Source: an uncultured Gammaproteobacteria bacterium (lineage in GTDB: Bacteria; Patescibacteriota; Microgenomatia; UBA10105; UBA927). Taken from it: a stretch of 64,000 nt of DNA. Shown one piece after another: positions 1 to 64,000 of this stretch; position 1 is the first letter of the stretch; every line of letters starts with the position of its first letter. The notes below the pieces were generated by a model. The model made no database searches. It was not told where the DNA came from and saw only the letters and a list, made by a program, of their open reading frames with translations. Location of the stretch: NCBI GenBank assembly GCA_964515005.1, contig CAZEVT010000001.1, forward strand, positions 125,521 to 189,520, given 5' to 3'. The position numbers were made by a program, and so were the translations under genes.

Positions 1-607
1 TTTTATCCTGTCGGCGATATTTCTTCTTTTGCAGTATTCCTACACGCTATTTCTTAAACACATAAGCGTCATTGATATTCTTACGATCACCACCGCATAT
101 TTTTTACGCGTCTATGCGGGTGAGGCGGCAACAGGTTTTCACATCTCAGTATGGCTCGCCCTTGCCGCCCTGTCTCTTGCTCTTTTTCTTGCTGTCGGAA
201 AACGCAGAGCCGAACTGACGCTTATCCAGGGATACAAAGGAGTAGTCCCGCAAGACACCAGGACCACGCTTTCCCACTATTCAGAAAGACTTCTTGATAC
301 GTACACGGCAATGTTTGCCAATAGTACGTTTATCACCTACGCCTTCTATACGTTCCTGGAGCGGCCGGCAATACCCGGGCTTTTTTTCCGAAACTACTCC
401 GACTTTGCACTCGACATCTCTGGGCGCAAATGGCTCATGGCATCCATACCGTTTGTGCTTTTCGGGATCATGCGCTATATGCAGCTCATCTATGAAGGGA
501 AAGGGGAATCACCGGAAAAACTCCTCACGACTGATCTGCCGCTTTTGACGACCATTATCTTATGGTCCTCATCCATCTTCCTCATCATCTACGGCATCGG
601 GGGGTAA
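1..607 (+). CDS. Polytopic membrane protein, 3' fragment of a gene that starts upstream of the window; possibly a UbiA-family prenyltransferase
   Basis: The ORF runs off the window start. Several hydrophobic helices are visible (LALAALSLALFLAV, IPFVLFGIMRY). The UbiA assignment is tentative because no Asp-rich motif is visible in the fragment. Confidence 0.4.
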   Translation, partial: FILSAIFLLLQYSYTLFLKHISVIDILTITTAYFLRVYAGEAATGFHISVWLALAALSLALFLAVGKRRAELTLIQGYKGVVPQDTRTTLSHYSERLLDTYTAMFANSTFITYAFYTFLERPAIPGLFFRNYSDFALDISGRKWLMASIPFVLFGIMRYMQLIYEGKGESPEKLLTTDLPLLTTIILWSSSIFLIIYGIGG

Positions 608-608
608 G

Positions 609-1478
609 TTACTCTACTTTCTCAACATACTGGCCGGACACCCAACCGGTATTGGTGCCGTCGTAGGCAATCTGGTACCATCCGTTTTTGCTATCTTCTA
701 CGTGGAATTTATCCCCCGGATTCACGCGAGCCGCCTCCGTTGCCGTCGTTGTCGGCTCCTCGCGTACCCGCAAAAATCCAGTCGGCGTATCTTTGATCGT
801 AATGAATGGTTTGGCGGGATCGGCAGAAGATGTCGCTGATTTTGTCGGAGTCGGGGCAATGGTACCGCTTAGCGTGGGCGTTGCCGTTGCCTCCGGTGGG
901 GTTCCGGATGACAAACCTAGCTTCATCGTCACAATGACCCGATATCCCGGCGTAGTTTTGATCTTTAATGTCCGCGTCAAAAACCCGACACTGGCGACTG
1001 TTACGGTATGATCACCCGGCGATATATCTGAAAGTGAAAGTGGCGTCACGCCGCGGGTAATATCATCAACAAGCACGTTTGCCCCGTCGGGACTTGTCGT
1101 TACGGAAAGCTCGGACTCTTTACTGGAAATTTTCTCAAGCCACAATACGTCAACCGCGGACGAAAGCTCGGACTCGTTGAGGTTTGCATTTACATAGGTC
1201 AACAAATTCGGACCCACGACAATATTTCCTTCCCAGCTTGCAAGCTGTTTTGTTGTTGATTCAGGGACGAGTTTGATGGTGTAGGAGCCGGCATCGACTT
1301 TGTCTCTGAATGGTGAACTTCGAAGGTTCTTGCTATCTAAAAATATGGCGGCAGTGGGGCTACTGTCGACGCGTAGTTCTCCTTGTTTTGTGCCTCGTCC
1401 GGTCAAGGCTTTGACGACAAGGGCAACAATAAGAACGAGTCCGATGAGGCTTACTAAAAAGGCAATTTTCCGCTTCAT
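609..1478 (-). CDS. Membrane-anchored secreted protein with PEGA-like and C-terminal SH3b-like domains
   Basis: N-terminal TM helix (IAFLVSLIGLVLIVALVV). PEGA-like segment GANVLVDDITRGVTPLSLSDISPGDHTVTV. C-terminal GWYQIAYDGTNTGWVSGQYV resembles bacterial SH3. Confidence 0.5.
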   Translation of the reverse strand: MKRKIAFLVSLIGLVLIVALVVKALTGRGTKQGELRVDSSPTAAIFLDSKNLRSSPFRDKVDAGSYTIKLVPESTTKQLASWEGNIVVGPNLLTYVNANLNESELSSAVDVLWLEKISSKESELSVTTSPDGANVLVDDITRGVTPLSLSDISPGDHTVTVASVGFLTRTLKIKTTPGYRVIVTMKLGLSSGTPPEATATPTLSGTIAPTPTKSATSSADPAKPFITIKDTPTGFLRVREEPTTTATEAARVNPGDKFHVEDSKNGWYQIAYDGTNTGWVSGQYVEKVE

Positions 1479-1555
1479 GTGTAGCGATCATAGCACACCA
1501 ACACAATCCGAAGCAACTTGACTGGAGCCTATAGTTATGGTATGATTGACAACTC

Positions 1556-2161
1556 ATGAAAAAGCTTCTCATAGAAGTTGTAGCCTGGCTTACGAAAAAG
1601 ACAAGAGGCAGCAACCATATTAGCTTTTGGCTTCGAAAACGCCTGGATAGCCTCAACCTGAAGCAGGTTTTGGGGGTAAATCTGGCCGGCATGGCCTTCG
1701 CCGTCGCCATCGTCATCCCGCAAACGAGTGATGTTATGTCTGCCTGGGAGGTAACCCGTGAGGTGCCGGATGTCATTATCGGCCCCGAACAGTCAGCCAC
1801 CCAGTGGCCACTCAAATCATTCGGGCTTTCCCAGGGATTTTCCTATGGTCATCCCGGAGTGGATTTAACCGCTCCCCTTGGCTCACCGGTATACCCGATT
1901 ACAGGCGGAACAGTCCAGTGGGTTGAGTATCAATACTACGGCTATGGCAAACACTTGCTTATCAAACAGAACGATCAGATACAGTCGCTGTATGCTCACT
2001 TGTCTGCAATTACCGTGAGACCTGGTCAACACGTGGAAAAAACAACGAAGATCGGTGAGGTCGGTCACACAGGTTGGGCCACCGGCAATCATGTACATTT
2101 GGAAACGTATCTAGATGGCGTCCCCGTCAACCCGAGGGAAATTTTACCGAACATCAAATAG
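1556..2161 (+). CDS. M23 family metallopeptidase (LytM-like peptidoglycan hydrolase)
   Basis: Motifs HPGVDL, GYGKHLLIKQND and GHTGWATGNHVHLE fit the HxxxD / HxH zinc site of M23 peptidases. Confidence 0.85.
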   Translation: MKKLLIEVVAWLTKKTRGSNHISFWLRKRLDSLNLKQVLGVNLAGMAFAVAIVIPQTSDVMSAWEVTREVPDVIIGPEQSATQWPLKSFGLSQGFSYGHPGVDLTAPLGSPVYPITGGTVQWVEYQYYGYGKHLLIKQNDQIQSLYAHLSAITVRPGQHVEKTTKIGEVGHTGWATGNHVHLETYLDGVPVNPREILPNIK

Positions 2162-2596
2162 TTACTTGATTCTCTTGTCCATCCATTGGAATACGAAACC
2201 CTTTTTGAATCCTTCGTGCGTATAAAATTCCTGCGCTTCTTTGTTATCCGCCTCAGCCAACACCGCGATCATGCCATATCCTCTCTTTTTGAGTAAACGT
2301 ACAGCTTGAGCAAGTAAGGCTTTTCCAATTCCCTGTCCACGGTAGTCTTTTGAAACAAAAAGCGAAGAACAGTAGGACCAATCACGCATGCCATGGACAA
2401 GACACATGCCCACAAGGGTTTTCCCGTCTTTTGCTACTAAAATAATGTCCCGCTGGGGATCTTTAATCCATCCTTCGATCGTTTTTTTAGGATACCAACT
2501 CTCCCGATCGCTTGCCCACAGCTCATGATTCGATTTGCCCCATGCAACCATCGTGGGAACATCAGAAATTTTTGGAGTACCAATTGTTATTTTCAT
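2162..2596 (-). CDS. GNAT family N-acetyltransferase
   Basis: RGQGIGKALLAQAVRLLKKRGYGMIAVLA is the acetyl-CoA binding motif A of the GNAT family. Confidence 0.75.
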   Translation of the reverse strand: MKITIGTPKISDVPTMVAWGKSNHELWASDRESWYPKKTIEGWIKDPQRDIILVAKDGKTLVGMCLVHGMRDWSYCSSLFVSKDYRGQGIGKALLAQAVRLLKKRGYGMIAVLAEADNKEAQEFYTHEGFKKGFVFQWMDKRIK

Positions 2597-2626
2597 ATTG
2601 TTTGTCTAAGCCACATATATCTTCTA

Positions 2627-3265
2627 TTATATCTTTCTTGCGAAACTTGAAATCCAAACTAAATCTCGACGCCCATGCCGTCGAATTTCTTCATTCCACG
2701 GATATATATCCTCAATAATAAATCCAGCATTTTCTTCCATTTTTTTTAATTCATCAATCGTGAAGTACGTAAAATGTCTCACTGTGTTAGACGATAATTT
2801 TTCTGCAACATCCGCTTCTCCTCTTCCCTCTTTAACCAAAATAAACAGAACACCGTTCTCTTTTAAGAAATTATTAAAACTACGTAATACGGCTAGAATT
2901 TCTTCTCTTCGGAGATGTAACAGCGAAGCGCAGGCCCAAATTCCATCGAATGAAGAGGGGGGAAATTTCAGTTTGCGTAAATCCTGTTTCAAAAATTCTA
3001 CTTGTGGAATTCTCTTTTTCGCTATCTCTAACAACTTTTTCGATAAATCTACTCCGACGACTTTCAACCCATGTTGAAAGAAGTATTCACTATCTCTCCC
3101 TGGTCCACAACCGGCATCAAGAATGCTGGCAGATTTTGGTAAAAGGGAAATAAAGGTATTTCGTTCAGGTCTCGGCGCGTAATCATCCAGCTTGCTTGCG
3201 TAGTCATCAGCTATTGCGTCATAGACAGCAATTGTCTTTTTAACGTGATCATCTATCATATCCAC
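2627..3265 (-). CDS. Class I SAM-dependent methyltransferase
   Basis: Motif I ILDAGCGPGRDSEYF followed by VVGVDLS. Confidence 0.8.
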   Translation of the reverse strand: MDMIDDHVKKTIAVYDAIADDYASKLDDYAPRPERNTFISLLPKSASILDAGCGPGRDSEYFFQHGLKVVGVDLSKKLLEIAKKRIPQVEFLKQDLRKLKFPPSSFDGIWACASLLHLRREEILAVLRSFNNFLKENGVLFILVKEGRGEADVAEKLSSNTVRHFTYFTIDELKKMEENAGFIIEDIYPWNEEIRRHGRRDLVWISSFARKI

Positions 3266-3282
3266 ATTCTACCAAAAACCCC

Positions 3283-3310
3283 GCCGGCTGGCGGGGTAAC
3301 CCCACTTCGC
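3283..3310 (-). terminator. Rho-independent terminator downstream of groEL
   Basis: aaaaaccccgccggctggcggggtaacccc forms a GC hairpin preceded by an A-run on the plus strand, which is a U-run after the hairpin on the minus strand. Confidence 0.55.
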
Positions 3311-3336
3311 TAAAGCTTCGAGGGGTTTCGCTTCGC

Positions 3337-5315
<1,979 letters not shown>

Positions 5316-5345
5316 AGAATATTTCTCCTTCCCTTGAAACGGATT

Positions 5346-5372
5346 TTATCACTCTTTAGAAGTGACTGCTAT
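5346..5372 (-). promoter_or_regulatory. CIRCE-like inverted repeat (candidate HrcA operator) upstream of groES
   Basis: On the coding strand, aTAGCAgTC-N9-GAGTGaTAA compares with CIRCE TTAGCACTC-N9-GAGTGCTAA. It lies about 30 bp upstream of the groES ATG. Confidence 0.4.
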
Positions 5373-5373
5373 T

Positions 5374-5577
5374 TTATCTCCCGTAGAATATCCTGTCAAG
5401 GGGGATATTGTGGCGTGAGAGGCGCGTAGCGAGCTTCCGCTTGATCCATACCCGTGCGTCCTTGGGATGGAAACGGATCACCGTATCGGTAATAACCTCT
5501 TCTGTCCGGTGCCGCCGCATGTACCATAGCTGCACAAATTTTGCCAAAGGTTCAAAAAGTCTAAAAAGTATATTCAT
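5374..5577 (-). CDS. Small basic hypothetical protein (67 aa) overlapping the upstream gene by 4 nt
   Basis: The ORF overlaps the stop of the upstream gene at ATGA. No recognisable domain; it may not be a real gene. Confidence 0.3.
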   Translation of the reverse strand: MNILFRLFEPLAKFVQLWYMRRHRTEEVITDTVIRFHPKDARVWIKRKLATRLSRHNIPLDRIFYGR

Positions 5578-6197
5578 ATGTTATTCCTATACTGCCATGC
5601 GTTAGGTAAGTATTTTCGTACCCACGTGTTTGCCTGTAAGAATCTTCTGTATGTCTTTTCCCGATCAAATATGGGCTGCATTTGGAGGACTTCGTGCGCG
5701 GTAAACACATCGCGCTCTTTTTGGGGAAGGGCAAGTGCTCCCTCGGTCATGAACATATTGAGGCACACTTTATCGGTGATATTCCTGTCCCCCGGCCTAC
5801 GGCGGAGGCCAAAAACATCCATAAGCAGCGTCGCCATGAGCCGAGTGACCCACAGCGTGCCTCCTGCAACCACGAAAAATAGATCAATGTCATCCTTGCG
5901 CCCAGCGTTATTCATCGCCAGTCCGCCGGTGACGCCAATGAGATTGATCGTTGGAATCCGCGAAAGGGCGGCTGCCGCCCGGCGCGCAATGATCCACTTC
6001 TTCTCCTGCCACGGAGCTTTTTTTTTCCAGATTTTTACCAGACGCTTTCGCCCGCGAAGCACAATATATCCATCGGTCACATCGATACCCGCAGTGAGCT
6101 TCGGACGGGAAGAAAAAAGCGACCAGAGATGAAATTCTTTGCGTGTTAAGGGATATTCAAAAATATCCGCATAGCATACAGTAGCCAGAGCGTTCAT
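5574..6197 (-). CDS. Pol-beta-like nucleotidyltransferase-fold protein
   Basis: GVTGGLAMNNAGRKDDIDLFFVV matches the G[SG]-x9-13-DxD signature of the nucleotidyltransferase superfamily. Confidence 0.5.
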   Translation of the reverse strand: MNALATVCYADIFEYPLTRKEFHLWSLFSSRPKLTAGIDVTDGYIVLRGRKRLVKIWKKKAPWQEKKWIIARRAAAALSRIPTINLIGVTGGLAMNNAGRKDDIDLFFVVAGGTLWVTRLMATLLMDVFGLRRRPGDRNITDKVCLNMFMTEGALALPQKERDVFTAHEVLQMQPIFDREKTYRRFLQANTWVRKYLPNAWQYRNNI

Positions 6198-7919
6198 TTA
6201 TGGGGTAGTAGCTGGGGCAGCACCGGTAGACAGTCCGTAACTCGTCAGTACCTGCTTAAATCCTGCCGATGCTGTTTCAAGGGCGGCAACCGGTGCGGCG
6301 CCGGTGGCCAGGGAGTTGATGGCATCTTCCATGTATTTGATAAGCTTATCGTTTAACCCGTTATCAAACGTCCGGGAAGCAAGCGGGAATGATTTTGCCG
6401 TTCCCGCCTGTTTTACATATGCCCCGGCATAGGGGTCATCGGCAATCGTCGTTCCCAATTCCACCCGCGCATACGGCTCGCCAAAGAGTCGCGTCTTGGC
6501 CGCTTCCGTGTACAGTTTTGTTGCAGATTCGCGGCTGGTGAGATATTTGACAAATGCCCATGACTGTTCCGGGTTTTTTGATTTGGTCGACACGCCCTCC
6601 ACCCAATACGACGCCCACGTGACGGTATTTCCGGGCAGCTGCGGCACCGGGACGATTTTAAACTTCAGAGTGGGACTTATCTGCTTTATATCAAACGCCC
6701 GCCAGGACGGCGCGATGATCATGGCCACTCGCCCGGTTGCAAACGCATAGATTGAATTATCCATGGCTGCGCTCCAGGTATAGACCGGATCAGAGGGACT
6801 GGCAAACTTCCGGTAAAAAAGGAGTGTATCCTCGGCTTCCTTGCCGACCGGATTTGCAGGCCTGGCCCCATTTTGCATGAACATGAGTGCCAGAATGTCG
6901 CTGAAGTTCTCAACGTTTCCGGTCGTCCCCAGGGCTATTGCCGATTTTTGGATTTCGGTTTCGGTTTTCACCGTGAGCTTTGGCACAACATCCAGAAGCT
7001 CGGGCCAGGTGGTCGGTGGGGTTACCCCCGCGGTAGAAAGCAGCTCTTCATTATAGTACAGCCCCAGACCGTCCATCATGATGGGAATCCCGTAAATAGA
7101 CTCACCCCCCACAAGATCCGCAACGGCGACGGGATAAAAGGCAGAGCCAAACTCTGCAGTCGTCATGACGTCTGCAGGAGCGGGCATGAGTTCGTTTCGC
7201 AGCATCGGCACCCACGTGTTGTGAAACCGAAACACGTCAGGCCCTTCTCCGCGGGCAATTGCCGCCTGCAGCCGCTCCCGATATTGACGGGGAGATTGCT
7301 TCACATATTGCACTTTGATCTTGGGGTTTTGCGTTTCAAAGTCCGTCAAGAGAGTTTTGACGGTGGTGTCGTTTTCCCATAGTCCCCAATACGTAATCGT
7401 CACTTCTTTGGCCCCACCAAAGGAATCCCACGCAAACTTGCCACCGACGGCAAGTCCAGCCAAAACCAAAAGGATAATAAGAAGGGTTGAAATACGTTGA
7501 AGCATCGACTTGCCGGCCGGAGCAGCGGGAGGAACTCCCGGAGTCTCTCCGGCAACATTTTGTGGAATAAACGGATTTTCTGCGGAGCTCGGTGGAATAA
7601 CCAGCGTTTCCCCCGTCGCGGGGGTGGGCGGCGAGGCAGTATCGGAAGGCGGGGGCGGTGATTCAGTGGTGGGAGGCGGTTCGGCGGCCGGCATAGACAT
7701 ATCGCTTGGAGATGGAGTCAGTGTTCCCGAAGGAGGAGCTCCCCAGCTGGGCGCTGGAGGCTCGACTGCCGGAGGCTCTCCCGCCGGTGGTTCCGCCGCT
7801 GGAGCCTCACCTATTACTGGTTCGGCTGCAGGCGGGGTGGCCGGAGGCTCAGGAGAAACATCTCCCGCAGGAGGCGGGCCTAGGGGGTCTTGGGCTGGCG
7901 GCGGTGTTAAATCATCCAT
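6198..7919 (-). CDS. ABC transporter substrate-binding protein (family 1, sugar-type) with a ~140 aa Pro-rich N-terminal region and a single TM anchor
   Basis: ITYWGLWENDTTVKTLLTDFETQNPKIKVQY is SBP-like. The N-terminus is PPAQDPLGPPPAGD...EPPAGEPPAVEPPAP, followed by the TM helix ISTLLIILLVLAGLAVGG. Confidence 0.75.
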   Translation of the reverse strand: MDDLTPPPAQDPLGPPPAGDVSPEPPATPPAAEPVIGEAPAAEPPAGEPPAVEPPAPSWGAPPSGTLTPSPSDMSMPAAEPPPTTESPPPPSDTASPPTPATGETLVIPPSSAENPFIPQNVAGETPGVPPAAPAGKSMLQRISTLLIILLVLAGLAVGGKFAWDSFGGAKEVTITYWGLWENDTTVKTLLTDFETQNPKIKVQYVKQSPRQYRERLQAAIARGEGPDVFRFHNTWVPMLRNELMPAPADVMTTAEFGSAFYPVAVADLVGGESIYGIPIMMDGLGLYYNEELLSTAGVTPPTTWPELLDVVPKLTVKTETEIQKSAIALGTTGNVENFSDILALMFMQNGARPANPVGKEAEDTLLFYRKFASPSDPVYTWSAAMDNSIYAFATGRVAMIIAPSWRAFDIKQISPTLKFKIVPVPQLPGNTVTWASYWVEGVSTKSKNPEQSWAFVKYLTSRESATKLYTEAAKTRLFGEPYARVELGTTIADDPYAGAYVKQAGTAKSFPLASRTFDNGLNDKLIKYMEDAINSLATGAAPVAALETASAGFKQVLTSYGLSTGAAPATTP

Positions 7920-8017
7920 AAGTACTGTGCCCTCTTATAGTAGGTGAGTCCGGGCATCTTCCCATCTAATCAGCTTTTTCGCCCCGACGTTACGTCGGGA
8001 CTGCAAACCTGAATAAG

Positions 8018-9439
8018 ATGGTAATATATAATCATCATACCATGAGCGGAATAAAGCACAATACAAAAAATCTATTCGGTTGGCTCCATGCGCTTTTTTG
8101 GGTCGGTATCATCATCCTTCTTCTTTTGGCCGCCGCCGCTTCTCTTTTTGAAAAACGCTATGAGGGGAAAATTTACCCCAACGTGACGGTCGATGGGTTA
8201 GCATTCGGAGGAAAAACAGCCCAGGAGGTGCAGGCACACTGGCTTACCCAAAACGTTCCGTTTGAGACCGTTCAGTTTGAACTGAGCTATGACGGAAAAA
8301 TCGCGACCGTTTCCGGATCAGATCTGGGCCTCGGATACGACGCCACGCTATCGGCAACCCAGGCATATCTCATCGGCAGGTCTCCCAGCCAGCTGACGAA
8401 CATGTACATGATGCTCACCCAAACTCTGGTCAATCTGGCGCCGCTCTTCCGCTGGAACAAAGAGTTTGTGAGTGAAACACTGGAACAAATTGCCGAAGAT
8501 GTAGACGAGCCGGTCGAAGATGCGCTCTTCCGGTTTGAAAACGGCAAGGTCACCGCATTTCGTCCGGCCGCAAACGGCGCCAAGCTGAACAAAGAAGAAT
8601 CGCGCCTGCGCCTGGCGGTTGCATTTGAAACTGCAGCGCGCACCGGTCAAACCCGGGTATCCATTCCCATGCCTGTCGAAACCGTCTACCCGAGCATAAG
8701 CACAGACAAGGCCAACACATTCGGAATTAAAGAGCTTGTCGGCACCGGATATTCCCAGTTTGCCGGGTCGATTGCGGGAAGAATTCACAACATAGCACTT
8801 GCCGCCGGGCGCATAAACGGCATCCTCATCAAACCCGGGGAAACGTTTTCTTTTAACGACGCTGTGGGTGATATATCTGCCGCCACCGGCTATCAATCGG
8901 CATATATTATCAAAGAAGGTCGTACGGTCCTGGGAGACGGCGGCGGCGTGTGTCAGGTTTCAAGTACGTTGTTCCGAGCGGCGCTCGCCGCGGGGCTTCC
9001 TATTGTAGAACGCACCGCGCACGCCTACCGCGTCCACTTTTATGAAGACGGGGGATTCAAGCCAGGACTTGATGCCACCGTATTTGGCCCAACGGTAGAC
9101 TTGAAATTCAAAAACGATACACCCGGGTATCTCCTTATCCAGGCAAAGACGAATCTCAAGAATCTCACGCTCACGTTTGAGATTTACGGCACAAATGACG
9201 GGAGAACCGCGCAAATTAGCAATCATAAAGTAGGAGGGCTTGTCCCGCCGCCGGAGCCTCTCTACCAGGACGATCCGACCCTCCCAAAAGGAACGACAAA
9301 ACAGGTAGACTGGGCGGCATGGGGAACGAAGGCATCGTTTGACTACGACGTCACGCGCGGGGACGAAGTCTTACAAGATACGACGTTCTATTCGAACTTC
9401 CGTCCGTGGCAGGCCGTGTACTTGAGAGGAACCCTATGA
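8018..9439 (+). CDS. VanW-like protein (putative peptidoglycan-binding domain plus VanW domain), membrane anchored
   Basis: N-terminal TM helix. The C-terminal region GYQSAYIIKEGRTVLGDGGGVCQVSSTLFRAALAAGLPIVERTAH is typical of VanW. Confidence 0.75.
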   Translation: MVIYNHHTMSGIKHNTKNLFGWLHALFWVGIIILLLLAAAASLFEKRYEGKIYPNVTVDGLAFGGKTAQEVQAHWLTQNVPFETVQFELSYDGKIATVSGSDLGLGYDATLSATQAYLIGRSPSQLTNMYMMLTQTLVNLAPLFRWNKEFVSETLEQIAEDVDEPVEDALFRFENGKVTAFRPAANGAKLNKEESRLRLAVAFETAARTGQTRVSIPMPVETVYPSISTDKANTFGIKELVGTGYSQFAGSIAGRIHNIALAAGRINGILIKPGETFSFNDAVGDISAATGYQSAYIIKEGRTVLGDGGGVCQVSSTLFRAALAAGLPIVERTAHAYRVHFYEDGGFKPGLDATVFGPTVDLKFKNDTPGYLLIQAKTNLKNLTLTFEIYGTNDGRTAQISNHKVGGLVPPPEPLYQDDPTLPKGTTKQVDWAAWGTKASFDYDVTRGDEVLQDTTFYSNFRPWQAVYLRGTL

Positions 9440-9855
9440 AAAAAATAGTACTTGTCGGCGGGTGTTTTGATGTGCTTCACTTCGGACACATAAAATTTCT
9501 CGAGCAAGCAAAAGCGCAGGGAGGTGCGCTCGTTGTGCTTCTGGAATCCGATGAAAAAGTCCGGGCGATGAAAGGTGATACACGCCCCATCCACTCGCAG
9601 GAGCAGCGCAAAGCCATGCTTGAAGCGCTTTCCTGTGTCGACGAAGTCGTCATGCTTCCTGCGGTCACCACCGATATATATTACAAAGAACTCATTGACC
9701 GGATGAAGCCCTCTGTCATTGCGGTGACGGAGGGCGATCCCATTCTTGAAAAGAAACGAACACAAGCCGAAGCAATCGGAGCAACACTCGTTGTCGTCCC
9801 CAAAATCCACACTCCATCGACAAGCCAACTGGCCAAACTTCTTGATCTGGAATAG
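9436..9855 (+). CDS. Cytidylyltransferase-like nucleotidyltransferase with HxGH motif (TagD/RfaE domain II-like)
   Basis: KIVLVGGCFDVLHFGHIKFLEQA. The start ATG overlaps the VanW stop (ATGA). Confidence 0.7.
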   Translation: MKKIVLVGGCFDVLHFGHIKFLEQAKAQGGALVVLLESDEKVRAMKGDTRPIHSQEQRKAMLEALSCVDEVVMLPAVTTDIYYKELIDRMKPSVIAVTEGDPILEKKRTQAEAIGATLVVVPKIHTPSTSQLAKLLDLE

Positions 9856-10209
9856 TTAAGAAGCAATAAAAATAATCCCGGTGTCTTCCATAATATTTGG
9901 AGCTTCTATGGAAACACTATTTACTGTACCCCCACCACCTTCCCCCTTCAACCCCACGATATATGTCTCAAAACCTTTTCCAAGAGCTTCACGAAATGGA
10001 ATTGCTTCTCTTGCTTGTTCCGTAGCTACGGGTAACAACGAAGATGTGTCTTCGTCTAGAGGAACCCGGGTAAAAAACCGATATCCTGATTTACCCTCTA
10101 ATGGAATCCTCTGGGATGGAAATGCAAATGGCACCAAAACGCCGTCCCCTTTTCCCACATGTTCAACTAGTACGACGCCAGACTCGGGTTTATTTTCAAT
10201 TGTAATCAT
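9856..10209 (-). CDS. Hypothetical protein (117 aa)
   Basis: ORF only. A Gly-rich segment GLKGEGGGGT is the only feature. Confidence 0.3.
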   Translation of the reverse strand: MITIENKPESGVVLVEHVGKGDGVLVPFAFPSQRIPLEGKSGYRFFTRVPLDEDTSSLLPVATEQAREAIPFREALGKGFETYIVGLKGEGGGGTVNSVSIEAPNIMEDTGIIFIAS

Positions 10210-10277
10210 ACGAACTTTCTGCCTGAGATTATAGCATATTACGCATTACAACAAGATTTTTTGTACAATACAGATAC

Positions 10278-11243
10278 ATGAAAATACTTGCGCTAGAAAC
10301 CAGTTGTGACGAAACGGCAGCAGCAGTCGTTGAGGATGGAGTCAAAATACTAAGTAACGTGGTGGCTTCATCAACGGCGATGCATGCGAAGTACGGCGGG
10401 ATTGTCCCGGAAGTGGCGGCCCGCGAACAGCTCAAGTGCATGATCCCGACACTAGAAGAAGCGTTAAAAGGACAGCAGTATGACGCAATCGCAGTAACGG
10501 TTGGACCGGGACTCATTGGCTCGCTTCTCGTCGGCGTGGAAACCGCAAAAACCCTAAGCATGGTGACAGGGAAACCCGTCATTCCCGTCAACCATGTCCT
10601 TGCGCACATGTACGCAAATTTCATCCCGAGCGAAGTCGAGGGATCTATTCAATTTCCCGCCATCTCCCTGGTCGTTTCCGGCGGACATACGGAACTTTTC
10701 CTGATGAAATCGACGAAGAATTTGCAGTGGCTCGGTGGAACCCTTGATGACGCGGCGGGAGAAGCGTTTGATAAAACCGCGCGACTTTTGGGATTTAGAA
10801 ACCGGGGAGGACTAGCCATTCAGGAACATGCAAAAAAATCTGCACTCGTACCAAAACTTCCGCGCCCGCTCATGTACGATAAAACGCTAAATTTTTCGTT
10901 CTCTGGGCTTAAAACGGCTATCATTCGCGAATGGAAAAAACAAGAACTTCATGACAAAGCATATATTGCGGGACTGGCTTATGAAGTGCAGGAGGCAATT
11001 ACCGATGTGTTAGAGGCAAAAACAAAAAATGCAGCAGAACAATACGGAGCGAAAAGTATTTTGATTTCCGGCGGCGTTGCGGCAAATCTTCGTCTTAGAG
11101 AAAAATTACCGTCCGCAATTGCCCCAACAATAAATTTATGCACCGACAATGCCGTCTACATCGCAAGCTATGCCTTTTTTAGGGGAACACCAGTGGATTG
11201 GCACAAGATTACTGCAGTTCCGGATCTTTCTGTTGAAGTATAG
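10278..11243 (+). CDS. tsaD: tRNA N6-adenosine threonylcarbamoyltransferase TsaD (Kae1/Gcp family)
   Basis: MKILALETSCDETAAAVVEDG, HAKYGGIVPEVAAREQ and SLVVSGGHTEL are hallmark motifs. Confidence 0.9.
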   Translation: MKILALETSCDETAAAVVEDGVKILSNVVASSTAMHAKYGGIVPEVAAREQLKCMIPTLEEALKGQQYDAIAVTVGPGLIGSLLVGVETAKTLSMVTGKPVIPVNHVLAHMYANFIPSEVEGSIQFPAISLVVSGGHTELFLMKSTKNLQWLGGTLDDAAGEAFDKTARLLGFRNRGGLAIQEHAKKSALVPKLPRPLMYDKTLNFSFSGLKTAIIREWKKQELHDKAYIAGLAYEVQEAITDVLEAKTKNAAEQYGAKSILISGGVAANLRLREKLPSAIAPTINLCTDNAVYIASYAFFRGTPVDWHKITAVPDLSVEV

Positions 11244-11733
11244 CCGCCTCTTCGATGCACCACGGAGAATATGGAGCGGGGTTTGTTTTAATTTCCTCCA
11301 AAAACACGTTCCAGTCAATCCATTTCCAATCATCAACCTCGCTTGGATTCGGTGTCGGAGTGCCGTCAAAATGGCCAACATGAATTGGACAAATTTCGTT
11401 TTCTACGATTCCGTTCTTATCGGCAAACCGGTAGCGATACGGTGCAACTTCTTTTACCTCTGCACCCGTAATTCCCAACTCTTCCTTGAGTCTTCTGGTT
11501 GCCGCCTGGACTGTCGATTCGTTCGGGGCCAAATGCCCACATATGGTATTAGTCCACACTCCCGGAAAAGTTTTTTTACTTGCGGCTCGTTTGGTAACCA
11601 GGAGTTGTTTTTTTGAATTAAAAAGAAATAGGGAAAATGCCCGGTGAAGCGGTGTATCTTTTGTGTGAACTTCATCCTTAGGTTTTGTACCCAGGACGTT
11701 GTTTTGATCATCTACAAGAACCACAAGTTCCAT
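11209..11733 (-). CDS. idi: Isopentenyl-diphosphate delta-isomerase type 1 (Nudix fold)
   Basis: LHRAFSLFLFN...LLVTKRAASKKTFPGVWTNTICGH...GIVENEICPI aligns with E. coli Idi. The 3' end overlaps the tsaD 3' end by 35 nt (convergent). Confidence 0.8.
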   Translation of the reverse strand: MELVVLVDDQNNVLGTKPKDEVHTKDTPLHRAFSLFLFNSKKQLLVTKRAASKKTFPGVWTNTICGHLAPNESTVQAATRRLKEELGITGAEVKEVAPYRYRFADKNGIVENEICPIHVGHFDGTPTPNPSEVDDWKWIDWNVFLEEIKTNPAPYSPWCIEEAAILQQKDPELQ

Positions 11734-11734
11734 G

Positions 11735-11806
11735 TGGGCCAGCTTGGTGACGATCCAAGTACCCCCAACTTATAAGGTTGGTGCTCTACCGATGAGCTAC
11801 TGGCCC
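11735..11806 (-). tRNA. tRNA-Ile with anticodon UAU (72 nt, no encoded CCA)
   Basis: Minus-strand cloverleaf: acceptor GGGCCAG/CTGGCCC, D-arm GCTC-ATCGGTA-GAGC, anticodon stem CCAAC/GTTGG, loop CTTATAA, T-arm CTTGG-ATCGTCA-CCAAG. The T-loop is non-canonical (A54, U58). Confidence 0.6.
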
Positions 11807-11835
11807 AGTGGATCGTATTATACCAAAGACGGGGG

Positions 11836-13224
11836 TTATCCTTTAAGAAGTGCTCCCATTGAGGTCTCCAGCTCAAACGCACGCTTTTTATTGGCGCCGA
11901 AGCATATATAGCCAAACCGGTGTGTCGAGAGCGCACTCACACAGGTGATAACAATGCCCTCACCGGTTTGTTTATCAAAAAGAATGGGGGCAAGAACGGT
12001 TCGGAGCTGATCAAACGTGAGCGCGCGTTTCTTGGGTAATTCAAATAAATTATTAAACAGGATATACGTCCGGTATAAAAAGTCCTTCCCGAACAACTGC
12101 TCAGCCGCGACAAACACGTGTGTGCCGCCGGTTCGTCGGACGTTACTCTCCGTCACATAGAGTTGCCCGTTTTTGGCGGCGAGGAAATCGACGTCATAAT
12201 AGCCACGGTACCCCGATGCCCGGTACTGTTCGCCGATATAAAACCCTGTGTCAATCATCCGGGCAAGCAAACGGTCGGTGACGACATCATTGCCGATTTC
12301 CATACCCTTAAATACTCCCTGGGTTACCCGCATGCCGCCGTAGTACAAGTAGTCTACTCGTCCGTTTTTCAATATTCGAAATTCTACATTGGGAAATCCT
12401 CCGGCAACCGCTGGATTAACCGAGATAAATGATTCAATCACAATAGGAAACATCCCCCAATAATCGTCCTTTTTTAAAACCTCGAGAATGGCCTGTTCGC
12501 ATACCGGGTAATCCGTCGGCAAATCACCTTCTTCAAACAGAAGCACGCCTGATCCTGCATGCCCTTTATTTGTTTTGATAACGACGCCGTGTTCTTTGAT
12601 GTATTTTTTTGCCGCGATTTTGGCGGCATCCACGATACCCATACAAATCATTCCCTCGGGCATGATGAGATCCGGTTCTGCGGCTCGACTTTCCCCAGCA
12701 AGTTGCCGAATACCGGACTTACTTCCGTAGAAATTTACCGTCCATGAATCTTCTTCTTCCGGCGCATCGGGCGTCATGACGCTAAGTCCTTTTCCTTTCA
12801 ACTCATCGACCAAATGAAGAAATTGTTCTGACGTTGTATAACTGGTCAGTACCAATCTCTTGGATCCGTTGGCCGCTGCCATAATTCCCTGCATGACCTC
12901 ATCGTCTTCGAGAATATCTTCGCAGATGACGCCTGAATGTTTTTGCGGCACAAGAATGCGAATACTTCGTTTCCCAAATAACTCCGTGTAGTACCGAAAA
13001 AATGATTCATCAACCTGCTGGGGAAAAATAAAAAGAATATTGTCTTCATCCGCGCAGGTGAATAAATCCCGTTCACACAAATCCGCATTTTCTTTTATTT
13101 CAAACAGTTTGGCCTTCGCGTCGGACATGGCGCTGATGAATGGCCACACGTCCTCCGACATGTTAAAAATGTATACAGTTGTTTCAGGAAATTTTTGTAT
13201 CGCGAGCGGCTCTTCCATTGGCAC
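11836..13224 (-). CDS. ATP-grasp fold ligase of unknown specificity
   Basis: A Gly-rich loop VIKTNKGHAGSGVLLF and the ATP-grasp catalytic signature YDVDFLAAKNGQLYVTESNVRRTGGT. Confidence 0.6.
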   Translation of the reverse strand: MPMEEPLAIQKFPETTVYIFNMSEDVWPFISAMSDAKAKLFEIKENADLCERDLFTCADEDNILFIFPQQVDESFFRYYTELFGKRSIRILVPQKHSGVICEDILEDDEVMQGIMAAANGSKRLVLTSYTTSEQFLHLVDELKGKGLSVMTPDAPEEEDSWTVNFYGSKSGIRQLAGESRAAEPDLIMPEGMICMGIVDAAKIAAKKYIKEHGVVIKTNKGHAGSGVLLFEEGDLPTDYPVCEQAILEVLKKDDYWGMFPIVIESFISVNPAVAGGFPNVEFRILKNGRVDYLYYGGMRVTQGVFKGMEIGNDVVTDRLLARMIDTGFYIGEQYRASGYRGYYDVDFLAAKNGQLYVTESNVRRTGGTHVFVAAEQLFGKDFLYRTYILFNNLFELPKKRALTFDQLRTVLAPILFDKQTGEGIVITCVSALSTHRFGYICFGANKKRAFELETSMGALLKG

Positions 13225-13278
13225 ATACGAGAATAACGCAATTGCGAAGATTGTAAAGGGGTTAAACGAAGAAATTTT

Positions 13279-15633
13279 TTATAATCTCGCCCGCTCCGAA
13301 ATCTCGGCTTCGATAAGTTCACGCGAACGACCGTACTTGAGGCGCGACAGTTGAATGATTGCTTCAGCAACTTTCGGATTTCTCCCGGCATTCACCGCAC
13401 TCATGTCTTTAGTTAAATCCATGCTGAAAGGCTTCACCGGTTCATTGTGCACATTGGTTTTAATGTACGCATTATATTTATCGATGTTGATGAGATCTGC
13501 CTCATTAAACGTCGGCTGGAATTCATGCTGGAGATAGTTAGCATCCGTCACTCCGACGCGAAACGCAACCACGGAGCCGACATTGCCAAACACCGCGTTT
13601 TTCACTTCCTCTTCCATCTGTCCGATAAATTGATTGGCAACGATCAAATTTAACCTATATTTCCGCGCCTCGGAAAGAATCTGTGCAAAGTCCGGCGTTG
13701 CAAAGTTTTGAAACTCATCAACATAGAGATAAAAGTCGCGCCGCTTGTCCTCGGGAATTTCCTGACGGCTCATGGCCGATATGAGAATGCGGGGAACCAG
13801 AATGAGACCCAAGAAGTTGCTGTTTTCCTCGCCCACTTTTCCCTTGGCAAGATTGACGAGCAGAATTTTCCCCTCATCCATCACTTTACGGAAATCAAAA
13901 CTCGACTCCGATTGTCCGATGATGTTGCGCATGAGTTTATTGGTGACAAACCGGCCGAATTTCGACACGATATAGTCGAGTACTTCCGACTTATGAAAGT
14001 CTGCGGTTTGGGCAATCTGATCCGTCCAGTATCTGCGGATGATGGGATCCTGCAACTTCGGTAACAATTCCTGGACAAATGAACTGTCGGTCAAAACCCG
14101 CACGACCTCGACAAACGTATTGCCGGGTTCCACCATGACGGTCAACATCGCGTTTCGGATGGCGTGTTCAAACCGGGGACCGATAATACCGGTTTTCATA
14201 GGGTCATAGAGCTTGTACATGAGTCCCACAATTGACGTCACGACAAAATGTTTCTGTTCTTCGGTTTTGGCCTCAAGCATGTTAAGCCCCATCGGTCGGT
14301 CGGTGTCCGACGGGTCAAAATAAATAACATCTTCAGCCCGCTCGGGAGGAATGCGGTTGATGACGCCGTCAATAAGATCTCCGTGGGGGTCAACAACGGC
14401 ACACCCCTTGCCTGCCCGAATATCCTGCACGATCATTTCCTCAAGAAGCTGCGATTTTCCGGTACCGGTTTTTCCGATGATGTAGACGTGGCGCCTTCGG
14501 TCTTCATCACTTATGAATATCGGCCGTTCCACTCCGCGGTACCGGGACTTTCCTAAATACAGGCCCTGCGTCGGAATCTGGGACGGAGCGGGCGCGCGTT
14601 TGGCGTTGAGCCAGAAAATATGGGCTGTTTCCACGGATTTGTTCGGCAAATGATAGACGGTTGCCAACTCGTCGCTGTTTAAAACGCTGTACTGCGGCAG
14701 AAATGATGGATTCACCGCCGGAAAGTAACGGTAGATAAAATCGAGCATAAAGAGTTTCTTCATAAACCACGGAAACTTCACTTTCGTAAAATTATTGTGG
14801 TCGCTTGAGAATTGGCCGAAACTCGTCAGGAGATTATCAAGATGCATTTTAGCGCTTTCGTCGGTCGCCGAAGACACCACCAGTCGAATGACCGCGTTAA
14901 ATCCGGGTTTGCCTGTTTTTTGCTCAACTGCTTCAAGGGACTTGGGGTCAATCTTGAAGCTCGCTTTTTCAGGATTTGCCTCATCTTTTTTGGTTTTTGA
15001 AATGTAGGAACGGCCCAGACTTCGCCACTTGCTTCCGGTCGGCTGAATCAGAAGTTGAATAACCGCGCCTTCCCCTTCGCGCATTTTCGCGAGTACCGAT
15101 GTGATCGAGGACAACGGATCGGTGGGTAAATCCCGGAATACGCGAATGGGCATATGGTTGGCGTTTTTGAGGCGAAGCGCGGCAAAAGCGACTTTCCCGT
15201 TTTGACTAAATATCGAATACTCTTCCACTTCTTTTATATCCGCCCCGGGATAAGCCCCGTGAATCTGTTTTTCGACAAGATCCATAAGCTTTCGGGGTAC
15301 CGAAACATAGAAGCGTATATCTTCTTGTCTTGCCACAATCTCAAATGAAAAATGCGGTTGAGGCTTCAAAAAAGACCAAAATCCGCTTTTATAAATGCTG
15401 TAGAGACTGGCAAACATCTGCTCCGCCGCATCTATTTTAATTTCATTCTCGCGCGGAACGGCAATTTGAAGGAGTACATATTCGAGCGACTTCTCTTCCC
15501 TGTCCCGGTATTTCCACAAGAGAAACGCAATATACGAAACAAGCGCAACGCCTCCAAGAACTAGGAGTAAAAAGACAAGCGTGACGCCAAATACTTGCAG
15601 CTGATAGATAATATCTAATGTTTGATCCTGCAT
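13279..15633 (-). CDS. Membrane-anchored FtsK/HerA/TraD-like P-loop ATPase (coupling-protein/DUF87 type)
   Basis: Two N-terminal TM helices. Walker A VYIIGKTGTGKSQLL...VVDPHGDLID resembles TraD/TrwB. Walker B YLYVDEFQNF. ARKYRLNLIVANQ resembles the HerA/VirB4 RKYG motif. Confidence 0.7.
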   Translation of the reverse strand: MQDQTLDIIYQLQVFGVTLVFLLLVLGGVALVSYIAFLLWKYRDREEKSLEYVLLQIAVPRENEIKIDAAEQMFASLYSIYKSGFWSFLKPQPHFSFEIVARQEDIRFYVSVPRKLMDLVEKQIHGAYPGADIKEVEEYSIFSQNGKVAFAALRLKNANHMPIRVFRDLPTDPLSSITSVLAKMREGEGAVIQLLIQPTGSKWRSLGRSYISKTKKDEANPEKASFKIDPKSLEAVEQKTGKPGFNAVIRLVVSSATDESAKMHLDNLLTSFGQFSSDHNNFTKVKFPWFMKKLFMLDFIYRYFPAVNPSFLPQYSVLNSDELATVYHLPNKSVETAHIFWLNAKRAPAPSQIPTQGLYLGKSRYRGVERPIFISDEDRRRHVYIIGKTGTGKSQLLEEMIVQDIRAGKGCAVVDPHGDLIDGVINRIPPERAEDVIYFDPSDTDRPMGLNMLEAKTEEQKHFVVTSIVGLMYKLYDPMKTGIIGPRFEHAIRNAMLTVMVEPGNTFVEVVRVLTDSSFVQELLPKLQDPIIRRYWTDQIAQTADFHKSEVLDYIVSKFGRFVTNKLMRNIIGQSESSFDFRKVMDEGKILLVNLAKGKVGEENSNFLGLILVPRILISAMSRQEIPEDKRRDFYLYVDEFQNFATPDFAQILSEARKYRLNLIVANQFIGQMEEEVKNAVFGNVGSVVAFRVGVTDANYLQHEFQPTFNEADLINIDKYNAYIKTNVHNEPVKPFSMDLTKDMSAVNAGRNPKVAEAIIQLSRLKYGRSRELIEAEISERARL

Positions 15634-15636
15634 AGC

Positions 15637-16008
15637 TTACACTTTCACCCTCAATACCTTCCCTCCAATCGCCTTAAGCCCCATGTGGAGCTGCTTGAGT
15701 CTTCTCATGCACCACGTCGCAAGCCACCGCCAGGAGCTGGCAATGCTTTGATTAAGCCCTGTTGCTATCTGATCATCGGTAAGAGGCAAAACAGTGCTTG
15801 TCGCAGGCATCGGGACATTTGCCCCAACCGGGGCGACTCCCATCTTGGCTACCGGCTGTGGCACCGGAATCGTCGTTGGGTGAATCGTCACGCCCGCCGA
15901 TGCGAGCTCTTTTGGAAGTGAATCTCCCTCGCCGCGCCCCGCCTCCGGGGCCGTGGTGGTCTCGGGGGCACTCGATGGGCCAGTGACTCTTTCGGGCAGA
16001 TCGCTCAT
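15637..16008 (-). CDS. Small Pro/Ala/Thr-rich hypothetical protein (123 aa)
   Basis: The ORF sits 3 nt upstream of the ATPase gene. It is low-complexity with a conserved-looking C-terminal segment SWRWLATWCMRRLKQLHMGL. Confidence 0.35.
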   Translation of the reverse strand: MSDLPERVTGPSSAPETTTAPEAGRGEGDSLPKELASAGVTIHPTTIPVPQPVAKMGVAPVGANVPMPATSTVLPLTDDQIATGLNQSIASSWRWLATWCMRRLKQLHMGLKAIGGKVLRVKV

Positions 16009-16020
16009 AGATTCATCATA

Positions 16021-17547
16021 TCACGTGGCGTACGCAAATATTACTCCTTGCGGCGCAAATTGTGGATAAAAGGTGTTTTTTTTGGCTTTTTTCTGTTTTG
16101 TTTTGCCCAAGTGGGTCAGATTTTGGACCGTCTTCATCCCGCCCTCGCGTATCATCGTAAGATGCCAAATGATCGCAAGGAGTATCCACCGAGTAAGCTC
16201 GCGTTGAACAAGACGTTCCGAAATTGCTCTAATTTTTATTTTGCTATCTTCTAACGGAACATGACTGCGTTTCTGCAGGAAGATCCACCATACAAAAGCG
16301 AGTGCAAAATCGAGTACTTGCTCCCGTTTCCTCTGTTCGGGCCTCCTAAGACGTATCTTATCCATTCGTTCTTTCTTTCGAATAAGTTTTTTGGCAAGCA
16401 TCAGTAAGCGAACAATTTTTTCCGTCTTCACTTTTTCCTTTTGCCTCATTGGCTTGGCTTCAATAACTATTTTTTTCTTTTTCAATACTCTTTTTTCCAT
16501 CAACAAAACTCTTTGCTCCCTCTTTGATTGAACCGTGCGTTTCTTTTCCATTTTTCTTAATACACGCACTTCTTTCTTCATTTTTATTCTTTTTGCTTTT
16601 TTTTCATGTCGGGCAATAGATTTTTTCATTTCGGGAATAATCATTCTAGATCTTAATTTCATTTCGCTTGCCAAAAGTATCTGCGGAGTTTGCAGAGCTT
16701 GAGGCAGTTTTTTCTTATTACGTTTTACTTCCGTATGCTTCTTGTGATCGATAAATTTAACTTCGGCCACCGATTTCGGCTTTTGCCGTAGCATATTTTT
16801 GACACGATCGGTAAATGATTGTTTTAGAGATTGACGCATGTCTTCTACGGGTCTGCTGTGTCGTCTTTCAATATACCTTTGTACAGAACGCACTGTATGT
16901 CCAACCTCCCTCATCGTTTGTTTGCCGGCATAATGAACAACATCAATAGCCTGATTCGCAATATGCACAGGTAATGGCTTATCAGTTAATATAAAGACGT
17001 CTTTCGCAGGTTGAATTTTTAGTAAGTTAGAAAATGAGTCTTTTGCAACGGACTGAATAGCATCAAAACTGTGCTTGTTCTCAGTTGAGATGATAGCGGT
17101 AGTCCCTTTACCTGTATTGTGGTCAAACTTCATTACCCATACATCTTTATAATCCCCATCATTTCTGTGATAACTCGTCACAACGTGTGTCGCACCGTTT
17201 CGAATAGACTCCTGCATCAACATGTCCGCTTGTTCCTGGACCAATGAGTACTGCTCCGGGTTTAATCGACGAGCTTTCTCATGAAGTTCATTTAACGTAC
17301 TTCCGTACTCGGGATAATATACCTCCCCCTTCTCATTCAAAACAAAATTAGGCCCCGGATATTCTGTTTTCCCCGACAGCTCGTTATTGATTGATGCCAT
17401 ATCTTGCTTATATCGGGGACGAAAAAGACGGGCAGTTTCGTGGCGGACTTCTGAGGGTAACCAATCTGTGTGCTGCGAGGCTACCTGCGTGTTTAGTTCT
17501 TCGTAGGATAAAAAAAATGTTTGTCTTTTACAATCGCATGATGGCAT
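16021..17547 (-). CDS. Hypothetical protein with an extremely K/R-rich central region (~130 aa) and C-terminal hydrophobic helices
   Basis: A globular N-terminal domain of about 270 aa. The central stretch KKAKRIKMKKEVRVLRKMEKKRTVQSKREQRV... is highly basic. Hydrophobic segments FALAFVWWIFL and WILLAIIWHLTMI follow. Confidence 0.4.
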   Translation of the reverse strand: MPSCDCKRQTFFLSYEELNTQVASQHTDWLPSEVRHETARLFRPRYKQDMASINNELSGKTEYPGPNFVLNEKGEVYYPEYGSTLNELHEKARRLNPEQYSLVQEQADMLMQESIRNGATHVVTSYHRNDGDYKDVWVMKFDHNTGKGTTAIISTENKHSFDAIQSVAKDSFSNLLKIQPAKDVFILTDKPLPVHIANQAIDVVHYAGKQTMREVGHTVRSVQRYIERRHSRPVEDMRQSLKQSFTDRVKNMLRQKPKSVAEVKFIDHKKHTEVKRNKKKLPQALQTPQILLASEMKLRSRMIIPEMKKSIARHEKKAKRIKMKKEVRVLRKMEKKRTVQSKREQRVLLMEKRVLKKKKIVIEAKPMRQKEKVKTEKIVRLLMLAKKLIRKKERMDKIRLRRPEQRKREQVLDFALAFVWWIFLQKRSHVPLEDSKIKIRAISERLVQRELTRWILLAIIWHLTMIREGGMKTVQNLTHLGKTKQKKAKKNTFYPQFAPQGVIFAYAT

Positions 17548-17640
17548 ATATGCTCCTGCTCGGGATCTGACGGTAAGGAGGAGTTCCGGACTATCACCGT
17601 TGCGGCACAGCGTCTGACTTGCACAGACTTCCTCGGTTCC

Positions 17641-18186
17641 TTACTTTGCTTTGTTAATGCTCCGCCGGGGAATACCAGACCACACTATTTCCTCGACGTT
17701 TGCGTTTTTATTTATAAACCGTGCAAGTTCAAAAAACAAGTCTGACAATCGATTGAGATACTTGATAATTATTGGGTTCGTATGTTGCTTTACTGCAAGG
17801 CGCTCGACACGACGACAAACGTTTCTCATAATATGAATGCGTGCTCCGTCCGTGGACCCACCGGGTAAAATAAAATTGGTGAGCTCAGGTAACGTCTTGT
17901 CCATTTGATCTATCCACCGTTCCATTTCCCCGATCCTCGGCTCAAGAGATGTGAGATCTCCTTTCCAACCCGCAAGCGTACTCCCGATTGTGAACAGATC
18001 TGACTGGATGGTAAGAAGAAATTTCTTGAGTTTGCTATCTTTTATCCCTGCGGCAATAAGACCCACCCAACTATTAAGCTCATCGACAGAACCGTAAAGA
18101 TCAACACGCGGATCGGATTTGGATACGCGTTTCCCTCCAAAAAGAGCGGTAGTACCGGTGTCCCCGGTGCGGGTGTAGATCGGCAT
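17641..18186 (-). CDS. PduO-type ATP:cob(I)alamin adenosyltransferase
   Basis: MPIYTRTGDTGTTALFGG and the helical bundle remainder are typical of the PduO/MMAB family. Confidence 0.85.
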   Translation of the reverse strand: MPIYTRTGDTGTTALFGGKRVSKSDPRVDLYGSVDELNSWVGLIAAGIKDSKLKKFLLTIQSDLFTIGSTLAGWKGDLTSLEPRIGEMERWIDQMDKTLPELTNFILPGGSTDGARIHIMRNVCRRVERLAVKQHTNPIIIKYLNRLSDLFFELARFINKNANVEEIVWSGIPRRSINKAK

Positions 18187-18189
18187 ACG

Positions 18190-20622
18190 TCAGCACTCGG
18201 AATACCCGCAACTGTAGCATTTCTTGCAGGATTCTTCAAACACCAGACTTGCTTCTCCGCAGGTGGGGCAGAGGTCGACCGTCACCATACGTTTTTCGGT
18301 GAGTAACATCTGCTGACCGGGCGGCGTCATAGGCTGTTCTGCAGGTTCCACCTGTGGGGCCTGGACTCCTGCGGTGAGCGAAGTCGAGGCATGGCCATTG
18401 CCGTTGGTTATATGTCCGTTCGTATGTCCATTCGTTGAGGGAATCGGAACATCTGCGTGTTTCGTAAAGAATCCAAAGTGCCGGTCGATGACTTTGGCAA
18501 TTGCGTCCGGAAGACTCCTCACACGGTTTTCCCCAAATCCGAGGCTCCTGGCCCCGCCGATCCCGATAAGCATGGAGGCAATCTTATGCGCCCGTTCCAT
18601 GGGAGCAATCGGGGATGCCATGCGAAGGGTCAAAGAGATTACTTTCCCAAGCGCCTCTGCCATGGCAGTCACATCGCTTCCTGCTTTCCCGACATTAATA
18701 AACATTTCAACCGGCTGATTGCCACCATTGGTGTTGACGGTCACATACGCCTCACCAACCGGCGTATCCAGGCGGTAGGTCGACCCATGGACGACCATCG
18801 GGCGGGGCTTCACCTCAGGGGCGGTAATGAGCTGTTTGACCTCTTCTACTTTTTTCTCGTCCATCCGGGTGAGTACGCCTGCGCGGCTTCCTTCCCGCAT
18901 GTAGGCGATGCCCTTACACCCCTGTTCATAGGCAAGTGTGTACAGACGCTTGACGTCCTCGACCGTATGGGTTGCCGGCGCATTCACGGTTTTTGATATC
19001 GAGGCGTCAACGTATTTTTGAATCGTTGCCTGAACGTACACATGATCCTCCGGCGTCAAATCATTTGCCGACACAAACCATGACGGGCGATCTTCTTTTG
19101 TTGGTTCTTTTCCATTTGTACTCTTAAATTCTTCAAACCACGCCTCATAGAGCGGGTGTCGAAGTGTATGTTCACCAAGCCGGTCGCGCCTGATGAATTC
19201 AAACTCATACACGGGCTCGATGCCGCTTGAAACCCCCGACATGAGCGATGTGGATCCCGTCGGTGCCTGCTGGAGAATGACGGAGTTACGGACGCCATGC
19301 TTTTTCATGTTCTTCTTAATGGCATCAGGAAGCTGTTTGATAAAGTAGGCCTCGACGTGTTTTTTCTTGTCAATTTTGGGAAACGGGCCTTTTTCCTTCG
19401 CAATCGCGACCGACGCTTCGTAGGCGGCGTCCCTAATTGTTTTGTAGATTTTGTCTATGACCGGAAGGCTTTCCGGCGCCCCATAGCGGAGCTTCATTTT
19501 GATAAGCGCATCTCCCAACCCCATGGTTCCCAAGCCGATTCTTCGCTCACCATGTTTCTGCACTTTCTTTATCTCATCAAAGACATACACATCCGCATCA
19601 ACGACATCATCCTGAAACCGCACGCCGATTTTGGAAATCTCCACGAGTCTTGCGTAGTCCATTTCGCCGTTGTCCTTCACAAGGGCGGCGAGATTAATCG
19701 AACAGAGATTGCACACGCCCCAATTCGGGAGCCCCTCTTCGCCGCACGGATTAACGCAGTTAATGTATTCAAAGTAGGAATTGTTAAACCATTTGTTGTA
19801 CCGCTCCATAAAGACCACCCCGGGCTCGGCAGATTTCCAGGCCGCCTGCGCAATAAGATCCCAGAGGGCACGTGCTTTGATCGTTTTGTGGACAATGACT
19901 TTTTTTCCAAGGGCCACCCAGTTGGGAAGGTAGCCATCCCATTTGGCATCATACTCAGGATCGGATTTGTCCGGGAACACGAGCTCCCAATCGGTATCCG
20001 TCTTGACCGCTTCCATAAACTTATCAGAAACGCAGACGGAAAGATTGGCGCCGTTTATCCGCGCAAGATCCTGTTTGACGGTGATAAACTCCTCCATATC
20101 CGGGTGCCAGTCCCACAGCATAAGCATAAGCGCGCCGCGCCTGCTGCCCCCCTGTTGAATGATATCCTTGGTCGCAACCGAAAAAAGCTCCGCCCAGTTA
20201 CAAGGACCCGAGGAAAATCCGTTTACCTTTTGGACCCGGGCGCCGCGCGGCCGAAGACTTGAAAGGTTTATTCCTACCCCGCCGCCGCGGGACATAATCT
20301 CGACCATTTGACCAAGCGTTTTGAGAATGCCGCCGCGAGAGTCGTGCGGAGAGGGAATAACAAAACAATTATAGAAGGTCACTTTGTATCCGGTCCCGGC
20401 ACCCGACAAAATCCGTCCGCCGGGAACAAAGGCAAAATCCTGCATCGCGCCGTAAAACTTGTCTTCCCACGCTTTTCGCTGTTTTTTGGGTTCGACGGAC
20501 GCAATCGCGTGGGAAACTCTGCGCCACATTTCTTCAGGAGACTTCTCCGTGGGATTACCCGTTTCGTCTTTGAGCGCGTAGCGATCCAAAAATACTGTTT
20601 TTCGAATTCCGGTTAGATCCAT
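18190..20622 (-). CDS. nrdJ: Class II (adenosylcobalamin-dependent) ribonucleotide reductase NrdJ with C-terminal zinc-ribbon tail
   Basis: FLDRYALKDETGNPTE, active site CNLCSINLAALV, C-terminus CPTCGE...CKKCYSCGYSEC. Contains a low-complexity insert STNGHTNGHITNGNGHAS. Confidence 0.92.
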   Translation of the reverse strand: MDLTGIRKTVFLDRYALKDETGNPTEKSPEEMWRRVSHAIASVEPKKQRKAWEDKFYGAMQDFAFVPGGRILSGAGTGYKVTFYNCFVIPSPHDSRGGILKTLGQMVEIMSRGGGVGINLSSLRPRGARVQKVNGFSSGPCNWAELFSVATKDIIQQGGSRRGALMLMLWDWHPDMEEFITVKQDLARINGANLSVCVSDKFMEAVKTDTDWELVFPDKSDPEYDAKWDGYLPNWVALGKKVIVHKTIKARALWDLIAQAAWKSAEPGVVFMERYNKWFNNSYFEYINCVNPCGEEGLPNWGVCNLCSINLAALVKDNGEMDYARLVEISKIGVRFQDDVVDADVYVFDEIKKVQKHGERRIGLGTMGLGDALIKMKLRYGAPESLPVIDKIYKTIRDAAYEASVAIAKEKGPFPKIDKKKHVEAYFIKQLPDAIKKNMKKHGVRNSVILQQAPTGSTSLMSGVSSGIEPVYEFEFIRRDRLGEHTLRHPLYEAWFEEFKSTNGKEPTKEDRPSWFVSANDLTPEDHVYVQATIQKYVDASISKTVNAPATHTVEDVKRLYTLAYEQGCKGIAYMREGSRAGVLTRMDEKKVEEVKQLITAPEVKPRPMVVHGSTYRLDTPVGEAYVTVNTNGGNQPVEMFINVGKAGSDVTAMAEALGKVISLTLRMASPIAPMERAHKIASMLIGIGGARSLGFGENRVRSLPDAIAKVIDRHFGFFTKHADVPIPSTNGHTNGHITNGNGHASTSLTAGVQAPQVEPAEQPMTPPGQQMLLTEKRMVTVDLCPTCGEASLVFEESCKKCYSCGYSEC

Positions 20623-20629
20623 AATATAG

Positions 20630-21076
20630 TTACAATAGCTTCTTTACTTCCTTTTCAAAATCTTCTACATCGACAAATCGTCTGAATACACTTGCAAATC
20701 GTATATAGGCAATCTTGTCCAGTTTCTTTAAGCGTTTGGCGACCAATTCTCCTATTTTTTGACTCGTCACCTCCGTCGTATCTCCGCCGATGAGCTCACG
20801 CTCCACCTCATCGACTATCCGGTCAATATCTACTGCTTTTATCCTCGTTTTGCCGCTTGCCCGCCAGATGCCTCTCGTCAATTTTTCCCGATCAAATGTT
20901 TCACGGCGGTCGTCTTTTTTGATCACGGTCAAGGGCACCGTTTCTAATCGCTCATACGTCGTAAACCGCTTCTCACACTTGCTGCAGGTGCGCCTGCGGC
21001 GCGTTACCGACAAATCTTCGCTGTCTCGGGTCTCAATAACATCGGTATTATCAAAATTACAATACGGACACTTCAT
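20630..21076 (-). CDS. nrdR: Transcriptional repressor NrdR (zinc ribbon plus ATP-cone)
   Basis: MKCPYCNFDNTDVIETRDSEDLSVTRRRRTCSKC. The start was chosen at the internal ATG that gives the MKCPYC N-terminus. The gene lies 8 nt upstream of nrdJ. Confidence 0.9.
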   Translation of the reverse strand: MKCPYCNFDNTDVIETRDSEDLSVTRRRRTCSKCEKRFTTYERLETVPLTVIKKDDRRETFDREKLTRGIWRASGKTRIKAVDIDRIVDEVERELIGGDTTEVTSQKIGELVAKRLKKLDKIAYIRFASVFRRFVDVEDFEKEVKKLL

Positions 21077-21307
21077 CGGACTTTCCAATATAAACGCTTT
21101 TTTTTAATTTTCAAGGAGTCAATTTCGTCTTTTCTTCTTTTCACGAATGAAATGTAGAACGCTATGGGTGGTGCCGAGAATCATCGTAAGACACTAAATG
21201 AGCAGCGTCAACTAGCAATTTCTATATCAGAAATACTCAATATTTTCTCCTGAAGCTAAGAGGATTTTGATGAGGAAAAAGTACGGGGAAAAGAATGTGC
21301 CTTTTGT

Positions 21308-21844
21308 TTATTGCTTTAACCCAACCAGCTGCTCCTGGATCCCTTTGACAAGTTCAAGAGACCCCGTAAGTCCCGCTTTAGTCCCCTCACTGGCTTTTGC
21401 CACCCGTTTCTCAAGAAGCTCATGGTGTTTTGCCGTCGCTTTTTCCAAACGATCCACAATGTTTGCGGGCACGTCGCGGCCCTCAGCCTTGAGTGACAGA
21501 AGAAGAGTAAGGGCGTTGTTCATGTACTTCTCCCCCTTGGAAATTACTTGTTCGCCAAGGACATCGCTCCCCTTATCGATAAGCATCATGCCGGAACTCA
21601 TCCGTTTGTCGGCCTGCAACACATAAAACTCTGCTTTCTTTACCGAATCGACAATGAGCCGGTCAAGAACCCAATCCCGAACCTGTTTAAGAAAATACAA
21701 TGGATGATCGGGAAGAATACCCGGGTATGGGAGCTCATACTCAACAGTTGTAACAGTCGAGGGTTGAGCGGCCGGTTTGGCGGTAGCAGCAAATACCACT
21801 GTGGGAAAAATTAGTAGGGTAAGCAAAAGAAATATTTTGTTCAT
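21308..21844 (-). CDS. Secreted hypothetical protein (signal peptide)
   Basis: MNKIFLLLTLLIFPTVVFAATA is a signal peptide. The remainder is helical. Confidence 0.45.
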   Translation of the reverse strand: MNKIFLLLTLLIFPTVVFAATAKPAAQPSTVTTVEYELPYPGILPDHPLYFLKQVRDWVLDRLIVDSVKKAEFYVLQADKRMSSGMMLIDKGSDVLGEQVISKGEKYMNNALTLLLSLKAEGRDVPANIVDRLEKATAKHHELLEKRVAKASEGTKAGLTGSLELVKGIQEQLVGLKQ

Positions 21845-22368
21845 AGCCTTAGTATATCATCTAGACGTATTTTCGCAACATTGAACACTTCTTGTTCCAA
21901 CGCTTTAACTTTGGGATAACTTTCATCAAGAATCTTTTGGGCATCCGGCGGCAGGTGTTCTTCCTTCCATAAACGGAATCGCTCGTCGACCCCGACTATA
22001 TCATACTTGACCATCTTGTCGGCAAGGTACAAAAGCTTCTGTTCCCAGGTTTTGGGCGAAATCGCGGGGTCTAGGATTGCATGTAACGGATGGGTGACAA
22101 CAACATCGGCAATCTCTCCCATCCCTTCTTCCCTCAAAATCCGCACCGCGGTATCCGGATGCTTTTCACCGTCTAAACGCGGCACTGCTTTGTCAATGTC
22201 ATGGAGTAGTGCGGCAGCTTGTAACAACTCGGTGTTGATTGTTTCCTGCGTCAGTTTCGCAGCCAAAAACATCGCCACCCGCATCACCAACCCCACGTGT
22301 ACGCGCTTTTGTTCGGGTAACAGGTACTTCTCCCAAAGCTTTTTTGCTTGATCAACAGACGGAATCAT
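21841..22368 (-). CDS. HD-domain phosphohydrolase
   Basis: AALLHDIDKAV shows the HD motif and the helical HD fold. Confidence 0.7.
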   Translation of the reverse strand: MIPSVDQAKKLWEKYLLPEQKRVHVGLVMRVAMFLAAKLTQETINTELLQAAALLHDIDKAVPRLDGEKHPDTAVRILREEGMGEIADVVVTHPLHAILDPAISPKTWEQKLLYLADKMVKYDIVGVDERFRLWKEEHLPPDAQKILDESYPKVKALEQEVFNVAKIRLDDILRL

Positions 22369-22748
22369 AGAGATCGTGGATTTTGCACAACAATATCTTT
22401 CATTGGAAAATGACGAACATTAAGCGTGTAAAGAACCCCTTGATGTACTTTTGCTGTAGCCGCAATAATACAATCGAGCATGCTAAGACCAGATAGCTTG
22501 ACATGAAATTGATTCCAATAATATCCCGCTTCTCTTGCTATCTGTGCACTTACGGGAATAATTCGCTGATAGGTAATAAAATCTTCTGTCGAAGTAAGCT
22601 CTGAAGGGAAAATATTTTTATAAAGCTCTGCGATCGTAATCGTAGAAATAGCACTTTCATGTTTACTGACACCCTGCTTAAGGGCTTGAATGATGGCTGT
22701 GTCCCGCCGAAGAATCCAAATAGCGATATCGGTATCTAATACGTACAT
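22365..22748 (-). CDS. vapC: PIN-domain toxin (VapC-like)
   Basis: MYVLDTDIAIWILRRD places an acidic residue in the PIN position. It overlaps the upstream antitoxin gene. Confidence 0.7.
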   Translation of the reverse strand: MYVLDTDIAIWILRRDTAIIQALKQGVSKHESAISTITIAELYKNIFPSELTSTEDFITYQRIIPVSAQIAREAGYYWNQFHVKLSGLSMLDCIIAATAKVHQGVLYTLNVRHFPMKDIVVQNPRSL

Positions 22749-23026
22749 TAGAACTTCCTTTCATCCGCGAGTCTACTTTTGCGGAGCCATCGTTCCACGT
22801 TCTTTTTTGTCGCCCACTCGGGGTGATTTTTGGCGGTAAATGTGCCTGCCACTCGGTCCAGCATCGCGGTAAATGCTACAGGATCCCATTTCTTTTTTCC
22901 GACTATCTCTACTAAATCTTCATTCTCTTTCTCATCTCTCACCACGACATGGACGCCCGATTGTGCCTTCGCAAAGTAATCCGACATATTTTGCCGAAAC
23001 TGACTGATAGAAACCGTTATCGTCAT
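22748..23026 (-). CDS. Type II antitoxin (Phd/YefM-like N-terminus)
   Basis: MTITVSISQFRQNMSDYFAKAQSGVHVVV. It overlaps the PIN gene by 1 nt. Confidence 0.55.
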   Translation of the reverse strand: MTITVSISQFRQNMSDYFAKAQSGVHVVVRDEKENEDLVEIVGKKKWDPVAFTAMLDRVAGTFTAKNHPEWATKKNVERWLRKSRLADERKF

Positions 23027-23042
23027 ATATTCCTATATTAGT

Positions 23043-23060
23043 ACAATATGTACATATTGT
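23043..23060. promoter_or_regulatory. 18-bp perfect palindrome ACAATATGTACATATTGT upstream of the antitoxin gene (candidate TA operator)
   Basis: Self-complementary by inspection. It lies 17 bp upstream of the antitoxin start. A second inverted repeat TTGTCAAG-N11-CTTGACAA and a (CT)7 run lie nearby. Confidence 0.45.
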
Positions 23061-23116
23061 CAAGACATCAAAACTCTTGACAAGACTCTCTCTCTCTCTG
23101 CAAAAATACCAGTGCT

Positions 23117-23620
23117 ATGGGAGATCCACAAAAAAATGCTGAAATGACTTTGCCAAAAGAACCAGTACTGGTAATCGTGGACGGGAATCATTTGGGCCAC
23201 GAAATGAAAAACAGGGGCGATGAGTTTAATTTAAAAAATGTTTTTTCTCCTGAGTCCGCGATATTAGGCGGTGATAGATTTAGCGAAGTTTACATAAGAA
23301 CTGATTCTGAAAATATTTACTTCCTTGATGATCAACATGATCACGCAGAGTTAACAAATAGAAATGTAAGTTTAAAAACGGGAAATCGGGATATAGTTAA
23401 TTTAGAGAGAGAAGAGCTCGCAAAAAGAACATTAAAAGTGGGCGAACCTTTCATCTACGGAAAAGGTGGCACAACGACCAACATTACTGAAATTGTTGCA
23501 ACGAACAGGCGTGTATATTATGAAGATTACCTTAAAGGAATAACCAGGGGTAGAGTAAACCTTATCGTTAATGACTTTAAAGCTGGCCTCCCTGCTCCCA
23601 AAATTATTCCTCAAATTTAG
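23117..23620 (+). CDS. Hypothetical protein (167 aa)
   Basis: ORF with the segment VLVIVDGNHLGHE. No secure domain call. Confidence 0.35.
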   Translation: MGDPQKNAEMTLPKEPVLVIVDGNHLGHEMKNRGDEFNLKNVFSPESAILGGDRFSEVYIRTDSENIYFLDDQHDHAELTNRNVSLKTGNRDIVNLEREELAKRTLKVGEPFIYGKGGTTTNITEIVATNRRVYYEDYLKGITRGRVNLIVNDFKAGLPAPKIIPQI

Positions 23621-23725
23621 CTGTAACTAATTTCCACATATATTCGAATTTACGTTGCAACTATCGTCATTTTTTCTCTCGTCAGTCTTCCGTTGGTATC
23701 ATAGATACCTTATAATACTACGTAT

Positions 23726-24529
23726 ATGTTTCCCAGCTTCCTTATTACCTTCCGCGAAGTGATTGAGGCCTCGCTCATCGTGGCCACGATTCTCGGGATT
23801 CTCATCAAACTGCGGCAAACCAAAAGTATTCGGGTCGTGTGGACGGCGACCCTCGCCGCAGTGGGAGTTAGCTTTGCACTTTTGGTTGGGGCAAGTATTG
23901 CCGGCATCAGACTTCAAGAGCTCTACACTGGACGAACAGAAGAACTCGTTGAGGGAATTCTTATGGTGGTGTCTGCTGTATTTATTACCTGGGCTGTATT
24001 TTTTCTCCACACATATTTTGGAAAGTATAAAATGCATCTCCTGCAAAAGGTAAAAGGCACTATGCAAACGGCAAACCCCCGCGCACTATTTGGGCTTGTA
24101 TTTACCGCAGTGTTTCGAGAAGGATTTGAAATCGTTCTGTTTTTAGCAACTATTTATCTCTCTTCAAAACCGGCTCCTATTGTCGGCGGGTTTGGGTTGG
24201 GGCTGGCTGCAGGACTGCTCGTTTCATGTGCGTTCTTTTGGGGAACCATCAGGCTACCGGTGTATTGGGCATTCCGAACCAGCAGCGCGCTTCTGATTCT
24301 TTTTGCGGCAGGACTTTTGGGGCGCGGGGTCGGTGAATTTGCCGAAGCAGGAATGCTTCCGGAAATCGGCCGAGTAACCCTCGCCATGTTGCCGGATACA
24401 TCAACGTTTGTCGGGGATATGACGAAGGCGATATTTGGGCTCACGCAACAGATGGATCTTCTTCAGTTGTCGGTGTACCTCACCTACATTTTCCTTATGC
24501 ACCGGTGGGTTTTTGTCCGTTCGCGGTAA
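23726..24529 (+). CDS. FTR1/EfeU-family high-affinity iron permease
   Basis: Two REXXE motifs, REVIEASLIV and REGFEIVLFLATIY, within a 7-TM-like polytopic protein. Confidence 0.8.
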   Translation: MFPSFLITFREVIEASLIVATILGILIKLRQTKSIRVVWTATLAAVGVSFALLVGASIAGIRLQELYTGRTEELVEGILMVVSAVFITWAVFFLHTYFGKYKMHLLQKVKGTMQTANPRALFGLVFTAVFREGFEIVLFLATIYLSSKPAPIVGGFGLGLAAGLLVSCAFFWGTIRLPVYWAFRTSSALLILFAAGLLGRGVGEFAEAGMLPEIGRVTLAMLPDTSTFVGDMTKAIFGLTQQMDLLQLSVYLTYIFLMHRWVFVRSR

Positions 24530-25103
24530 AGTAGCCCAGGGCCTGAAGGACCAGATCAAGCGTTTCTGTAGGGCCATGGGAATACGTGTTGATAACGAGG
24601 TCATAATACTTAGGGTCCCAAAAGTCATCGGTACCGTAGAGCCGTTTCCATTTCCCTACATTTGCATCTTCCCGCGTAAAGAGATGTTTTTTGGCATCGT
24701 CAACCGTGATGTTGTCCCGATTGACCACCCGGTCAATTCGCAACGCATCGTCGCACATGAGGAGAACCTTGAGCACATGCTTCAACTCCCGCGCATTCCA
24801 TCCGGCAATCCACGACTCCACCGCCATGTGGACGGCAGGGTCTGAAATCTTTTTCCTCAAAGCCTGATCAATTTGAAAGTCTACGTCATCGCCGTAGTCG
24901 GTCGCCTTATGATGTTTCGGGTCGTTTGCGTCATGACTCCCCGACTTGATGGCAAATTGCCGAGCCCAGTCACCGCCGGAGAATATTTCCCACCCCAGGG
25001 GTTTAACGATAGGAATGAGATTCTTGAGGAGTGTCGAGCGTCCGGCTCCGGGTCTGCCGGAAATGGCGATGCTGGAATATTTCAATTGTTTGACCGGCTC
25101 CAT
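24495..25103 (-). CDS. P-loop NTPase, (d)NMP kinase/cytidylate kinase-like
   Basis: The Walker A motif is ISGRPGAGRSTLLKNL. Convergent with the FTR1 gene, overlapping it by 35 nt. Confidence 0.5.
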   Translation of the reverse strand: MEPVKQLKYSSIAISGRPGAGRSTLLKNLIPIVKPLGWEIFSGGDWARQFAIKSGSHDANDPKHHKATDYGDDVDFQIDQALRKKISDPAVHMAVESWIAGWNARELKHVLKVLLMCDDALRIDRVVNRDNITVDDAKKHLFTREDANVGKWKRLYGTDDFWDPKYYDLVINTYSHGPTETLDLVLQALGYFTANGQKPTGA

Positions 25104-25157
25104 ATTCCCATTATAAGGAGATCTTGACTTTCGTCAAGCAAGAGCCCATAATTAACT

Positions 25158-25739
25158 ATGGCAATCCACTACCTCCCCGTCTCCTGGAAAGACTATCATA
25201 CGAGTACCCAAAAACTCGCCGCAGCAATCCTTGATCAGCGTGAATCATTTGATCTTATCGTCGCTATTGCCCGGGGAGGATTGTCGCTCGGGCTTATTCT
25301 TTCTGACTTTTTGCGGATCCCAATCTCTACCATTGTCATTCAAAGCTATACCGATATCCAAAAACAGGGAGAGCTCCAAATCACCGGAAAACTCCAAACT
25401 CCCATCCGTGGAAAAAAGATACTTCTGGTCGACGACATTGCGGATTCAGGCAAAACATTTAAACGGGCGATAGCATACCTCCGTCGGTTTGGCCCCAAAT
25501 CAATTACCACGGCAGCATTATTTTATAAACCCCATTCGGTGTATCGCCCTGATTATTTTGCCAAAAGGTCCACGGCGTGGATACTTTTGCCTCATGAAGT
25601 GACCGAATGGGTATACACGTTTACACTCAAGCTTCAAAAAGAGGGAAAATCAAAAGCGGATATCCAAAAATTTTTGAGAAAACTTCACTACACCGACGAC
25701 CAAATTGCATTTGTCCGCAGACACTACCTGAAACAATAG
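25158..25739 (+). CDS. Type I phosphoribosyltransferase (HGPRT-like)
   Basis: The PRPP-binding motif is KILLVDDIADSGKTF. Confidence 0.75.
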   Translation: MAIHYLPVSWKDYHTSTQKLAAAILDQRESFDLIVAIARGGLSLGLILSDFLRIPISTIVIQSYTDIQKQGELQITGKLQTPIRGKKILLVDDIADSGKTFKRAIAYLRRFGPKSITTAALFYKPHSVYRPDYFAKRSTAWILLPHEVTEWVYTFTLKLQKEGKSKADIQKFLRKLHYTDDQIAFVRRHYLKQ

Positions 25740-25740
25740 C

Positions 25741-26403
25741 ATGGCGTATCTTGAAAACGGGACGGTACATCGAGTAGAAACGATGCTACGCCCCGGACTA
25801 CGGATAGAGTACGACCGGTTAGCGGAACGATTCCAAAAAGAAGCGGTCGTTCAGGATGCGACCACCGGTTTTATTCGGGTCACGTTTATGAATCAGGCGC
25901 CAGATATTGACCAAAAAATGCTTGGTGTACAGGCCGATGTATTAGCATGGATATTCCGGTATAGTTTCCCCACAAGAATTATCGGTATTCCGGAAAGCGG
26001 ATTGCCGCTCGCTCGCCAGGTGGCACGCAGGTTTCCCGGTGCCAGGTTCGTTCAGTCTATGAAAGAAAACGGGGGGCGCATTTCATTTTCTCCAACAATG
26101 TCGTTTCCGGTGTATTCATTTACCCAAAAGTCAACGCTTACCATGGTTACGGAGCCCATCGAACGAGGTGAACGCTACCTTGTTATTGACGATGTTGTTG
26201 CACATGGGAATGCCGGAAAAGATTTTACGGAAAAAATCCAATCGAGTGGTGCGGAAGTCGTGGGGCTCGGTGTCGGATTTGATAAACAATTTCAGGGCGG
26301 GACAACCAAAATTGCACACGAGCGTCACATCCCTGTAGCTTCCGTCATAACCATCGAAAGAATTTCCGAAGATAATCGCGTGGTGCTGGCTCACGCCCAT
26401 TAA
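25741..26403 (+). CDS. Type I phosphoribosyltransferase, second paralog (OPRT/APRT-like)
   Basis: The PRPP-binding motif is ERYLVIDDVVAHGNAGKDF. It starts immediately after the first PRTase. Confidence 0.65.
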   Translation: MAYLENGTVHRVETMLRPGLRIEYDRLAERFQKEAVVQDATTGFIRVTFMNQAPDIDQKMLGVQADVLAWIFRYSFPTRIIGIPESGLPLARQVARRFPGARFVQSMKENGGRISFSPTMSFPVYSFTQKSTLTMVTEPIERGERYLVIDDVVAHGNAGKDFTEKIQSSGAEVVGLGVGFDKQFQGGTTKIAHERHIPVASVITIERISEDNRVVLAHAH

Positions 26404-26687
26404 CTCGGGTAGAAAGGAAAACATTCTGTGCTTAATGGATTAGAAAACGCTGATGGTAGATCGGGAGGAAGGGGGGGCGGAAGTCTCCCTACACATATAT
26501 ACCCCATACCAGAGGGTTGGACTCCTCGAGTAATTAAAAGCAATATGGGAGGCGTTGAAATCACAGTACTGCCCACCCAAGCCGAACAGCCAGAAAGCTC
26601 ATACGTGCGGACAATCACATGGTTGAAATACGCGGTAGTATCATTTCCCTGGCCGCAGTGGTAACAATTGGCACATCGATAAACCGT

Positions 26688-28166
26688 TTACTGCGGTTTG
26701 TTGAGGACGATCGATTTCAAGCGACTCATTGCCTCCAATGAATACCGCACGCCCTGGACGCCAACACCGCTCTGCTTAACTCCCAGGAACGGGAAGTGAT
26801 CCGGTCCCCGCTGGGGAGAACCATTGATCTGCACGGTGCCCACATTTAAGGATTTGGCAAATACCAGTCCCGTTCCCTCGTCTTTGGTAAACACCGAAGC
26901 CTGGAGCCCGAATCGTGTTGCATTCACGATCGCCGCCGCCTCATCCATACTCTTGACTTCAATAAACGAAACTACCGGACCAAACACTTCGTTGACAACA
27001 ACGGCCATATCTGGCGTCACACTTGTAAGAATCGTGGGTTCGATATATGCCTTGTCGTGTTTACCTCCGGATGCCACCTTCGCGCCCTTGGTAACCGATT
27101 CATCAATCCAACCCTGCACCTTCTCTGCATATGCGGAAGAAATAACCGGTCCCACAAGTTTCGTTTCCGGACTTCTCGGATCGCCCATGTGCGCGAGCTC
27201 AGCGAGCTGTTGCAAAACAACCGGAACGAGTGTATCCAAAACACTTTTGGTCCCCAATACATATTTGATACCCGTACACCGCTGTCCCGAATAGGCAAAC
27301 CCCCCTTTGACAATTTCGCGGGCCGCAAGACTCATATCCGCGTCCGGGAGAATAATTGCCGGATTATTGCCGCCGCACTCAAAAATCAAAGGCTTCATGG
27401 GCGCTTTTGTGGCAATGGCAAGACCGGTGTCGGAGCTTCCGGTGAATGCCACCGCGTCCACGAGCGCGTGGGACACCAGATAGTCCCCTGTTTCGGCACC
27501 ACTCCCGGTGACACAAGCAAATACATTCGGGGGCAGTCCCGCTTTTTCAAACACCCGCGCCAGATGTACTCCGCTAATCCCACCTTGCGTCGGCGGCTTA
27601 AAAAGAACCGTGTTGCCCATCAGGATGGCCGGGACAATTTTGGAGGCGGCGAGATTGACCGGGTAGTTAAACGGCGCGATTGCCAAAACGACGCCGTGGG
27701 CAACGCGCTCCACCATGGCAAGTCTTCCTTTGTCATACCCCGGAAAGTTATCGCTATCTAAGGAATACCCGCGGATGGATTGGACTTCATCTGCAAAATA
27801 ATCGGTAAGATCAGCCGTGCGCAGAATCTCGCTTTTGGCTTCTGCCGCGGTTTTGCCGATTTCGCCGACGAGGAGAGACGTAAAAACCTCTTCAAAGTGC
27901 CGCACCCAGTCGGCAACCAAATGCATGAGCTTGACGCGGGTATACAGGGGCGTTGCTTCCCACGCGGGCTGGGCAGATTTGAGGTTTTGTACTATGCCGT
28001 CGATGTCAGCCGCGGCGGCAACAGAGAGGGCGCCAACAACATTTCCGTCAATCGGCGAAGTCACGGGAGTCGTTTTACCCCCGCCTACCCAGGCTGAACC
28101 GTTGAAATAGTTGTACGTGGGGGGTGTTTTGTGATCCGATAGTGGCTCAAAAAATTCGGCAGGCAT
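26688..28166 (-). CDS. NAD(P)-dependent aldehyde dehydrogenase (GapN-like ALDH superfamily)
   Basis: Catalytic Cys region FAYSGQRCTGIKY and Glu motif ECGGNNPAIILPDAD. The start was trimmed to the internal ATG (MPAEFFEP). Confidence 0.85.
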   Translation of the reverse strand: MPAEFFEPLSDHKTPPTYNYFNGSAWVGGGKTTPVTSPIDGNVVGALSVAAAADIDGIVQNLKSAQPAWEATPLYTRVKLMHLVADWVRHFEEVFTSLLVGEIGKTAAEAKSEILRTADLTDYFADEVQSIRGYSLDSDNFPGYDKGRLAMVERVAHGVVLAIAPFNYPVNLAASKIVPAILMGNTVLFKPPTQGGISGVHLARVFEKAGLPPNVFACVTGSGAETGDYLVSHALVDAVAFTGSSDTGLAIATKAPMKPLIFECGGNNPAIILPDADMSLAAREIVKGGFAYSGQRCTGIKYVLGTKSVLDTLVPVVLQQLAELAHMGDPRSPETKLVGPVISSAYAEKVQGWIDESVTKGAKVASGGKHDKAYIEPTILTSVTPDMAVVVNEVFGPVVSFIEVKSMDEAAAIVNATRFGLQASVFTKDEGTGLVFAKSLNVGTVQINGSPQRGPDHFPFLGVKQSGVGVQGVRYSLEAMSRLKSIVLNKPQ

Positions 28167-28176
28167 ATCAAATTCA

Positions 28177-28881
28177 TCATACCACAACGCGTTTGACGAA
28201 ACACACTGCCATGTGGCCTTTACTGCCATTATCCTTTGCCGTTTGCATGAGAAATTTTGCCGCCTCCTCAAGCGCTTGCGTGGTGCTCCCTGATCCATCA
28301 AGTATCGAGCGCAGTTCGTCTTCGCTCATCCAGTTAACTATGCCGTCGGTGGCGATAACCAGCATGTCACCCGGAAGAAGCTGCTCTGACCGCGTCTTGG
28401 GAATGAGTTGTTTCCGTCCAAAGCCAACGGCTTTCGTAAGCATGCCGTCTTCGTCAACATCGCGCGCGGTCAAAACATCAATGAGCCCTTCCCGGAAAAG
28501 AAACGCATTGCAATTGCCGGCCGTCCCGACCCAAAAGTAATTCGGTCCCACGAACAAAACCGAAAGCACCGCCGCGAGACCTTCTTCGAACCCCTTGTCG
28601 CGCCGCTTCTGCCAGAGCGTTAAATTACTGGTCCGGAAAATGCGCTTCAAAAATTCAAGTTTTTCTTTCCAATAGAACGGCCGCAGGCGGACGACTTTGT
28701 ATGCCCATAGAGCAGTTTCCGCAGTCAACTCCTGGGCTTCTTTTGCATGAGCTAAACTGGCGACTCCGTCGGCGACAATGAAGCATTCGTCTGCCCAGTG
28801 CGTGAATCCAGATCCGGAAAAAATGATGTGATCTTCCCGTGAGCGTACGGGGGGCTTGATAAAAAGCTCATCGCGTTTCAT
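28177..28881 (-). CDS. PP2C-family Ser/Thr protein phosphatase
   Basis: FIVADGVASLAHAKEA and VIATDGIVNWM show the PP2C metal-binding Asp motifs. The start was trimmed to avoid overlap with sodA. Confidence 0.7.
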   Translation of the reverse strand: MKRDELFIKPPVRSREDHIIFSGSGFTHWADECFIVADGVASLAHAKEAQELTAETALWAYKVVRLRPFYWKEKLEFLKRIFRTSNLTLWQKRRDKGFEEGLAAVLSVLFVGPNYFWVGTAGNCNAFLFREGLIDVLTARDVDEDGMLTKAVGFGRKQLIPKTRSEQLLPGDMLVIATDGIVNWMSEDELRSILDGSGSTTQALEEAAKFLMQTAKDNGSKGHMAVCFVKRVVV

Positions 28882-28895
28882 GAATGGGGAGTATA

Positions 28896-29498
28896 TTAAC
28901 CGAGACGCTTCTCTACCTCTTTCCAGTTGACGACGTTCCACCAGGCTTTAATGTAATCTGCGCGCACGTTTTGGTACTTGAGGTAATACGCATGTTCCCA
29001 CACATCAAGTCCCAAAATCGGCGTTTTCCCTTCCGTTAAGGGGCTATCCTGATTGGGCGTATCCATGAGGCCGAGCTTTCCGTTATCAACGACAAGCCAC
29101 GCCCACCCGCTTCCGAAGCGGCCCAGAGCTGCGGCGCCAAACTTTTCCACAAACTGATCAAAACTCCCAAATGCCGCATCTATGGCGGTTGCGACTTTCC
29201 CGGTGGGTTTACCTGCGCCTGCGGGAGCCGCCGCCATCACTTGCCAAAACAGGCTATGATTGGCATGTCCTCCGGCGTTATTTCTCACTTTCATCTGAAT
29301 TTCCTGCGGAACTTTGGCGAGATTGATGACGATATCCTCCACACTCATCGCTAGCCAATCGTCGTGGCCGGCAAGCGCATCGTTTAAGTTTTTGACGTAC
29401 GCGGCGTGGTGTTTATCATGATGAATCTGCATGGTCCGCTCATCAATATGGGGCTCCAATGCGTTATACGCATACGGTAAATCTGGTACGGTAAACAT
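28896..29498 (-). CDS. sodA: Fe/Mn superoxide dismutase
   Basis: [30 protein letters not shown]...DVWEHAYY. Confidence 0.92.
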
Positions 29499-29567
29499 AA
29501 TAGGAATCTCCTTCTGTTATCCATTATACAATACTTTCGCCCTTATAATCTTGGTATAATAAGACCC

Positions 29568-31793
29568 ATGTTCAACGCCATACGATCCTGGACCCGCAAG
29601 CGCGTTGCCGTGTGGAAAAAGCTTCCCCGCCGCAAACGGATTTCCTACGCCTTTTGGATTTTGCCGGCTGCACTCGTTCTCGTTTCATACCTTCTCATCT
29701 TTAAAGACCTCCCGTCTCCGACGCGCCTTGCCAATTACGATATTCCCATATCCACCAAAATTTACGACCGAAACGGTAAGCTGCTTTTTGATATTTTTGC
29801 CGATCAAAACCGTACCCCGGTCTCGCTTACGGAAATACCAAAGTATCTGCAGGAGGCAACAATCGCCATCGAAGACAAGGATTTTTACCGCCACCAAGGA
29901 ATCAATCCCATCGGCGGCATGCTGCGTGCCGCAACCGCAACCATCACCCGCCGGCAACTCCAAGGCGGCTCAACGATCACCCAGCAGCTGGTCAAATCAG
30001 CGCTACTTACTCCCGAGCGGACGATCACACGGAAAATAAAGGAAATCATTCTCGCGTTTTGGATGGAGGCGCTCTATTCCAAGGACAAAATTCTTGAACT
30101 GTACCTCAACCAGGTTCCCTACGGCGGAACCGCATGGGGAGTCGAATCCGCAAGCGAGCGCTATTTCGGCAAATCCGTGCGGGACCTCACGCTTGCTGAA
30201 GCAGCCCTTCTTGCCGGACTCCCGCAGGCCCCGACTTTTTATTCGCCATTCGGACAGGATCCCAACCGCGCAAAAGTGCGGCAGCAGGAGGTGCTCACGC
30301 GCATGGTTGCCGACCGGTATATAACGCAGGAGGAGGCAGATGCGGCTGCGGCGGAAGAACTCATATACAAAAATGAAACGGGAATCAAAGCGCCTCACTT
30401 TGTCATGTATGTCCACGAACAGTTGGTGGAAACCTACGGCGAGGCCCTCGTGTCCCGCGGAGGACTAAAAGTCACAACCACGCTTGATTTTGACCTTCAG
30501 GAATTTGCCCAGGCAACGGTCGCGGCAGAAATTGCGAAACTCAAAAATCTTCGCGTCGGTAACGGCGCCGCCCTCGTAACCCGCCCCGCAACCGGCGAGG
30601 TTCTTGCGATGGTCGGGAGTACCGATTACTTTGCCACGCCGTCCGGCAGCTACAATGTCACGACTGCGCTTCGCCAGCCGGGTTCATCGATCAAGCCCAT
30701 CAATTACGCGATCGGTATTGAAAACAGGGTGGTCACGCTTGCGACCATGTTTCTTGATATCCCCACCTGTTTTGGGATACCCGGTCAACCGACCTATTGC
30801 CCGAGAAATTATGACGGCAAATTCCACGGTCCGGTACAACTGCGCATGGCCCTGGGCAACTCCTTCAACATTCCGGCGGTCAAAATGCTGAAGCTTAATT
30901 CCGTCGAAACCATGATCGCCTCCGCATCAGCATTTGGACTCGACACGCTGAAGGACCCAAGCCTCTATGGCCTGTCTTTGACTTTAGGGGGCGGGGAGAT
31001 TCGCATGGTTGATATGGCAGAGGCCTTTGGCGTATTTGCCAACGGCGGGATCAGAAAGGATCTCGTGTCCATTCTCAAAGTCGTTGACAAAAACGGGAAA
31101 GAATTATTCGTGCATGAAGATCCCAATCTTGACCGGGATGTCCCGTCCCAGCTTCTTCTTCAGGGACCGCGCGTCGTATCGGCTGAAACCGCGTTTCTTG
31201 TCTCCCACATCCTCCTGGACAACAACGCACGAGCCGAAGCATTCGGTACCAACTCGACACTGGTCATTCCCGGGCATGCCGTTTCCGTCAAAACGGGCAC
31301 GACCGATGACCTACGGGACAACTGGACGATCGGATTTACCCCGCAGATTCTGGTTGCGACGTGGGTAGGCAACAACAATAATGCCCCTATGAATTCCGCG
31401 CTTGTTTCAGGAGTCACAGGGGCCGCTCCCATCTGGCACAAACTCATGGCGCAGGCCATAAAGGATAAATCCGATGTCTGGCCCAAACAGCCGGAGGGAA
31501 TAGTCGGGGCGCAAATCTGTTCGCTCTCTGGACTCCTTCCTCCTAATTCCGAGGGTGACGACAAAGGCTGTCCTATCCGATTTGAGTATTTTATCAAAGG
31601 AACGGTTCCTTTCGAGCGCGAAAATCTCAAACAAACCGTCATCATCGATAAAGATACAGGAGATATTGTGGAACCCAATCAACCGGAAGCAAACGTCGAA
31701 ACCCAGGAACACCAGGTCCTGAAAGACACCCTCGGCTCCATGTGGTGTCTGGATTGCCCGCACCCGGAAGGCGCGAAAGTGTTTATCAAATAA
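29568..31793 (+). CDS. Class A penicillin-binding protein (PBP1A-type bifunctional glycosyltransferase/transpeptidase)
   Basis: Glycosyltransferase motifs EDKDFYRHQGI and GGSTITQQLVK. Transpeptidase SxxK and KTGTT (SVKTGTTDD). Confidence 0.9.
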   Translation: MFNAIRSWTRKRVAVWKKLPRRKRISYAFWILPAALVLVSYLLIFKDLPSPTRLANYDIPISTKIYDRNGKLLFDIFADQNRTPVSLTEIPKYLQEATIAIEDKDFYRHQGINPIGGMLRAATATITRRQLQGGSTITQQLVKSALLTPERTITRKIKEIILAFWMEALYSKDKILELYLNQVPYGGTAWGVESASERYFGKSVRDLTLAEAALLAGLPQAPTFYSPFGQDPNRAKVRQQEVLTRMVADRYITQEEADAAAAEELIYKNETGIKAPHFVMYVHEQLVETYGEALVSRGGLKVTTTLDFDLQEFAQATVAAEIAKLKNLRVGNGAALVTRPATGEVLAMVGSTDYFATPSGSYNVTTALRQPGSSIKPINYAIGIENRVVTLATMFLDIPTCFGIPGQPTYCPRNYDGKFHGPVQLRMALGNSFNIPAVKMLKLNSVETMIASASAFGLDTLKDPSLYGLSLTLGGGEIRMVDMAEAFGVFANGGIRKDLVSILKVVDKNGKELFVHEDPNLDRDVPSQLLLQGPRVVSAETAFLVSHILLDNNARAEAFGTNSTLVIPGHAVSVKTGTTDDLRDNWTIGFTPQILVATWVGNNNNAPMNSALVSGVTGAAPIWHKLMAQAIKDKSDVWPKQPEGIVGAQICSLSGLLPPNSEGDDKGCPIRFEYFIKGTVPFERENLKQTVIIDKDTGDIVEPNQPEANVETQEHQVLKDTLGSMWCLDCPHPEGAKVFIK

Positions 31794-31840
31794 CCTCCCC
31801 CCTTGTCCCGAAGCTGACGGCGTGATATAACTCTGCCACT

Positions 31841-34195
31841 ATGGCCCGTCGCCGCGATCCAAAGCCAAAAAACAATATATTCGTACGGTTCCTGCTCCTT
31901 TTTGGGATGGCACTTATCGCCATCGGCGACACGGTGCGATATCCGTTCCGGGTCCTGTTTTACCTACTGTCCACGGTCTACAACGTGCTCAAAGTATTAT
32001 CCACCGAATCCACATACGCGCTGGTAAGTTGGATCAAGGAAAAAACGACGATTCAAAAGCCAAAACCCACGACAAAAAAGCCCAGTCGAAAGCTCCCCAG
32101 GATTGATCTGCCGCGCTTTCGCTTTGCCTTACCAAAAATTTCACTCCCGTCCTTCCGTTTCCCTGTGTGGAAAAAGCGGCTCATCAAACTCCCGCCGCCG
32201 CCAACTATCATCCAGATAGCACCCACGAAGTGGGAACTCGCCAAATCGTTTGTTGCAGGCATATGCATTACCATACTCTTTTTTGTCATTCCCTACGGAA
32301 GCTATCAGTGGCTCAAGGCCCTCCCCAATCCCCAGCTTCTATCGAGGCGTGATCTGGAAGTAACCACAAAAATTTTTGACCGGAATGGCGTACTCCTCTA
32401 TGAGGTATATACCGACCAGAACCGCACACCCATCCCGCTACCGGATATTCCCCTCATCCTCCAGGAAGCAACCATCGCCATAGAAGACAAAGGCTTCTAC
32501 CAGCACCCGGGCTTCTCCATAACTGCAATGGTACGTGCCGCACGCGAAACAATCCTCAATAAACACATCCAAGGGGGGTCAACGATTACCCAGCAGCTCA
32601 TCAAGTCCGCGCTTCTTTCACCGGAAGTCACCCTGACTCGGAAACTGAAGGAAATTCTTCTGGCATTTTGGGCAGAACGCCTATATGGCAAACAGGAAAT
32701 TTTGGAAATGTACCTCAATCAGGTTCCCTACGGCGGCACCGCATGGGGAGTGGAAGCCGCAAGCCAGAGGTACTTCGGCAAATCGGTCGCCAAGATTAAT
32801 CTGGCCGAGGCCGCCATCCTCGCCGGGCTCCCTGCCGCTCCGACCGAGTATTCACCGTTTGGCGCCCACCCGGACAAAGCGTTTGAACGTCAGAAGGAAG
32901 TACTCCGCCGTATGGTGGAAGACCGCTATATTACCCAGGAAGAGGAACAAGCGGCCCTGATCACCCCGATCCAATTTATCCAGCCTCGCGTGGCAATCCG
33001 CGCTCCCCATTTTGTCATGTACATCAAAGATCTCCTCGAAAAACGCTACGGGCCGCGACTCGTTGATCACGGAGGCTTACGAATCACGACGTCCCTTGAC
33101 GTCAATATCCAGGAAAAAGCAGAGGACATCGTCAGCTCTGAGGTCGAATCGCTTGCCAGGCTTTCGGTCGGCAACGGGGCCGCCCTTATCACCAACCCAA
33201 AAACCGGCGAAATTCTTGCCATGGTGGGCAGTAAAAACTACTTTGACCTTGCCCATGACGGGAACGTCAATGTAACAACGAGCCTTCGCCAGCCGGGTTC
33301 TTCCATAAAAGTAATCAACTACGCGGCTGCCCTGGAAAACGGCTTTACGGCAGCAAGCATTCTTGATGATTCTCCGGTCATCTACAATATACCCGGAAGC
33401 CAGCCGTATGCCCCGGTCAATTATGACGGCACATTCCACGGTCCAACTCCCCTGCGGTATGCGCTTGCCAATTCTTATAATGTGCCGGCGGTGCGTACTC
33501 TTGCTAAAATCGGCGTGCCGGCTATGGTGGAAAAGGGACGGGTGATGGGCATAGAATCATGGGAAGACGACAGCCGCTTTGGGCTTTCCCTCACGTTGGG
33601 GGCCGGAGAAGTGACGATGCTTGATATGGCCCGCGTCTACGGGACGCTTGCCAATGGCGGGAAACGCGTGGAACTCATGCCCATCCTCGAAGTGACAGAC
33701 TACACGGGCCGGGTAATTGAAAAACGATCGCCGAAATCTGGAACGCCTGCAGTCAAGCCGGAAGTTGCATGGATCATGAGTAGTATCTTAAGCGACAACA
33801 CGGCGCGCATGTCAGCATTCGGTCCGAACTCAAGCCTGGTTATCCCCGGTCACACGGTATCGGTCAAAACCGGCACAACGAATGAAAAGCGCGATAACTG
33901 GACAATCGGATACACGCCGTCACTTTTAACCGCCGTCTGGGTCGGAAACAACAATAATGCACCCATGAACCCCTTTCTTACCTCGGGAGTGACGGGAGCC
34001 GCTCCTATTTGGCATACCATCATGGTAGAACTTCTCAAGGGCAAGCCAGACGAGATTCCGCTGGTGCCGGAAGGCATAGTGACCGTCCCCTGCTACTTCA
34101 ACCGCCCGGAATACTTCGTGAAAGGCACTGAACCAGCAGGAAGCAGGTGTGCCGCTATCCCCACACCATCGGTCACTCCGAGTCCCACACCATAA
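31841..34195 (+). CDS. Class A penicillin-binding protein, tandem paralog
   Basis: Same architecture: EDKGFYQHPGF, GGSTITQQLIK and SVKTGTTNE. Long basic N-terminal cytoplasmic extension. Confidence 0.9.
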   Translation: MARRRDPKPKNNIFVRFLLLFGMALIAIGDTVRYPFRVLFYLLSTVYNVLKVLSTESTYALVSWIKEKTTIQKPKPTTKKPSRKLPRIDLPRFRFALPKISLPSFRFPVWKKRLIKLPPPPTIIQIAPTKWELAKSFVAGICITILFFVIPYGSYQWLKALPNPQLLSRRDLEVTTKIFDRNGVLLYEVYTDQNRTPIPLPDIPLILQEATIAIEDKGFYQHPGFSITAMVRAARETILNKHIQGGSTITQQLIKSALLSPEVTLTRKLKEILLAFWAERLYGKQEILEMYLNQVPYGGTAWGVEAASQRYFGKSVAKINLAEAAILAGLPAAPTEYSPFGAHPDKAFERQKEVLRRMVEDRYITQEEEQAALITPIQFIQPRVAIRAPHFVMYIKDLLEKRYGPRLVDHGGLRITTSLDVNIQEKAEDIVSSEVESLARLSVGNGAALITNPKTGEILAMVGSKNYFDLAHDGNVNVTTSLRQPGSSIKVINYAAALENGFTAASILDDSPVIYNIPGSQPYAPVNYDGTFHGPTPLRYALANSYNVPAVRTLAKIGVPAMVEKGRVMGIESWEDDSRFGLSLTLGAGEVTMLDMARVYGTLANGGKRVELMPILEVTDYTGRVIEKRSPKSGTPAVKPEVAWIMSSILSDNTARMSAFGPNSSLVIPGHTVSVKTGTTNEKRDNWTIGYTPSLLTAVWVGNNNNAPMNPFLTSGVTGAAPIWHTIMVELLKGKPDEIPLVPEGIVTVPCYFNRPEYFVKGTEPAGSRCAAIPTPSVTPSPTP

Positions 34196-34197
34196 CC

Positions 34198-34671
34198 TTA
34201 CTCCGTCACGACCACCGAACCCGTAACACTCGCATTCACGTGATTATGATACTTCCACGTCCCGATTTTGGTGAATGCGTACTCGTACGTTCCGCTTTTC
34301 CCCACACTAGCAAGCTGATCAAATCCCGCAAGGATGCTATGTGTAGGGTGCGGAGCAGAAGCAACCCACATGGCACCACCCGATTCGTTGACGAATGTCA
34401 CCGTCGTACCCGCTTTCACGGTCACCGGGTTCGGTGCAAATCCGCCCTCGGTAAGCGTTACAACGACGCGCGCTGCCTCTCCCCCCTTCTCCAATGAACT
34501 TGCGCCCGTTCCTGTTCCTTCCGGAGCTCCAAGATTCGACCCCGAAGGACTCGATTCCTCCGTCGTTTTCTCTTCAGTTGTCATGGCCGGTGTATTTCCT
34601 TTCAGGAAATACCACCCAGCGAGGACTCCTGCCGCCAACACCACAAGACCGATAAATACTTTATTGTTCAT
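34198..34671 (-). CDS. Membrane-anchored cupredoxin-like domain protein
   Basis: N-terminal TM helix, then low-complexity linker, then VTVKAGTTVTFVNESGGAMWV...HPTHS, which is plastocyanin-like. No obvious Cys ligand. Confidence 0.45.
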   Translation of the reverse strand: MNNKVFIGLVVLAAGVLAGWYFLKGNTPAMTTEEKTTEESSPSGSNLGAPEGTGTGASSLEKGGEAARVVVTLTEGGFAPNPVTVKAGTTVTFVNESGGAMWVASAPHPTHSILAGFDQLASVGKSGTYEYAFTKIGTWKYHNHVNASVTGSVVVTE

Positions 34672-34689
34672 AATTCACCCCCTTTCTTG

Positions 34690-35160
34690 CTACGTGTACC
34701 TGTCTGCTACTTTACTTGCTGCATAGCTTTCCGGCTTGATTTTTACCGCATATCCTGAGCCGCGAATCATCCCGGTGATTTCGTTGATCATCTCATGGGT
34801 CGCACCAAAGTTTCCGATATCCACATGGATCTCCACGTCATACTTCGTGACGCCGTCGCGGTGCAAAAGTGCCAGTACTGTTTCCGCCATCTCCAGGGAC
34901 ATGGTCGCCTCCTCGTACATGCGGTCCCGTAGTACATACGTTTTTTTGTTTACCGACCTTTTCCAAAAGTAAATCCCGCCGGTGCCGATCCGGTGGACAA
35001 CGACGGCCGTCACGAAATCCACGCCTGATCCGTTGTGGGGCTGGGAATCCGTGCCGACGACGAGTTGATATTTCTTGTCCGGTTCGGCGGAGAGGAAGGC
35101 AAGAATTTTTTCCCTGATCTGGGCAAGCTCGAGCGTGCCATAGGTGGGGCTTTGGAACAT
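34690..35160 (-). CDS. YkuK/DUF458-family RNase H-like protein
   Basis: QLVVGTDSQ...VTAVVVHRIGTGGIYF is the typical DUF458 pattern. Confidence 0.55.
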   Translation of the reverse strand: MFQSPTYGTLELAQIREKILAFLSAEPDKKYQLVVGTDSQPHNGSGVDFVTAVVVHRIGTGGIYFWKRSVNKKTYVLRDRMYEEATMSLEMAETVLALLHRDGVTKYDVEIHVDIGNFGATHEMINEITGMIRGSGYAVKIKPESYAASKVADRYT

Positions 35161-35177
35161 AGAAGGCTATTGTACCA

Positions 35178-35205
35178 CCAAAAACCCCGACTTTCATCGG
35201 GGCTC
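35178..35205 (-). terminator. Rho-independent terminator after the RRM gene
   Basis: ccccgactttcatcgggg forms a hairpin flanked by A-rich sequence on the plus strand, which is U-rich on the minus strand. Confidence 0.5.
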
Positions 35206-35230
35206 TCGGTTTTAGTAATACGTTTCCGTT

Positions 35231-35497
35231 TTACTGTTGTGGTCGCTCTTCGCGAGGTCGTGCTTCGTTTACAACGAGTGCGCGGCCTTCAATGTCTTTG
35301 CCATTGAACATTTCAATAGCTTTCTTTGTTTCTTCATCGGTTGCCATTTCGACAAATCCGAATCCTCGTGATCTCCCGGAATATTTGTCCGAGATCACTT
35401 TGGCAGAAACGACGCTGCCGGCTCCGGCAAATAATTGCCCAAGCTTGTCATTGTCCATCGCGTAAGGAAGATTCCCTACAAATAGATTAGTTGCCAT
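35231..35497 (-). CDS. RRM-type RNA-binding protein
   Basis: RNP-2 is LFVGNLPY and RNP-1 is RGFGFVEM. Confidence 0.85.
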   Translation of the reverse strand: MATNLFVGNLPYAMDNDKLGQLFAGAGSVVSAKVISDKYSGRSRGFGFVEMATDEETKKAIEMFNGKDIEGRALVVNEARPREERPQQ

Positions 35498-35625
35498 GAT
35501 TGACTCCTTTCTCCTTAGGACTTAAAGGGGCTTTCGCCTAAAGAGAAAACAAGAAGATAAACTTCTCTCTCAACAGGACTTCCACACTTCTTTCCTAGGT
35601 CAACTGCATTATACCATACCACCCA

Positions 35626-36243
35626 TTACTCAACAACCTCTTCCTCATCAACATCTGCGCCGCCCGGCGCCCCTTGTTGCGAACTGGAGCTTTCTTCGGT
35701 GACGAATGCGAAGCTCGTCGAAACCGAGTCAAAAACGCCGCTCCAGTATTCCTTGTCCGTCATCGTCGCCTCAACGGAAAACAGGAGATTCTCGCTTACC
35801 GTTCCTACGGTCAAGAGATCCCCGACGATGATTTTTTTGGCAGGCTCGCCGCCTAGCGTACTGTCAATAACCGTGCCGCCGGCGAATGCTTTTTCGAGTT
35901 TCACCCAGGAGGCAACATCCGTGACCCCTTTCGGCAGATCTTTGACCCATATAATGATGTTTCCGGGGTGATTTTTGTGAGTCAGCTCTACATGCGCATA
36001 ATTTTGGTTATCCTCCTCGTGTTTGTTGGTTACAAGCACCTTCGGGTACTGAAAACTAAATCCCGCCTCATCCGTCCATGTGACCATCCCCTCTGCTATA
36101 GGCGCGGAATTCGACACTTCTGTTCCGCCGGGAGAAAGGATTTCCTGTGAAGATTTGGTTTTCCATGCGTATACGCCGGCCACTCCGGCAACTACAATAA
36201 CGCCGATAATGATATACTTATGCCATGAAGAAAATATCCGCAT
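35626..36243 (-). CDS. Membrane-anchored hypothetical protein
   Basis: N-terminal TM helix IIIGVIVVAGVAGVYAW. Acidic C-terminus. Confidence 0.4.
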   Translation of the reverse strand: MRIFSSWHKYIIIGVIVVAGVAGVYAWKTKSSQEILSPGGTEVSNSAPIAEGMVTWTDEAGFSFQYPKVLVTNKHEEDNQNYAHVELTHKNHPGNIIIWVKDLPKGVTDVASWVKLEKAFAGGTVIDSTLGGEPAKKIIVGDLLTVGTVSENLLFSVEATMTDKEYWSGVFDSVSTSFAFVTEESSSSQQGAPGGADVDEEEVVE

Positions 36244-36635
36244 TACTATGTATTATAATGTTTTTTTCGATATTCACCAGCCCTGTGTATGCGCTTAAGA
36301 AACGCATACGCGCTCCCAAGCCCGCTGGCGCCGGATATTCTAGTGTCCGTCTTTCCAGGCCCTCGCACAGCACGATCGTTTCGTTTCTCTCAAAAACAAA
36401 CGTCAAGCGGTTTGATTATGTCCTTTCCTACGCCGCAAACGGCATTGAACAGGGAGTAGTCGGATCGTTTGTGCCGACAGGCGCGGGGAGCCAGTCCCGC
36501 GATCTCTATTTTGGCACTTGCAGTCATGGGGTCTGTACGCCGCATTATGGCATAACGGGCGCGACGCTTACCGTAACCACGACGCTGTCGGGTGGCGCCT
36601 CATATATCAAACGTTACCGCTTCAAAAGTGTCTGA
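36225..36635 (+). CDS. Secreted hypothetical protein
   Basis: Signal peptide MKKISALLCIIMFFSIFTSPVYA. Confidence 0.35.
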   Translation: MKKISALLCIIMFFSIFTSPVYALKKRIRAPKPAGAGYSSVRLSRPSHSTIVSFLSKTNVKRFDYVLSYAANGIEQGVVGSFVPTGAGSQSRDLYFGTCSHGVCTPHYGITGATLTVTTTLSGGASYIKRYRFKSV

Positions 36636-37381
36636 CCCGCCCACGGTCTTCGGATGAAGAAAAACCCGATGAGATTTGCCCCAAGCAGCGCAAGAAGTAG
36701 TGGGTCGAGGTGAAATACCGGGAAATAGCTCTGCACTGCCACGAGTACCCCAACGAGTGCTCCCCACCCGTATCGCCATATCTTACCGCTTGGAGAACTG
36801 ACCGGCTCCGAAAGCATGATACATGCAAACAAAAATACCGTCCCATCAATAGTTAAGGTGAGAGACCTGGTTATAAAAAAATATACCAATAAAAATACTC
36901 CGGTCATCCATGCCCTTCGCAGTTTCCAAAGCACATACGCCATTCCCACGGCAATGATCAGTACCGGCGCGATTCCCCACGACGCGCCCCACCACGCGAC
37001 CGGCACACCAAATATATACGAGGCGCCAAGAATCCCGATTGCTGCGGGATTGAATACGTGCCGATGATCTCCTAACCCAAAGACTTGTTTACTTACCGCA
37101 GCAATTGCTGCCGCTACAATAGGCGGACCCACGCCGGATGTCGGATCAACAATAAGACCGATCAAGAGTCCGGTTACCGTTGTTGACAGGGTAAACGCCC
37201 ATTGTCGTTTGCGTATGTATGAAACAATGAGGTCAAAAAAAATCGATGACGTGAGGACAACAATGGGAATCCAAACGCGGGAAATTTCAAAGCGGTAGAC
37301 AAGGGCACCAAACCACAACACAAGAAGCGTCGCGATAACCTTTCCGCGGCTACTCGCCCACCAAATGCGAATCTGATTCAT
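36614..37381 (-). CDS. Polytopic membrane protein, NqrB/RnfD-like family
   Basis: FGLGDHRHVFNPAAIGILG resembles the RnfD/NqrB GxxxNPFNPA region. The assignment is tentative. Confidence 0.45.
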   Translation of the reverse strand: MNQIRIWWASSRGKVIATLLVLWFGALVYRFEISRVWIPIVVLTSSIFFDLIVSYIRKRQWAFTLSTTVTGLLIGLIVDPTSGVGPPIVAAAIAAVSKQVFGLGDHRHVFNPAAIGILGASYIFGVPVAWWGASWGIAPVLIIAVGMAYVLWKLRRAWMTGVFLLVYFFITRSLTLTIDGTVFLFACIMLSEPVSSPSGKIWRYGWGALVGVLVAVQSYFPVFHLDPLLLALLGANLIGFFFIRRPWAGQTLLKR

Positions 37382-37407
37382 AGGTACTATTGTAGTATAC
37401 TTTCTCT

Positions 37408-38163
37408 ATGAATATCGTCCACGCAATAATTCTTTCCATTGTTGAGGGCATCACCGAATTTCTCCCCATTTCGTCAACCGGCCACATGATTTTAGTAAGT
37501 ACGATACTACAGATTCAAGAAACAGACTTCGTCAAAAGCTTTGAAATAATCATCCAATTGGGCGCGATACTTGCCGTCCTAATTCTTTATTGGAAAAAAT
37601 TACTTACGAATAAAGAAATATTTATACGCGTCGCCATTGCCTTTATTCCGACGGCAATTGTTGGACTCGTTTTATACAAATACATTAAAGACATGCTTCT
37701 TGGAAATCCTTGGATTGTTGTGTGGAGTCTGGGAATAGGCGGAGTTCTTCTGTTGCTGCTTGAAAAATATCATAGTGAAAAAACAGAGCGCATGAGCCTC
37801 TTTCAGGCTTTTTTGGTAGGATGTGCACAGGCGCTTTCCATTATCCCGGGTGTATCGCGCGCAGCAGCGACGATTGTCGGCGCGCTTCTTTTAGGAATAA
37901 AACGCGAACAGGCCGTTGAGTTTTCGTTCCTCCTTGCCATTCCCACGATGGCTGCGGCAACCGGTCTTGATTTAGTCATAAGCGGAAGGCAATTTACCGG
38001 AAATCAGTATGAAATCCTCGCTATCGGCTTTCTCGGAGCCTTCATCACGGCGCTTGTTACCGTAAAATGGTTTATCGGGTTCGTCAAAACCCATAGTTTC
38101 ATGCCGTTTGCGGTTTACCGAATCGTGGCCGCAGCAGCCTTTTACTTCTTCATACTGAAGTAA
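37408..38163 (+). CDS. uppP: Undecaprenyl-diphosphatase UppP (BacA)
   Basis: IVEGITEFLPISSTGHMIL and ...PGVSRAAATIVGALLLG are conserved BacA motifs. Confidence 0.9.
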   Translation: MNIVHAIILSIVEGITEFLPISSTGHMILVSTILQIQETDFVKSFEIIIQLGAILAVLILYWKKLLTNKEIFIRVAIAFIPTAIVGLVLYKYIKDMLLGNPWIVVWSLGIGGVLLLLLEKYHSEKTERMSLFQAFLVGCAQALSIIPGVSRAAATIVGALLLGIKREQAVEFSFLLAIPTMAAATGLDLVISGRQFTGNQYEILAIGFLGAFITALVTVKWFIGFVKTHSFMPFAVYRIVAAAAFYFFILK

Positions 38164-38168
38164 CCACC

Positions 38169-38198
38169 AAAAACCCCGCCTCGGCGGGGTTTTTGTTT
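38169..38198. terminator. Bidirectional rho-independent terminator between uppP and the pilin gene
   Basis: aaaaaccccgcctcggcggggtttttg is a perfect GC hairpin flanked by A and T runs on both sides. Confidence 0.65.
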
Positions 38199-38216
38199 AT
38201 ACTGCCAATTCCTCTT

Positions 38217-38702
38217 TTATCGGGTTACCGAAATAACCGCACTCAACTCTGCGGCTGGAGCGCTCACGGTCACTCGGTTATCGGTTGTGCTTCGCACGAC
38301 CGTGTAGTTTGTACTATACCCGGCGAGTGCCCCACAGTCGGTCACCGGCGTCCCGTTGTTGGTCAACGGATCCACAGGCAATGCGGCCAAGTAGGTCGTC
38401 ACCACTGCGGCGCAGATATTTACTTGTCCGTTTACGGTATCTGATCCGATGATTCCCGGTCCTGCGGTCGTAGCGGGAATACCAGCCGGAAGCTGTCCTT
38501 TATTGTCTGCTGCGTACTGGTCAATCGCGTTTAAGATCGCATTCACGTCGCTTGACCTCTTCGTGTTGTTGGCAGAAGCAAACTGCCGTGCGGGATTGAT
38601 GGCGATTAATGTAATTGCCAAGAGGACCGCCAAGATCCCGATGACAACGAGTAACTCAATGAGCGTAAAACCTCGACGCTCGGCGGGCAGTATATGTTTC
38701 AT
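38217..38702 (-). CDS. Type IV pilin (prepilin N-terminal methylation domain), probable major pilin
   Basis: GFTLIELLVVIGILAVLLAITLIAI follows a short leader. Confidence 0.8.
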   Translation of the reverse strand: MKHILPAERRGFTLIELLVVIGILAVLLAITLIAINPARQFASANNTKRSSDVNAILNAIDQYAADNKGQLPAGIPATTAGPGIIGSDTVNGQVNICAAVVTTYLAALPVDPLTNNGTPVTDCGALAGYSTNYTVVRSTTDNRVTVSAPAAELSAVISVTR

Positions 38703-38735
38703 ATGTATCTACCGTACCGTGGTGTCAGAGGTTTG

Positions 38736-39422
38736 TCAAGGGGCGGGCTGCGAGAATATAACAAAGACAAGAACAAGTAGTAATACTCCGAATATGCTCA
38801 CCATGATCATGAGGCGAGGATTACTTTTGGTTGTCGGAACATTTGAAGGCCCTTTCCCAGCCGGCACATTTTCCGTGGCGGTTTCTAAAACGCTTTGTTC
38901 TTTAAGCACCTCTATATGCTTTAACACATATCCGCCCATCTCCGCATCTAACCACCGTTTCGCCGCAAGACTGCCCAGCAGAAATGCCGGAATTGCCCCA
39001 ACAACATGCAACCCCTGCAAAAAAAAGGCATGCCGCAGGGCATCCATATATAATTTATTCATGGCTAACGCTCTTTTCCCGCTCTCTAGGGATATAATTT
39101 TGGTCGTCAGCTCTTCAAACGGCACCCGATCATAAAAAGCAAGTATTTCTGTTTCCCGCTGGCTATCCGTTGTTGCCGTAACCGGTGCCTCAAAATAGGT
39201 ATTTGCCGAAAGCACAAAAAAAAGATTTGCTCCGCCCAGATTGTTCTGCTGGAGCCATTGATTGACCAGCGTGTATAGTGCGTCCCGGTTCACCACATCT
39301 AAATCTTTGACGATCGTGACGGGAATTTCAAGAGCAAGTATCGCGGACAATCCGCCTCCAAAAAATTGAAGCCGGTTGCGGTCTACGTAGACGACGATCG
39401 TTGCTTTGGATTTTCCTAACAT
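38736..39422 (-). CDS. Pilus-locus hypothetical protein with C-terminal TM anchor
   Basis: ORF within the pilin gene string. C-terminal TM helix LMIMVSIFGVLLLVLVFVIF. Confidence 0.35.
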   Translation of the reverse strand: MLGKSKATIVVYVDRNRLQFFGGGLSAILALEIPVTIVKDLDVVNRDALYTLVNQWLQQNNLGGANLFFVLSANTYFEAPVTATTDSQRETEILAFYDRVPFEELTTKIISLESGKRALAMNKLYMDALRHAFFLQGLHVVGAIPAFLLGSLAAKRWLDAEMGGYVLKHIEVLKEQSVLETATENVPAGKGPSNVPTTKSNPRLMIMVSIFGVLLLVLVFVIFSQPAP

Positions 39423-39800
39423 CTAATATACCTCCTGCCAGGAATTGATAATGAGTTCGGTATTTTGAAAACGTGCAGAAACGGATGCCGTTCGGACAAA
39501 GTTTCCGGCCTCCCCACGGGAAACGACGATCATCGGATCCCCTCCTGTTATAGTAACTGTGGCACTCCCGCCATCGATAGTCAAGGTTTCCGTACCCCTG
39601 ACGGTCGGATCTCGGACGAGCCGTAAGAGTGCATTTTCAGCGCCGGACTCCGCAACACGCAGGGCCGATTCTCCTTGTTCTACTTGGCTAGCCGCCTGCG
39701 AATTGATAATGACAAGTGCAACTGCCATCGTCGTCATGATGATGGCAACGACCATAAAAACCAGAAGTACAACTAACGCTTGACCTTTGTTTTTTTTCAT
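39423..39800 (-). CDS. Pilin-like protein (non-canonical N-terminal hydrophobic helix)
   Basis: KGQALVVLLVFMVVAIIMTTMAVALVI is pilin-like but lacks a clear GFTLxE motif. Confidence 0.45.
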   Translation of the reverse strand: MKKNKGQALVVLLVFMVVAIIMTTMAVALVIINSQAASQVEQGESALRVAESGAENALLRLVRDPTVRGTETLTIDGGSATVTITGGDPMIVVSRGEAGNFVRTASVSARFQNTELIINSWQEVY

Positions 39801-40276
39801 CGTAGTGCTATCGTTGTTTCCAATGTTTTTGATGGTAATGGAGGAACCGTTTGCGTCGTGCTGTCGATGGTAAACTGCACATGAATGGAGTTTTTTTCAC
39901 CAGGATTGCCCAAACGGGTAAAGGTTAGATTTGAAATTGCCGACCCGAAGCTTGTGAGGTTGTGACTTCCCTCATTGTTCGCCAGTAAGAGCGAATTCTC
40001 GCTTATTGCATAGGTGTTGGCGACCCCTGCGATAGTAAGAACGAGTGTCGCAGCACTATCTCCCGGTGATGCCGGCGTGACGATATCCGAAGCTCTCCCA
40101 ATGTCATAGGCCAGACGGCCAAACACATACCTGCTGTCTTCTTCGACCTCGCCAACTGCGGTACTTGAAAGTTGCATATCCAAAATCCCCGTGAACATAC
40201 GCGTCAAAATCACCATCATAACAGTGAGGAGCCCCATATAGACAATCATTTCGACAATGGTAAATCCCTTTTTCAT
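39797..40276 (-). CDS. Prepilin-type minor pilin (pseudopilin)
   Basis: MKKGFTIVEMIVYMGLLTVMMVIL. Confidence 0.75.
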   Translation of the reverse strand: MKKGFTIVEMIVYMGLLTVMMVILTRMFTGILDMQLSSTAVGEVEEDSRYVFGRLAYDIGRASDIVTPASPGDSAATLVLTIAGVANTYAISENSLLLANNEGSHNLTSFGSAISNLTFTRLGNPGEKNSIHVQFTIDSTTQTVPPLPSKTLETTIALR

Positions 40277-40277
40277 A

Positions 40278-42224
40278 TCATGGGGAATAGTTCACTGTCA
40301 TATCTGTAAATATTGGTGCAGAAAATGCATCCGAAGTCACCAGAAACGCTTTATATCGGAAACATCGGGCCGGATTCTTATACCCTGACCCGCTTGAGAG
40401 CGGAATCGCAGCGCTTGTTGCAAATTTCGTCCCTCCGGTTCCATCAGGACCCACATAGGTAAACGCAGCACCCGCACAACTGCCGGCAACTGCATCTGCT
40501 CCGGAAACTTGATACGTAAGTGTTGTATTGGCAGGCAATATGCTGTTTGCAATAAACCGATTGAATGCCGCCGAATTCGTGGCGTCAAATGTGCGGGACT
40601 CAAACGTTCCGCTATTTGAATAAATCCCACCCGGCCCGCCCTGGATAATCTTAAGCTCTGCATTTGAATCTCCTGTGATAATATACGAAAACGTATCGCC
40701 ATCCGCTTCAATAACCGAAGAAATTCCATTGACCCCTGTTGAAATGGCCAGCCCACCGCTTCGGTTGTGGTTCGTACAATGGATGGGGATTGTTTCATCG
40801 GTTATATCGATCACGACATATTGCTGGCTGCCGCCTGTGCCGACAATGATTGCTTTATTTCCGGGTACGACCGTAACTGCTTTTGGACTCATCCCGTCTG
40901 TGGCATATGATCCTATGGATGAAAGCGTTCCTGATTTCGTCGTGGTGTTAATGACAAAAAACTCTGATTTACCGCTTGCATATACGGTGGACAAATACGC
41001 ACGGGTCCCCGTTGAATTTACCACGACGTCGGTTCCAGCCCCGGCCGTCAAATTTACGTTTGCGACCACCGTCGGGCTTGCGGAATTGGCTACATTTACA
41101 ATCTGCATTTGGGTCGCTGCCGAATCTATCGCTACATACGCGTATGTACCTACGACGACTGTTTTGATGCCGGTTCCGGCAAGCGTCGTTGTGCCAAGTT
41201 GTGGTCGAGAACCCGATTTGCTGGACAAATTAAATGTATAAAAGTTACTGCCGCTTGCCATGTAGCCGACATTCCCCGATACAAATATGCTGTCACCGTC
41301 GCCATTGCCTGGTGCGTTAAAATATCCCGCCTCCGAGTATGGATTGGTGACGAGATTGATAATTTCTATTTCTTTGGAATTGTTATCAGTCGCCAAATAG
41401 GCATAATTGGTTTCTCCAAAAACATCGTTTGTTTTATACCCATCGAACGTGCCAGATACCGTCGCATGGGGAGGATCGGCATTATCGACAAGGACCGTCG
41501 CATACGACACGCCGGACGAATTATCTCCGGTACCCGTAAACACTTTCCCTTCGATTGCGGAAACCGCATTTGCTACACCATTTTTGGGAAGATCCACGGC
41601 CGCAATAGTTAGGTTTGGTGCACACCAATCGCCTTTACCTCCCGCTCCCAACGTCACTTCGCCATCCCACGTGTCGGTCGTGATAACGTCGCTTTTGGTC
41701 CCCGCGTCAAAATCCGCCTGGGTTGTTTGCACCCACACATTACTCGTTAAACGGGTCAGATAAAAGGCTGACGTGACCGCGGAGGCAATAGGAGTCCCCC
41801 AGGAAACCGCGACCGTCACGTGTTTCGTAGACGGATCCAACGAACCACCCGACTCCACAATAACACCGCTTGCGTCCCGTAATACATCCGCAATCACAAT
41901 CGACCTGGTATATCCCTGTATTGATTCGGTCCCCGACACCAGGGACCATGTTGACCCCGCCACGACGGGGTGATATGTTCCAGTAGTCGCAACATTCGAC
42001 CAGCCTGCCGCGCGTACCACCCGTATGGCCTCTCCGGCCTCGCGGGCAAGGGCCGTTGCCTCAAGCCGCTGCCTTTGCTGTGCCTGCCCCTGACGGGATG
42101 CAACAAAACCCGCCGTGATGCCGGGAATAAGAATGGCGCTCACGCCGAGGGCGACCAACAGCTCGATCAGGAGCTGACCCTTTTGAAATCTTAATTTTTT
42201 ACTCAACCGATATAACAGCGCCAT
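40278..42224 (-). CDS. Large prepilin-like protein (648 aa), candidate pilus tip/adhesin subunit
   Basis: The N-terminus is KGQLLIELLVALGVSAILIPG. It is followed by a ~600 aa Ser/Thr/Gly-rich beta-rich domain. Confidence 0.65.
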   Translation of the reverse strand: MALLYRLSKKLRFQKGQLLIELLVALGVSAILIPGITAGFVASRQGQAQQRQRLEATALAREAGEAIRVVRAAGWSNVATTGTYHPVVAGSTWSLVSGTESIQGYTRSIVIADVLRDASGVIVESGGSLDPSTKHVTVAVSWGTPIASAVTSAFYLTRLTSNVWVQTTQADFDAGTKSDVITTDTWDGEVTLGAGGKGDWCAPNLTIAAVDLPKNGVANAVSAIEGKVFTGTGDNSSGVSYATVLVDNADPPHATVSGTFDGYKTNDVFGETNYAYLATDNNSKEIEIINLVTNPYSEAGYFNAPGNGDGDSIFVSGNVGYMASGSNFYTFNLSSKSGSRPQLGTTTLAGTGIKTVVVGTYAYVAIDSAATQMQIVNVANSASPTVVANVNLTAGAGTDVVVNSTGTRAYLSTVYASGKSEFFVINTTTKSGTLSSIGSYATDGMSPKAVTVVPGNKAIIVGTGGSQQYVVIDITDETIPIHCTNHNRSGGLAISTGVNGISSVIEADGDTFSYIITGDSNAELKIIQGGPGGIYSNSGTFESRTFDATNSAAFNRFIANSILPANTTLTYQVSGADAVAGSCAGAAFTYVGPDGTGGTKFATSAAIPLSSGSGYKNPARCFRYKAFLVTSDAFSAPIFTDMTVNYSP

Positions 42225-42687
42225 AGCGATTGATGGTAATAACTTTAGACTCGTTGGTAAGGGTCTGCGTCAGGGTAACCGAGTTTGCGGCATCGGAGAA
42301 TCCCACGACGTCTCCGCTTCCTTTGTCAAATATGATGGACGCGCCAGGAAGATCAATGACGCTAAAGGTGATATTCGTAGGAAGCGGGAATGCTGCGTTT
42401 GTCGGATCTGCCCCGTTAAAACTTGTCCCTTTAAAAAGGACATACTGATTTGTTTGGAAATTGATACCAAATGCCTGTGCCGTCGTCTCACCCTGGGTAT
42501 ACCCGGACATCGCTTTGGTCTGCGCCCCACGCATATCAGCCAACACCGTCGTTACTGTTGCGCTCAATGGAGCTCGCCGTTCAATACTGGTTGCCCGAAC
42601 AATGCTCAACGCCAGAAGAGTCGTCATAATTCCCATGACAACGAGTACTTCTATGAATGTAAAACCTTGCTTTTGCATGGTAATCAA
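42199..42687 (-). CDS. Prepilin-type minor pilin
   Basis: QGFTFIEVLVVMGIMTTLLALSIV. Confidence 0.75.
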   Translation of the reverse strand: MITMQKQGFTFIEVLVVMGIMTTLLALSIVRATSIERRAPLSATVTTVLADMRGAQTKAMSGYTQGETTAQAFGINFQTNQYVLFKGTSFNGADPTNAAFPLPTNITFSVIDLPGASIIFDKGSGDVVGFSDAANSVTLTQTLTNESKVITINRYGAVISVE

Positions 42688-43739
42688 CGTCTTGCCCCCA
42701 CCTGACTGATGAGTCCATAGACCGGCGCGATAATCGCAAGCATCATTCCTCCGACGACCACCCCGACTGCCACGAGTAGTATAGGTTCCAAAAGCGAAGT
42801 AAGTGTTTTGAGGGTGTTGGTCACCTCATAATCAAAATATTCCGATATATCCTGCATGGATTTATCGAGCGTCCCGGTTTTTTCCCCGGCTTCCATAAGT
42901 TTGATCATAAGGGGCGGAATATATCCTTTTGACGCACGAAACCCTTCGGACAACTTCTTACCCGCAAATACCATATCACGCGAGGTCTTAATGATTTCCG
43001 CAGTTTTTTTTCGGATAACCACATCGGAGGTAAGCTCGAGCGCGGACGTTATGGAAAGGCCGGAAGAAAGGAGTAGATGCAAACTACGGGAAAATCTTGT
43101 AATGTCAATTTGTATAATCAGATTCGACACGATAGGCAGGGAATAAAAAAGATCAAGAAACACGGCCCGCTTATTCCGATACATGATAATCGCCAGAGCG
43201 ACAAAAAGAAACAGTCCTAAAAGAAAAAGTGCCGTGTTTTTCACAAGGAGATTAGAAAGAAAAATAAGAATTTGTGTCGGGAGAGGAAGATCAACCCGAA
43301 GCCTCTCAAATACCGTCGAAATTTTCGGCACAACAACCACCAGAATCATAAGCAGTACTCCAAAAAACACCACGACGATAAAAAGGGGGTACACCATTGC
43401 TGAACGCACTTTATCCCCAAATTCAATTTCTTTTTGAATGGTCACTTTGAGGTCCCGAAGCGTCACGTCGAGCGTCCCTGCTTCCTCCGATGCTTTGATG
43501 ACGGAAACCGTCACCTTATCAAACACCCGGGGAAATTTCGACAACGTCACATACACGTGTTTCCCCTGAATAAGATCCTCATGGAGCGTCTCGAGAATTT
43601 TCTTTTGTCCACCCTTGGCATCCTCAAGAAGGGAGTTGATAACATCCAGTATGGGAATGCCGGCGGTAAGCATGGTCGCCAGGCTCCCGATAAACGCTAT
43701 TTTTTCACTATTTTTGAGTTTTATATTTTGGTCCGTCAT
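42684..43739 (-). CDS. pilC: Type IV pilus inner-membrane platform protein PilC (GspF family)
   Basis: Duplicated GspF-like helical domains with three TM segments. It overlaps pilB by 4 nt. Confidence 0.88.
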   Translation of the reverse strand: MTDQNIKLKNSEKIAFIGSLATMLTAGIPILDVINSLLEDAKGGQKKILETLHEDLIQGKHVYVTLSKFPRVFDKVTVSVIKASEEAGTLDVTLRDLKVTIQKEIEFGDKVRSAMVYPLFIVVVFFGVLLMILVVVVPKISTVFERLRVDLPLPTQILIFLSNLLVKNTALFLLGLFLFVALAIIMYRNKRAVFLDLFYSLPIVSNLIIQIDITRFSRSLHLLLSSGLSITSALELTSDVVIRKKTAEIIKTSRDMVFAGKKLSEGFRASKGYIPPLMIKLMEAGEKTGTLDKSMQDISEYFDYEVTNTLKTLTSLLEPILLVAVGVVVGGMMLAIIAPVYGLISQVGARR

Positions 43740-45439
43740 AAGGATTCCACTTTAGTGACGCGGATAACTTCATCTATGGTCGTGAGACCCCGTCTGACCT
43801 TATCCAGCCCATCATCAAGCATCGTCGTCATCCCCTCGTCAATCGCCGATTTATTGATCGCATCCGAATCATTCTTTTCCGTTACTCTCCGCCGGATCTC
43901 CTTTGAAACTTCCAGCACTTCAAACACCCCGAGGCGGCCCGAATAGCCGGTAGTATGACAAATCTTACAGCCCTTTCCTTTATAAAGGGTCAACGCTGGT
44001 TCATCGCCGAAATGTTTTTTGATTACCTCCGCCGGCAAATGTCTGGCGAGCTCTTCCTGGGTGACCGTCTGTGTCGTTTTACACATGTCGCAGATTTTAC
44101 GCACCAGACGCTGGGCGATGATGATGTTGACGGTGGAGGCCACCAAAAACGGTTCGACTTTCATGTCCGAGAGTCTGGGAATAGCTGTTGCCGCATCGTT
44201 GGTGTGAAGGGTCGAAAGTACTAAGTGACCGGTGAGGGCGGCGTTGACCGCGATCCCCGCCGTCTCACTGTCGCGAATCTCGCCGACGAAGATGATATTG
44301 GGGTCCTGGCGGAGAATTGACCGCAGCCCGTTGGCAAATGTGAGGTTGGTCTTCGGGTTGACCTGTACCTGATTGGCTCCCTTGATGCGGTACTCGACCG
44401 GATCTTCCACCGTCGTGATGTTTTTTTCACGCGTGTTGAGGATTTTCAATATGGAATAAATCGACGTTGTTTTCCCCGACCCAGTCGGGCCGGTCGAGAG
44501 AATCATGCCGTATGATTTGTTGTATGCAGCCGTCACTTTTTGCAAATCTTTTTCACTCATGCCCAAATCCGTCAGTGTAATCTCCCGACTCCGCGAAGAC
44601 AAAAGACGAAGGACTGCTTTTTCTCCCTCGACGATCGGGATAATGGACACACGGATATCCAGATTTTCCTCTTCAAGGGCAAGGCGCATCTTGCCGTCCT
44701 GCGCGCTCATGTGTTCATCGGTGCGAAGTCCGGAGAGTACTTTGATGCGCGTCATGATGCGGTCATGGAGCACTTTGGGAACCCGAAGCACCTCGTGAAG
44801 GACGCCGTCGATACGGAAACGGATGAGGGAATTGTGTTCTTCCGGTTCGATATGGATATCGGACGCCTTATCCTGATAGGCCGCGTCTATAAGGACGTCG
44901 ACGATTTTGGCAATCGGCAAATCATCATAGACTGCGGCAGTTGCTTTTTTAATATCTTCTTTCAAAAGCTCGTCGATCGTTTTTTGAAGGACTTTTTTGT
45001 AAACCTGCAGCGTATTTTCAATATCCCGGTCCGTTGCATAGTGGACAAATACCCGTGCATTTGTTTTTTTGGCAACCATCTCGACAATCGCGTTGTTGGC
45101 TGGATCCGATAAGGCCATCTTGACCCCGTTTTGATCGCGGGCAAATGCAATAGCTTTCTGCTTTTTGGCTGTTTTTTCCGGAATGATATGAAATACGTCC
45201 TCCGGAATCGTAAACGTGGAAAGAGCGACAAACGGTACGTTTAAAGACTGGGCAACAAGCGCACCTATTTGCTCATCAGTCAGTACCCCTTTTTCCACTA
45301 AGGCCGCAGACAACGGAACGTTAGCGGTTTCGGCAAATTTTATGGCTTCGGATAGTTTGGCCGGGTCACCGGTGCCACTCTTAGTCACGAGCGCCGCTAG
45401 CTCCTTGTTGGACAGGATCATAGATCTATCATACAACAA
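43736..45439 (-). CDS. pilB: Type IV pilus assembly ATPase PilB (GspE family)
   Basis: Walker A LSTGPTGSGKTTSIY, a CxxC tetracysteine region (CDMCKT...CKIC), and Asp and His boxes. Confidence 0.92.
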   Translation of the reverse strand: MLYDRSMILSNKELAALVTKSGTGDPAKLSEAIKFAETANVPLSAALVEKGVLTDEQIGALVAQSLNVPFVALSTFTIPEDVFHIIPEKTAKKQKAIAFARDQNGVKMALSDPANNAIVEMVAKKTNARVFVHYATDRDIENTLQVYKKVLQKTIDELLKEDIKKATAAVYDDLPIAKIVDVLIDAAYQDKASDIHIEPEEHNSLIRFRIDGVLHEVLRVPKVLHDRIMTRIKVLSGLRTDEHMSAQDGKMRLALEEENLDIRVSIIPIVEGEKAVLRLLSSRSREITLTDLGMSEKDLQKVTAAYNKSYGMILSTGPTGSGKTTSIYSILKILNTREKNITTVEDPVEYRIKGANQVQVNPKTNLTFANGLRSILRQDPNIIFVGEIRDSETAGIAVNAALTGHLVLSTLHTNDAATAIPRLSDMKVEPFLVASTVNIIIAQRLVRKICDMCKTTQTVTQEELARHLPAEVIKKHFGDEPALTLYKGKGCKICHTTGYSGRLGVFEVLEVSKEIRRRVTEKNDSDAINKSAIDEGMTTMLDDGLDKVRRGLTTIDEVIRVTKVESL

Positions 45440-45448
45440 TAACAGGGT

Positions 45449-47272
45449 TTATTTCGATGCTCTGGCGGAGCGGGTGCGGTCGGTTTTGGTGAGGAATTTT
45501 TTGCGAAGACGCAGATTCTCCGGTGTTATTTCCAGAAGCTCATCATCCTCGATAAAATCTAAGGCCTGCTCCAGGCTCATCACGACGGGCGGATCCAATT
45601 GAATTGCAATATCGGCATTCGCACTGTGAATATTGGTCAGTTTTTTGGTTTTACAGACGTTGATATCAATATCTTCAGACCGGTTATTGACCCCGACGAT
45701 CATACCCTCGTAGACGGGAATCCCCGGACCGATAAATGCTTTTCCCCGATCCTGCACGGTAGTCAGGGCATAGCCCGATGACTTCCCCGACTCAATAGAA
45801 ACGAGGACGCCGTTTCGCAGCTTTGCAATACGGGGAGCCACCGGAAAATATCCGATGATGCGGGGCGCGAATATGCCGTTCCCGCGGGTTTTGGTGAGAA
45901 TATCACCGCGGAACCCCAGGAGGTTTCGGCTGGAAACTTTGTAGACCATGCGGGTGACCCCCCGCGTGTTGGTGTGGGTATCAAGCATAACCGCGCGTCT
46001 CCGACCCAGCTCCTCGGAAATCACGCCAACATACGCATTGTCGATTTCAATCGTCATTTCTTCAAACGGCTCGTTCGTTTTCCCATCAATTTCTTTCAGA
46101 ATCACTTCGGGTTTACCGACTTGAAATTCATACCCTTCGCGCCGCAGGTTCTCAAAGAGAATGGCCAGGTGCAACTCTCCCCGGCCGGCGACGATAAATC
46201 CGGTGCCATCGGGATTTTCGGTAATCCGAAGGCCGATATTGGTCTTTTTTTCCTTGACGAGTCGCTGGTAAATCTGGCGCGCGGTCGAAAATTTGCCTTC
46301 CCGTCCGGCAAACGGAGAACTATTGGGGGCAACAAGGATTTTTAAGGTCGGCTCCTCGACGTGAATTGCTGGAAATCCTGTGGGATCAGACGGGTCAGTC
46401 AGCGTCTGACCTATCCCTACATCAGGAATCCCGGTGATGGCGACTATGTCCCCGGTTTCTCCCATCGGCGCGGCCACACGCTTAAGTCCGACACTCGTAA
46501 ATACCTCAAGCACCGTAAATGCTCCGAGTTTTTCGCCCTCGAGCATTTGAAATACTTTCTGACCGGGTACAACCTTCCCCTGGGCAATTTTCCCAATGGC
46601 AAATGACCCTTTGTGGGTGTCAAAATCCAGAGTAGACACAAGCATTTTAAACGGCTTGGTGGAGTCTATAACGGGAGCAGGAATATATTTTACAATTGCG
46701 TCAAAAAGCGGCGTCAGATCTTCCGGCGCATCCATATCCGTGGGGTAGGTGGCCCACGCTTTTCCTTCGCGACCGACCGCATAGAGAACCGGAAAATCCA
46801 AATGTCCCTCGTGATGAGCCATGTGGAGGATAAGCTCTTCTGTTTCACGAAGTACTTCCGCGGCTCGCGCGTCTTTGCGGTCAATTTTGTTGATAACGAC
46901 GATAATCTTCAGGTTATGCTCCAGCGTTTTTTGTAGGACAAACTGCGTTTGTGGGAGCGGCCCTTCAGCGGCATCAACAACAAGAAGCACACCGTCTGCC
47001 ATGTTGATGACGCGCTCCACTTCACCCGAAAAGTCCGCGTGTCCGGGGGTATCGATGATGTTTATTTTGGTATCGTGATACTGGACTGCCGTGTTTTTGG
47101 CGAGAATCGTAATCCCTTTTTCCCGCTCGAGGGCATTGCTGTCGAGGATCGTCGTCTGAGTCATTTCCGCTTGATTATCCCGAAACGTATGGGTCTGCTT
47201 GAGCATCCCGTCTACAAGGGTAGTTTTCCCATGATCCACATGAGCAATAATAGCTACATTTCGAATATCCAT
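45449..47272 (-). CDS. typA: Translational GTPase TypA/BipA
   Basis: [32 protein letters not shown]. The start was trimmed to an internal ATG. Confidence 0.92.
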
Positions 47273-47343
47273 AGAAATAGAAAAACCCGCGTCCAGCGGG
47301 TGTCCGTTTGGGCAGAACAAGGCTATTATACACTATATAGGCT

Positions 47344-47724
47344 CTAAAATGCTCGCTGAAGTTTTTTATCAAAAGTTTTGAATTCTTTTGCTCCTTTTGT
47401 TTTTGCATACACCAAATTGTATGCATCTTCTAGATCAAAAGAACCTTCTTGATATATCAAACCTGCTTTCTGCAACATAGATCGTTCTTCTATATCCAGA
47501 AACTGCATATTGAGAATCTGCAGAAGCAACGTAGCAATGTCCTTTTTGTCTTTTTTATAAAAACTTGTCAACACCCAATAAAGCTCAAAAATAACGACCG
47601 TTGACGTAAATAATTTCTTTTTACCGGTTGCGCCACTCCGAAACAACGATTTAGCCTTCTCGTACTGATCAACAACATCTGCGCGAAGGAATCGAAGAAA
47701 ATAATTCGTATCAACAAAAATCAT
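47344..47724 (-). CDS. vapC: PIN-domain toxin (VapC-like)
   Basis: MIFVDTNYFLRFL. It overlaps the upstream antitoxin gene by 4 nt. Confidence 0.7.
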   Translation of the reverse strand: MIFVDTNYFLRFLRADVVDQYEKAKSLFRSGATGKKKLFTSTVVIFELYWVLTSFYKKDKKDIATLLLQILNMQFLDIEERSMLQKAGLIYQEGSFDLEDAYNLVYAKTKGAKEFKTFDKKLQRAF

Positions 47725-47975
47725 GATTTCTTTTTCTTGAAATACTCATGCTTTGCTATTTTAATGATTTCATCTTCTGATTTTCCTCTATACCTCTTGG
47801 GAACTCTGAGCGATCCTGCCAGAGATTCAACTAAAGATATAGCCGGCTCAATGATAAGTTGATTTCCTATAGCACGAACAAGTACTTTTTTTGTGGTTTG
47901 TAAGCCGAGCTGTTCAAATAGTAAAGCCGGAATAGTCAATTGCCGTTTGCTCGTAATCGTTGCTATCTGTTGCAT
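47721..47975 (-). CDS. vapB: AbrB/MazE-type (SpoVT-AbrB fold) antitoxin
   Basis: KRQLTIPALLFEQLGLQ...LIIEP is a swapped-hairpin motif. Confidence 0.6.
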   Translation of the reverse strand: MQQIATITSKRQLTIPALLFEQLGLQTTKKVLVRAIGNQLIIEPAISLVESLAGSLRVPKRYRGKSEDEIIKIAKHEYFKKKKS

Positions 47976-48024
47976 AGTAAGGAAACTATATCATAGTAAG
48001 GAAGATTTGTCAAGGTAAGGAAAA

Positions 48025-48564
48025 TTGACTATGGTATACTATACAATTATGGAAACGGCAACTATCGCCGGTGGGTGTTTTTGGTGTACCGAAGCTGTAT
48101 TTAAACGCCTGAAAGGTGTTATGTCAGTCATACCAGGATATGCCGGCGGCTCTATACCTAATCCGACGTATAAGCAGGTTTGCGACGGCAATACCGGGCA
48201 CGCCGAGGCAATTCAAATATCTTTCGATCCCGCAAAAATCTCGTTTGAAAAACTTCTCCAAATATTTTTTCACCTCCACGACCCCACCACGATGAACCGC
48301 CAAGGGAACGACGTCGGGCCGCAGTACCGATCGGCAATTTTTTACCATGACGAGGCACAAAAAGTAACCGCCGAAAAAATAAAAAAGGAAATTGAGGGCG
48401 CAGTAACAGAAATCACACTGTACACCAACTTCTACCCGGCCGAAGACTACCACCGCGACTACTACGCCAAAAATAGCTATCAGCCATATTGCCAGTACGT
48501 CATCGATCCGAAAATTCAGAAACTCACGCGCGAATTTGCCACCGACCTCAAACCCAGAATTTAA
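48025..48564 (+). CDS. msrA: Peptide methionine-S-sulfoxide reductase MsrA
   Basis: Active site [15 protein letters not shown]. Confidence 0.92.
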
Positions 48565-49433
48565 TGGTAGCGGACGACGAGTTGCGGGGTATTGCCGGTT
48601 CCGGTATTGTTGTCTGCCGATTCAAAGTATGCGAAGTCTCCGGTCACGTCTCCGCCAGTAGCTTCCGTGGTCAGATGGATACGATACTGCGAGCGGCTCC
48701 GTGAGTTGGTTCGATCATTTCGAAGTGCATCCGTCACATCAATCTCTTTCCACGCCACCGAAGCGCTTGAACTTAGGGTCGCAAAACTTGACGATATGGC
48801 GGCCACCGCATAATCGCTGTTGTCGAGCGAATCTCCGTATTCGAGATGATCAACTTTTATACTCCCCCCGCCAGCCCCATACGGATCGCCGATCACGCTT
48901 GTCTGGTAGAGGCGAAGAGTTACCTGATCAATCGTCACGCCAGAGGGAAGGCTCCCCAGGTCAAAACTCGCAAATCCGCGGGTGACTAACGTTGCGTTCC
49001 GCCCCGCGCGAATCTCAAGCGCATTATTTCCGCCGCCGTTATTGGCCCGGAATCCGTCAATGGCAGCTGAAGAGTTCAGCGTTGTTGTCTGACTTGCAGG
49101 AGTCGGAGTGGGAGTGGGCGTTTTCGTAGGCGTGGGAGTGGGCGTTTTCGTTGGAGTTGGTTTTAAAGTCGACTTGGGCGTAGCTGTTGGACTGGTTGCC
49201 GGCTCGGGAGTCGGCGTCGGGGCCTCGGTTGGCGTGGGAGTAGGTTCAGCCGCGCCTTGTCTACCATACTTGTACGCGGCACCTGCCGCACCCAAAGAAA
49301 GAAGCACAACAGTACCCAAAATCACCCACTTCAAGGGAAATTTTTTCTTTGGGCCAGAGGGGGCAATCGGTGGGGCAGAAGTGTCTTGTCCTTCCATTCG
49401 CCACATCGTAGATGATCCCAGAACAAAAGTCAA
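48561..49433 (-). CDS. Membrane-anchored surface protein with Thr/Pro-rich linker
   Basis: N-terminal TM helix. Linker [48 protein letters not shown]. Beta-rich C-terminal domain. Confidence 0.45.
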
Positions 49434-49870
49434 ATCCAGCGGCGGATCCGTTTGCGGTATTTTTGATAGGAGTCGCCAAACGTCTTCGTCAACATACCTT
49501 CTTCAAAAGGGATAACGAGCGTCTGTATGAAGAAGAAAAACATGACTGGCCCGACAAACGCAAGCACATTGGCAAACACCATTGCCGTTCCCGTGGCAAC
49601 CAAAAGAAAGCCCAGATAGATGGGATTGCGGCTCACGCGATACGGGCCGGTGGTGATAAGGGCGGAAGGCTTGCCGCGGGGGTGAAGGGTCGTTTTGTGT
49701 TTCTGAAAAAACTGTACCGTCCAGACAAAAAGTGCGATGCCAGCGACTATGAGTAGCATACCGGCTTTCGGCAAAAAATCCGCGGCGAGGTGCAGTCCGG
49801 GAGAAATTGTGCTTGCCAAAAACGAAACTATGATGGCGCCGACAAGAAGTATTGGCGGTGGAATAAACAT
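49430..49870 (-). CDS. Isoprenylcysteine carboxyl methyltransferase (ICMT/PEMT) family membrane methyltransferase
   Basis: [21 protein letters not shown] and the C-terminal EE...FG..Y..Y motif. Confidence 0.7.
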
Positions 49871-49940
49871 AGCTACTTCATCATATACCGCCCGCAGAAA
49901 AATAGAAACACGGGAAGTGTGGTACAGTACGCGTGATCAT

Positions 49941-50699
49941 ATGAGGCACCTCTCTACTATAGTGCTCATCGCACTTTTTCTTCTGTCTCCGCTTTTGCCC
50001 ACCCCAACAGTATTTGCCGCAGTCGTCATCAACGAAATATATCCCAAGCCAAGCCAGGAAGACACGGAATGGATAGAACTGTACAACAACGGACCCGCAT
50101 CCGTATCGCTCGACCGATGGAAACTCCAAAATACATCGGGCACAGTCACGACGTATATGATGAACGCAAGCTTCAACATTGCAGGGAACAGTTTTTTGAC
50201 CTTCCCCAAATCCCAAACCGGTATCAGCTTGAATAACGAGGGGGACGCAGTAAAGTTGATTGACGAGAATAATAATCAGGTAGACAATCAGGGCTATCCC
50301 AGTGTTCTTGGCTACAATACCTCCGTCGGACGAACGGTTGATGGAGGAGGCACGTGGGCCCTCTGCATAACACCGGCAACACCAAATACCGCGAATCATT
50401 GTCCCCAGCCGTCTCCGACGGCGACCCCCATGCCAACGGCGACCCCCATGCCAACCGCAACACCCCTGCCCACGGCCACTCCTACCCCAACGCAAACATT
50501 CGCTGCATTTGTACCCACCTCTCCTCCGGTTGCTACCACAGAGATCCTAGGGGTGACTATCCAACCCACGCAAGCGCCAATTGAATCATTTGATGTTTTG
50601 ACGTTTAAGGTAAGTAAAATTCTCCTGTTACAGATCCTTCTGGTAATTATAGGATGGGGAAGTATTGCGCTTGTCGCCTATATACGGCGCAGGCGCTAA
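49941..50699 (+). CDS. Lamin-tail-domain (LTD) surface protein with PT-rich linker and C-terminal TM anchor
   Basis: VVINEIYPKPSQEDTEWIELYNNG is the LTD signature. Linker PTATPMPTATPMPTATPLPTATPTPT. C-terminal TM helix. The start was trimmed to an internal ATG. Confidence 0.6.
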   Translation: MRHLSTIVLIALFLLSPLLPTPTVFAAVVINEIYPKPSQEDTEWIELYNNGPASVSLDRWKLQNTSGTVTTYMMNASFNIAGNSFLTFPKSQTGISLNNEGDAVKLIDENNNQVDNQGYPSVLGYNTSVGRTVDGGGTWALCITPATPNTANHCPQPSPTATPMPTATPMPTATPLPTATPTPTQTFAAFVPTSPPVATTEILGVTIQPTQAPIESFDVLTFKVSKILLLQILLVIIGWGSIALVAYIRRRR

Positions 50700-51607
50700 G
50701 GCCCAATCTGTATGACCACCTTCCCCCTCGGGTGGCCGGTTTGTTGATAGTCCCAGGCCTCTTTTGCCTGATCGAGCGTAAACGTTTTGTCTATGTGGAT
50801 CGTGATCTTCCCGCCGTCGACAAGCTCGGCAACGCGCTCTAGGTGTTTCGTGTCTGTTTTCGTCCCTTGTCCGATTGCGATAACTCCATGACTTCGGGCG
50901 AGTTCCGGATCGGGTTGACCTGCCATGGAAACCAGTACGCCGCCCTTTTTGAGAACCGCAAAAGACTTTATCGTCGAGTCTCCGCCGACCGTATCGAATA
51001 CCGCGTCATAATCATGAATAATTTCTTCAAATTTCTCACCCTTGTAATCAATGATCAGATCGGCGCCAAGACTTTTGACAAACTCGCGGTCAGTGGCGCG
51101 TACGGTTGTTGCTACATATGCTCCAAGCGCCTTGGCAACTTGTATGGCGATGTGCCCGATCCCGCCTGCCCCGCCGTGAATAAGGATTTTTTGACCTTTG
51201 GTGAGTTTGATATGTTCTTCAAGCGCTTGTACCGCGCTTGACCCCACAAGGGGCAGCGCCGCGGCTTCAGGAAATCCAATGGATGTGGGTTTACGCGAAA
51301 TGGCGCTGGTCATGGCGGTCGCCATCTCGGCAAATGCTCCGGATCCACCAGTCAAAACAAGCGCGTTTCCGTAGACTTCTTCGCCGGTGTTGGTCACTCC
51401 CGAAAAGTTTCCCCCGACCGTCACAGGAAATGATAAAGGCATATGGTCTTTAAATATTCCGGAGACAAGCTTGATATCGAAAGGATTGATACTTGCCGCG
51501 CGCACATTCACGAGGACTTGATCCTTTTGGAGTTCCGGGGTCGGTGTGTTTTCATTCAGCTCAAGCACCTCACTACCTCCATATGCGTTGATTTGTATTG
51601 CTTTCAT
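50696..51607 (-). CDS. Zn-independent MDR-family NADPH:quinone oxidoreductase
   Basis: MKAIQINAYGGSEVLEL...VLVNVRAASINPFD and the Rossmann motif GGAGGIGHIAIQ. Confidence 0.8.
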   Translation of the reverse strand: MKAIQINAYGGSEVLELNENTPTPELQKDQVLVNVRAASINPFDIKLVSGIFKDHMPLSFPVTVGGNFSGVTNTGEEVYGNALVLTGGSGAFAEMATAMTSAISRKPTSIGFPEAAALPLVGSSAVQALEEHIKLTKGQKILIHGGAGGIGHIAIQVAKALGAYVATTVRATDREFVKSLGADLIIDYKGEKFEEIIHDYDAVFDTVGGDSTIKSFAVLKKGGVLVSMAGQPDPELARSHGVIAIGQGTKTDTKHLERVAELVDGGKITIHIDKTFTLDQAKEAWDYQQTGHPRGKVVIQIGP

Positions 51608-51867
51608 AGAAATTAATTATACCATCTTAATCTTCAGTTTTTTCTTAGCACGCTGTCTTCCATTGGGCCAGCAGATCGGACAAGGACCACGACCTTGATA
51701 TTTGCCCATGCCCATTCATAGCATGATTGGAGAGACTCAGAGATATCAAAAAAGTCATACTTTTGTGTTTGTCGGTATTGATTAAAATCGGGTTGATAAA
51801 CATACACCGCGCACGCAACGTGTTCGGTGTATGGATAAAATGACATACGCCTTTTGGTGATCTTGGA

Positions 51868-52788
51868 CTACTGAACCAGAACTACCTGATTTTGACTATT
51901 TTGTCTATACGGGTCAAATGTATGATTGCTGTAAAACGTATATTTCCCAAAGCCCGCCTTGTCTAAATATTTCATTAATTTCTTTTTGGGAAGCAACCAG
52001 CAGCGGGTTTTATACTGTTCTATATCTAACCTTCTAAATAATCCTTGTCGTATGAATATGTGGTCATGCACGATATATGGATCTACATTATGATACACCT
52101 TGAGATACACATTTTTTTGCTTCATGTATTGGTACAGGGAAGGCAGGCCTATTTCTACAATCCATTTATGTTTTGAATAAAATATACGCGGTATCTTCCA
52201 GGTATCAAAAATTTTTATAGATATATTTTTTCGCTTAACAATATCGTAAGAGATCTCATCTATAGATCTCATCTCCACATTAGGAGGATTGTTCGCAATC
52301 CGATCTCCATTCCTATCCTCAATGAGGAGGAGGCCATTTTTAGACAAAAGCTTTTTAAGCTGGACGAGGGATTCTATTATTTGTTTTTCTGACGGTATTG
52401 CGGAAAGAACAAATTCGCACACAATAAGATCAAATTTTTCTTGAAAGTGAGATGCTAAATCCAAGCAATTCGCACGTACAACGTTGACATTATGTATATT
52501 TCTATCTTTGAGTATCTCACGCGCTATTTTCACCATTTTTTTGGAATAATCTACACCTACAATTCTGTGTATCCCGTCGATTTCGCTCAAAAGACAAAGA
52601 TGGAAACCATTCCCACACCCAACGTCTAAAACACTTTTTACTTTATATTGCTTAACTATTTTCTCATAGAAAGCGTGATCGTTTTCCCATCGTTCATTCC
52701 ATGAAAATGTCGATCCGTACACATCACCAAAACCGCCATCATAGGTTCTTTTTGTTAGTTCGTTATTTATGAGCGGGATAGATCTCAT
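51868..52788 (-). CDS. Class I SAM-dependent methyltransferase (AT-rich gene)
   Basis: Motif I VLDVGCGNGFHL. The gene lies in the ~33% GC stretch. Confidence 0.65.
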   Translation of the reverse strand: MRSIPLINNELTKRTYDGGFGDVYGSTFSWNERWENDHAFYEKIVKQYKVKSVLDVGCGNGFHLCLLSEIDGIHRIVGVDYSKKMVKIAREILKDRNIHNVNVVRANCLDLASHFQEKFDLIVCEFVLSAIPSEKQIIESLVQLKKLLSKNGLLLIEDRNGDRIANNPPNVEMRSIDEISYDIVKRKNISIKIFDTWKIPRIFYSKHKWIVEIGLPSLYQYMKQKNVYLKVYHNVDPYIVHDHIFIRQGLFRRLDIEQYKTRCWLLPKKKLMKYLDKAGFGKYTFYSNHTFDPYRQNSQNQVVLVQ

Positions 52789-52826
52789 GAGAGAGTATTA
52801 TACTTCATTGAGCGCAGACGACCCAT

Positions 52827-53141
52827 GTGGTCCAGATATTTATTATATGGAAGGCGTATGATTTGTTTGTAAGTTCGGAACTTGAAGAAAAAAGGCAGTT
52901 AATTAAACTTGTACTTCAGAATCTTAAATTAGAAGGCAAAACAGTCCAATTTGAAGCTATAAAACCCTTTGATACCATCCTTGATTTCAACAATCGTCGA
53001 TCAATGCTCCGTAATCCTAGTTTCGCACTGACCACTGCTTTATCCCGAGTTCTCAAGACTTTTCAAAATCCAATCAGGTCTGAGCAAGCGAGAGAAAGGC
53101 TCAAACAAATTCACACTTTAACGAGAGTAGCTGCTATTTAA
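52827..53141 (+). CDS. Hypothetical protein (104 aa), possibly a gene remnant
   Basis: ORF in the AT-rich stretch. A weak resemblance to a recombinase helix-turn-helix segment is speculative. Confidence 0.2.
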   Translation: MVQIFIIWKAYDLFVSSELEEKRQLIKLVLQNLKLEGKTVQFEAIKPFDTILDFNNRRSMLRNPSFALTTALSRVLKTFQNPIRSEQARERLKQIHTLTRVAAI

Positions 53142-53361
53142 AGCTTGCTAGCAATATCTCCACCTAAACCAGTATCAAGATGTACTTTAATCGTAATACT
53201 TTAAAGACCACCAACATGGTTAGATTAAGAACTGCTTAGCTCACTAAGTGGAACGATTTTAGAACTACTGACTGGGCAGAATTATGTGGTGACCCTGAAA
53301 ATACCCTAAATCAGACACAAGTGTTGTTGAACTTACTTATTTAATAAACTACAATGACAAT

Positions 53362-53607
53362 ATGAAAACAATGACATGTAAACAATTATACGGGTCGTGC
53401 GATGCCCTTATTCATGGCGCAACAGCTGAGGAGATGATGGAGAATAGTAAAAAACACGCGATGGAAATGGTTGCTAAGGGAGATAAAGTACATATTGACG
53501 CTATGGAAGCTATGAAAAAACAACATATGAACATGAACCCTGAAGCAGTAAAACAATGGATGGAAAAGTTTCATGCAGACTTTGCTACACAGCCGGAAGA
53601 TTCGTAA
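53362..53607 (+). CDS. DUF1059-family small protein
   Basis: MKTMTCKQLYGSCDALIHGATAEEMMENSKKH matches the typical DUF1059 N-terminus. Confidence 0.55.
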   Translation: MKTMTCKQLYGSCDALIHGATAEEMMENSKKHAMEMVAKGDKVHIDAMEAMKKQHMNMNPEAVKQWMEKFHADFATQPEDS

Positions 53608-53688
53608 TTTCTTACAAATTTTGAGGCTAACTTGCTCGCTTATTGGGACGATTTTCGAAAATTTCTTTCTTTGCGGCGAGATCAGTCC

Positions 53689-54132
53689 TCAACCAACCGC
53701 TTTCTTCACGAGTGCTGCGATCTTTGCCTCTTCGGTGGCAGTTAACTTTGTGAGTGCAAAGCTGGTCGGCCACATGGCGCCCTCATCAAGATGCGCATCT
53801 TCTTGGAAACCAAGCGTAGCGTATCTATATTTAAACTTGCTCGCACCTTGAAAGAAGCAAACAACTTTGCCATCCTGATTGGCATACGCTGGCATCCCGT
53901 ACCAGGTTTTTGCGAGAAGATTTGGCGCGGTCGCTTTGACAATCTCATGAATTCGTTTGGCCATGGATCGATCTGGTTCCGGCATCTTGGCGATTGCCGC
54001 GAGTAATATCTGTTCACCAGCGGCTTTATTCTTACTGGCACGCTCTTCTGCCTTTAGCTCAAGTGCTCGCTCCTTCATCGCGGCTCGTTCCTCATCCGAG
54101 AATCCCTTGGTTTTCTTGGTTGTGCTTGTCAT
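53689..54132 (-). CDS. DUF1801 (YdhG-like) domain protein
   Basis: [18 protein letters not shown] is the DUF1801 core pattern. Confidence 0.55.
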
Positions 54133-54135
54133 AGT

Positions 54136-54447
54136 TTACTTCTTTCCCAGACCTGAAAAAAGAAGAATCAAAGCCCCCGCTGTGAAAACTGCGAAGACGC
54201 CAACAGTTTGAACAAATAGATTTATTCCTTCTTTCTTCTTCCCTTTAATAAAAAGCTGGAGTGGTTGGTAAAAAAACAGATACGCCATAACTGCAACAGA
54301 GAGGGTAAGTAGCGACAGAAATGCGATTGGAGCAAAAGCTGTATCAGGCTTGTTCCGAAGAGTGTGAGACACGAAATTCATAACGGTAACGACAAGGATT
54401 ATGTAACCTGAAGCGCTAATCGCATTAATAATAGGATTTTTAGACAT
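54136..54447 (-). CDS. Small membrane protein
   Basis: Three hydrophobic helices. The start was trimmed to an internal ATG to avoid overlap with tRNA-Asn. Confidence 0.35.
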   Translation of the reverse strand: MSKNPIINAISASGYIILVVTVMNFVSHTLRNKPDTAFAPIAFLSLLTLSVAVMAYLFFYQPLQLFIKGKKKEGINLFVQTVGVFAVFTAGALILLFSGLGKK

Positions 54448-54465
54448 GTGATGATTATACCAAAT

Positions 54466-54540
54466 TGGCTCCCCCGGCAGGATTCGAACCTGCAACCTTC
54501 TTCTTAACAGGAAGCCGCTCTACCATTGAGCTACAGGGGA
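54466..54540 (-). tRNA. tRNA-Asn (GUU), CCA encoded
   Basis: Acceptor TCCCCTG/CGGGGGA (U1-A72 as in E. coli tRNA-Asn). D-arm GCTC-AATGGTA-GAGC. Anticodon loop CTGTTAA. T-arm GCAGG-TTCGAAT-CCTGC. Confidence 0.85.
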
Positions 54541-54575
54541 ATGGAAAAGAACACGGGTATTATATCACGATTCCC

Positions 54576-55274
54576 TTACTTTGAGGCTGAAACCTCGACG
54601 ACCGTAAGATCCGCTTCTTTTCCGTACCCGCATCCTCCGGGATCCGGTATCGTTGTGCCATCTATGGCGGTGACTACCCCATTGTTTTTTGCATGATAAT
54701 GAGACGCCTGACCACACTCAGTGCCAACAGTAGCCTTTACCTGGTCAAACGACACCTGTTTTCCTTGAATGATGAGAACCCGCATGGTGTTGGGGGCTGA
54801 CTGGGTAACCTCCGGTGTTTTTTCCTGATTCTTCACGACACCACTTACCACAATCACGACTGCGATTGCCGTAATAATCCCCAGCGGGCCTTTGGCCACT
54901 GCTAAAATGTTTCCTCCGGTGCGTGCTGCGCTTTGACTCTGGGTATCTTGCTTTTCAAATTCCGCCTCCACCCGGGACACCTCACCTTTGAGATCTTTCC
55001 AGAATTTAAGCAGCAGGAGGAGTGCTTTTTTCCGCTTCTTTTGTTCCGGGGTTTGATCGGGCAGCGCTTCTGCAACCAAGGAAATGGTCTCACCCTTCTG
55101 CAGCTGGTCTACCTGGGTACATGCTTTACTCACCGCGGCTAGCTTTTTGTCTACTGCGGGATTTATGCCGGAAAGAAGGGTGCGGAGCGATTCGACGGTC
55201 TCGCGGTTTACTTCCCGCTTTTGAAGAAGGTCCATTGCCGCCTGCACACGCTTACTCGCGCTTTTGTAGTCCAT
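54576..55274 (-). CDS. Hypothetical membrane protein immediately downstream of rpoD
   Basis: Helical cytoplasmic N-terminus, one TM helix (IITAIAVVIVVSGVV), extracytoplasmic Cys-containing C-terminal domain. Confidence 0.4.
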   Translation of the reverse strand: MDYKSASKRVQAAMDLLQKREVNRETVESLRTLLSGINPAVDKKLAAVSKACTQVDQLQKGETISLVAEALPDQTPEQKKRKKALLLLLKFWKDLKGEVSRVEAEFEKQDTQSQSAARTGGNILAVAKGPLGIITAIAVVIVVSGVVKNQEKTPEVTQSAPNTMRVLIIQGKQVSFDQVKATVGTECGQASHYHAKNNGVVTAIDGTTIPDPGGCGYGKEADLTVVEVSASK

Positions 55275-55275
55275 A

Positions 55276-56364
55276 CTATTCCAAGTAATCTTTTAATTTT
55301 TTGCTTCGTGAGGGGTGGCGGAGTTTCCGCAAAGCTTTAGCCTCAATCTGACGAATACGCTCGCGGGTGACGCCAAACTGCGCACCTACTTCCTCAAGCG
55401 TTCGTGGTCTGCCGTCTTCGAGGCCAAAGCGAAGAATGAGTACTTTCTTTTCGCGATCCGAAAGCGTGGTAAGCACTTCTTCCATGTGTTCCTTCAGAAG
55501 CTGGCGGCTGGTCTGCTCGTATGGCGTGGGACCTGGGTCGGATATAAAGTCGCCGAGGTGGCTGTCTTCCTCGTCTCCTACCGGGGTTTCAAGGCTGGTT
55601 GGCTCCTGGGATACCTTCATAATCTCCCGAACTTTCGTCACATCCACCTCCATCACCTTGGCAATTTCCTCCGGGCTAGGCTCGCGCCCGAGGTCCTGCA
55701 TAAGGCGGCGGGAGGCCCGGACAAACCTATTGATGGTTTCGACCATGTGAACGGGGATTCTTATGGTACGTGCCTGATCGGCAATTGCGCGGGTGATCGC
55801 TTGTCTAATCCACCAGGTGGCGTAGGTACTAAACTTATATCCCTTTCGCCAGTCGTACTTTTCCACAGCACGGATAAGGCCCTGATTGCCTTCCTGGATC
55901 AGGTCCAGAAGGCTCATCCCGCGGCCGATGTACTTTTTGGCAATGGATACGACAAGACGGAGGTTTGATTCAATCAGCTTCTTTTTGGCACGCTTATCGC
56001 CCTTTTCATAGCGTTTTGCAAGGGATATTTCATCAGCAAAGACAAGAAGCGGGATGCGGCCTATTTCCTTAAGATACATGCGCACCGGATCCGAAACACC
56101 CTCGGCCGAGGCCTTAGCAAGCGCCTCAATCTCCTTCTCGAGATCCTGGATGGATTTACTGGCCTCTTTCTCTATATCCTGGCTTGTGGTCTCAAATACG
56201 TCGATGCCGGCACGAATGAGCTTGTTGTAGAGCTCGTCAAGGAGCACTATGTGTTCTTCGGGTTTGGGATAGAGGAAAAGAATGTCTTCCTGTGTGACAA
56301 AGCCGTTTTCTTTTCCTTCGCGGATGAGGTCAGCCACTGTGGCCAGAATTTTTGTTTTGGTCAT
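55276..56364 (-). CDS. rpoD: RNA polymerase sigma-70 factor RpoD
   Basis: Region 2 is [36 protein letters not shown]. Region 4 is [28 protein letters not shown]. Confidence 0.92.
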
Positions 56365-56459
56365 ACCGTCAATCTTTGTCGAGAATCAAGCATAAAAGCA
56401 TGCGCTTTTGTGTCGGGACCCAACAAACGATTTCGCTTGTAGAAGGGATTATACCAGCT

Positions 56460-58235
56460 TTACCCTGCTTTTTCCAGTGCTTTTAGGCGGTCCGTAAGCG
56501 CTTTCAGCTTCCCATCATGCTGTGCGTCTTCGCCGTCCTCACCGCCGAGGCGCATGGACGTCGTGATCCCCTGAATCTTCCGCTTTACTCCCGCACGCTC
56601 AAGCTCGCGCAGTCCCCGCGTCCACTCGCGGGCGAAAAGCTCACCATCAGAGAGAATTTCCCCAATATCCCACAAAAATGCCTCGTCAAGGGCGGGCAAA
56701 AGCTCCGGCGCCAGAGAATCGGCGAAGTCTTTGATGAGAAAAACGGAGTTTTGCTTCAAGAAGGCTTCCAGATACATAAGAATTTTTTTGACCCCCGGGT
56801 GGGTGAGTTCCGTGTGTTTTATGTGCGTGGCAAACTCCTCAAACAAATCCTTGGTTTTCCCCTGAAGAAGAAGAGCAAGCGCATAGATTTCCAGCTTGCT
56901 GTCGCGCGTGGTGGCTTCTTCCTCTTTGACTTCTTTGGGCTTTGCCCCGTATACCTTGTCTTTTTCTATTCTCTTTGCCATTTCCTCCAGCCGCTCTTCT
57001 GTGGTATCAAGCTTTCCTGCCAGCTTTTTAATATAATGGCCGCGCACAATGGGATTTTCTATTTTAGCAAGAACGGGGAGAATTTCACCGCTTATTTTCT
57101 TCTTACCGAACGCTTCCCCCGCGTCAAACCGCTTCAGGGCTGAGTTAATAAAGTAATCATAGATGGGTATGGCGTCCTTGATTGCCTTCTTAAGTGCGCC
57201 GGGATTTTCCCGTGCAGCTTCATCCGGATCCTTGCCCGAGGGCAAGACCACGACCCGCATATCGAGTCCCGAACGGTCTGCGATTTCTATCCCCCGACGC
57301 GCTGCTGTGTCCCCTGCCAAATCGCTATCCATGGCAAAGGCAAGCTTTTCCGTGTAGCGCTTGAGGAGGTTAACATGTCCCTCGGTGAGGGCCGAGCCTT
57401 TGATGGCAACGACATTCCCAATGCCCTCCTGAAAGGAGGAAATAACATCGAGTTCCCCCTCCATGACGATTGCCTCGTTTTCCTTCTGCACGGCTCCCTT
57501 CGTCACATCCAGACCATAGAGGACATTCCCTTTCACATACACAGAGGTTTCTGACGTATTGATGTATTTTGCTTCTTGCGCCTCGGGGTCCAGAACCCGC
57601 CCCGAAAACCCGACTACGTTTCCCCGGTGATCCTTGAGGGTAAACATGACGCGGCCCCGGAACCGGTCGTAGTACCCCTGACCCGTACGCCTTATGGTGA
57701 GACCCGCGGATTCCAGGAGTTTTTCCTCATACCCTTTTTTCTTCAAAAATGCAGAAAGCCCGTCCCAGCTGTTTGGGCTGTACCCCAGGGCAAAGGTGCT
57801 CATGGATTTGTCCGTTACCCCCCGCCGCTTGAGGTAATCTCGCGCTTTTTCGCCGAGCTTGTGTTTGGTGAGAATGTACTGGTAGTACTCACTGGCCAAA
57901 TGGTTGACCTCAAAGATTTTCTGCTTGAGCTTTGCCTCGGGGGTATCGCCGACGCGGCGGGTAAGCTTGACTCCTGCAATCTCCGCTAACTCCTCCAGCG
58001 CCTCGGGGAAATCCATATGCTCGTACTCCATGACAAAGGTAAAGATGTCGCCTCCTTTGCCGCATCCGAAGCAATGGAAGCTTTCGCGCTCCGGGGAGAC
58101 GATGAATGACGGTGTTTTTTCGTTGTGGAATGGGCACAGACCCTTAAAATTACGCCCGGTTTTCTTCAGCGTCACACGCTTGCCGATAAAATCGACAATG
58201 TTAATTCTTGATTTAATCTCGTCGGTGTCACTCAT
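56460..58235 (-). CDS. dnaG: DNA primase DnaG
   Basis: Zinc ribbon CPFHNEKTPSF...HCFGCGKGGD. TOPRIM region EGELDVIS...DSDLAGD. Confidence 0.92.
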   Translation of the reverse strand: MSDTDEIKSRINIVDFIGKRVTLKKTGRNFKGLCPFHNEKTPSFIVSPERESFHCFGCGKGGDIFTFVMEYEHMDFPEALEELAEIAGVKLTRRVGDTPEAKLKQKIFEVNHLASEYYQYILTKHKLGEKARDYLKRRGVTDKSMSTFALGYSPNSWDGLSAFLKKKGYEEKLLESAGLTIRRTGQGYYDRFRGRVMFTLKDHRGNVVGFSGRVLDPEAQEAKYINTSETSVYVKGNVLYGLDVTKGAVQKENEAIVMEGELDVISSFQEGIGNVVAIKGSALTEGHVNLLKRYTEKLAFAMDSDLAGDTAARRGIEIADRSGLDMRVVVLPSGKDPDEAARENPGALKKAIKDAIPIYDYFINSALKRFDAGEAFGKKKISGEILPVLAKIENPIVRGHYIKKLAGKLDTTEERLEEMAKRIEKDKVYGAKPKEVKEEEATTRDSKLEIYALALLLQGKTKDLFEEFATHIKHTELTHPGVKKILMYLEAFLKQNSVFLIKDFADSLAPELLPALDEAFLWDIGEILSDGELFAREWTRGLRELERAGVKRKIQGITTSMRLGGEDGEDAQHDGKLKALTDRLKALEKAG

Positions 58236-58265
58236 AGCAGGCGAAGAATACCACGGGGCTCCCCC

Positions 58266-58736
58266 TTATTCAAACACAGGGAGTGGGAACGGGGTTTTTC
58301 TGTACTTGAGATACAGGCCGATTGTTTCTCCGTGATCAAATGCAAACTTATCAAGAGAAATAAGTTTATCGGTCGGAATCCATTCTACTTTCGATGACTC
58401 TTTGTCCGGCTCACCGGTTTTCTTGAGGGGTTTGACGAGAAACTCAATCGTTATATTTTGTCTGTCTTCACGGGGACGATCCGGTCGGGTATTCACACGA
58501 AACAGTGATAGTACCTCTCCCTCCCACCCTGTTTCTTCTTTGAGTTCTCGAAGGATCCCTTGTGCTGCTGTTTCATCACGGTTGAGAAACCCGGCCGGCA
58601 AACTCCATTTGCCCGTTTCCAAAATATCTCCGGCCCGCTTCTCCAAAAGCAGCTTCCCGTCCATCTCCACAATCGCATGCACAACGACGTGCCGCAGTTT
58701 TGCCGTAAATCCTTTTTCAAACGTACAGGTGATCAT
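58266..58736 (-). CDS. NUDIX hydrolase
   Basis: Nudix box GFLNRDETAAQGILRELKEETGWEG. Confidence 0.75.
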   Translation of the reverse strand: MITCTFEKGFTAKLRHVVVHAIVEMDGKLLLEKRAGDILETGKWSLPAGFLNRDETAAQGILRELKEETGWEGEVLSLFRVNTRPDRPREDRQNITIEFLVKPLKKTGEPDKESSKVEWIPTDKLISLDKFAFDHGETIGLYLKYRKTPFPLPVFE

Positions 58737-59050
58737 TCTTTTTCCTCGTGATTCCACTTCAGCCATTTCCCCTCAAATATTTTATCCAGATCGACATTGA
58801 AATGTTTGGCCAAAAGAAGCACGTGGGCCAGTACGTCTGCGACTTCGTTTTCAAAATCGTCATTAATTTCTTCTGGGCTTTTCCCTTTTAGACGCGCTTT
58901 ACCCTTCACCATAAGATAGGACTGGATTAATTCGCCGAGTTCTTCCTGAAGCTTTAGTACAAACCAATCAGAATCCCGCTCGAACTCAAACTTTTTTGAA
59001 TAGTTTTGCGAGATCTTCTCTATTTTTTCCGTTAATTCATGGATATCCAT
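58733..59050 (-). CDS. MazG-like nucleotide pyrophosphohydrolase
   Basis: EELGELIQ...ENEVADVLAHVLLLA contains the EExxE/D motifs. The start was trimmed to an internal ATG to clear the tRNA. Confidence 0.65.
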   Translation of the reverse strand: MDIHELTEKIEKISQNYSKKFEFERDSDWFVLKLQEELGELIQSYLMVKGKARLKGKSPEEINDDFENEVADVLAHVLLLAKHFNVDLDKIFEGKWLKWNHEEKE

Positions 59051-59064
59051 AGTTGTTAATAAAT

Positions 59065-59154
59065 TGGCGGAGAGGGCGGGATTTGAACCCGCGATGAGCT
59101 TGCGCCCATACATCTTCTCCAAAGATGCGCACTAGACCACTATGCGACCTCTCC
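59065..59154 (-). tRNA. tRNA-Ser (GGA), type II with long variable arm, CCA encoded
   Basis: Acceptor GGAGAGG/CCTCTCC. Anticodon stem CATCT/AGATG with loop TTGGAGA. Variable arm ATGGGC-GCAA-GCTCAT. T-arm GCGGG-TTCAAAT-CCCGC. Confidence 0.8.
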
Positions 59155-59181
59155 CTACTTGAATTATACTATACTTAACGT

Positions 59182-60093
59182 ATGTCTTCCCGTACCAAAG
59201 CGCTCATTGCCATCGTTTGTGCCGCACTCCTGTGGTCGACTGCGGGACTTGCAAAAATCATCGTGCGGGAGCTTGACCCGTATATTGCGGCATTCCTCCG
59301 GTTTTTTGTCGCCTCTTTGGTAATCCTGCCGTTTTTTCTCAGGGAGAAAACCAGCAGAAAACACCTCCTCCGTGATCTCGTTCCGTTATCCCTTTTGAGT
59401 GCGGCAAATATACTTTTTTACTACGTGGGACTGTCTGTCTCCACCGCCAACGCAGCAACCCTCATTTATGCAGGCGGACCGCTTCTTACGGCCGTTCTGG
59501 CGCACCGTTTGATCGGGGAACGCTTGAATATGCAAAAAATCACTGGTATTTTATTGGGACTTGTCGGTGTCATTTTTGTCGCACTTCTTCCGGTGGTTGC
59601 AAAAAACGAATCTGTCTCGGCAAATATATACGGGAATGCTTCTTTCGTAGTTGCAACACTCGTCTGGTCTCTTTTTACCATCGGCTCCCGGCGGGCGATA
59701 GCAAGCCGAGGATATTCACCTCTCACGGTTGCCAGTATGTCTATATTTACCATATGTATCGTATTTTTTGTCATCAGCGTTTTTACATTTCAACCACGGT
59801 ATCTGATAACTCTTAAAGAGCCATCTACAATCCTTCTTATTCTTCATCTGGGGACACTGGTCACCGTTGCCACATCGCTCCTGTATCTTTGGGCCATCAA
59901 ACACTCATCCGCAACCACCGCATCGCTTCAAAATTACATCGGACCCGTGTTTTCTATTTTGGTGAATGTCGCGTTCCTGGGCGAAACCGTAACGCCGATG
60001 TTTCTTGTGGGGACCGCGCTCGTGTTTATGGGAGTTATTGTCGTCAGCGGCTCGGGGCTCCTGCAGGAGGTGAGAGATTGGGTAAACAGGTAA
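59182..60093 (+). CDS. EamA/DMT-family transporter
   Basis: Ten TM helices with duplicated EamA domains (LLWSTAGLAKII..., ...LGETVTPMFLVGTALVFMGVIVV). Confidence 0.8.
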   Translation: MSSRTKALIAIVCAALLWSTAGLAKIIVRELDPYIAAFLRFFVASLVILPFFLREKTSRKHLLRDLVPLSLLSAANILFYYVGLSVSTANAATLIYAGGPLLTAVLAHRLIGERLNMQKITGILLGLVGVIFVALLPVVAKNESVSANIYGNASFVVATLVWSLFTIGSRRAIASRGYSPLTVASMSIFTICIVFFVISVFTFQPRYLITLKEPSTILLILHLGTLVTVATSLLYLWAIKHSSATTASLQNYIGPVFSILVNVAFLGETVTPMFLVGTALVFMGVIVVSGSGLLQEVRDWVNR

Positions 60094-60097
60094 TGAG

Positions 60098-60169
60098 CGC
60101 TCTCGGGCAGAGTCGAACTGCCATCACAGCCTCCGGAGGGCCGCGTTCTATCCTTTAAACTACGAGAGC
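60098..60169 (-). tRNA. tRNA-Arg (CCG)
   Basis: Acceptor GCTCTCG/CGAGAGC. D-arm GTTT-AAAGGATA-GAAC. Anticodon loop CTCCGGA. T-arm GGCAG-TTCGACT-CTGCC. Confidence 0.8.
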
Positions 60170-60576
60170 TTGGTGATATCTCCGTCAAGAACCGTTGGCC
60201 GCATGGCGGCAAGTTCAAGCGTATAGATCATATCAGGCACCGGATTGAGAAAATATATTGGCTTTCGAAGATAATACGCATAGCCTACTTCCAAAAACGT
60301 ATTCCCCCCGATGTAGCTTGCAACCCCGTCTTTATCGAAGTTGGCAACCAATACGACATCGGCTTTTTCAATCTTCTTAAAGTGCTCACGAATGAAGTCG
60401 TATTTTGCCTCCGCCGCAAGCCGCTCCGCGACCGTTTTGGGCTTTACAAATCCTTCTTGTTCAATAAGATCAAAACTTTTCGGAACAAACACCGTGTGAC
60501 CTTTCGCTTCCAACGTACGTTGCAAGTCTCTCATTTCTTTATGAAACGTCAAGCTTCCGCAGAGTGCTATGTTCAT
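60160..60576 (-). CDS. Nucleoside 2-deoxyribosyltransferase-like (NDT/PF05014-like fold) protein
   Basis: IGGNTFLEVGYAYYL matches the NDT catalytic-Glu region (D.G...E.G.A). The 3' end overlaps tRNA-Arg by 10 nt. Confidence 0.55.
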   Translation of the reverse strand: MNIALCGSLTFHKEMRDLQRTLEAKGHTVFVPKSFDLIEQEGFVKPKTVAERLAAEAKYDFIREHFKKIEKADVVLVANFDKDGVASYIGGNTFLEVGYAYYLRKPIYFLNPVPDMIYTLELAAMRPTVLDGDITKLS

Positions 60577-60986
60577 ACCAGTTTTTGCAAATCACCGTTG
60601 AGAATCACCGGCTGCATGGAGTGCATCTCGACGCTGTAATCCATCTCCGGGACGGAGTAAAGTAGGTAAATCTTCTTGTCCAGTCCAAACGCGTGCCCCA
60701 TCTCCAAAAAGGTATTGCCGCCGATATATCCCGGGACACTTTTCTTCTCATAATTCAAAACGACAATTGCGTCGGAACGCTCAATCTTTTTGAAGTGTTC
60801 ACGGATAAAATCGTGCTCAATTTTGGTGGTAATCCTTTCCTCATCTGTGTCCATATATGTCTCATTTTGCGCAAGAATGGTCAAGTCTTTGGGCACGAGC
60901 ACCATATGGCCTGCCTCTTCCAGCATGTACTGGATCTGGGCCATCTCATGATGAAACTGCATGCTTCCGCAGATGGTTATGGTCAT
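60573..60986 (-). CDS. Nucleoside 2-deoxyribosyltransferase-like protein, tandem paralog
   Basis: MTITICGSMQFHHEM...IGGNTFLEMGHAFGL parallels the downstream copy. The start was trimmed to an internal ATG to clear tRNA-Ser. Confidence 0.55.
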   Translation of the reverse strand: MTITICGSMQFHHEMAQIQYMLEEAGHMVLVPKDLTILAQNETYMDTDEERITTKIEHDFIREHFKKIERSDAIVVLNYEKKSVPGYIGGNTFLEMGHAFGLDKKIYLLYSVPEMDYSVEMHSMQPVILNGDLQKLV

Positions 60987-61022
60987 ACATTCGTCGCTTA
61001 AGTAAGCGTAAGCGGAGGGGGC

Positions 61023-61110
61023 GAGACTCGAACTCGCAAGCCTCCTTACGGAGGCAACAGTTTTCGAGACTGTCCGGATAACCATTCCCAGCACCCCTCC
61101 AGTGGCGCGC
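61023..61110 (-). tRNA. tRNA-Ser (CGA), type II
   Basis: Acceptor GGAGGGG/CCCCTCC. Anticodon stem ACAGT/ACTGT with loop CTCGAAA. Variable arm GCCTCC-GTAA-GGAGGC. T-arm GCGAG-TTCGAGT-CTCGC. Confidence 0.8.
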
Positions 61111-61112
61111 CC

Positions 61113-61189
61113 GGCGGGAGTTGAACCCACAATCGTCAGATCCGCAATCTGATGCTCTATCCAGTTAAGCTACGGGCGCAGTGGAGCTT
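61113..61189 (-). tRNA. tRNA-Arg (GCG), CCA encoded
   Basis: Acceptor GCGCCCG/CGGGCGC. D-arm GCTT-AACTGGATA-GAGC. Anticodon stem TCAGA/TCTGA with loop TTGCGGA. T-arm GTGGG-TTCAACT-CCCGC. Confidence 0.75.
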
Positions 61190-61190
61190 A

Positions 61191-61571
61191 TTATACCGCA
61201 AAACGAAGCTTTGGGATGCCTTGGTAGTGTTTTTTATTGCGTGTGGCCATCTTGGCTCCGATGGAAACGCTGGTAGCACCGACAATCAAATCAGCAAGGG
61301 CTGCGTCAGTGGTATGATCCCGCTTTGTCTGACCTGCAAATTCTGCAAGCTCAGTTCCGAGGGGAATAACAATAAAACCCTCAATAAGTTCCTTTAGTTT
61401 GCCAACAACCGCTTTTGACGACTTTCCGGCAAATAATTCAAGCACAGTCACTGCGGAAAGATATAATTCAACTTTGCCGTCCCGCTGGGCTTCAACAAGC
61501 TTCACTAACCCGCCACCGCCGGTTCGCAAGTAGTCGATGATAACATCACTATCAATAAGTACTTTCGTCAT
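61191..61571 (-). CDS. vapC: PIN-domain toxin (VapC-like)
   Basis: MTKVLIDSDVIIDYL. It overlaps the upstream antitoxin gene by 4 nt. Confidence 0.7.
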   Translation of the reverse strand: MTKVLIDSDVIIDYLRTGGGGLVKLVEAQRDGKVELYLSAVTVLELFAGKSSKAVVGKLKELIEGFIVIPLGTELAEFAGQTKRDHTTDAALADLIVGATSVSIGAKMATRNKKHYQGIPKLRFAV

Positions 61572-61834
61572 GAAAATATTGGCCGGCGCCAATAACGTTT
61601 TTCCCGGACTGTGCGGGTCCAGGCCGCTTCATTCTTCAAGACCCCCTTCAAACCCGGAAGCACGTGGGTAAGAATATAGTCTGCCTTGCCGGCCGCATCA
61701 TATCTCACCGGCACAATCTTCACGATCCGTTTCCCTTCTTTTTCCACTTCAATAATATCGCCTGTTTTGGCGACCCGCTCCATAATGGCAAATATATCTT
61801 TTCTCAACGCCGTGATTGGGAGAATATAGTTCAT
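61568..61834 (-). CDS. Type II antitoxin (Phd/YefM-like)
   Basis: MNYILPITALRKDIFAIMERVAKTGDIIEV. The start is ambiguous (ATG at 61832-61834 or at 61850-61852), and both lie inside the palindrome. Confidence 0.55.
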   Translation of the reverse strand: MNYILPITALRKDIFAIMERVAKTGDIIEVEKEGKRIVKIVPVRYDAAGKADYILTHVLPGLKGVLKNEAAWTRTVREKRYWRRPIFS

Positions 61835-61855
61835 ATGTACACTAGTGTACATATG
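61832..61855. promoter_or_regulatory. 24-bp perfect palindrome CATATGTACACTAGTGTACATATG at the antitoxin 5' end (candidate autoregulatory operator)
   Basis: Self-complementary by inspection. It shares the ATATGTACA half-site with the 23043-23060 palindrome. Confidence 0.5.
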
Positions 61856-61868
61856 GGATAACCATTTG

Positions 61869-62408
61869 TCAAGCGGGCGGCTTCTCCAGGGGGATTTTTT
61901 CGGTAATCCAGTGGGCTGCGTTATCTACCCAGGTTTTTTCGGGCTCTTCACGGAACGGGATATATTCGGAAACAAGCTCCCGGACGTGTGTTTTGTCTTC
62001 TGTTCCCAGAAGGATAATAATCCGCGTGCCCATAAGCGGTCGCAAAATAAGCATGGTTTGCCCCCACTGCTCTTCAAACCAGAAGTCGACAAGCTCTTCC
62101 CAGCGGTAAAAGTGTCCCGCAGACTCAACGCCCAAGTTCGTTATTCGGTGGGTTACCTCCTCAGGCGGCACGGTGGAGAGAACATAGATTAAAAATACGA
62201 TGGAAACGACCGCGGCAATAAGGAGGAATTCACGGGCAAAAACAAGAATAATGATAAGAAGAAACACAATCGCCCCGATATTAGTGAAGTATTCTTTGTC
62301 CCGACGTTTGAAAAGCCGCGACGGCGAGCTCCATGCAAGTAGTACTTCTTGCCGCACTTCTTTTGCTCCTGGGGCAGGCATGTTGTCCATGGGGTTAGTA
62401 TATATCAA
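61869..62408 (-). CDS. Hypothetical membrane protein
   Basis: Two central TM helices (IGAIVFLLIIILVFAREFLLIAAVVSIVFLIYVL). Confidence 0.4.
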   Translation of the reverse strand: MIYTNPMDNMPAPGAKEVRQEVLLAWSSPSRLFKRRDKEYFTNIGAIVFLLIIILVFAREFLLIAAVVSIVFLIYVLSTVPPEEVTHRITNLGVESAGHFYRWEELVDFWFEEQWGQTMLILRPLMGTRIIILLGTEDKTHVRELVSEYIPFREEPEKTWVDNAAHWITEKIPLEKPPA

Positions 62409-62427
62409 AAATCAACGAAACAAAATG

Positions 62428-62509
62428 CGGAGGGTACAGGAGTCGAACCTGTTAGCCCTTGCGGACATTGGTTTTCAAGACCAACGCATTACCGTCCTGC
62501 CCACCCTCC
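62428..62509 (-). tRNA. tRNA-Ser (UGA), type II
   Basis: Acceptor GGAGGGT/ACCCTCC. Anticodon stem TTGGT/ACCAA with loop CTTGAAA. Long variable arm. T-arm ACAGG-TTCGACT-CCTGT. Confidence 0.7.
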
Positions 62510-62510
62510 G

Positions 62511-62598
62511 TGGCGGAGAGTGTGGGAGTCGAACCCACTCGGGACTATTCATCCCGCGAGTTTAGCGAACTCGTGCATTACCGTTCTGCCCACTCTCC
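62511..62598 (-). tRNA. tRNA-Ser (GCU), type II, CCA encoded; atypical anticodon loop (C at position 33)
   Basis: Acceptor GGAGAGT/ACTCTCC. Anticodon stem CGAGT/ACTCG with loop TCGCTAA. Variable arm CGGGA-TGAATAG-TCCCG. T-arm GTGGG-TTCGACT-CCCAC. Confidence 0.65.
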
Positions 62599-62633
62599 GT
62601 GGCGTAATTATACCAAGAATTGAGGCCCCACGC

Positions 62634-63248
62634 TTAATCGTTACTTTCCACAACCCAGGCTTTGCCTGAAAAAATATGGATCACACCTAACTTCTCTTGA
62701 ATTTCATTGCTTACCCCAAGCGTTGTTCCTTGCTTTAGGTTTTTGCGGACCAAATTGTATCGAAATCCGGTTAAAGAAAGACTTATAATTTTTGTGTACG
62801 GAAGTATGGAAATATATCTATAGGACGCTTTTTCTATAACCGTCTTCCCATGGCCTATAAGGCGAACTCTATTATTTTTGTCTATCAGAATATGCGTATC
62901 AAGTAAGTGCAATGTTGCAAGCATATGATCGAGTCTCGTCCCTGTCGCGCCAAAAATAAATGTTTCTTTCGGATGTAAATTATTTGCATACTTCATTGCA
63001 AGTTCCATATCCGTCCAATTCTTGTCCGGCGGATACTGTTTGACTGTCCGTATAGATTTTTTTATGAGACGCAATTCTTTCTTCGTTGTCGAATCGAAAT
63101 CCCCAATTGCCACATGAGGCACGACACCGTTCGTGAGAAGCCAGTATGCGGCGCGGTCCACGCCGATGATGTGATCACCCGGCTGGACCATTTTAATAAA
63201 TTTCTTTATCAATCTGCCATTTCCGAAAACGATTATTCTTTTCTTCAT
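62634..63248 (-). CDS. Thiamine pyrophosphokinase
   Basis: VAIGDFDSTT and GATGTRLDH are TPK catalytic-domain motifs. Confidence 0.7.
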   Translation of the reverse strand: MKKRIIVFGNGRLIKKFIKMVQPGDHIIGVDRAAYWLLTNGVVPHVAIGDFDSTTKKELRLIKKSIRTVKQYPPDKNWTDMELAMKYANNLHPKETFIFGATGTRLDHMLATLHLLDTHILIDKNNRVRLIGHGKTVIEKASYRYISILPYTKIISLSLTGFRYNLVRKNLKQGTTLGVSNEIQEKLGVIHIFSGKAWVVESND

Positions 63249-63250
63249 AA

Positions 63251-63919
63251 TCATCTTGCCATCGTCATGGCCCAAACGCGCTTGGCCCCTGCGTGTTTCA
63301 ATACGCTGGCCGCAGCACGCATGGTCGCGCCAGTTGTAAATACGTCATCGAAAAGAACTACCGTTGTTTTTGTATATCGTTTTTCCGCTGTTTTATTTAT
63401 CCCAAATACGCCCTCCATATTTTTCAAACGTTGTTTGCGGTCTTTCATTTCTACTTGCGGCACCGTTTCCTTGACGCGCTTGAGGATATCAGTTTGCACA
63501 GCGATGTTCAAACGCTTGGCAAGAAGTTTACCCAATACTTCTGCCTGATTAAAGCCGCGCTGGCGAAATCGAGAAGAGTGAAGAGGTATAGGAACCAAAA
63601 TGCCATCGCCAACGTTCTCCGGTGTAATAAGGGTAATAAATTCTTGAGCTAAATCCGAAACTAACCGGTATTTGATGGCCTTCACGGCCTTCCGAACCGG
63701 ACCGTTGTAATGGAAAAAGCTCGTGAGTCCGTCGATGCAATATCGCGTCCGGCACCGCGGGTGGGTTACCCCGTCAAGCGCCGGCCTTCCACACATCGGA
63801 CAAATCTGTTCATTGGGTAAAATCGGACGAATGAGTAGCCGGCACCGATCGCAAAAATACTTCCCTATTTTTCCACAATTAACACAGCGTTTGGGGAAAA
63901 CGAGATCAAGAAGGTTCAT
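63251..63919 (-). CDS. comFC: ComF family protein (ComFC-like, zinc finger plus PRTase domain)
   Basis: N-terminal zinc finger CVNCGK...CDRC...CPMCG...HPRC. C-terminal PRTase motif VVLFDDVFTTGATM. Confidence 0.8.
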   Translation of the reverse strand: MNLLDLVFPKRCVNCGKIGKYFCDRCRLLIRPILPNEQICPMCGRPALDGVTHPRCRTRYCIDGLTSFFHYNGPVRKAVKAIKYRLVSDLAQEFITLITPENVGDGILVPIPLHSSRFRQRGFNQAEVLGKLLAKRLNIAVQTDILKRVKETVPQVEMKDRKQRLKNMEGVFGINKTAEKRYTKTTVVLFDDVFTTGATMRAAASVLKHAGAKRVWAMTMAR

Positions 63920-64000
63920 GTAAATAATGCACTAGTTGTCTTTTAAAAAGTTTCCACCCGCTTCCACTTTTTAAAAACTTTTCTCTCCCCGTTGCATCCC

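Follow-up and report, generated by a model that had tools for sequence, protein, structure and literature searches.

How does a bacterium whose isoleucine tRNA carries a plain UAU anticodon read the AUA codon, and can a tRNA in which the closing pair of the T-loop has been turned around still serve translation? Both questions are raised by a 72-nt gene at positions 11735..11806, on the minus strand, of the window, by which we mean the whole 64,000-nucleotide stretch of DNA analyzed here. The T54-A58 pair is near-universal, and both the enzymes that act on the T-loop (yielding m5U54, pseudouridine-55, and m1A58) and all structural models of the tRNA elbow take it as their basis. The first-pass annotation of this stretch had read the anticodon loop CTTATAA as UAU and the T-loop ATCGTCA as an inversion of T54-A58, and it had offered a choice between an unusual strategy for decoding AUA and a tRNA-like element at the edge of the adjacent gene module. 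We conclude, with a probability of about 0.75, that the gene is a functional, chromosomally inherited tRNA-Ile(UAU) of the Microgenomates group of the CPR, an expressed AUA decoder with a compensated T-loop inversion that most likely replaces the Ile2(CAU)/TilS route.

A tRNA-Ile(UAU) gene with a complete cloverleaf

Both the tRNA structure and the UAU anticodon are borne out by ARAGORN, which calls a tRNA-Ile(tat) at 11734-11806; the strand, minus, is an addition to the earlier description. Read in this direction, the gene consists of the segments GGGCCAG, UA, GCUC, AUCGGUA, GAGC, A, CCAAC, CUUAUAA, GUUGG, GGGUA, CUUGG, AUCGUCA, CCAAG, CUGGCCC, and a final A, with stems of 7, 4, 5, and 5 bp, a cloverleaf supported by the covariation test described below. 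Minimum-free-energy folding yields exactly this cloverleaf (-29.2 kcal/mol, z = -2.88), and the Rfam family RF00005, whose gathering score is 29, matches over model positions 1-71 of 71 with 58.4 bits (E = 4.8e-10). The discriminator is A73 (11735), and no CCA is encoded in the gene. The anticodon U34 A35 U36 (11774-11772) is held in the loop C32 U33 U34 A35 U36 A37 A38 (11776-11770), every column of which is invariant in an alignment of 34 orthologues that further supports the assignment.

The T-loop, A54 U55 C56 G57 U58 C59 A60, occupies 11748..11754 (A54 = 11754 and U58 = 11750), and the canonical T54-A58 is replaced in it by A54/U58, just as the first reading had it. The T-arm allows no alternative register, because its stem is formed by five Watson-Crick pairs that enclose a loop of 7 nt. 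CTTATAAG is identical to its reverse complement, but ATCGTCA is readable on the minus strand only. The alignment of orthologues also reveals an inverted Levitt pair in the core, in which U15 (11792) pairs with A48 (11760); the canonical forms of this pair are G15-C48 and A15-U48. The tertiary nucleotides U8, A14, G18, G19, U33, G53-C61, U55, and C56 are all present in the window tRNA, and they are invariant across the 34 orthologues except for U55, which is C in four. G57 and the D-loop nucleotides G18 and G19 are unchanged despite the inversion of T54-A58.

The identity elements that Nureki and colleagues are said to have defined in 1994 for the isoleucine tRNA of E. coli include A73, C4-G69, U12-A23, C29-G41, A35, U36, A37, and A38. 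The window tRNA has seven of these, namely A73, C4-G69, U12-A23, A35, U36, A37, and A38. A73 and U12-A23 are invariant in the alignment, and 28 of the 34 sequences have C-G at 4-69. In place of C29-G41, the window tRNA has A29-U41, and the 29-41 pair varies freely among the orthologues.

A conserved chromosomal slot with its own promoter box

The window is ordinary CPR/Patescibacteria chromosome, with a GC content of about 49% and no compositional break at the tRNA. Among its genes are those for RpoD (55276-56364), DnaG, BipA, two PBPs, type IV pilus proteins, a class II RNR, and TsaD. Proteins of the window are also found on the JGI metagenome contig Ga0136847_10841376. The gene order along the minus strand runs from a VirD4/TraD-like coupling ATPase (13279..15633, minus strand, recognized by Pfam and NCBIfam) through a pre-ATP-grasp/PGM1-like ligase that lies directly upstream of the tRNA (11836..13224, minus strand, Pfam PF18604) and the tRNA itself to idi (11209..11733, minus strand), the gene for isopentenyl-diphosphate delta-isomerase, which matches the NCBIfam equivalog NF002995 over residues 2-169 with 225 bits against a cut-off of 127. 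On the opposite strand, tsaD (10278-11243) is convergent with idi.

With the ATPase and the ligase as synteny anchors, we found by tblastn that a slot comprising the VirD4-like gene, the pre-ATP-grasp gene, the tRNA, idi, TsaD, a CTP-transferase, and VanW is kept in about 40 loci among the matches listed, the ATPase showing 62-92% amino acid identity to the window copy and the ligase copies upstream of the orthologous tRNA being 53-80% identical. Loci of the same order include canonical, C55, C54, and inverted T-loops, which makes the tRNAs orthologues whose slot has been inherited vertically. Among the matches listed, the nearest locus comes from a MAG of the Microgenomates group, Gottesmanbacteria RIFOXYB1_FULL_47_11 (89% identity for the VirD4-like protein and 80% for the ligase). 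A functional link between the ligase and the tRNA was considered and found to be unsupported, since the ligase also stands beside canonical-loop orthologues and is absent from distant lineages that still have the tRNA.

An extended -10 box, TGGTATAAT (11817..11825, minus strand), ends 10 nt upstream of the 5' end of the tRNA, within the 29-nt gap that separates the tRNA from the stop codon of the upstream gene. Of the 16 related loci examined, 11 have a TGNTAnAAT box equally far from the tRNA; locus L195 has TAGTACAAT, which lacks the TG. A generic scan for -35/-10 elements and terminators stayed at background level and missed this extended -10, the signal emerging when relatives were compared. 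At the other end of the gene, the ATG of idi (11733-11731) begins 1 nt past the discriminator A73, so that the junction reads ...CUGGCCC-A-C-AUG. The junction A-C-AUG-GA to idi recurs in three further loci (L300, L245, and L306); a fourth (L337) also has A-C-AUG, but there it opens another ORF, and in other relatives the spacer between tRNA and idi measures 3-26 nt. The start of idi leaves no room for a Shine-Dalgarno sequence; idi therefore probably shares a transcript with the tRNA and is freed by tRNA 3' processing as an essentially leaderless message.

The T54-A58 inversion is compensated and coupled to the core

The covariation alignment holds 34 distinct syntenic orthologues among the matches listed, all of them 72 nt long and gap-free; since the sequences are phylogenetically related, counts drawn from them are not counts of independent events. 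Standard pairs make up 98.4% of the cells, and 13 of 21 stem pairs have changed on both sides. Covariation is scored at 0.487; shuffled alignments give 0.126, with 0 of 500 attaining the observed value, and slid partners score 0.04-0.13. At 54-58, the pair is U-A in 17 orthologues, A-U in 16, and C-A in 1, a clean compensatory inversion; what had been noticed in a single gene is shared by 16 of 34 distinct sequences. The minimal form of the change can be seen by comparing loci L340 and L225, whose T-arms differ at 54 and 58 and nowhere else (UUCGACC versus AUCGUCC).

The inversion does not occur by itself. A purine at 48 and C59 are found in all 16 inverted orthologues, in which 15-48 is U15-A48 in 7 (the window type), G15-G48 in 8, and C15-A48 in 1. 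In canonical and C55 orthologues, the 15-48 pair is G15-C48 or A15-U48, save for L340, the single intermediate, in which G15-G48 is combined with a canonical T-loop. In the structure of yeast tRNA-Phe, nucleotide 59 stacks on the 15-48 pair, and a coordinated change of 15-48, 59, and 54-58 would thus be structurally coherent. Neighbor-joining trees of the VirD4-like protein, and of the VirD4-like and pre-ATP-grasp proteins together, are star-like and do not separate one from several origins of the inversion. Inverted-loop lineages are interspersed in the protein tree with UCCGA (C55) lineages on short internal branches, and a single origin is therefore not established.

Breadth of the inverted loop among genomes and isoacceptors

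Beside the window, the inverted loop is present in at least 21 further tRNA-Ile(UAU) genes, a figure in which duplicates and a phage-like tRNA array (L335) are counted; it is also present at locus L175, where the 5' end of the tRNA is masked. The observation thus goes far past what chance would give. A scan of GTDB genomes with a T-loop-specific pattern of 15 specified bases returned mostly chance matches (real tRNAs made up 10 of 120 among the matches listed), and it undersamples the breadth of the inversion across taxa. These genomes nonetheless contain at least 10 genuine tRNA-Ile(UAU) genes whose T-loop is AUCGUCA or AUCGUCC. The labels of the 10 among the matches listed are those of eight Gottesmanbacteria, Microgenomates, Saccharibacteria, or Patescibacteria MAGs and two Gammaproteobacteria. 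The two contigs labeled Gammaproteobacteria show CPR synteny at 59-90% protein identity and are therefore probably mislabeled. Locus L156, labeled Saccharibacteria, has the inverted tRNA although complete Saccharimonadia look TilS-type, as set out below; its label, or the generalization for Saccharimonadia, may be imperfect.

When JGI metagenomes were scanned without regard to the T-loop, 117 tRNA-Ile(UAU) genes sharing the D-arm were among the matches listed, and the frequencies of their loops are those of a sample. Canonical UUCGA or UUCAA loops account for about 80 of the 117, the inverted AUCGUC[A/C] for 12, UCCGA (C55) for 15, A54/A58 for 3, and C54/A58 for 2. Searches of the viral collection for the CPR-type tRNA-Ile(UAU) gave 0 matches.

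Within CPR chromosomes, the inversion is confined to this isoacceptor as far as our samples reach. The seven other tRNAs of the window (Asn, two Arg, and four Ser) all have UUCGA or UUCAA T-loops, and the inversion is found in 0 of 7 other tRNAs in CPR loci that carry an inverted tRNA-Ile(UAU) (L173, L238, L255, and L303). AUCGU occurs in 1 of about 270 other tRNAs of metagenome loci among the matches listed, a tRNA-His in a phage-like array. T-loops with C55 or G55, on the other hand, are found in many isoacceptors of CPR-rich metagenome loci, and it follows that some loosening of the T-loop is general in the CPR while the 54/58 inversion is not. Phages offer a separate comparison. A54/U58 loops occur there in several isoacceptors, with at least five such tRNAs in phage L111, and the inversion is not enriched in phage tRNA-Ile(UAU) (3 of about 110 versus 7 of about 404). 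The presence of AUCGU loops in various phage tRNAs therefore indicates that the variant works in translation, with no general link to the UAU anticodon. A general linkage between UAU and A54/U58, which we had entertained, was dropped on account of the phage counts.

AUA decoding and the TilS route

ATA makes up 260 of 1308 isoleucine codons (20%, or 13.6 per 1000 codons) in 65 ORFs that span 89% of the window, and an efficient decoder is therefore needed. There is no CAU tRNA among the 8 tRNAs of the window, nor is there an IleRS gene in the window. A regular expression for the PP-loop motif SGGxDS found no match in window ORFs or in related loci totaling about 0.85 Mb, and E. coli TilS as a tblastn query likewise had none in the window or the related loci, the DNA searched being a small part of the genome. 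The 10 kb beyond the start of the window, as seen in locus L365 (MetRS, TatD, UvrD, and others), contain no TilS/PP-loop domain, IleRS, or tRNA, which brings the DNA of this genome covered to 74 kb, on a contig of at least 433 kb.

The strongest indirect evidence is afforded by Table S2 of PMC13011429, in which the tRNAs of complete genomes are counted per amino acid and not per anticodon. ARAGORN calls every CAU tRNA Met, so that the Met count in this table is the count of CAU tRNAs. The 12 complete Microgenomatia genomes tabulated all have at least 2 tRNA-Ile genes and at most 2 CAU tRNAs, and in Dojkabacteria, ABY1, and many Paceibacteria both counts are mostly 2 (PMC13011429, Table S2). 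Four rows of Saccharimonadia, the SR1-type JAEDAM01, and some Gracilibacteria have mostly 1 tRNA-Ile and at least 3 CAU tRNAs, although one Saccharimonadia row has 2 tRNA-Ile genes (PMC13011429, Table S2). Such reciprocal counts are what is expected if tRNA-Ile(UAU) replaces tRNA-Ile2(CAU) in the Microgenomatia-type group, and the second isoleucine gene of the tabulated Microgenomatia genomes would then be the UAU gene. As far as the table goes, these data suggest that several large classes of Patescibacteria use tRNA-Ile(UAU), and not lysidine, for AUA.

One half of the choice offered by the first-pass annotation is hence retained in modified form. TilS-independent decoding of AUA is supported indirectly, by a conserved gene, its promoter, a 20% share of AUA among isoleucine codons, the lack of tilS-like sequence in the DNA searched, and the tabulated tRNA counts, but it appears as the norm in this lineage and not as an oddity.

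A probable compensated decoder and its rivals

In the reading that we favor, transcription of the tRNA would start at its own extended -10 promoter and probably run on into idi; the 3' end of the tRNA would be cut after A73 and then supplied with CCA. To judge from its sequence, it would be charged by IleRS and would read the common AUA codon through pairing of U34 with A, most likely substituting in this lineage for tRNA-Ile2(CAU) together with the lysidine made by TilS. We infer that TilS and tRNA-Ile2(CAU) are absent from the source genome; alternatively, tilS and tRNA-Ile2(CAU) could lie elsewhere in it. The step from T54-A58 to A54-U58 is a compensated double substitution that kept G18, G19, G53-C61, U55, C56, and G57. 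Since the other elbow nucleotides are kept, the T-loop fold is most likely retained and closed by a mirrored reverse-Hoogsteen pair; an alternative geometry for A54-U58 is a cis Watson-Crick pair closing a triloop. The inversion travels with a remodeled core, namely a purine at 48 (U15-A48 or G15-G48) and C59. A54 and U58 remove the substrates for m5U54 and m1A58. Gu and colleagues reportedly found in 1998 that TruB of E. coli depends on U54, U55, and A58 of the T-arm, and the action of TruB on the inverted loop is for that reason probably impaired. We infer that the m5U54, pseudouridine-55, and m1A58 modifications are all lost in this tRNA.

Two rival explanations would deny the gene this role. 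Because T54 and A58 are almost universal, a double departure from them looks like decay when it is met in a single sequence, and the odd T-loop could be damage in a pseudogene or decaying copy. We regard this as very improbable. An identical AUCGU core is found in 16 distinct orthologues, all variable stems are compensated with no broken pairs, 54 and 58 have always changed together with one C-A intermediate only, the promoter box is conserved, AUA codons are abundant, and the complete genomes of the class, as tabulated in PMC13011429, have no third CAU tRNA able to decode AUA. The other rival takes up and extends the remaining half of the first-pass choice: the gene would be a tRNA-like element or attachment site bordering a mobile or conjugative module. 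It draws on the coupling-protein-like ATPase 1.5 kb upstream and on the general use of tRNA genes as integration sites. The ATPase, tRNA, idi, and tsaD, however, keep the same order in about 40 loci among the matches listed at 62-92% protein identity, which marks a vertical core arrangement and a conserved housekeeping slot. The 3' half of the tRNA has no second copy in the window at up to 3 mismatches, no integrase-family domain occurs among the adjacent ORFs scanned, the viral collection holds no match to this type of tRNA, and GC shows no break at the site. A mobile element is, on this evidence, even harder to credit than decay, and we set the proposal aside.

Two further readings accept the gene as functional and differ on why its T-loop is inverted. 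Under neutral compensated drift, the change was fixed once in a lineage of small population size while the gene stayed a normal AUA decoder; we hold this to be a serious contender, at somewhat short of an even chance, and it overlaps with our favored reading, which does not depend on adaptiveness. Other T-loop positions are relaxed in CPR tRNAs, as C55 and G55 in many isoacceptors attest, and phage tRNAs of many specificities with AUCGU indicate that translation can accommodate the variant. Several kinds of 1-5 pair are compatible with the T-loop motif, a C-A pair in riboswitch T-loops being nearly as good as U-A (bioRxiv 10.1101/2022.12.26.521914). Drift leaves unexplained, however, why one tRNA per genome is inverted and why the inversion is coupled to 15-48 and 59. 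Those are the very features that speak for an adaptive, isoacceptor-specific redesign of elbow and core, which might hide tRNA-Ile(UAU) from readers of the T-loop (TrmA/TrmFO, TruB, and TrmI) or from another factor, or might stiffen or retune the body of the tRNA and so let a U34 with little or no modification read AUA but not AUG. Only tRNA-Ile(UAU) is inverted in the genomes sampled, positions 15-48 and 59 change in concert with the inversion, and in sister lineages the orthologous tRNA departs from the canonical T-loop in various ways (A54/U58, C55, and C54). The reported needs of E. coli TruB point in the same direction. Misreading of AUG is, moreover, a known problem of the UAU anticodon, which Mycoplasma mobile is reported to have met by co-adaptation of IleRS and ribosome (PMC3575796). 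Against this stand the C55 and G55 loops scattered over many isoacceptors, which may mean that CPR T-loops are less constrained in general, and the phage A54/U58 loops, which are spread over many isoacceptors without being more frequent in tRNA-Ile(UAU). We therefore consider an adaptive origin possible but doubtful, clearly behind drift.

Relation to known systems

The canonical tRNA-Ile2(CAU)/TilS system serves the same codon, AUA, and the same amino acid, and its tRNA has a similar Ile-like D-arm and similar acceptor features; unlike it, the window tRNA has the anticodon UAU and so offers no C34 to TilS. The same anticodon and codon are also matched in the tRNA-Ile(UAU) of eukaryotes and of Nanoarchaeum, which belong to other domains of life. 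The eukaryotic tRNA-Ile(UAU) has an intron, and its anticodon is modified to pseudouridine-A-pseudouridine. We know of no T-loop inversion in the eukaryotic or the Nanoarchaeum tRNA.

In Bacteria, a TilS-independent tRNA-Ile(UAU) strategy is known from Mycoplasma mobile and has been inferred for Bifidobacterium and Neorickettsia (PMC3575796). The window tRNA resembles the M. mobile tRNA-Ile2(UAU) in a genomic U34 in a bacterial tRNA-Ile, in a presumably lysidine-free reading of AUA, and in the setting of a small genome; unlike it, it comes from another phylum, and the adaptation of IleRS in M. mobile is Arg865 (PMC3575796). The text of the M. mobile paper makes no mention of an A54-U58 inversion or of a purine at 48 (PMC3575796).

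T-loops with a purine at 54 are known from the eukaryotic initiator tRNA and from eukaryotic tRNA-Ala(AGC), both of which keep A58 (PMC7566577, PMC7912444). In tRNA-Ala(AGC), A54/A58 is invariably accompanied by R15/A48, and neither bacteria nor archaea, according to the authors, show such unusual pairs (PMC7566577). The window tRNA shares purine 54 with these eukaryotic tRNAs and, as in tRNA-Ala(AGC), couples the change at 54 to a purine at 48; unlike them, with their longer A-A pair, it has U at 58 and hence a true A-U inversion. General surveys of T-loops give the closing pair as Y-A, and our literature search for A54-U58 found no paper describing it. The gene is thus probably a TilS-independent tRNA-Ile(UAU), of a known kind, whose A54-U58 plus R48 variant we did not find described.

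Implications

The practical consequence of these findings is modest, in that the gene is an ordinary tRNA that can be predicted correctly. Decoding by UAU in classes of Patescibacteria bears, however, on which "essential" genes, tilS included, are truly universal in Bacteria. We did not find Patescibacteria-wide use of UAU for AUA stated in the literature searched, and a search for lysidine or tilS together with Patescibacteria found no relevant paper. A clade-wide inversion from U-A to A-U in one isoacceptor, coupled to 15-48, amounts to a natural experiment on what the T-loop fold needs and on how TrmA, TruB, and TrmI recognize their substrate. It is unlikely that a selected redesign of elbow and core (A54-U58, purine 48, and C59) is what lets a plain-UAU tRNA-Ile work safely without TilS. 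If it were true, however, decoding fidelity or the avoidance of enzymes would be naturally encoded in the T-loop, and the most conserved loop of tRNA would have a second viable architecture.

The inverted T-loop in tRNAs of phages and phage-like elements

T-loops with A54/U58 in place of the canonical U54/A58, as borne by the tRNA-Ile(UAU) of the window (11735–11806, minus strand), were found as AUCGU or AUCAU in the tRNA sets of phages or phage-like elements. Phage L111 (IMGVR_UViG_3300042463_001197) carries A54/U58 in tRNA-Ile(GAU), tRNA-Trp, tRNA-Val, and two tRNA-Lys, and further phage or phage-like carriers are the fetched loci L062, L106, L035, L079, and L096, alongside the tRNA arrays L335 and L356. 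The inverted T-loop is therefore a natural variant that recurs outside the CPR.

The tRNA-Ile(UAU) gene and its neighbors

The isopentenyl-diphosphate delta-isomerase gene, idi (11209–11733, minus strand), starts a single nucleotide beyond the discriminator of tRNA-Ile(UAU), in an A-C-AUG junction (11731–11735, minus strand) that leaves no space for a ribosome-binding site, and a conserved extended −10 box (11817–11825, minus strand) stands 10 nt 5′ of the tRNA. This junction and promoter suggest that tRNA-Ile(UAU) and idi form one co-transcript, from which 3′ processing of the tRNA would release a leaderless idi mRNA, much as tRNA processing frees the adjoining mRNA in mitochondrial tRNA punctuation. 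An identical A-C-AUG junction into idi is present in three further loci (L300, L245, and L306).

On the same strand lies a VirD4/TraD-like coupling ATPase (13279–15633, minus strand) with DUF8128 and TrwB/TraG-D_C domains, which keeps a fixed position and 62 to 92% identity across about 40 CPR loci; it behaves as a core gene and not as part of a conjugative element. In two loci deposited as "uncultured Gammaproteobacteria" MAGs, L131 (CAYWVJ010000038.1) and L163 (CAZSTG010000001.1), the genes are arranged as in the CPR (VirD4-like, ATP-grasp, tRNA-Ile(UAU), idi, TsaD), and their proteins share 59 to 90% identity with those of the window and of a Gottesmanbacteria MAG. The Gammaproteobacteria label of both, or their binning, looks to be in error.

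An AdoCbl-II (B12) riboswitch (17573–17644, minus strand) scores 38.7 bits, where the gathering score is 36.5. Directly ahead of it are genes for NrdR, a class II RNR, and a PduO-type cobalamin adenosyltransferase; directly behind it comes an ORF of 459 to 508 amino acids (16021–17547, minus strand). No family in Pfam or NCBIfam matched this ORF; its product is a candidate uptake or binding protein under B12 control.

Other tRNAs and position 55

A 3.5-kb cluster (59065–62598), all on the minus strand, comprises four tRNA-Ser isoacceptors (GGA, CGA, UGA, and GCU) and two tRNA-Arg (CCG and GCG). With 49.6 bits, the tRNA at 61014–61100 (minus strand) passes the gathering score of the Rfam tRNA-Sec model, which is 47; ARAGORN called it tRNA-Ser(cga), and its anticodon is CGA, not UCA. 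The tRNA-Sec assignment is almost certainly false, and the gene a long-arm tRNA-Ser.

U55 is near-universal in tRNAs, and many CPR tRNAs have C or G in its place. Among the matches listed from a JGI metagenome scan on the same D-arm, 15 of 117 tRNA-Ile(UAU) genes have a UCCGA loop; orthologous tRNA-Ile(UAU) genes with C55 or G55 occur in L305, L349, L252, L311, L320, L359, and other loci; an initiator tRNA (L173, 4176–4246) has a UGCGA T-loop; and the same substitutions are scattered among tRNAs for Gly, Phe, Pro, Thr, and Val and further CPR tRNAs. As judged from their gene sequences, C55 or G55 implies that these CPR tRNAs would lack pseudouridine-55.

Follow-up and report, generated by a model that had tools for sequence, protein, structure and literature searches.

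The window analysed here is a stretch of 64,000 nucleotides, and the locus under study consists of four open reading frames on its minus strand together with a tRNA gene. The features are as follows.

17547-16021, minus strand: ORF of 508 aa
16008-15637, minus strand: ORF of 123 aa, the small partner gene
15633-13279, minus strand: ORF of 784 aa, the ATPase
15600-15502, minus strand: N-terminal hydrophobic helix of the ATPase, residues ~12-44
15480-14644, minus strand: DUF8128 domain with a predicted VirB4 N-terminal-domain fold, ATPase residues 52-330
14562-13282, minus strand: P-loop translocase domain, ATPase residues 358-784, with a helical insert at 458-572
13224-11836, minus strand: ORF of 462 aa (460 by gene callers), a predicted ATP-grasp ligase
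11825-11817: extended -10-like sequence TGGTATAAT ahead of tRNA-Ile(UAU)
11806-11734, minus strand: tRNA-Ile(UAU)

Re-derivation of the frames and their coordinates bore out the arrangement described in a first-pass annotation of this DNA, namely four co-directional genes with intergenic gaps of 12, 3, and 54 nt in the order 508 aa, 123 aa, ATPase, and ligase, abutting tRNA-Ile(UAU). The motifs named in it are all present, including the Walker A motif GKTGTGKS, VVDPHGD, SEARKYRL, and ESNVRRTGGT. The locus is flanked by genes for NrdR, NrdJ, PduO, IDI, TsaD, VanW, and GroES/EL, and this synteny is kept in relatives. The host chromosome, with its housekeeping flanks, is that of a member of the Gottesmanbacteria (Patescibacteria/CPR), and homologues of the ATPase carry the names Gottesmanbacteria or Patescibacteria. 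The same annotation had seen no conjugation, secretion, or defence component nearby; this stands for conjugation and defence genes in the flanks and for secretion genes within ~25 kb, but the type IV pilus proteins PilB and PilC are encoded at 42684-45439 in the same window. The scan of window ORFs detected neither a relaxase nor a T4SS gene. A tandem-repeat search returned short arrays only, and a promoter and terminator scan of the region gave counts at or below the shuffled expectation. A weak promoter-like match, TTTACA-16-TATTCT, lies within the 54 nt gap between the ATPase and ligase genes.

Profile and structure matches agree with the earlier description of the central protein as a membrane-anchored FtsK/HerA-superfamily ATPase of the T4SS kind. 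Its N-terminus had been credited with two TM helices; two clear helices are not seen, and the hydropathy profile contains a single hydrophobic stretch of ~33 residues, modelled as one helix at residues 4-49. The domain that follows is filed by Pfam as DUF8128, for which a literature search found no paper. The full-length model has a pLDDT of 87.3, and its best full-length Foldseek match is TrwK/VirB4 (E 2.6e-17). The VirB4-like assignment is drawn from these predicted structures, and sequence profiles score the motor higher for T4CP families than for VirB4. The Walker A motif, the Walker B motif (DEF), and R657/K658 show no variation across an alignment of 22 family sequences, and, judged from sequence, the catalytic residues of the motor are intact. 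The family comprises 24,087 clusters at 50% identity at E<=1e-3 and 6,398 at E<=1e-30, with >120 clusters at 90% identity that are >=80% identical to the query, and 597 confirmed genome loci are spread over the CPR classes. Its size of >7,600 matches compares with 807 for the ATP-grasp ligase family. The ATPase is among the most widespread and best-conserved uncharacterised protein families of Patescibacteria, until now counted as an "orphan coupling protein".

The stop codon of the 123 aa gene lies 3 nt ahead of the ATPase start, and the small gene is probably translationally coupled to the ATPase. Its product consists of a low-complexity, variable N-terminal half and a conserved C-terminal core with the motifs LPKEVASAGV..HPT.., LPLTDDQIA, and SSWRWLAxWCxRRLKQ. 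The earlier description of a Pro/Ala/Thr-rich product fits the first 80 aa, where P+A+T reaches 40%, but is overstated for the whole protein at 31%. It has 67 homologues, and in an alignment of the family D78, D79, Q80, I81, W95, L96, A97, and C100 are invariant. An HMM built from this alignment matches 17 loci, every one directly upstream of an ATPase gene at -10 to +32 nt, and the partners that it recognises are Microgenomates-type. Across CPR classes, a small co-directional gene is found <=150 nt upstream of the ATPase at 54/77 loci (at least 70%), against 237/619 for other genes used as a control (Fisher p 1.4e-7); the crude gene calling makes 54/77 a minimum. The sequence family of this small gene changes with lineage. 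Comparison of four such families by hhalign gave probabilities of <1%, and no TM segment was predicted in the small upstream protein. Since the upstream proteins of different CPR classes lack detectable homology, the "one conserved partner" may stand for several genes that are unrelated and have just their position in common. HMM searches with all four proteins, which the first-pass annotation had proposed as a check, were run, and the 508 aa and 123 aa proteins match no family in Pfam, NCBIfam, PADLOC, or PHROG.

In the 508 aa protein, a variable globular domain occupies the N-terminal part (~1-210), a charged region rich in K, R, and E follows (~253-405), and the C-terminal module is conserved. 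The short hydrophobic segments VLDFALAFVWWIFL and WILLAIIWHLTMIREGG lie in this module, as do a tail rich in Lys and, at the terminus, the motif GVIFAY. Gene callers start the protein at Met50 instead; the longer form is backed by an AGGAG 5 nt upstream of its start and by N-terminal similarity, from residue 4, to the protein of locus L084. The charged region had been called a stretch of ~130 aa of almost pure Lys/Arg, which overstates a K+R content of 38% in the richest 130 aa and 44% in the richest 100 aa, with ~30% hydrophobic residues. The two C-terminal hydrophobic helices of that description do exist as conserved segments, but at 13-15 residues they fall below the standard 19-residue Kyte-Doolittle TM threshold. 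Relatives of the protein are recognisable in Gottesmanbacteria only. Their N-terminal domains are mosaic, and conservation is limited to the C-terminal hydrophobic/Lys-rich module, which is kept in ~17/23 distinct Gottesmanbacteria loci. Homology to the Levybacteria -2 genes, suggested by an "SPPG..Y" motif, was considered and rejected (hhalign probability 0.07%, no BLAST hits). For the 508 aa protein, as for the small protein, gene position makes a link to the ATPase a candidate one.

The fourth protein was correctly recognised as an ATP-grasp enzyme. It matches the "ATP-grasp peptide ligase" of PDB 8ynd over residues 52-432 (E 2.8e-11) and PGM1 in the PDB (E 1.2e-7), and in Pfam it scores 27.9 bits for PreAtp-grasp (cut-off 27.5) and 20.1 bits for PGM1_C, which is below the cut-off of 22.5. 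A Pre-ATP-grasp domain is followed by an ATP-grasp core resembling PGM1/BesA, and the sequence matches point to a carboxylate-amine ligase of the PGM1/BesA type. Neither a biosynthetic cluster nor a precursor peptide can be recognised. The ligase is found in Gottesmanbacteria only. Among 80 ATPase genome loci spanning the CPR it adjoins the ATPase in one and is missing from 79, including one with an 80%-identical ATPase. Seen from the ligase side, the ATPase is adjacent in 49 of 68 informative loci (72%), at ligase identities down to about 53%, while the ligase lies elsewhere in the other 19 (~28%). Fifteen of these 19 have both flanks readable and 14 of the 15 also lack IDI, which indicates that the ligase occurs in two whole genomic contexts and not that linkage is selected. 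Its adjacency to the ATPase is kept no better than that of the housekeeping IDI gene. The slot between the ATPase and tRNA-Ile is filled by Ddl or an MFS transporter in loci L005 and L012 and is empty in other relatives. A relationship of the ligase to the Ddl that fills the slot in L005 was rejected, as sequence similarity is absent. The ligase is a lineage-specific occupant of a variable slot, outside the conserved core, and most likely acts independently of the ATPase; the 72% adjacency within Gottesmanbacteria may nevertheless reflect a lineage-specific functional link between the two.

We consider it probable that this region is vertically inherited core chromosome, in which the conserved unit is the small gene together with a membrane ATPase of VirB4-like build, and not a four-gene system. 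The first-pass annotation had named a lack of co-conservation in related genomes as grounds for giving up its view of the four genes as one system, and such a lack is seen for the ligase, with its single instance among 80 loci and its 19 of 68 occurrences elsewhere, and, outside a single class, for the 508 aa gene. A true operon of four genes within Gottesmanbacteria, in which the ligase would modify the 123 aa or 508 aa protein and the ATPase would export or insert the product, seems improbable to us. Such an operon would suit the shared direction and short gaps, the adjacency in 49 loci, and the action of PGM1-family ligases on peptides and amino acids (as indicated by PDB names and the BesA and LdmS matches), but it fits poorly with the loss of the ligase beside a close ATPase, the joint absence of ATPase and IDI from its other context, adjacency no better kept than that of IDI, a slot that relatives fill differently or leave empty, and the weak promoter-like match ahead of the ligase. 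Insertion of a mobile or defence element at tRNA-Ile, which would make sense of the neighbouring tRNA, is effectively refuted. At four sister-lineage loci (L006, L008, L013, and L016) the tRNA comes immediately downstream of the ATPase, so that the linkage, conserved across Microgenomates, is inherited synteny. The flanks are housekeeping genes that are syntenic in relatives, the genes lie 5' of the tRNA, and there is no GC anomaly apart from the Lys-rich coding stretch. Neither an integrase among the neighbours nor an att-like repeat was found, only 17-19 nt pairs at chance level, and the variable presence expected of a tRNA-targeted integrative element is likewise not seen. The ATPase does match PADLOC mad8 (E 1.5e-18), HerA-type models more weakly, and a PHROG family (E 1.4e-98); it is the motor alone that matches the MADS mad8/HerA-type set, as the other three proteins have no PADLOC hits and further defence genes are absent. 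Most of what looks like a four-gene "system" is inherited synteny, and a false call of a new system is thereby averted.

Two further alternatives concern the role of the ATPase. An FtsK-like DNA translocase, acting in chromosome handling (for example, in resolving dimers alongside a Xer recombinase) or in the import or export of DNA, would be in keeping with membership in the FtsK/HerA superfamily, with the XerC/D-like recombinase that lies just downstream and convergent in 19 of 83 loci, and with DnaX and GyrB neighbours in other classes; we regard it as very improbable. The separate idea that the ATPase replaces FtsK loses weight because publications mention FtsK in Saccharibacteria and the structural score to FtsK is lower. 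Coupling proteins are often encoded away from virB4, and the ATPase could be the VirD4-type coupling protein of a chromosomal Patescibacteria T4SS, passing substrates to an apparatus encoded elsewhere. We think this unlikely. Canonical T4CPs lack the ~280-residue VirB4-type N-terminal domain, and the NCBIfam TraD/VirD4 models score far under their cut-offs (for example, 51 versus 366 bits). The window ORFs scanned offer no relaxase or T4SS gene, and full-length homologues exist in Bacillus phages such as SPO1 and G, with no annotated T4SS gene in the SPO1 neighbourhood. Published counts place just 148 of 5,713 VirD4-like homologues, from 2,918 Patescibacteria genomes, near virB4, and the Southlakia t4cp homologue is reported there to be non-essential, unlike the other T4SS genes, which are essential (PMC12102498).

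What the analysis shows is how the domains fold, how the genes are conserved, and where synteny is kept; by analogy with VirB4 and coupling proteins, we infer a working model. The ATPase would oligomerise at the cytoplasmic membrane, and its use of ATP would drive the assembly of a membrane complex or the passage of a substrate through it. Its N-terminal domain may dock small membrane-proximal partners, for which the conserved amphipathic, Trp-rich C-terminal helix of the 123 aa protein is one candidate; the hydrophobic/Lys-rich module at the C-terminus of the 508 aa protein is a second one in Gottesmanbacteria. A putative amino-acid or peptide ligase of the PGM1 type came to occupy the slot between the ATPase and tRNA-Ile(UAU) within the Gottesmanbacteria lineage. 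More speculatively, and with a rather low expectation of being right, the DUF8128 ATPase might work with its upstream partner as a stand-alone, VirB4-derived, T4SS-independent machine for translocation or assembly, inherited vertically in the Patescibacteria core, that may move nucleic acid or protein over the single membrane of these epibionts, with the fast-evolving 508 aa protein and its Lys-rich tail as membrane adaptor or cargo in Gottesmanbacteria. If this were true, the homologues carried by SPO1-like Bacillus phages would suggest a phage connection of ancient date. Much of bacterial diversity belongs to the host-dependent Patescibacteria, yet a role is known for just a few of the genes that they conserve. 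What the locus offers is an uncharacterised core gene pair that is widespread in these ultrasmall bacteria, not a new four-gene system or mobile element, and the VirB4 architecture and the small gene that nearly always precedes the ATPase give structural and genetic studies in cultivable Saccharibacteria something definite to start from.

Among known systems, VirB4/TrwK shares with the modelled 784 aa protein an N-terminal and a C-terminal ATPase domain with VirB4 folds, but sequence identity is only ~8-13%, NCBIfam TIGR00929 gives 19.4 bits against a cut-off of 643, the Pfam N-terminal family CagE_TrbE_VirB has no match, and the protein differs in carrying an N-terminal hydrophobic helix of its own. 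In contrast to VirB3, the small upstream protein is without a predicted TM helix. Genes for virB3/6/8 or pilins turned up neither in the window ORFs scanned nor as clustered neighbours within about five genes at 80 other, partly annotated loci. With the T4CPs (TrwB, VirD4, TraD, DotL, and Cagbeta), the ATPase shares an FtsK/HerA-type P-loop motor, the Walker A and B motifs, an all-alpha insert, and a TrwB-like structure. Their layout of an anchor followed by the motor is interrupted here by the DUF8128 domain, and the NCBIfam equivalogs stay far under their cut-offs (51.2 bits versus 366 for SXT_TraD and 33.2 versus 250 for the CD1115 VirD4-like model). The gene here is chromosomal, core, and vertically inherited, relaxase and T4SS context is absent from the window ORFs scanned, and the conserved neighbours at 80 other loci are housekeeping genes. 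HerA and DptH/DndH-type ATPases have a HAS barrel where the 784 aa protein has its VirB4-type N-terminal domain, and their NurA, Sir2, Dnd, or methyltransferase partners are absent from this housekeeping context. Ligases of the PGM1/BesA/LdmS type are represented by curated NCBIfam models, every one of which scores the 462 aa protein far below its cut-off.

The phage proteins, gp27.4 of Bacillus phage SPO1 and gp156 of phage G, show full-length similarity to the ATPase, including DUF8128 (query ~46-725, ~21-23% identity, E down to 5e-42), and it is their family, PHROG 5156, that gives the PHROG match. They are phage-borne, uncharacterised, and very divergent from the ATPase, and tiny genes lie upstream of gp27.4 in SPO1, the single phage neighbourhood inspected. 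The first-pass annotation knew of no described system with this gene set; the function is indeed undescribed, but the N-terminal domain was already listed as DUF8128, and orphan VirD4-like ATPases of Patescibacteria have been reported by Quinonero-Coronel et al. 2025 (PMC12102498). Those genes were counted by T4CP profiles, and in the passages searched the VirB4-like N-terminal domain and the conserved small upstream gene are not described. The term "ATP-grasp" is absent from the text of that paper. Exaptation of the VirD4-like homologues is raised by its authors as a possibility (PMC12102498). Abundant across Patescibacteria and seldom beside virB4, like the ATPase family described here, these orphans are very probably the same set of genes (PMC12102498).

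The conserved unit beside tRNA-Ile(UAU) is a pair, consisting of a small gene and a membrane ATPase of predicted VirB4 architecture, and this pair is core to the Patescibacteria. Its companion, the 508 aa protein, is class-specific; the ATP-grasp ligase is specific to a lineage and fills a slot whose content varies. The first-pass annotation had treated the genes as one four-gene system, a reading that is not supported, as the ligase gene lies next to the ATPase gene in 1 of 80 ATPase loci (L004; L numbers denote homologous loci in other genomes, metagenomes and phages). The region contains the following features:

17547-16021, minus strand, 508 aa Lys/Arg-rich protein (ORF call)
16008-15637, minus strand, 123 aa small protein (ORF call)
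15633-13279, minus strand, 784 aa ATPase (ORF call)
13224-11836, minus strand, 462 aa ATP-grasp ligase (ORF call)
11806-11734, minus strand, tRNA-Ile(UAU)

The four ORFs, the gaps between them (12, 3, and 54 nt, in order) and the tRNA gene lie exactly where they were originally placed, and all of the quoted sequence motifs were found in the ORF translations. The sequence-level finding is real and its earlier interpretation is only partly right; the ORFs and motifs stand, and several descriptive details were exaggerated. The stretch of the 508 aa protein described as almost pure Lys/Arg has a K+R content of 38% in its richest 130-residue span and 44% in its richest 100-residue span, with ~30% hydrophobic residues, and the two C-terminal hydrophobic segments of this protein, described as helices, span 13-15 residues each, under the standard transmembrane threshold. 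In place of two N-terminal transmembrane helices, the ATPase has one ~33-residue hydrophobic stretch, modelled as a single helix at 4-49. The 123 aa protein, called Pro/Ala/Thr-rich, is so to a degree (Pro+Ala+Thr = 31%).

A profile-guided scan with one genome per species yielded 80 ATPase loci, whose ORFs were searched with the four window proteins. These loci cover Gottesman-, Levy-, Curtiss-, Woese-, Roizman-, Davies-, Shapiro-, and Collierbacteria as well as Dojkabacteria, WWE3, Berkel-, Uhr-, Magasanik-, Doudna-, Falkow-, Staskawicz-, Peri-, and Saccharibacteria. In 17 loci across Microgenomates lineages, an HMM of the 123 aa protein matches the ORF directly preceding the ATPase, at -10 to +32 nt from the ATPase start. 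When each locus was inspected, a small co-directional ORF was found adjoining the ATPase at nearly every one, in lineage-specific sequence families: the Microgenomates type (LPLTDDQI...RWLAEWC.RRLK), the Parcubacteria type (WLK.IPGVN.FFLEQEAKIKTDKI), the Saccharibacteria type (DLIEKEWV...DPY), and the Staskawiczbacteria type (DPYILD..HD.L), among which no homology is detectable. Such an upstream ORF is present at 54 of 77 ATPase loci, a lower bound given the crude gene calling, versus 237 of the 619 remaining genes at these loci (Fisher p 1.4e-7).

The remaining recurrent neighbors of the ATPase are housekeeping genes that vary by lineage, including a XerC/D-like recombinase (19 loci), DnaX (12 loci), NrdJ and PduO (11-12 loci), and, in fewer loci, CysRS, GyrB, SmpB, and CorA. 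The XerC/XerD-like tyrosine recombinase (~288 aa; E 5e-46 to XerD) is convergent to the ATPase in 19/83 loci and lies 1-3 genes downstream in L006, L008, L013, L015, L016, L020, L027, L031, L033, L039, L047, and others; a conserved ~115 aa protein without a family match often follows it. Between the ATPase and dnaX, 15 loci encode a conserved ~210 aa protein without a Pfam or NCBIfam match, the +1 or +2 gene in Parcubacteria-type loci (L048-L082), which could be a second ATPase partner in those lineages. L045, L049, L053, and L062 carry two ATPase-family ORFs, either adjacent or separated by a few genes; the pair in L053 may be one gene split by a frameshift.

The ATPase matches the Pfam families TrwB_AAD_bind, T4SS-DNA_transf, TraG-D_C, and DUF87 weakly, yet above threshold, and falls far under the cut-offs of the curated NCBIfam TraD, VirD4, and VirB4 models; precomputed annotation places DUF8128 (PF26449) at its N-terminus. 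The family is large (24,087 50%-identity clusters at E<=1e-3; 6,398 at E<=1e-30), and more than 120 90%-identity clusters share at least 80% identity with the window ATPase, a degree of sequence conservation that would suit a core gene. Walker A (G387, G390, G392, K393), Walker B (D639, E640), and R657/K658 are invariant in a 22-sequence alignment. In the AlphaFold2 model (pLDDT 87.3, pTM 0.77), a long helix at the N-terminus is followed by an alpha/beta domain (residues 52-330) and a P-loop domain that carries a helical insert; the top full-length Foldseek matches of the model are TrwK/VirB4 (E 2.6e-17), and DUF8128 is therefore predicted to have the VirB4 N-terminal-domain fold. SPO1-like and other Bacillus phages encode homologues, among them SPO1 gp27.4 and phage G gp156, that are very divergent but full-length, with the DUF8128 region included. 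The window ATPase matches PHROG 5156 at E 1.4e-98. The SPO1 gene lies at 3441-6161 of its locus (L168), with several tiny ORFs (48-141 aa) in front.

In bacteria, AUA is normally decoded by a CAU tRNA with a lysidine modification, and a tRNA-Ile with a UAU anticodon is unusual. Its position beside the ATPase is conserved across Microgenomates. The tRNA gene directly follows the ATPase, within a few tens of nt, in L006, L008, L013, and L016, and all Gottesmanbacteria loci have one extra gene between the two: a PGM1-type ATP-grasp ligase (window, L002, L004, L084), a D-Ala-D-Ala ligase (L005, 10359-11426), or an MFS transporter (L012, 10327-11496). Most simply, the linkage of ATPase and tRNA-Ile would be ancestral, with a variable slot between the two. 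The D-Ala-D-Ala ligase of L005 belongs to a different ATP-grasp family and has no sequence similarity to the window ligase; two unrelated ATP-grasp ligases in one slot may reflect coincidence or functional replacement. In the window, the 54 nt gap ahead of the ligase gene contains a weak promoter-like site, and the tRNA has an extended -10-like TGGTATAAT of its own at 11825-11817; the ATG of the IPP isomerase (IDI) gene (11733) begins on the base right after the tRNA 3' end.

The suggestion of a tRNA-adjacent integrated element was not borne out, as the tRNA adjacency is inherited synteny and not an integration scar. Searches for att-like repeats and for notable tandem repeats found neither, and GC content is unremarkable apart from a dip over the Lys-rich coding stretch. 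Ordinary chromosomal genes flank the region in the same order as in relatives, with NrdR, NrdJ, and a PduO-type adenosyltransferase upstream, and IPP isomerase, TsaD, a VanW-like protein, a solute-binding protein, and GroES/EL downstream. Database names of the ATPase homologues are Candidatus Gottesmanbacteria or Patescibacteria.

With 807 matches, the ligase family is small and, where named, entirely from Patescibacteria, Gottesmanbacteria, or Microgenomates. The ligase gene is missing from L005 despite an 80%-identical ATPase. A metagenome scan gave 80 ligase loci at 53-85% identity, of which 68 extend 600 nt or more upstream; the ATPase is directly upstream in 49 of these 68 (72%) and not in 19. 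IDI lies downstream of the ligase in 31/39 loci with the ATPase versus 1/15 without it, and the ligase therefore sits in two whole genomic contexts; it is linked to the ATPase no more tightly than to IDI, a housekeeping gene. In one example of the second context, the ligase has a cupin gene on one side and, on the other, a run of small ORFs close to rpoD and dnaG. In L086 (7392-10812; also L087), which has this alternative context, five or six small ORFs (108-259 aa) follow the ligase; the first four, when scanned, had no Pfam match, the first four junctions have stops and starts that overlap or nearly abut, and rpoD and dnaG lie just beyond. These small ORFs may be the real operon partners of the ligase. 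Its nearest relatives are the 'ATP-grasp peptide ligase' 8ynd (E 2.8e-11), PGM1, and BesA, and it is therefore a predicted carboxylate-amine (amino-acid or peptide) ligase.

An AGGAG 5 nt upstream supports the start of the 508 aa ORF, as does a relative that the protein resembles from residue 4; gene callers placed the start at Met50. In the search of the 80 ATPase loci, relatives were detectable in Gottesmanbacteria only, where the C-terminal module alone is conserved: a first hydrophobic segment, W.LLSIIWYL.MIREQG, a Lys-rich stretch, and a terminal GVIFAY.S. This module is kept in ~17 of 23 distinct loci, and a few loci are without it. The N-terminal domains are mosaic: the window protein resembles that of L084 over residues 4-201, the L002 and L005 versions are mutually alike, and the middle region of the L004 version is acidic, not basic. 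An adaptor, a surface protein, or a cargo would be expected to evolve in this rapid, mosaic way while its membrane-proximal tail stays conserved, and the 508 aa protein may be any of these.

By analogy with its family, the ATPase would most likely act as an oligomeric membrane enzyme that powers a membrane complex, either its assembly or transport through it, and its N-terminal domain would dock small partners. It may serve the Patescibacteria type IV secretion system (T4SS) encoded elsewhere, or act alone. A scan of large ORFs in the window revealed no VirB4; the window encodes type IV pilus PilB (43736-45439, minus strand) and PilC (42684-43739, minus strand), two class A PBPs, DnaG, and RpoD; a 648 aa ORF without a Pfam match (40278-42224, minus strand) follows PilB/PilC. 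A recent survey counted 5,713 VirD4-like homologues, spread over 2,918 of 3,035 Patescibacteria genomes; of these homologues, only 148 are near virB4, and the one of Southlakia was non-essential, unlike other T4SS genes (Quinonero-Coronel et al. 2025, PMC12102498). A 2025 T4SS review repeats the T4SS picture. The searched passages of both leave a VirB4-like N-terminal domain and an upstream partner gene undescribed, the term 'ATP-grasp' does not occur in PMC12102498, and no mention of DUF8128 was found in the literature searched.

Compared with known systems, the window ligase resembles PGM1/BesA-type ligases by sequence match. The modelled architecture of the ATPase is that of VirB4, with which it would share the N-terminal-domain fold (DUF8128) and a full-length structural match, rather than that of a canonical coupling protein, from which it appears to be built differently.

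Follow-up and report, generated by a model that had tools for sequence, protein, structure and literature searches.

A DUF8128 ATPase of the type IV coupling-protein type encoded apart from secretion-system genes in Patescibacteria

Much of bacterial diversity belongs to the Patescibacteria, organisms that make their living at the expense of other cells. Their type IV secretion systems (T4SSs) derive from monoderm MPF-FATA systems, according to the passages considered here of Quinonero-Coronel et al. 2025 (PMC12102498). The same passages report VirD4-type homologues, which belong to the type IV coupling proteins (T4CPs), in 2,918 of 3,035 Patescibacteria genomes, with only 148 near virB4, and VirB4 itself in 2,417 genomes. 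In the species S. epibionticum, the T4SS was found to be essential and the T4CP homologue, a gene that may or may not belong to the DUF8128 family discussed below, to be non-essential; the authors add that exaptation of the Patescibacteria T4CP "cannot be ruled out" (PMC12102498, in the passages considered). Wang et al. found no recognisable coupling protein in the T4SS locus of S. epibionticum (PMC10633639), so that the one species tested possesses an essential T4SS whose locus contains no recognised coupling protein.

T4CPs are membrane-tethered motor ATPases that pass DNA or proteins on to T4SSs. The best-known of them, including TrwB of R388, VirD4, DotL, and Cagbeta, usually have two transmembrane (TM) helices that lead directly into the nucleotide-binding domain (NBD). 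The ATPase described here, encoded in a 64-kb window (the whole stretch of DNA that was analysed), shares 12-17% identity with these proteins and is built differently, with one TM helix followed by a 300-aa VirB4-like N-domain. It agrees with the VirD4-type homologues of Quinonero-Coronel et al. 2025 (PMC12102498) in phylum, orphan position, T4CP signatures, and near-universal spread, and the DUF8128 family presumably corresponds to the set described in those parts of the study. The orphan position of such T4CPs is thus known; what was found here are homologues in the coupling-protein slot of plasmids and a conserved 123-aa partner. Neither the VirB4-like N-domain nor a conserved small partner is mentioned in the passages of PMC12102498 that were covered.

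Domain architecture and family membership

The 784-aa ATPase and the two reading frames upstream of it are listed in Table 1. The AF2 model of the ATPase (pLDDT 88.5, pTM 0.80) opens with a single long helix over residues 2-49, and a Kyte-Doolittle window above 1.6 over residues 5-42 marks the protein's sole hydrophobic segment, located at the N-terminus. An acidic N-tip and a basic WKYRDREEK stretch border the TM helix, and the topology is probably N-out/C-in, as suggested by the positive-inside rule and because the ATPase must be cytoplasmic. PF26449 (DUF8128) is assigned to the N-terminal region by precomputed annotation, both in the exact protein and in all 120 homologues listed.

Table 1. 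Coordinates of the ATPase gene, its domains and motifs, and the upstream ORFs within the window
Feature	Position	Strand	Residues	Remarks
784-aa ATPase gene	13279..15633	(-)		TM anchor, DUF8128 (VirB4-NTD-like) domain, and T4CP-type NBD; ATG start, uninterrupted ORF
N-terminal TM helix	15514..15594	(-)	~14-40	Hydropathy scan and AF2 helix
N-domain	14599..15504	(-)	44-345	Pfam PF26449 (DUF8128); VirB4 N-terminal-domain fold
RecA-like NBD	13414..14571	(-)	~355-740	VirB4/VirD4 class
Walker A, GKTGTGKS	14452..14475	(-)	387-394	Followed by T4CP-like VDPHGD strand, residues 413-418
All-helical insertion in NBD	13876..14262	(-)	~458-586	AF2 secondary structure; at the probable place of the T4CP all-alpha domain
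Walker B, YVDEF	13711..13725	(-)	637-641	Followed by conserved SEARKY motif, residues 654-659
C-terminal two-helix hairpin	13282..13377	(-)	753-784	Family motif LSRLKYGR; AF2 helices 753-767 and 771-783; family consensus
123-aa partner ORF	15637..16008	(-)		Stop codon 3 nt before the ATPase start; sequence read directly
508-aa Lys/Arg-rich ORF	16021..17547	(-)		K 12.6%, R 8.7%; 12 nt upstream of the 123-aa partner ORF

The family membership of the DUF8128 ATPase is shown here by sequence, and the folds of its two domains, its gene context, and its conservation are established as well. Three T4CP families of Pfam score above their cut-offs in the ATPase, namely TrwB_AAD_bind (34.9 bits versus 20.5), TraG-D_C (25 versus 22), and T4SS-DNA_transf (24.1 versus 20.1), as does DUF87 (25 versus 23.2). 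Among 32 diverse members of the family, the three T4CP families were matched in 32, 31, and 19 proteins, respectively, by alignments that are partial and low in score. The best NCBIfam matches are TraD types and the CD1115 VirD4-like family, and TrwB is the top sequence match in the PDB (E 8e-6). Moreover, the stretch from Walker A to VDPHGD aligns to GATGTGKS...VDPNGD of TrwB, and the residues G387, G390, G392, K393, D415, P416, and G418 are invariant in the 32-sequence family alignment, together with D639, E640, F641, E655, R657, and K658 in and after Walker B. Structural comparison with TrwB-deltaN70 aligned 358 of 420 residues, and the helical insertion of the modelled NBD may be equivalent to the T4CP all-alpha domain. 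The NBD as a whole is structurally equidistant, lying as near VirB4 as TrwB. With its one TM helix and three T4CP Pfam families above cut-off, the protein fits the membrane-anchored, coupling-protein-like ATPase proposed in the initial annotation.

Homologues on plasmids and across the phylum

Full-length homologues of the DUF8128-T4CP were newly found to fill the coupling-protein slot of one Bacillus conjugative plasmid and of haloarchaeal plasmids. For example, the DUF87 protein WP_003349917.1 of plasmid pBM69 (B. methanolicus) is 24% identical over 748 aa (BLASTP E 8e-53) and matches the N-domain HMM (E 1.7e-33), so that the homology spans both N-domain and ATPase. Its gene adjoins one for a Replic_Relax protein, and downstream of it lie genes for TcpC, TcpE, a separate true VirB4 (AAA_10, E 2e-119), a VirB6-like protein, and a lytic transglycosylase/C40 peptidase; the DUF8128 family HMM does not match this VirB4. 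Unlike the ATPase of the window, the pBM69 protein is plasmid-borne, belongs to a Tcp/ICEBs1-like conjugation locus, and lacks an N-terminal TM helix. Natrinema plasmids encode the N-domain as a separate ORF just ahead of a T4CP ATPase, and the same locus contains genes for a pilin and for conjugal transfer. The two modules of Natrinema sp. DC36 (WP_226043279.1 and WP_226043280.1) follow the same order as in the window ATPase, although the N-domain is a 375-aa ORF, the C-terminal extension of the ATPase is long, and the plasmid is archaeal. Proteins of this architecture thus take the place of the coupling protein in conjugative elements of monoderms and archaea.

Within Patescibacteria, the family is phylum-wide and comprises at least 7,675 clusters at 90% identity, with homologues of the 784-aa protein matching at E=0 and members named [quoted passage not shown] by NCBI. 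The ATPase has become a slowly evolving, vertically inherited chromosomal gene of the phylum. The rarity that the initial annotation implied does not hold, since the gene is one more ortholog, with nothing unique beyond that, of a huge and annotated family whose orphan position had been published (PMC12102498, in the passages considered). Outside the phylum, the nearest relatives of the ATPase domain are 50-57% identical and have unrelated N-termini; the single locus examined with such a relative, from Chloroflexota, does not look like a T4SS locus. A phage origin was considered and rejected: the match to phrog_5156 is strong, but no more than 11 IMG/VR contigs gave matches, mostly confined to the ATPase domain, and the phage matches in GenBank are to Bacillus phages at ~20% identity. 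Domain fusions in long members of the family were also uninformative as clues to function, the C-terminal extensions being Pro/Ala-rich and of low complexity and the N-terminal fusions consisting of TPR arrays.

Gene neighbourhood and upstream reading frames

The window neighbours of the ATPase are housekeeping genes, including those for NrdR, class II RNR, TsaD, GroES/EL, two PBPs, TypA, DnaG, and RpoD, along with a type IV pilus locus. The GC content of the gene (0.479, versus 0.489 for the window) indicates native composition. No T4SS gene was found in the 64-kb window, either in the precomputed Pfam annotation (~3-26, 30-44, and 46-59 kb) or in a Pfam scan of the remaining large ORFs, and a six-frame search of the window with the family HMM revealed no second FtsK/HerA-class ATPase of the DUF8128 family. 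The earlier remark that T4SS partners are missing from the window was accordingly confirmed by annotation, Pfam scan, and six-frame search alike. The same picture extends to 80 related loci drawn from all major Patescibacteria classes, where the ATPase again stands in a housekeeping context. No T4SS genes were detected within ~8 kb in these loci using relaxase, TcpC, TcpE, VirB4, and VirB6 queries from pBM69 in single-sequence phmmer searches, which are sensitive for VirB4 and weak for small T4SS components. Across the window and these 80 loci, then, no linkage of the Patescibacteria ATPase to relaxase or mating-pair-formation genes was seen; VirB3, VirB6, and VirB8 were not found beside it within ~8 kb, nor was any further membrane component kept nearby in the related loci.

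What is kept is a small co-directional ORF upstream of the ATPase, which lies at a distance of no more than 200 nt in 54 of 70 loci and no more than 30 nt in 36 of 70. In the window this is the 123-aa partner, whose N-terminal part is Pro-, Thr-, and Ala-rich and whose conserved C-terminal segment reads LPLTDDQI...SSWRWLATWCMRRLKQ, a motif common to Microgenomates and Dojkabacteria. A GAGGG Shine-Dalgarno-like sequence lies within the 3' end of the partner ORF. The protein has no match in Pfam, NCBIfam, or PHROG and no TM segment by hydropathy, and in the same genomes it is 45-47% identical where the ATPase is 80-83% identical. Common ancestry of the upstream small-protein families (Microgenomates "W-L-A" and Parcubacteria F3, F20, and F21) was rejected, with hhalign probabilities of at most 0.2%, so only position and general build are kept among them. 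In one Parcubacteria member, a partner-type motif is fused to the ATPase at the expected place of the TM anchor.

Further upstream, the 508-aa Lys-rich ORF has no Pfam domain and is probably co-transcribed with the partner and the ATPase; neither intergenic gap of the three ORFs contains a terminator-like site, and two weak 5-bp candidates fall within coding sequence. Its relatives are restricted to the one or two closest genomes (BLAST, matches in two loci; jackhmmer, 1 of 43 same-position proteins), and because it is lineage-specific it falls outside the conserved module. The proposed pairing of the ATPase with a basic, presumably nucleic-acid-binding protein gives way to a pairing with the 123-aa protein.

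Possible roles of the ATPase

These data are best read as pointing to a T4CP-type ATPase that descends from the conjugation machinery of monoderms and is now fixed on the chromosome; it probably either works with a T4SS whose genes lie elsewhere or was exapted. In its specific form, to which we assign a probability of about 0.5, the protein is a T4CP of the VirD4/TrwB class with one TM helix, a VirB4-fold N-domain, and a T4CP-type NBD, encoded on the chromosome apart from T4SS genes. Such an ATPase would assemble as a membrane-tethered hexamer, in which the VirB4-like N-domain may form a membrane-proximal collar and a likely dock for the inner-membrane T4SS complex encoded elsewhere, and ATP hydrolysis would push substrate into the T4SS channel. 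Since relaxases are, to our knowledge, nearly absent from the phylum, a relaxase-piloted plasmid is improbable as cargo, and the substrate is probably of another kind. The 123-aa partner, presumably coupled to the ATPase in translation, could be an accessory subunit or adaptor that acts via its conserved C-terminal helix, much like the partners in CagZ-Cagbeta, TraM-TraD, and TraI-TraJ.

More tentatively, ATPase and small partner could form a self-contained membrane machine of two genes, exapted and independent of the T4SS, with no link to VirB4. The constant separation of the ATPase gene from T4SS genes is consistent with this, as are its very strong conservation in a housekeeping context, the retention of the small partner in 54 of 70 loci, and the Parcubacteria fusion. 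Support may also be drawn from the passages of PMC12102498 considered here, in which the S. epibionticum homologue is non-essential, exaptation is left open by the authors, and T4CP homologues occur in 96% of genomes versus 80% for VirB4, although this comparison is blurred by the incompleteness of metagenome-assembled genomes. According to the same passages, however, ordinary conjugative systems, too, commonly have their T4CP genes at a distance from virB4; moreover, the neighbourhood holds no further conserved membrane component, and one TM helix per subunit would make an autonomous channel for macromolecules unlikely. In an epibiotic lifestyle, a machine of this kind might act on proteins or nucleic acids as a translocase or dislocase.

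An assembly or dislocase ATPase akin to VirB4, which would not be a substrate receptor but a motor for the extraction or insertion of pilins and other small membrane-associated proteins, appears unlikely. Non-coupling activity of this sort is conceivable, since the NBD is equally near VirB4 and TrwB and the N-domain is VirB4-like. Unlike VirB4 (TrwK of R388; VirB4 of T. pseudethanolicus), however, the ATPase lies outside a T4SS locus and has no AAA_10 or CagE_TrbE_VirB match in a Pfam scan; its signatures are T4CP-like, AAA_10 matches being weak and confined to 7 of the 32 diverse members, and TIGR00929 (VirB4) reaches 19 bits against a cut-off of 643. Furthermore, the pBM69 homologue occurs alongside a bona fide VirB4 and beside a relaxase-like gene, the upstream 123-aa partner has no TM segment, and the pilin match may reflect hydrophobic bias. 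The combination of a VirB4-type N-domain with a TM helix as anchor does resemble VirB3-VirB4 fusions.

Still more improbable is an FtsK-like translocase for chromosome segregation or dimer resolution, or a DNA-uptake motor for competence, though DNA transfer or uptake by the ATPase is possible. The ATPase shares membrane anchoring and the ASCE FtsK-HerA superfamily with FtsK, SpoIIIE, and TcpA. In keeping with such a role, genes for a Xer-type tyrosine recombinase and DivIC/FtsB lie just downstream in 19 Microgenomates and Dojkabacteria loci, dnaX lies downstream in Parcubacteria loci, and Patescibacteria rely on scavenged nucleic acids (PMC11665869). Within the ATPase itself, neither an FtsK_SpoIIIE motor domain nor a multi-pass FtsK-type N-terminal membrane domain was found, hydropathy indicating one TM helix, and the N-terminal HAS barrel and the NurA or defence-effector partner of HerA were likewise missing. 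The suggested search for a gamma-domain-like DNA-binding module gave no Pfam match, and the C-terminus is a two-helix hairpin in the AF2 model.

As a near-universal, slowly evolving, membrane-tethered motor of the T4CP type with a conserved small partner, the DUF8128 ATPase readily suggests itself as a candidate for the component, so far missing, that energises or recruits to the T4SS, or for an exapted machine, and the VirB4-like N-domain suggests a concrete docking hypothesis for the former. It is also conceivable, if rather doubtful, that partner and DUF8128-T4CP form a phylum-defining machine beyond conjugation, either as a VirB4-independent host-exchange motor or with the N-domain replacing an outer-ring VirB4 protomer. 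The latter would be a previously undescribed mode of T4CP-T4SS engagement, and either form would offer a way to approach how Patescibacteria acquire macromolecules or pass them on. Finally, the VirB4-like N-domain connects these chromosomal genes with a T4CP architecture that has attracted little notice and recurs in Firmicutes, Actinobacteria, archaeal plasmids, and Bacillus phages.

The ATPase and its predicted fold

The initial annotation had proposed a membrane-anchored, coupling-protein-like ATPase over an interval that coincides with an uninterrupted 784-aa minus-strand ORF (see table), and this description is correct, because the product possesses a single hydrophobic N-terminal helix (hydropathy scan and AlphaFold2, AF2), Walker motifs, and matches to type IV coupling proteins (T4CPs) in Pfam, NCBIfam and the PDB. 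The Walker A (GKTGTGKS) and Walker B (YVDEF) motifs are invariant among 32 aligned relatives (34–66% identity). Curated Pfam cut-offs are exceeded for TrwB_AAD_bind, TraG-D_C, T4SS-DNA_transf and DUF87. The top NCBIfam matches, none of which comes near its equivalog cut-off, are to coupling proteins of the TraD and CD1115 VirD4-like types. TrwB and DotL were the sole meaningful matches in a PDB sequence search. The N-terminal 300 aa of the family correspond to Pfam PF26449 (DUF8128). One member of the alignment also matches Pfam T4SS_pilin (E 1.8e-5), a match that its hydrophobic N-terminal helix may explain.

The AF2 model built on the 32-sequence alignment was confident (pLDDT 88.5, pTM 0.80). 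When searched against the PDB with Foldseek, this predicted structure most resembled full-length TrwK/VirB4 of R388, with ~870 aligned columns across both domains, followed by TrwB, for which the predicted resemblance covers the ATPase part only. The structure comparison gave 29.9 for T. pseudethanolicus VirB4, 28.5 for the DptH C-domain, 27.7 for TrwB, 24.9 for HerA, 23.7 for DotL, 22.0 for Cagbeta, 15.9 for FtsK, and 15.7 for both TcpA and EccC.

Distribution and relatives in conjugative elements

At least 7,675 clusters (90% identity) match the ATPase with E values of 1e-5 or below; the leading 120 are full length and 80–100% identical to it. At the 50% identity level, 6,398 representatives reach E 1e-30 or lower. 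Scanning one genome from each species returned at least 600 matches, and the best 80 loci, which were analysed, span Microgenomates lineages, Dojkabacteria, WWE3, Saccharibacteria, Berkelbacteria and Peribacteria, as well as Uhr-, Magasanik-, Falkow-, Doudna- and Staskawiczbacteria. A few records are titled as other phyla, probably wrongly, since they resemble Patescibacteria in gene content. Four of the loci compared (L044, L051, L052 and L061) have two ORFs matching the family: both are full-length and adjacent in L044, two small genes lie between them in L061, and the 397-aa and 457-aa halves in L052 look like one split gene.

Judging from Pfam matches and NCBI names, the family probably belongs to the set of Quinonero-Coronel et al., who surveyed 3,035 Patescibacteria genomes and report 5,713 VirD4-type T4CP homologues from 2,918 of them, with only 148 of the homologues near virB4, and VirB4 itself in 2,417 genomes; the phenomenon of orphan T4CPs in Patescibacteria is already described there (PMC12102498). 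Wang et al. described an essential T4SS locus without a recognisable coupling protein or relaxase (PMC10633639).

In a tblastn search of plasmids, 333 records had matches, 43 of which spanned 80% or more of the query; the hosts include Streptomyces, Bacillus, Staphylococcus, Clostridium, haloarchaea and Sulfolobus. For example, the homologue on Bacillus methanolicus pBM69 is 24% identical across 748 aa (E 8e-53), and is matched by the N-domain HMM (E 1.7e-33). The genes after it encode a Replic_Relax protein, TcpC and TcpE, then a true VirB4 (AAA_10, E 2e-119), a VirB6-like product and a lytic transglycosylase/C40 peptidase, so that it takes up the place of the coupling protein in a conjugation locus of the Gram-positive kind. 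On Natrinema plasmids, unlike in the ATPase, the N-domain is an ORF of its own (375 aa, HMM E 1.8e-37) just before a 1,031-aa T4CP ATPase, in a locus with pilin and conjugal-transfer genes. These two contexts mark the family as a lineage of T4CPs that carry a VirB4-like N-domain and belong natively to conjugative elements of monoderms and archaea, in agreement with the published conclusion that the T4SS of Patescibacteria derived from MPF-FATA systems (PMC12102498). Both pBM69 (1-14525) and the Natrinema plasmid carry conjugation-locus homologues with the full-length DUF8128 plus T4CP architecture; MOB-suite rates both plasmids as non-mobilizable.

Homologues also occur in large lytic Bacillus phages (phage G gp156, SPO1 gp27.4, SPO1-like and Bastille-like phages; also phrog_5156), where they cover ~80–88% of the protein, N-domain included. 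A homologue in the Chloroflexota member Phototrophicus methaneseepsis (CP062983.1, 3350011-3372026) is 53% identical over the ATPase domain only. It is the last gene of an operon, after eight others of which one is ParA-like and seven lack an assigned function, adjoining TIR, Cas1/Cas2 and RT genes. Likewise, 30 of the 150 closest representatives are without DUF8128, many having TPR arrays in its stead.

Gene neighbourhood and possible function

Close homologues of the ATPase carry Patescibacteria or Gottesmanbacteria names, and the window is a chromosome segment of a Gottesmanbacteria-like member of the Patescibacteria. Its GC content (0.489) is that of the ATPase gene (0.479). Housekeeping genes surround the ATPase, namely those for NrdR, class II RNR, cob(I)alamin adenosyltransferase, TsaD, a NUDIX protein, GroES/EL, a pair of class A PBPs, TypA, RpoD and DnaG, and the type IV pilus locus. 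Gene annotation and a Pfam scan of the remaining large ORFs across the 64 kb found no VirB4, VirB6, VirB8, relaxase or cell-wall hydrolase, bearing out the orphan position initially proposed, and the family HMM, run over all six reading frames, found no second copy in the window. Among the 80 loci, a phmmer scan with single pBM69 sequences (sensitive for VirB4, weak for small components) detected no homologue of that plasmid's other conjugation proteins within ~8 kb.

Selected features of the window
Feature	Position (strand)	Remarks
tRNA-Ile	11734-11806 (-)	anticodon TAT (ARAGORN)
462-aa protein	11836-13224 (-)	Pre-ATP-grasp and PGM1_C-like matches; 54-nt gap to ATPase
ATPase	13279-15633 (-)	784 aa
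Small partner	15637-16008 (-)	123 aa; stop 3 nt before ATPase start; GAGGG inside 3' end
Lys-rich ORF	16021-17547 (-)	508 aa
PIN-toxin/antitoxin-like pair	22365-23026	Pfam PIN match
Type IV pilus locus	39423-45439 (-)	PilB-like, PilC-like, several N_methyl prepilins
PIN-toxin/antitoxin-like pair	47344-47975	Pfam PIN match
SAM-methyltransferase gene	51868-52788	
Low-GC stretch	52001-54000	GC 0.39 (window 0.49)
PIN-toxin/antitoxin-like pair	61191-61852	ORF pattern only

The basic partner initially suggested, the Lys-rich ORF, did not hold up, having no known domain and relatives in the closest genomes only. A small co-directional ORF does lie immediately upstream of the ATPase, at most 200 nt away in 54 and at most 30 nt away in 36 of the 70 loci whose upstream sequence was long enough. 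These proteins commonly combine a low-complexity Pro/Thr/Ala-rich N-terminal part with a short conserved C-terminal helix, bearing the motif LP[LI]T...W[LI]A.[WF]..R..K in Microgenomates and Dojkabacteria. Different families take this position in other classes, and hhalign demonstrated no homology among them. In the same genomes the ATPase is far more conserved (80–83% identical) than the partner (45–47%). A single parcubacterial protein, MBI2451308.1, joins a partner motif of the F20 type to the N-domain in place of the TM helix, hinting that partner and ATPase are physically associated. Downstream of the ATPase, 19 loci from Microgenomates and Dojkabacteria carry genes for a Xer-type recombinase and DivIC, and dnaX takes this place in Parcubacteria; neither Xer nor DivIC occurs in the window. 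Such neighbours hint weakly at a link to DNA transactions.

The analysis shows where the family belongs, how both domains fold, which genes surround the ATPase and how well it is conserved. The reading we favour, at a probability of roughly 0.5, is a chromosomally fixed T4CP-type ATPase acting with its small partner on a T4SS encoded elsewhere. A single helix would tether the putative hexamer to the membrane, the VirB4-like N-domain may be a membrane-proximal docking element, and the ATPase, presumably bound by the partner, would energise that system or load a substrate into it. The main rival, conceivable but appreciably less probable, is an exapted two-gene module working independently of any T4SS; in its favour, T4CP homologues are spread more widely than VirB4, and that of S. 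epibionticum is reported to be non-essential, the authors leaving room for exaptation (PMC12102498).

A VirB4-like dislocase role is improbable; the separate VirB4 of pBM69 is not recognised by the family HMM. An FtsK-like or DNA-uptake role is more doubtful still. The FtsK-like label was not sustained, and the C-terminus is no gamma domain of the FtsK type but a two-helix hairpin in the AF2 model, bearing the family motif LSRLKYGR.

The gene adds one to a functionally uncharacterised family that is already known, annotated and published. Modest additions, for which no description was found in the searchable literature, are the VirB4 resemblance of the N-domain, the conservation of the small partner and the connection with the T4CP architecture of pBM69-type and archaeal elements.

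Other features of the window

The 462-aa protein encoded next after the ATPase is similar to amino-acid ligases, for example BesA and LdmS; it occurs only in the closest relatives and so is not part of the conserved module. In most bacteria, AUA is read by a lysidine-modified CAU tRNA, and the nearby tRNA-Ile suggests a different decoding strategy in the source organism. The type IV pilus locus, which also encodes a 648-aa pilin-like protein without a Pfam match, is unlinked to the ATPase among related loci. The low-GC stretch, beside the methyltransferase gene and several small match-less ORFs, may be acquired DNA. Finally, three PIN-toxin/antitoxin-like pairs lie within these 64 kb of a small genome.

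Follow-up and report, generated by a model that had tools for sequence, protein, structure and literature searches.

We favour the reading that genes A and B, two neighbours inside a tRNA array, are functional, coupled paralogues within a subfamily of the NDT/DNPH1 N-glycosidase superfamily, that they cleave nucleoside monophosphates (NMPs) or exchange their bases, and that they belong to an ancestral tRNA-led operon. We put the chance that this reading holds as a whole at somewhat better than even. The subfamily is distinct and uncharacterised, and it is large and widespread in Patescibacteria. Literature searches pairing NDT with Patescibacteria, covering YtoQ, and pairing house-cleaning with deoxyribosyltransferase did not return a description of it. 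The unit comprises the following features, with positions given in the window (i.e., the whole 64,000-nucleotide stretch of DNA analysed):

61190..61198, minus strand: -10 promoter-like element CGGTATAAT, ending 10 nt upstream of the tRNA-Arg(GCG) 5' end; proposed promoter of the unit
61103..61179, minus strand: tRNA-Arg(GCG), first gene of the unit (ARAGORN; Rfam tRNA, 65.6 bits)
61012..61100, minus strand: tRNA-Ser(CGA), 2 nt past tRNA-Arg(GCG) (ARAGORN; Rfam, 49.6 bits)
60573..60986, minus strand: gene A, ATG start, 137 aa; A clade of the family, NDT superfamily
60160..60576, minus strand: gene B, ATG start, 138 aa; B-clade paralogue, NDT superfamily
60227..60235, minus strand: weak -10-like element TGATATGAT within gene B, 58 nt upstream of tRNA-Arg(CCG); one-mismatch match
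60160..60162, minus strand: UAG stop codon of gene B
60097..60169, minus strand: tRNA-Arg(CCG), last gene of the unit (ARAGORN; Rfam, 59.2 bits)

The gene pair and its flanking tRNAs

ARAGORN and Rfam both confirmed the initial annotation in placing the pair between tRNA-Arg(CCG), tRNA-Ser(CGA) and tRNA-Arg(GCG), all on the minus strand. The best Rfam model for tRNA-Ser(CGA) was tRNA-Sec because of its long variable arm; the anticodon is CGA, and the CCA end is not encoded. Successive gaps along the unit are 2, 25, -4 and -10 nt. The first overlap is an ATGA shared by A and B at 60573-60576, in agreement with the 4 nt originally described, and this start/stop arrangement suggests that the two genes are coupled in translation. 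The second involves tRNA-Arg(CCG), whose 5' end falls at 60169 by both ARAGORN and the Rfam covariance models, so gene B extends 10 nt into the tRNA, again as first described, and its stop codon constitutes nucleotides U8-A9-G10. An overlap of this same length recurs at two related loci (L041 and L050), with 15 nt at L038 and 1 nt at L045 and L020.

Both proteins had been described as 138 aa long. This length stands for B, while A has 137 aa because its ATG matches the N-terminus of every homologue (M-x-I-x-I-C-G-S). The longest open reading frame of A (185 aa, from a GTG at 61130) does run across tRNA-Ser(CGA), as reported earlier, and then through 28 nt of tRNA-Arg(GCG). Identity between A and B is 49% by BLASTP (E 5e-50) rather than the roughly 35% estimated by eye, and the NDT-like catalytic motif was recovered in both as YIGGNTFLE[VM]G[YH]A.

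Positions 60050-61200 are identical in an independent Logan assembly (L085) and the gene order recurs on a JGI contig, so the arrangement is not an assembly artefact. The family numbers 268 homologues among the 90% clusters, and at 50% identity it resolves into 1852 representative clusters; these counts and the invariant motifs place A and B far beyond chance reading frames. Both genes have 46% GC against 49% for the window, and codon counts revealed no dependence of either on the flanking tRNAs. Tandem double-domain fusions occur naturally in the family (P0121, P0122 and P0128). An obligate A:B heterodimer is unlikely, given that most genomes carry one paralogue alone.

Proposed tRNA-led organisation and its conservation

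To locate promoters, we used an extended -10 motif search in place of the built-in sigma-70 scan, which requires a -35 element and returned nothing relevant. The element before tRNA-Arg(GCG) overlaps the VapC stop codon and is one mismatch from the motif TGNTATAAT, exact copies of which occur 9 times in the window against 1.42 expected (0 of 100 shuffles reached 9). At the same distance upstream of tRNA-Arg(GCG), TATAAT with at most one mismatch was present at 36 of 50 related loci, compared with a background of 7.5%. L006, which is the nearest locus sharing this gene order, does not show the weak element inside gene B. The match may be due to chance, or the element may serve tRNA-Arg(CCG) as an auxiliary promoter, and its location within B could uncouple that tRNA from the operon.

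The ATG of gene A lies 25 nt past the 3' end of tRNA-Ser(CGA), and neither a Shine-Dalgarno-like nor a -10-like sequence was seen in the spacer. Family members start within 30 nt of an upstream tRNA in 31 of 66 cases, many at just 2-10 nt, and 94 of 95 start codons are ATG. Protein genes packed into a tRNA array had initially been regarded as peculiar. Such a neighbourhood is not particular to this pair: each tRNA in the window with a same-strand coding sequence next to it is followed by a start codon 0-25 nt away, among them start codons for Idi-like NUDIX, MazG-like and membrane proteins.

Under the proposed model, a single transcript would begin at the -10 promoter and carry, in order, tRNA-Arg(GCG), tRNA-Ser(CGA), A, B and tRNA-Arg(CCG). 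Processing at the tRNA 3' end would then free an mRNA with a 25-nt leader devoid of a Shine-Dalgarno sequence, and RNase P cutting at tRNA-Arg(CCG) would deprive gene B of its stop codon. We therefore propose that termination of B and maturation of tRNA-Arg(CCG) are mutually exclusive on any one transcript.

There is a bacterial parallel in the enterobacterial tufB operon (thrU-tyrU-glyT-thrT-tufB), where a protein gene downstream of several tRNAs is transcribed from the tRNA promoter (PMC6134099). Judged from its sequence, the present unit has the same layout: the genes share one strand, a promoter motif precedes the first tRNA, and promoter-like or terminator-like sites were not found between tRNAs and genes in the window. 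Unlike tufB, A and B have tRNAs on both sides, a leader of at most 25 nt and a stop codon inside the downstream tRNA. In mitochondrial tRNA punctuation, tRNAs abut coding regions and sometimes overlap them, and tRNA processing defines the mRNA ends. A and B likewise abut and overlap tRNAs, so processing would set their mRNA ends, but they reside on a bacterial chromosome in which every short unit has its own -10 promoter, and polyadenylation is not available to complete stop codons at this locus. Precedent for tRNA-derived leaderless mRNAs was not found in transcriptome papers on P. acnes and S. coelicolor.

The initial annotation had suggested that the pair may mark an insertion at tRNA genes unless relatives carried it at the same locus, and the family is indeed present there in relatives. 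The family gene lies in the same Ser/Arg tRNA array, on the same strand, at 57 of 78 related loci, with tRNAs on both sides in 49. The best explanation is that the pair is an ancestral part of a Ser/Arg tRNA array conserved in Gottesmanbacteria, where slow rearrangement, instead of selection, could account for the synteny. A description of this array was not found in the literature on CPR tRNA clusters. That tRNA genes are common integration sites would be in keeping with a recent insertion or a mobile cassette targeting them, as would the VapBC toxin-antitoxin pair immediately upstream and the distant homologues carried by plasmids and jumbo phages. However, VapBC is itself the variable element, with a PIN gene in that slot only in L038 among the related loci, whereas the family gene keeps its slot and strand across loci of deep divergence. 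Integrase, repeats and GC anomaly are all absent, and PADLOC gave no match. We rejected insertion because of the synteny with relatives, and consider its probability almost negligible.

Fold, active site and candidate activity

The AF2 model of B reached a pLDDT of 94 and a pTM of 0.87, with YtoQ, the CMP N-glycosidase BcmB, NDTs, DNPH1 and MilB as best Foldseek matches; both proteins have the NDT fold. Against the PF05014 gathering cutoff of 28.8 bits, B scores marginally above (29.6) and A below (26.5). Sequence searches of the PDB with A, B and two family profiles gave noise only (best 6evs, E 0.2-0.5), NCBIfam added nothing meaningful, PADLOC was without a match, and PHROGs contributed only a weak NDT match (E 0.018). 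Identity to YtoQ (8OF6) is 18-23%, and a function for YtoQ was not found in the searched literature. LOG/PpnN (PF03641) was rejected as an assignment, since its PGGxGTxxE contrasts with the GGNTxxE found here, which is one residue shorter, and PF03641 did not match at E up to 1.

Because similarity to solved enzymes is insignificant, residue equivalences were derived from weak alignments and secondary-structure register, with no superposition. Specifically, probabilities were low when the family profile was aligned by hhalign to single sequences of DNPH1 and LlNDT; these alignments served for residue register only and were cross-checked against the AF2 secondary structure. The invariant residues are C6, G7, S8, H65, N79, Y88, G90-G91-N92-T93, E96, K105 and E121. 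The catalytic Glu, singled out for checking in the initial annotation, is present in both proteins (E96 in B, E95 in A). Across 96 sequences its conservation is at least 95%, and by hhalign and hmmsearch it aligns with the nucleophiles of LlNDT (E98) and DNPH1 (E104). The acid Asp is matched by H65, and D92 of LlNDT by G90, which by its register six residues before the Glu also corresponds to S98 of DNPH1.

Relative to NDTs (PF05014; L. leichmannii NDT, 1F8X; B. psychrosaccharolyticus, 6EVS), the family lacks the C-terminal Tyr and has an extra hairpin of 7-8 residues before the nucleophile loop. It also has A4/T4, H65 and G90 in place of Tyr7, D72 and D92 of LlNDT, according to low-confidence but mutually agreeing alignments. 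Fold and Glu nucleophile are held in common with DNPH1/Rcl, MilB and BcmB. A4 aligns with Y24 of DNPH1, and the N-terminal C6-G7-S8 with C26-G27-S28. From the DNPH1 catalytic triad Y24-D80-E104 (residue roles from PMC10603095), only the Glu is kept, with Tyr replaced by Ala or Thr and the acid D80 by His. The family has a small residue where MilB has F17 in place of the Tyr (PMC10603095). Six residues ahead of the nucleophile, G90 stands in place of the phosphate-binding Ser (S98/S97), which is absent, and an equivalent of DNPH1 S128' or MilB R23 was not identified in the region where the invariant acidic E121 lies, which is close to the position of NDT N123 and DNPH1 S128'. The G90-G91 backbone might possibly bind phosphate, while loss of the Ser together with E121 would fit a 5'-OH (nucleoside) better than a 5'-phosphate.

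Links to house-cleaning NTP pyrophosphatases bear on the substrate. Among the top 150 representatives, 15 of 32 multidomain members are fused to such an enzyme, namely NTPase_I-T (10), NUDIX (2), MazG (2) or Maf (1), and other Patescibacteria carry genes for Maf, NTPase_I-T, NUDIX and DHH proteins next to family genes. In a phage, a distant homologue is encoded between thymidylate synthase and RNR genes, beside a dNMP kinase. A related association is known from Z-genome phages, in which the gene of the NDT-like dAMP N-glycosidase DmtZ either neighbours that of the dATPase DutZ or is fused to it (PMC12884076). The family resembles DmtZ-DutZ in standing beside or fused to an NTP pyrophosphatase (NTPase_I-T, Maf, MazG or NUDIX); it differs in the folds of the partners and in a setting of cellular housekeeping rather than phage. 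The next tRNA-led unit in the window contains two candidates of this kind:

59171-59163: -10 element TAGTATAAT of the next unit
58733..59050, minus strand: candidate MazG-like all-alpha NTP pyrophosphatase, 105 aa, starting 14 nt past tRNA-Ser(GGA)
58266-58736: NUDIX gene, following the MazG-like gene

The MazG-like candidate has sub-threshold Pfam matches to PRA-PH, MazG and MazG-like (E 6e-4 to 2e-3). These neighbours are not conserved across Gottesmanbacteria (3 loci for MazG-like and 8 for NUDIX), where conservation of the neighbours extends to a membrane protein and an EamA transporter rather than to NTPases, so the local context there does not itself support a house-cleaning link. The salvage setting proposed at the outset was partly real: the window encodes NUDIX proteins, a ComF-type PRTase and an RNR of class II type that carries a TSCPD domain, with the MazG-like gene remaining sub-threshold.

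The repeated fusion and adjacency to NTP pyrophosphatases favours an NMP N-glycosidase over a classical deoxyribosyltransferase. Together with the loss of the NDT Tyr, Asp and Asp, it makes a nucleotide hydrolase the better supported of the two functions originally offered, a deoxyribosyltransferase or a hydrolase of the same fold. In the mechanism that we envisage, E96 would be retained for covalent catalysis and the invariant H65 would take over from the acid Asp, while the Tyr that selects 2'-deoxy substrates would have given way to Ala or Thr and the Asp/Ser six residues before the Glu to Gly. The enzymes would most likely cleave the N-glycosidic bond of nucleoside 5'-monophosphates or exchange the base. 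Their substrates would chiefly be non-canonical NMPs produced by house-cleaning NTP pyrophosphatases, and the resulting base and (deoxy)ribose-5-phosphate would be available for salvage. A and B probably differ in substrate preference.

A rather unlikely alternative is that A and B are classical nucleoside 2'-deoxyribosyltransferases (EC 2.4.2.6) that swap bases between deoxynucleosides for salvage, as purine-specific and general forms like those of lactobacilli. Three of four signature residues are lost (Y7, D72 and D92), the C-terminal Tyr is absent, A falls under the Pfam cutoff, the pyrophosphatase partners indicate phosphorylated substrates, and the genome encodes an RNR. The conserved tRNA linkage would be accounted for if the enzymes served translation, by clearing modified nucleotides from tRNA turnover or acting on a tRNA-linked substrate. 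Outgroup members lie directly downstream of Ala(CGC) (52 nt), Gly(CCC) (14 nt) and Ser(GGA) (588 nt), SerRS (2 loci) and an AlaX-like protein are among the neighbours, a class II aminoacyl-tRNA synthetase is the fusion partner of one member, and Maf, another fusion partner, acts on modified nucleotides. Nevertheless, we consider a translational role quite improbable. Tight spacing follows tRNAs throughout the genome whatever the gene, so the linkage reflects a general architecture; such neighbours are expected anyway, as small genomes are rich in translation genes; and an RNA-binding domain is absent. TIR-like NAD+/NMN glycohydrolases, acting in NAD turnover or defence, share the fold and the catalytic Glu. 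We judge this assignment very improbable, as neither Pfam TIR nor PADLOC matched, the synteny is that of housekeeping genes, and YIGGNTFLExG aligns with the nucleophile loop of NDT and DNPH1.

Implications for Patescibacteria

A further-reaching proposal, which we offer tentatively and rate well below even, joins two ideas: that a catalytically novel Glu-nucleophile/His-acid variant within the NDT superfamily performs the last, so far missing, step in sanitising the nucleotide pool of Patescibacteria, and that bacterial tRNA punctuation sets RNase P against termination. From what Maf, MazG, NUDIX and ITPase enzymes produce, the variant would release base and sugar phosphate, while tRNA processing would release near-leaderless mRNAs.

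Patescibacteria lack de novo nucleotide synthesis and live on scavenged nucleotides. If our favoured reading is true, an abundant N-glycosidase family tied to house-cleaning pyrophosphatases would fill a gap in the sanitation and recycling of their nucleotide pool. The superfamily, which includes the cancer drug target DNPH1 and the NDTs used as biocatalysts, would also gain a Glu/His active-site variant. The locus is a clean, conserved example of a putative tRNA-led operon whose leaders are very short and in which a stop codon falls inside a tRNA. It offers a way of testing how, in streamlined bacteria, translation of an mRNA and maturation of tRNAs are reconciled on one transcript.

Layout and probable expression of the tRNA-embedded gene pair

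Genes A and B, two neighbouring NDT-like paralogues, lie within a minus-strand arrangement (60097-61198) of the window, listed here with the VapBC pair next to it:

61191-61852, minus: VapB-like (PhdYeFM antitoxin) and VapC-like (PIN) pair, between the conserved membrane-protein gene and tRNA-Arg(GCG)
61179-61103, minus: tRNA-Arg(GCG), first gene in transcription order, Rfam-confirmed
61100-61012, minus: tRNA-Ser(CGA), second in order, Rfam-confirmed
60986-60573, minus: gene A, 137 aa
60576-60160, minus: gene B, 138 aa
60169-60097, minus: tRNA-Arg(CCG), last in order, Rfam-confirmed, 5' end at 60169

The region was identical in an independent assembly. A and B overlap by ATGA, and B shares 10 nt with tRNA-Arg(CCG), its UAG stop being U8-A9-G10 of the tRNA (GCUCUCG-UAG). 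The longest A ORF (185 aa from a GTG) crosses tRNA-Ser(CGA), but the 137-aa form is gene A, since every homologue starts at the M-x-I-x-I-C-G-S methionine. The initial annotation had described the pair within its tRNA array, including the 10-nt overlap and the longest ORF of the upstream gene entering tRNA-Ser, and the coordinates bear this out with minor corrections: it gave both proteins 138 aa and about 35% identity, which we measured at 49% (E 5e-50). The best Rfam model for tRNA-Ser(CGA) (61014-61100, minus) was tRNA-Sec (49.6 bits, gathering score 47), probably owing to its long variable arm; its anticodon is CGA, not UCA.

We found TGNTATAAT at 9 sites in the window against 1.42 expected, a count reached in 0 of 100 shuffles; some of these sites precede tRNA-Ser(gct), tRNA-Ile and tRNA-Asn by 8-20 nt. 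Elements with one mismatch stand 10 nt ahead of tRNA-Arg(GCG) (CGGTATAAT, 61198-61190) and 8 nt ahead of tRNA-Ser(GGA). At related loci, TATAAT elements (≤1 mismatch, 3' end 4-14 nt from the tRNA) precede Arg(gcg) in 36/50, Ser(gct) in 19/27 and Ser(gga) in 22/36, compared with 7.5% of random positions. From the -10 element at 61198-61190 to the end of tRNA-Arg(CCG), successive gaps are 2, 25, -4 and -10 nt, and a search of this stretch found no promoter- or terminator-like sites.

At the loci of the family (NDT-superfamily proteins homologous to A and B), 94 of 95 genes start with ATG. Gene starts fall ≤30 nt after the upstream tRNA in 31 of 66 cases, many at 2-10 nt, which leaves no space for a promoter or Shine-Dalgarno sequence. 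We infer a transcript led by tRNAs, whose processing would free the A/B mRNA. Cleavage by RNase P at 60169/60170 would strip B of its stop codon, setting full-length termination of B against tRNA-Arg(CCG) maturation on every transcript. A weak -10-like site within B might ease this conflict. Stop codons lie partly or wholly in tRNA-Arg(CCG) in the window and at L041, L050, L038, L045 and L020, and the overlap has arisen repeatedly, since both paralogue clades show it.

The tRNA-then-CDS layout is general in this genome rather than peculiar to A/B. For a protein gene downstream of tRNA genes, the classical precedent in bacteria is the tufB operon (PMC6134099). Other coding sequences start 14-25 nt past tRNAs Asn, Ser(GGA), Ser(CGA) and Ser(UGA), and a shorter gap is seen in:

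11734-11806, minus: tRNA-Ile(UAU) (ARAGORN), preceded by TGGTATAAT
11209-11733, minus: Idi-like NUDIX gene, ATG 0-1 nt after tRNA-Ile(UAU)

Once the 3' end of this tRNA is processed, the Idi-like NUDIX mRNA would have no leader. The UAU anticodon of this tRNA-Ile is rare in bacteria. Within 54445-54567 (minus), two extended -10 elements flank tRNA-Asn, one of them upstream of it; the second (54462-54454) ends 6 nt before the next ORF's ATG at 54447, a spacing by which this ORF is predicted to have its own promoter and a leaderless mRNA.

Ancestry of the array and its paralogues

The initial annotation had suggested insertion at tRNA genes and proposed a comparison of synteny. Scanning a single genome from each species, we found the family in 297 genomes, and in 57 of 78 distinct loci its gene occupied a same-strand Ser/Arg array ordered Ser(gct) - Ser(tga) - (membrane protein) - Arg(gcg) - Ser(cga) - gene - Arg(ccg), then (EamA, opposite strand) - Ser(gga). 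tRNAs lie on both sides of the gene in 49 of the 57, and the membrane protein and EamA are conserved at 50 and 41 loci. At 46% GC, A and B are in line with the window (49%). The shared array refutes insertion by the test that the initial annotation had set: the pair is ancestral in a putative tRNA-led operon. The VapBC pair is the variable element and the real lineage-specific insertion of the array, with a PIN gene in its slot at only one other related locus (L038); the stop codon of the pair shares sequence with the -10 element that precedes tRNA-Arg(GCG). ARAGORN placed an extra tRNA-Ser(ACT) in the arrays of L008, L012, L013, L016, L021, L031, L048 and L054, an unusual anticodon that would require modification of A34.

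A neighbour-joining tree splits the family into a B clade (window B, L006, L003, L001 and 14 genes between tRNA-Arg(gcg) and tRNA-Ser(cga)) and an A clade (all remaining genes of the Ser(cga)-to-Arg(ccg) slot). The two clades stem from an old duplication. Both paralogues persist at 16 loci; most loci carry only one, which makes an obligate A:B heterodimer unlikely. Gene order runs A-B in the window and in L006, B-A in L003 (5001-5827) and B-tRNA-A at 14 loci (altered order or position: L003, L008-L016, L019, L021, L022, L025, L031). Family genes have shifted between inter-tRNA slots, never leaving the array.

Fold and active site

PF05014 was the only Pfam match of both proteins (cutoff 28.8 bits; B reaches 29.6, and A falls short at 26.5), and sequence searches against solved proteins gave no significant match for the family. 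An AlphaFold2 model of B built from 49 homologues (pLDDT 94, pTM 0.87) matched YtoQ, the BcmB CMP N-glycosidase, NDTs, DNPH1 and MilB in Foldseek, all at E 1e-4 to 1e-3 and TM 0.5-0.6. Assignment to the NDT-superfamily fold is secure, with the family about equidistant from the transferases and the NMP hydrolases.

Among 49-105 homologues, C6, G7, S8, P32, F61, H65, N79, Y88, G90-G91-N92-T93-F94-L95-E96, G98, K105, P114 and E121 (B numbering) are invariant or nearly so. We aligned human DNPH1 and L. leichmannii NDT, both checked against the PDB, to the family profile. The residue alignments are statistically weak yet mutually consistent, and they fit the helix 61-71/strand 74-77 register of the model:

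E96: E98 (NDT), E104 (DNPH1); nucleophile
G90: D92 (NDT) by alignment, S98 (DNPH1) by the E-6 register; sugar or phosphate binding
H65: D72 (NDT); acid
A4 (T in gene A): Y24 (DNPH1); 2'-deoxy selection
C6-G7-S8: C26-G27-S28 (DNPH1); N-terminal motif

H65 also falls on the catalytic Asp of 6evs in an ungapped hmmsearch alignment. In DNPH1 the core catalytic triad is Y24, D80 and E104 and phosphate is held by S98 and S128', while MilB has F17 in place of the Tyr and admits ribose (PMC10603095). Of these catalytic residues the family therefore retains only the nucleophile, and the site appears re-wired around Glu and an invariant His. The catalytic Glu and NDT-like fold of the initial annotation are confirmed. 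The small side chain at position 4 would leave room for a 2'-OH. Fixed differences between the clades occur in the lid helix 49-58 and at positions 4 and 9, whose DNPH1 equivalents, Y24 and I29, make contact with sugar and base; those at 4 and 9 would fit distinct substrate preferences of A and B. We found no published description of this subfamily in the literature searched. The pair belongs to a distinct, uncharacterised Glu/His subfamily of the NDT/DNPH1 superfamily.

Links to NTP pyrophosphatases

An exhaustive HMM search recovered 1852 representative clusters with E no higher than 1e-3, 971 of them at ≤1e-10. Multidomain proteins made up 32 of the top 150 representatives, among them fusions to PF01931 NTPase_I-T (ITPase/XTPase family; 10 of 32), NUDIX (2), MazG (2), Maf (1) or a class II aminoacyl-tRNA synthetase (1), and several were tandem double-domain family proteins. 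Same-strand immediate neighbours in other Patescibacteria include Maf, NTPase_I-T, NUDIX and DHH/DHHA2 phosphoesterase, and L083 reads cytidylyltransferase-like, family gene, Maf. The next tRNA-led unit of the window, with its own -10 element at 59171-59163, comprises:

58733-59050, minus: MazG-like gene (sub-threshold Pfam), starting 14 nt after tRNA-Ser(GGA)
58266-58736, minus: NUDIX gene, overlapping the MazG-like gene by 4 nt; then dnaG, rpoD

The partners represent four unrelated pyrophosphatase folds with one common property, non-canonical NTP hydrolysis. A distant homologue in Caulobacter phage CcrColossus (gp148, L088) lies between thymidylate synthase and RNR genes and also adjoins a dNMP kinase gene. 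Distant homologues outside Patescibacteria (28-36% identity) are annotated as hypothetical proteins, and some are on Streptomyces, Vibrio, Rhizobium and Roseibium plasmids. The synthetase fusion, P0179 (628 aa), carries the family domain at the C-terminus of an Asp/Lys/Asn-type enzyme, and SerRS and an AlaX-like editing protein adjoin family genes elsewhere in Patescibacteria (L076 5761-7086; L079 5447-6772; L081 5457-6089); these cases could reflect a link to translation or coincidence. The window also encodes an RNR large subunit with a C-terminal TSCPD domain (18190-20622, minus), consistent with class II (NrdJ-type), which gives the organism a route from ribonucleotides to deoxynucleotides.

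The main rival to a hydrolase acting on nucleotides is a classical NDT, a nucleoside 2'-deoxyribosyltransferase. The invariant E121 is close to the position of NDT N123 and DNPH1 S128', and an acidic residue is not expected beside phosphate, so sequence does not decide between nucleoside and nucleotide substrates. The pyrophosphatase fusions and neighbours favour an NMP-level N-glycosidase, as does DmtZ-DutZ, in which a dATPase is the neighbour or fusion partner of a dAMP N-glycosidase or transferase with the NDT fold, a direct precedent for a two-step module of N-glycosidase and NTP pyrophosphatase (PMC12884076). A and B are probably nucleotide N-glycosidases tied to pool sanitation and salvage.
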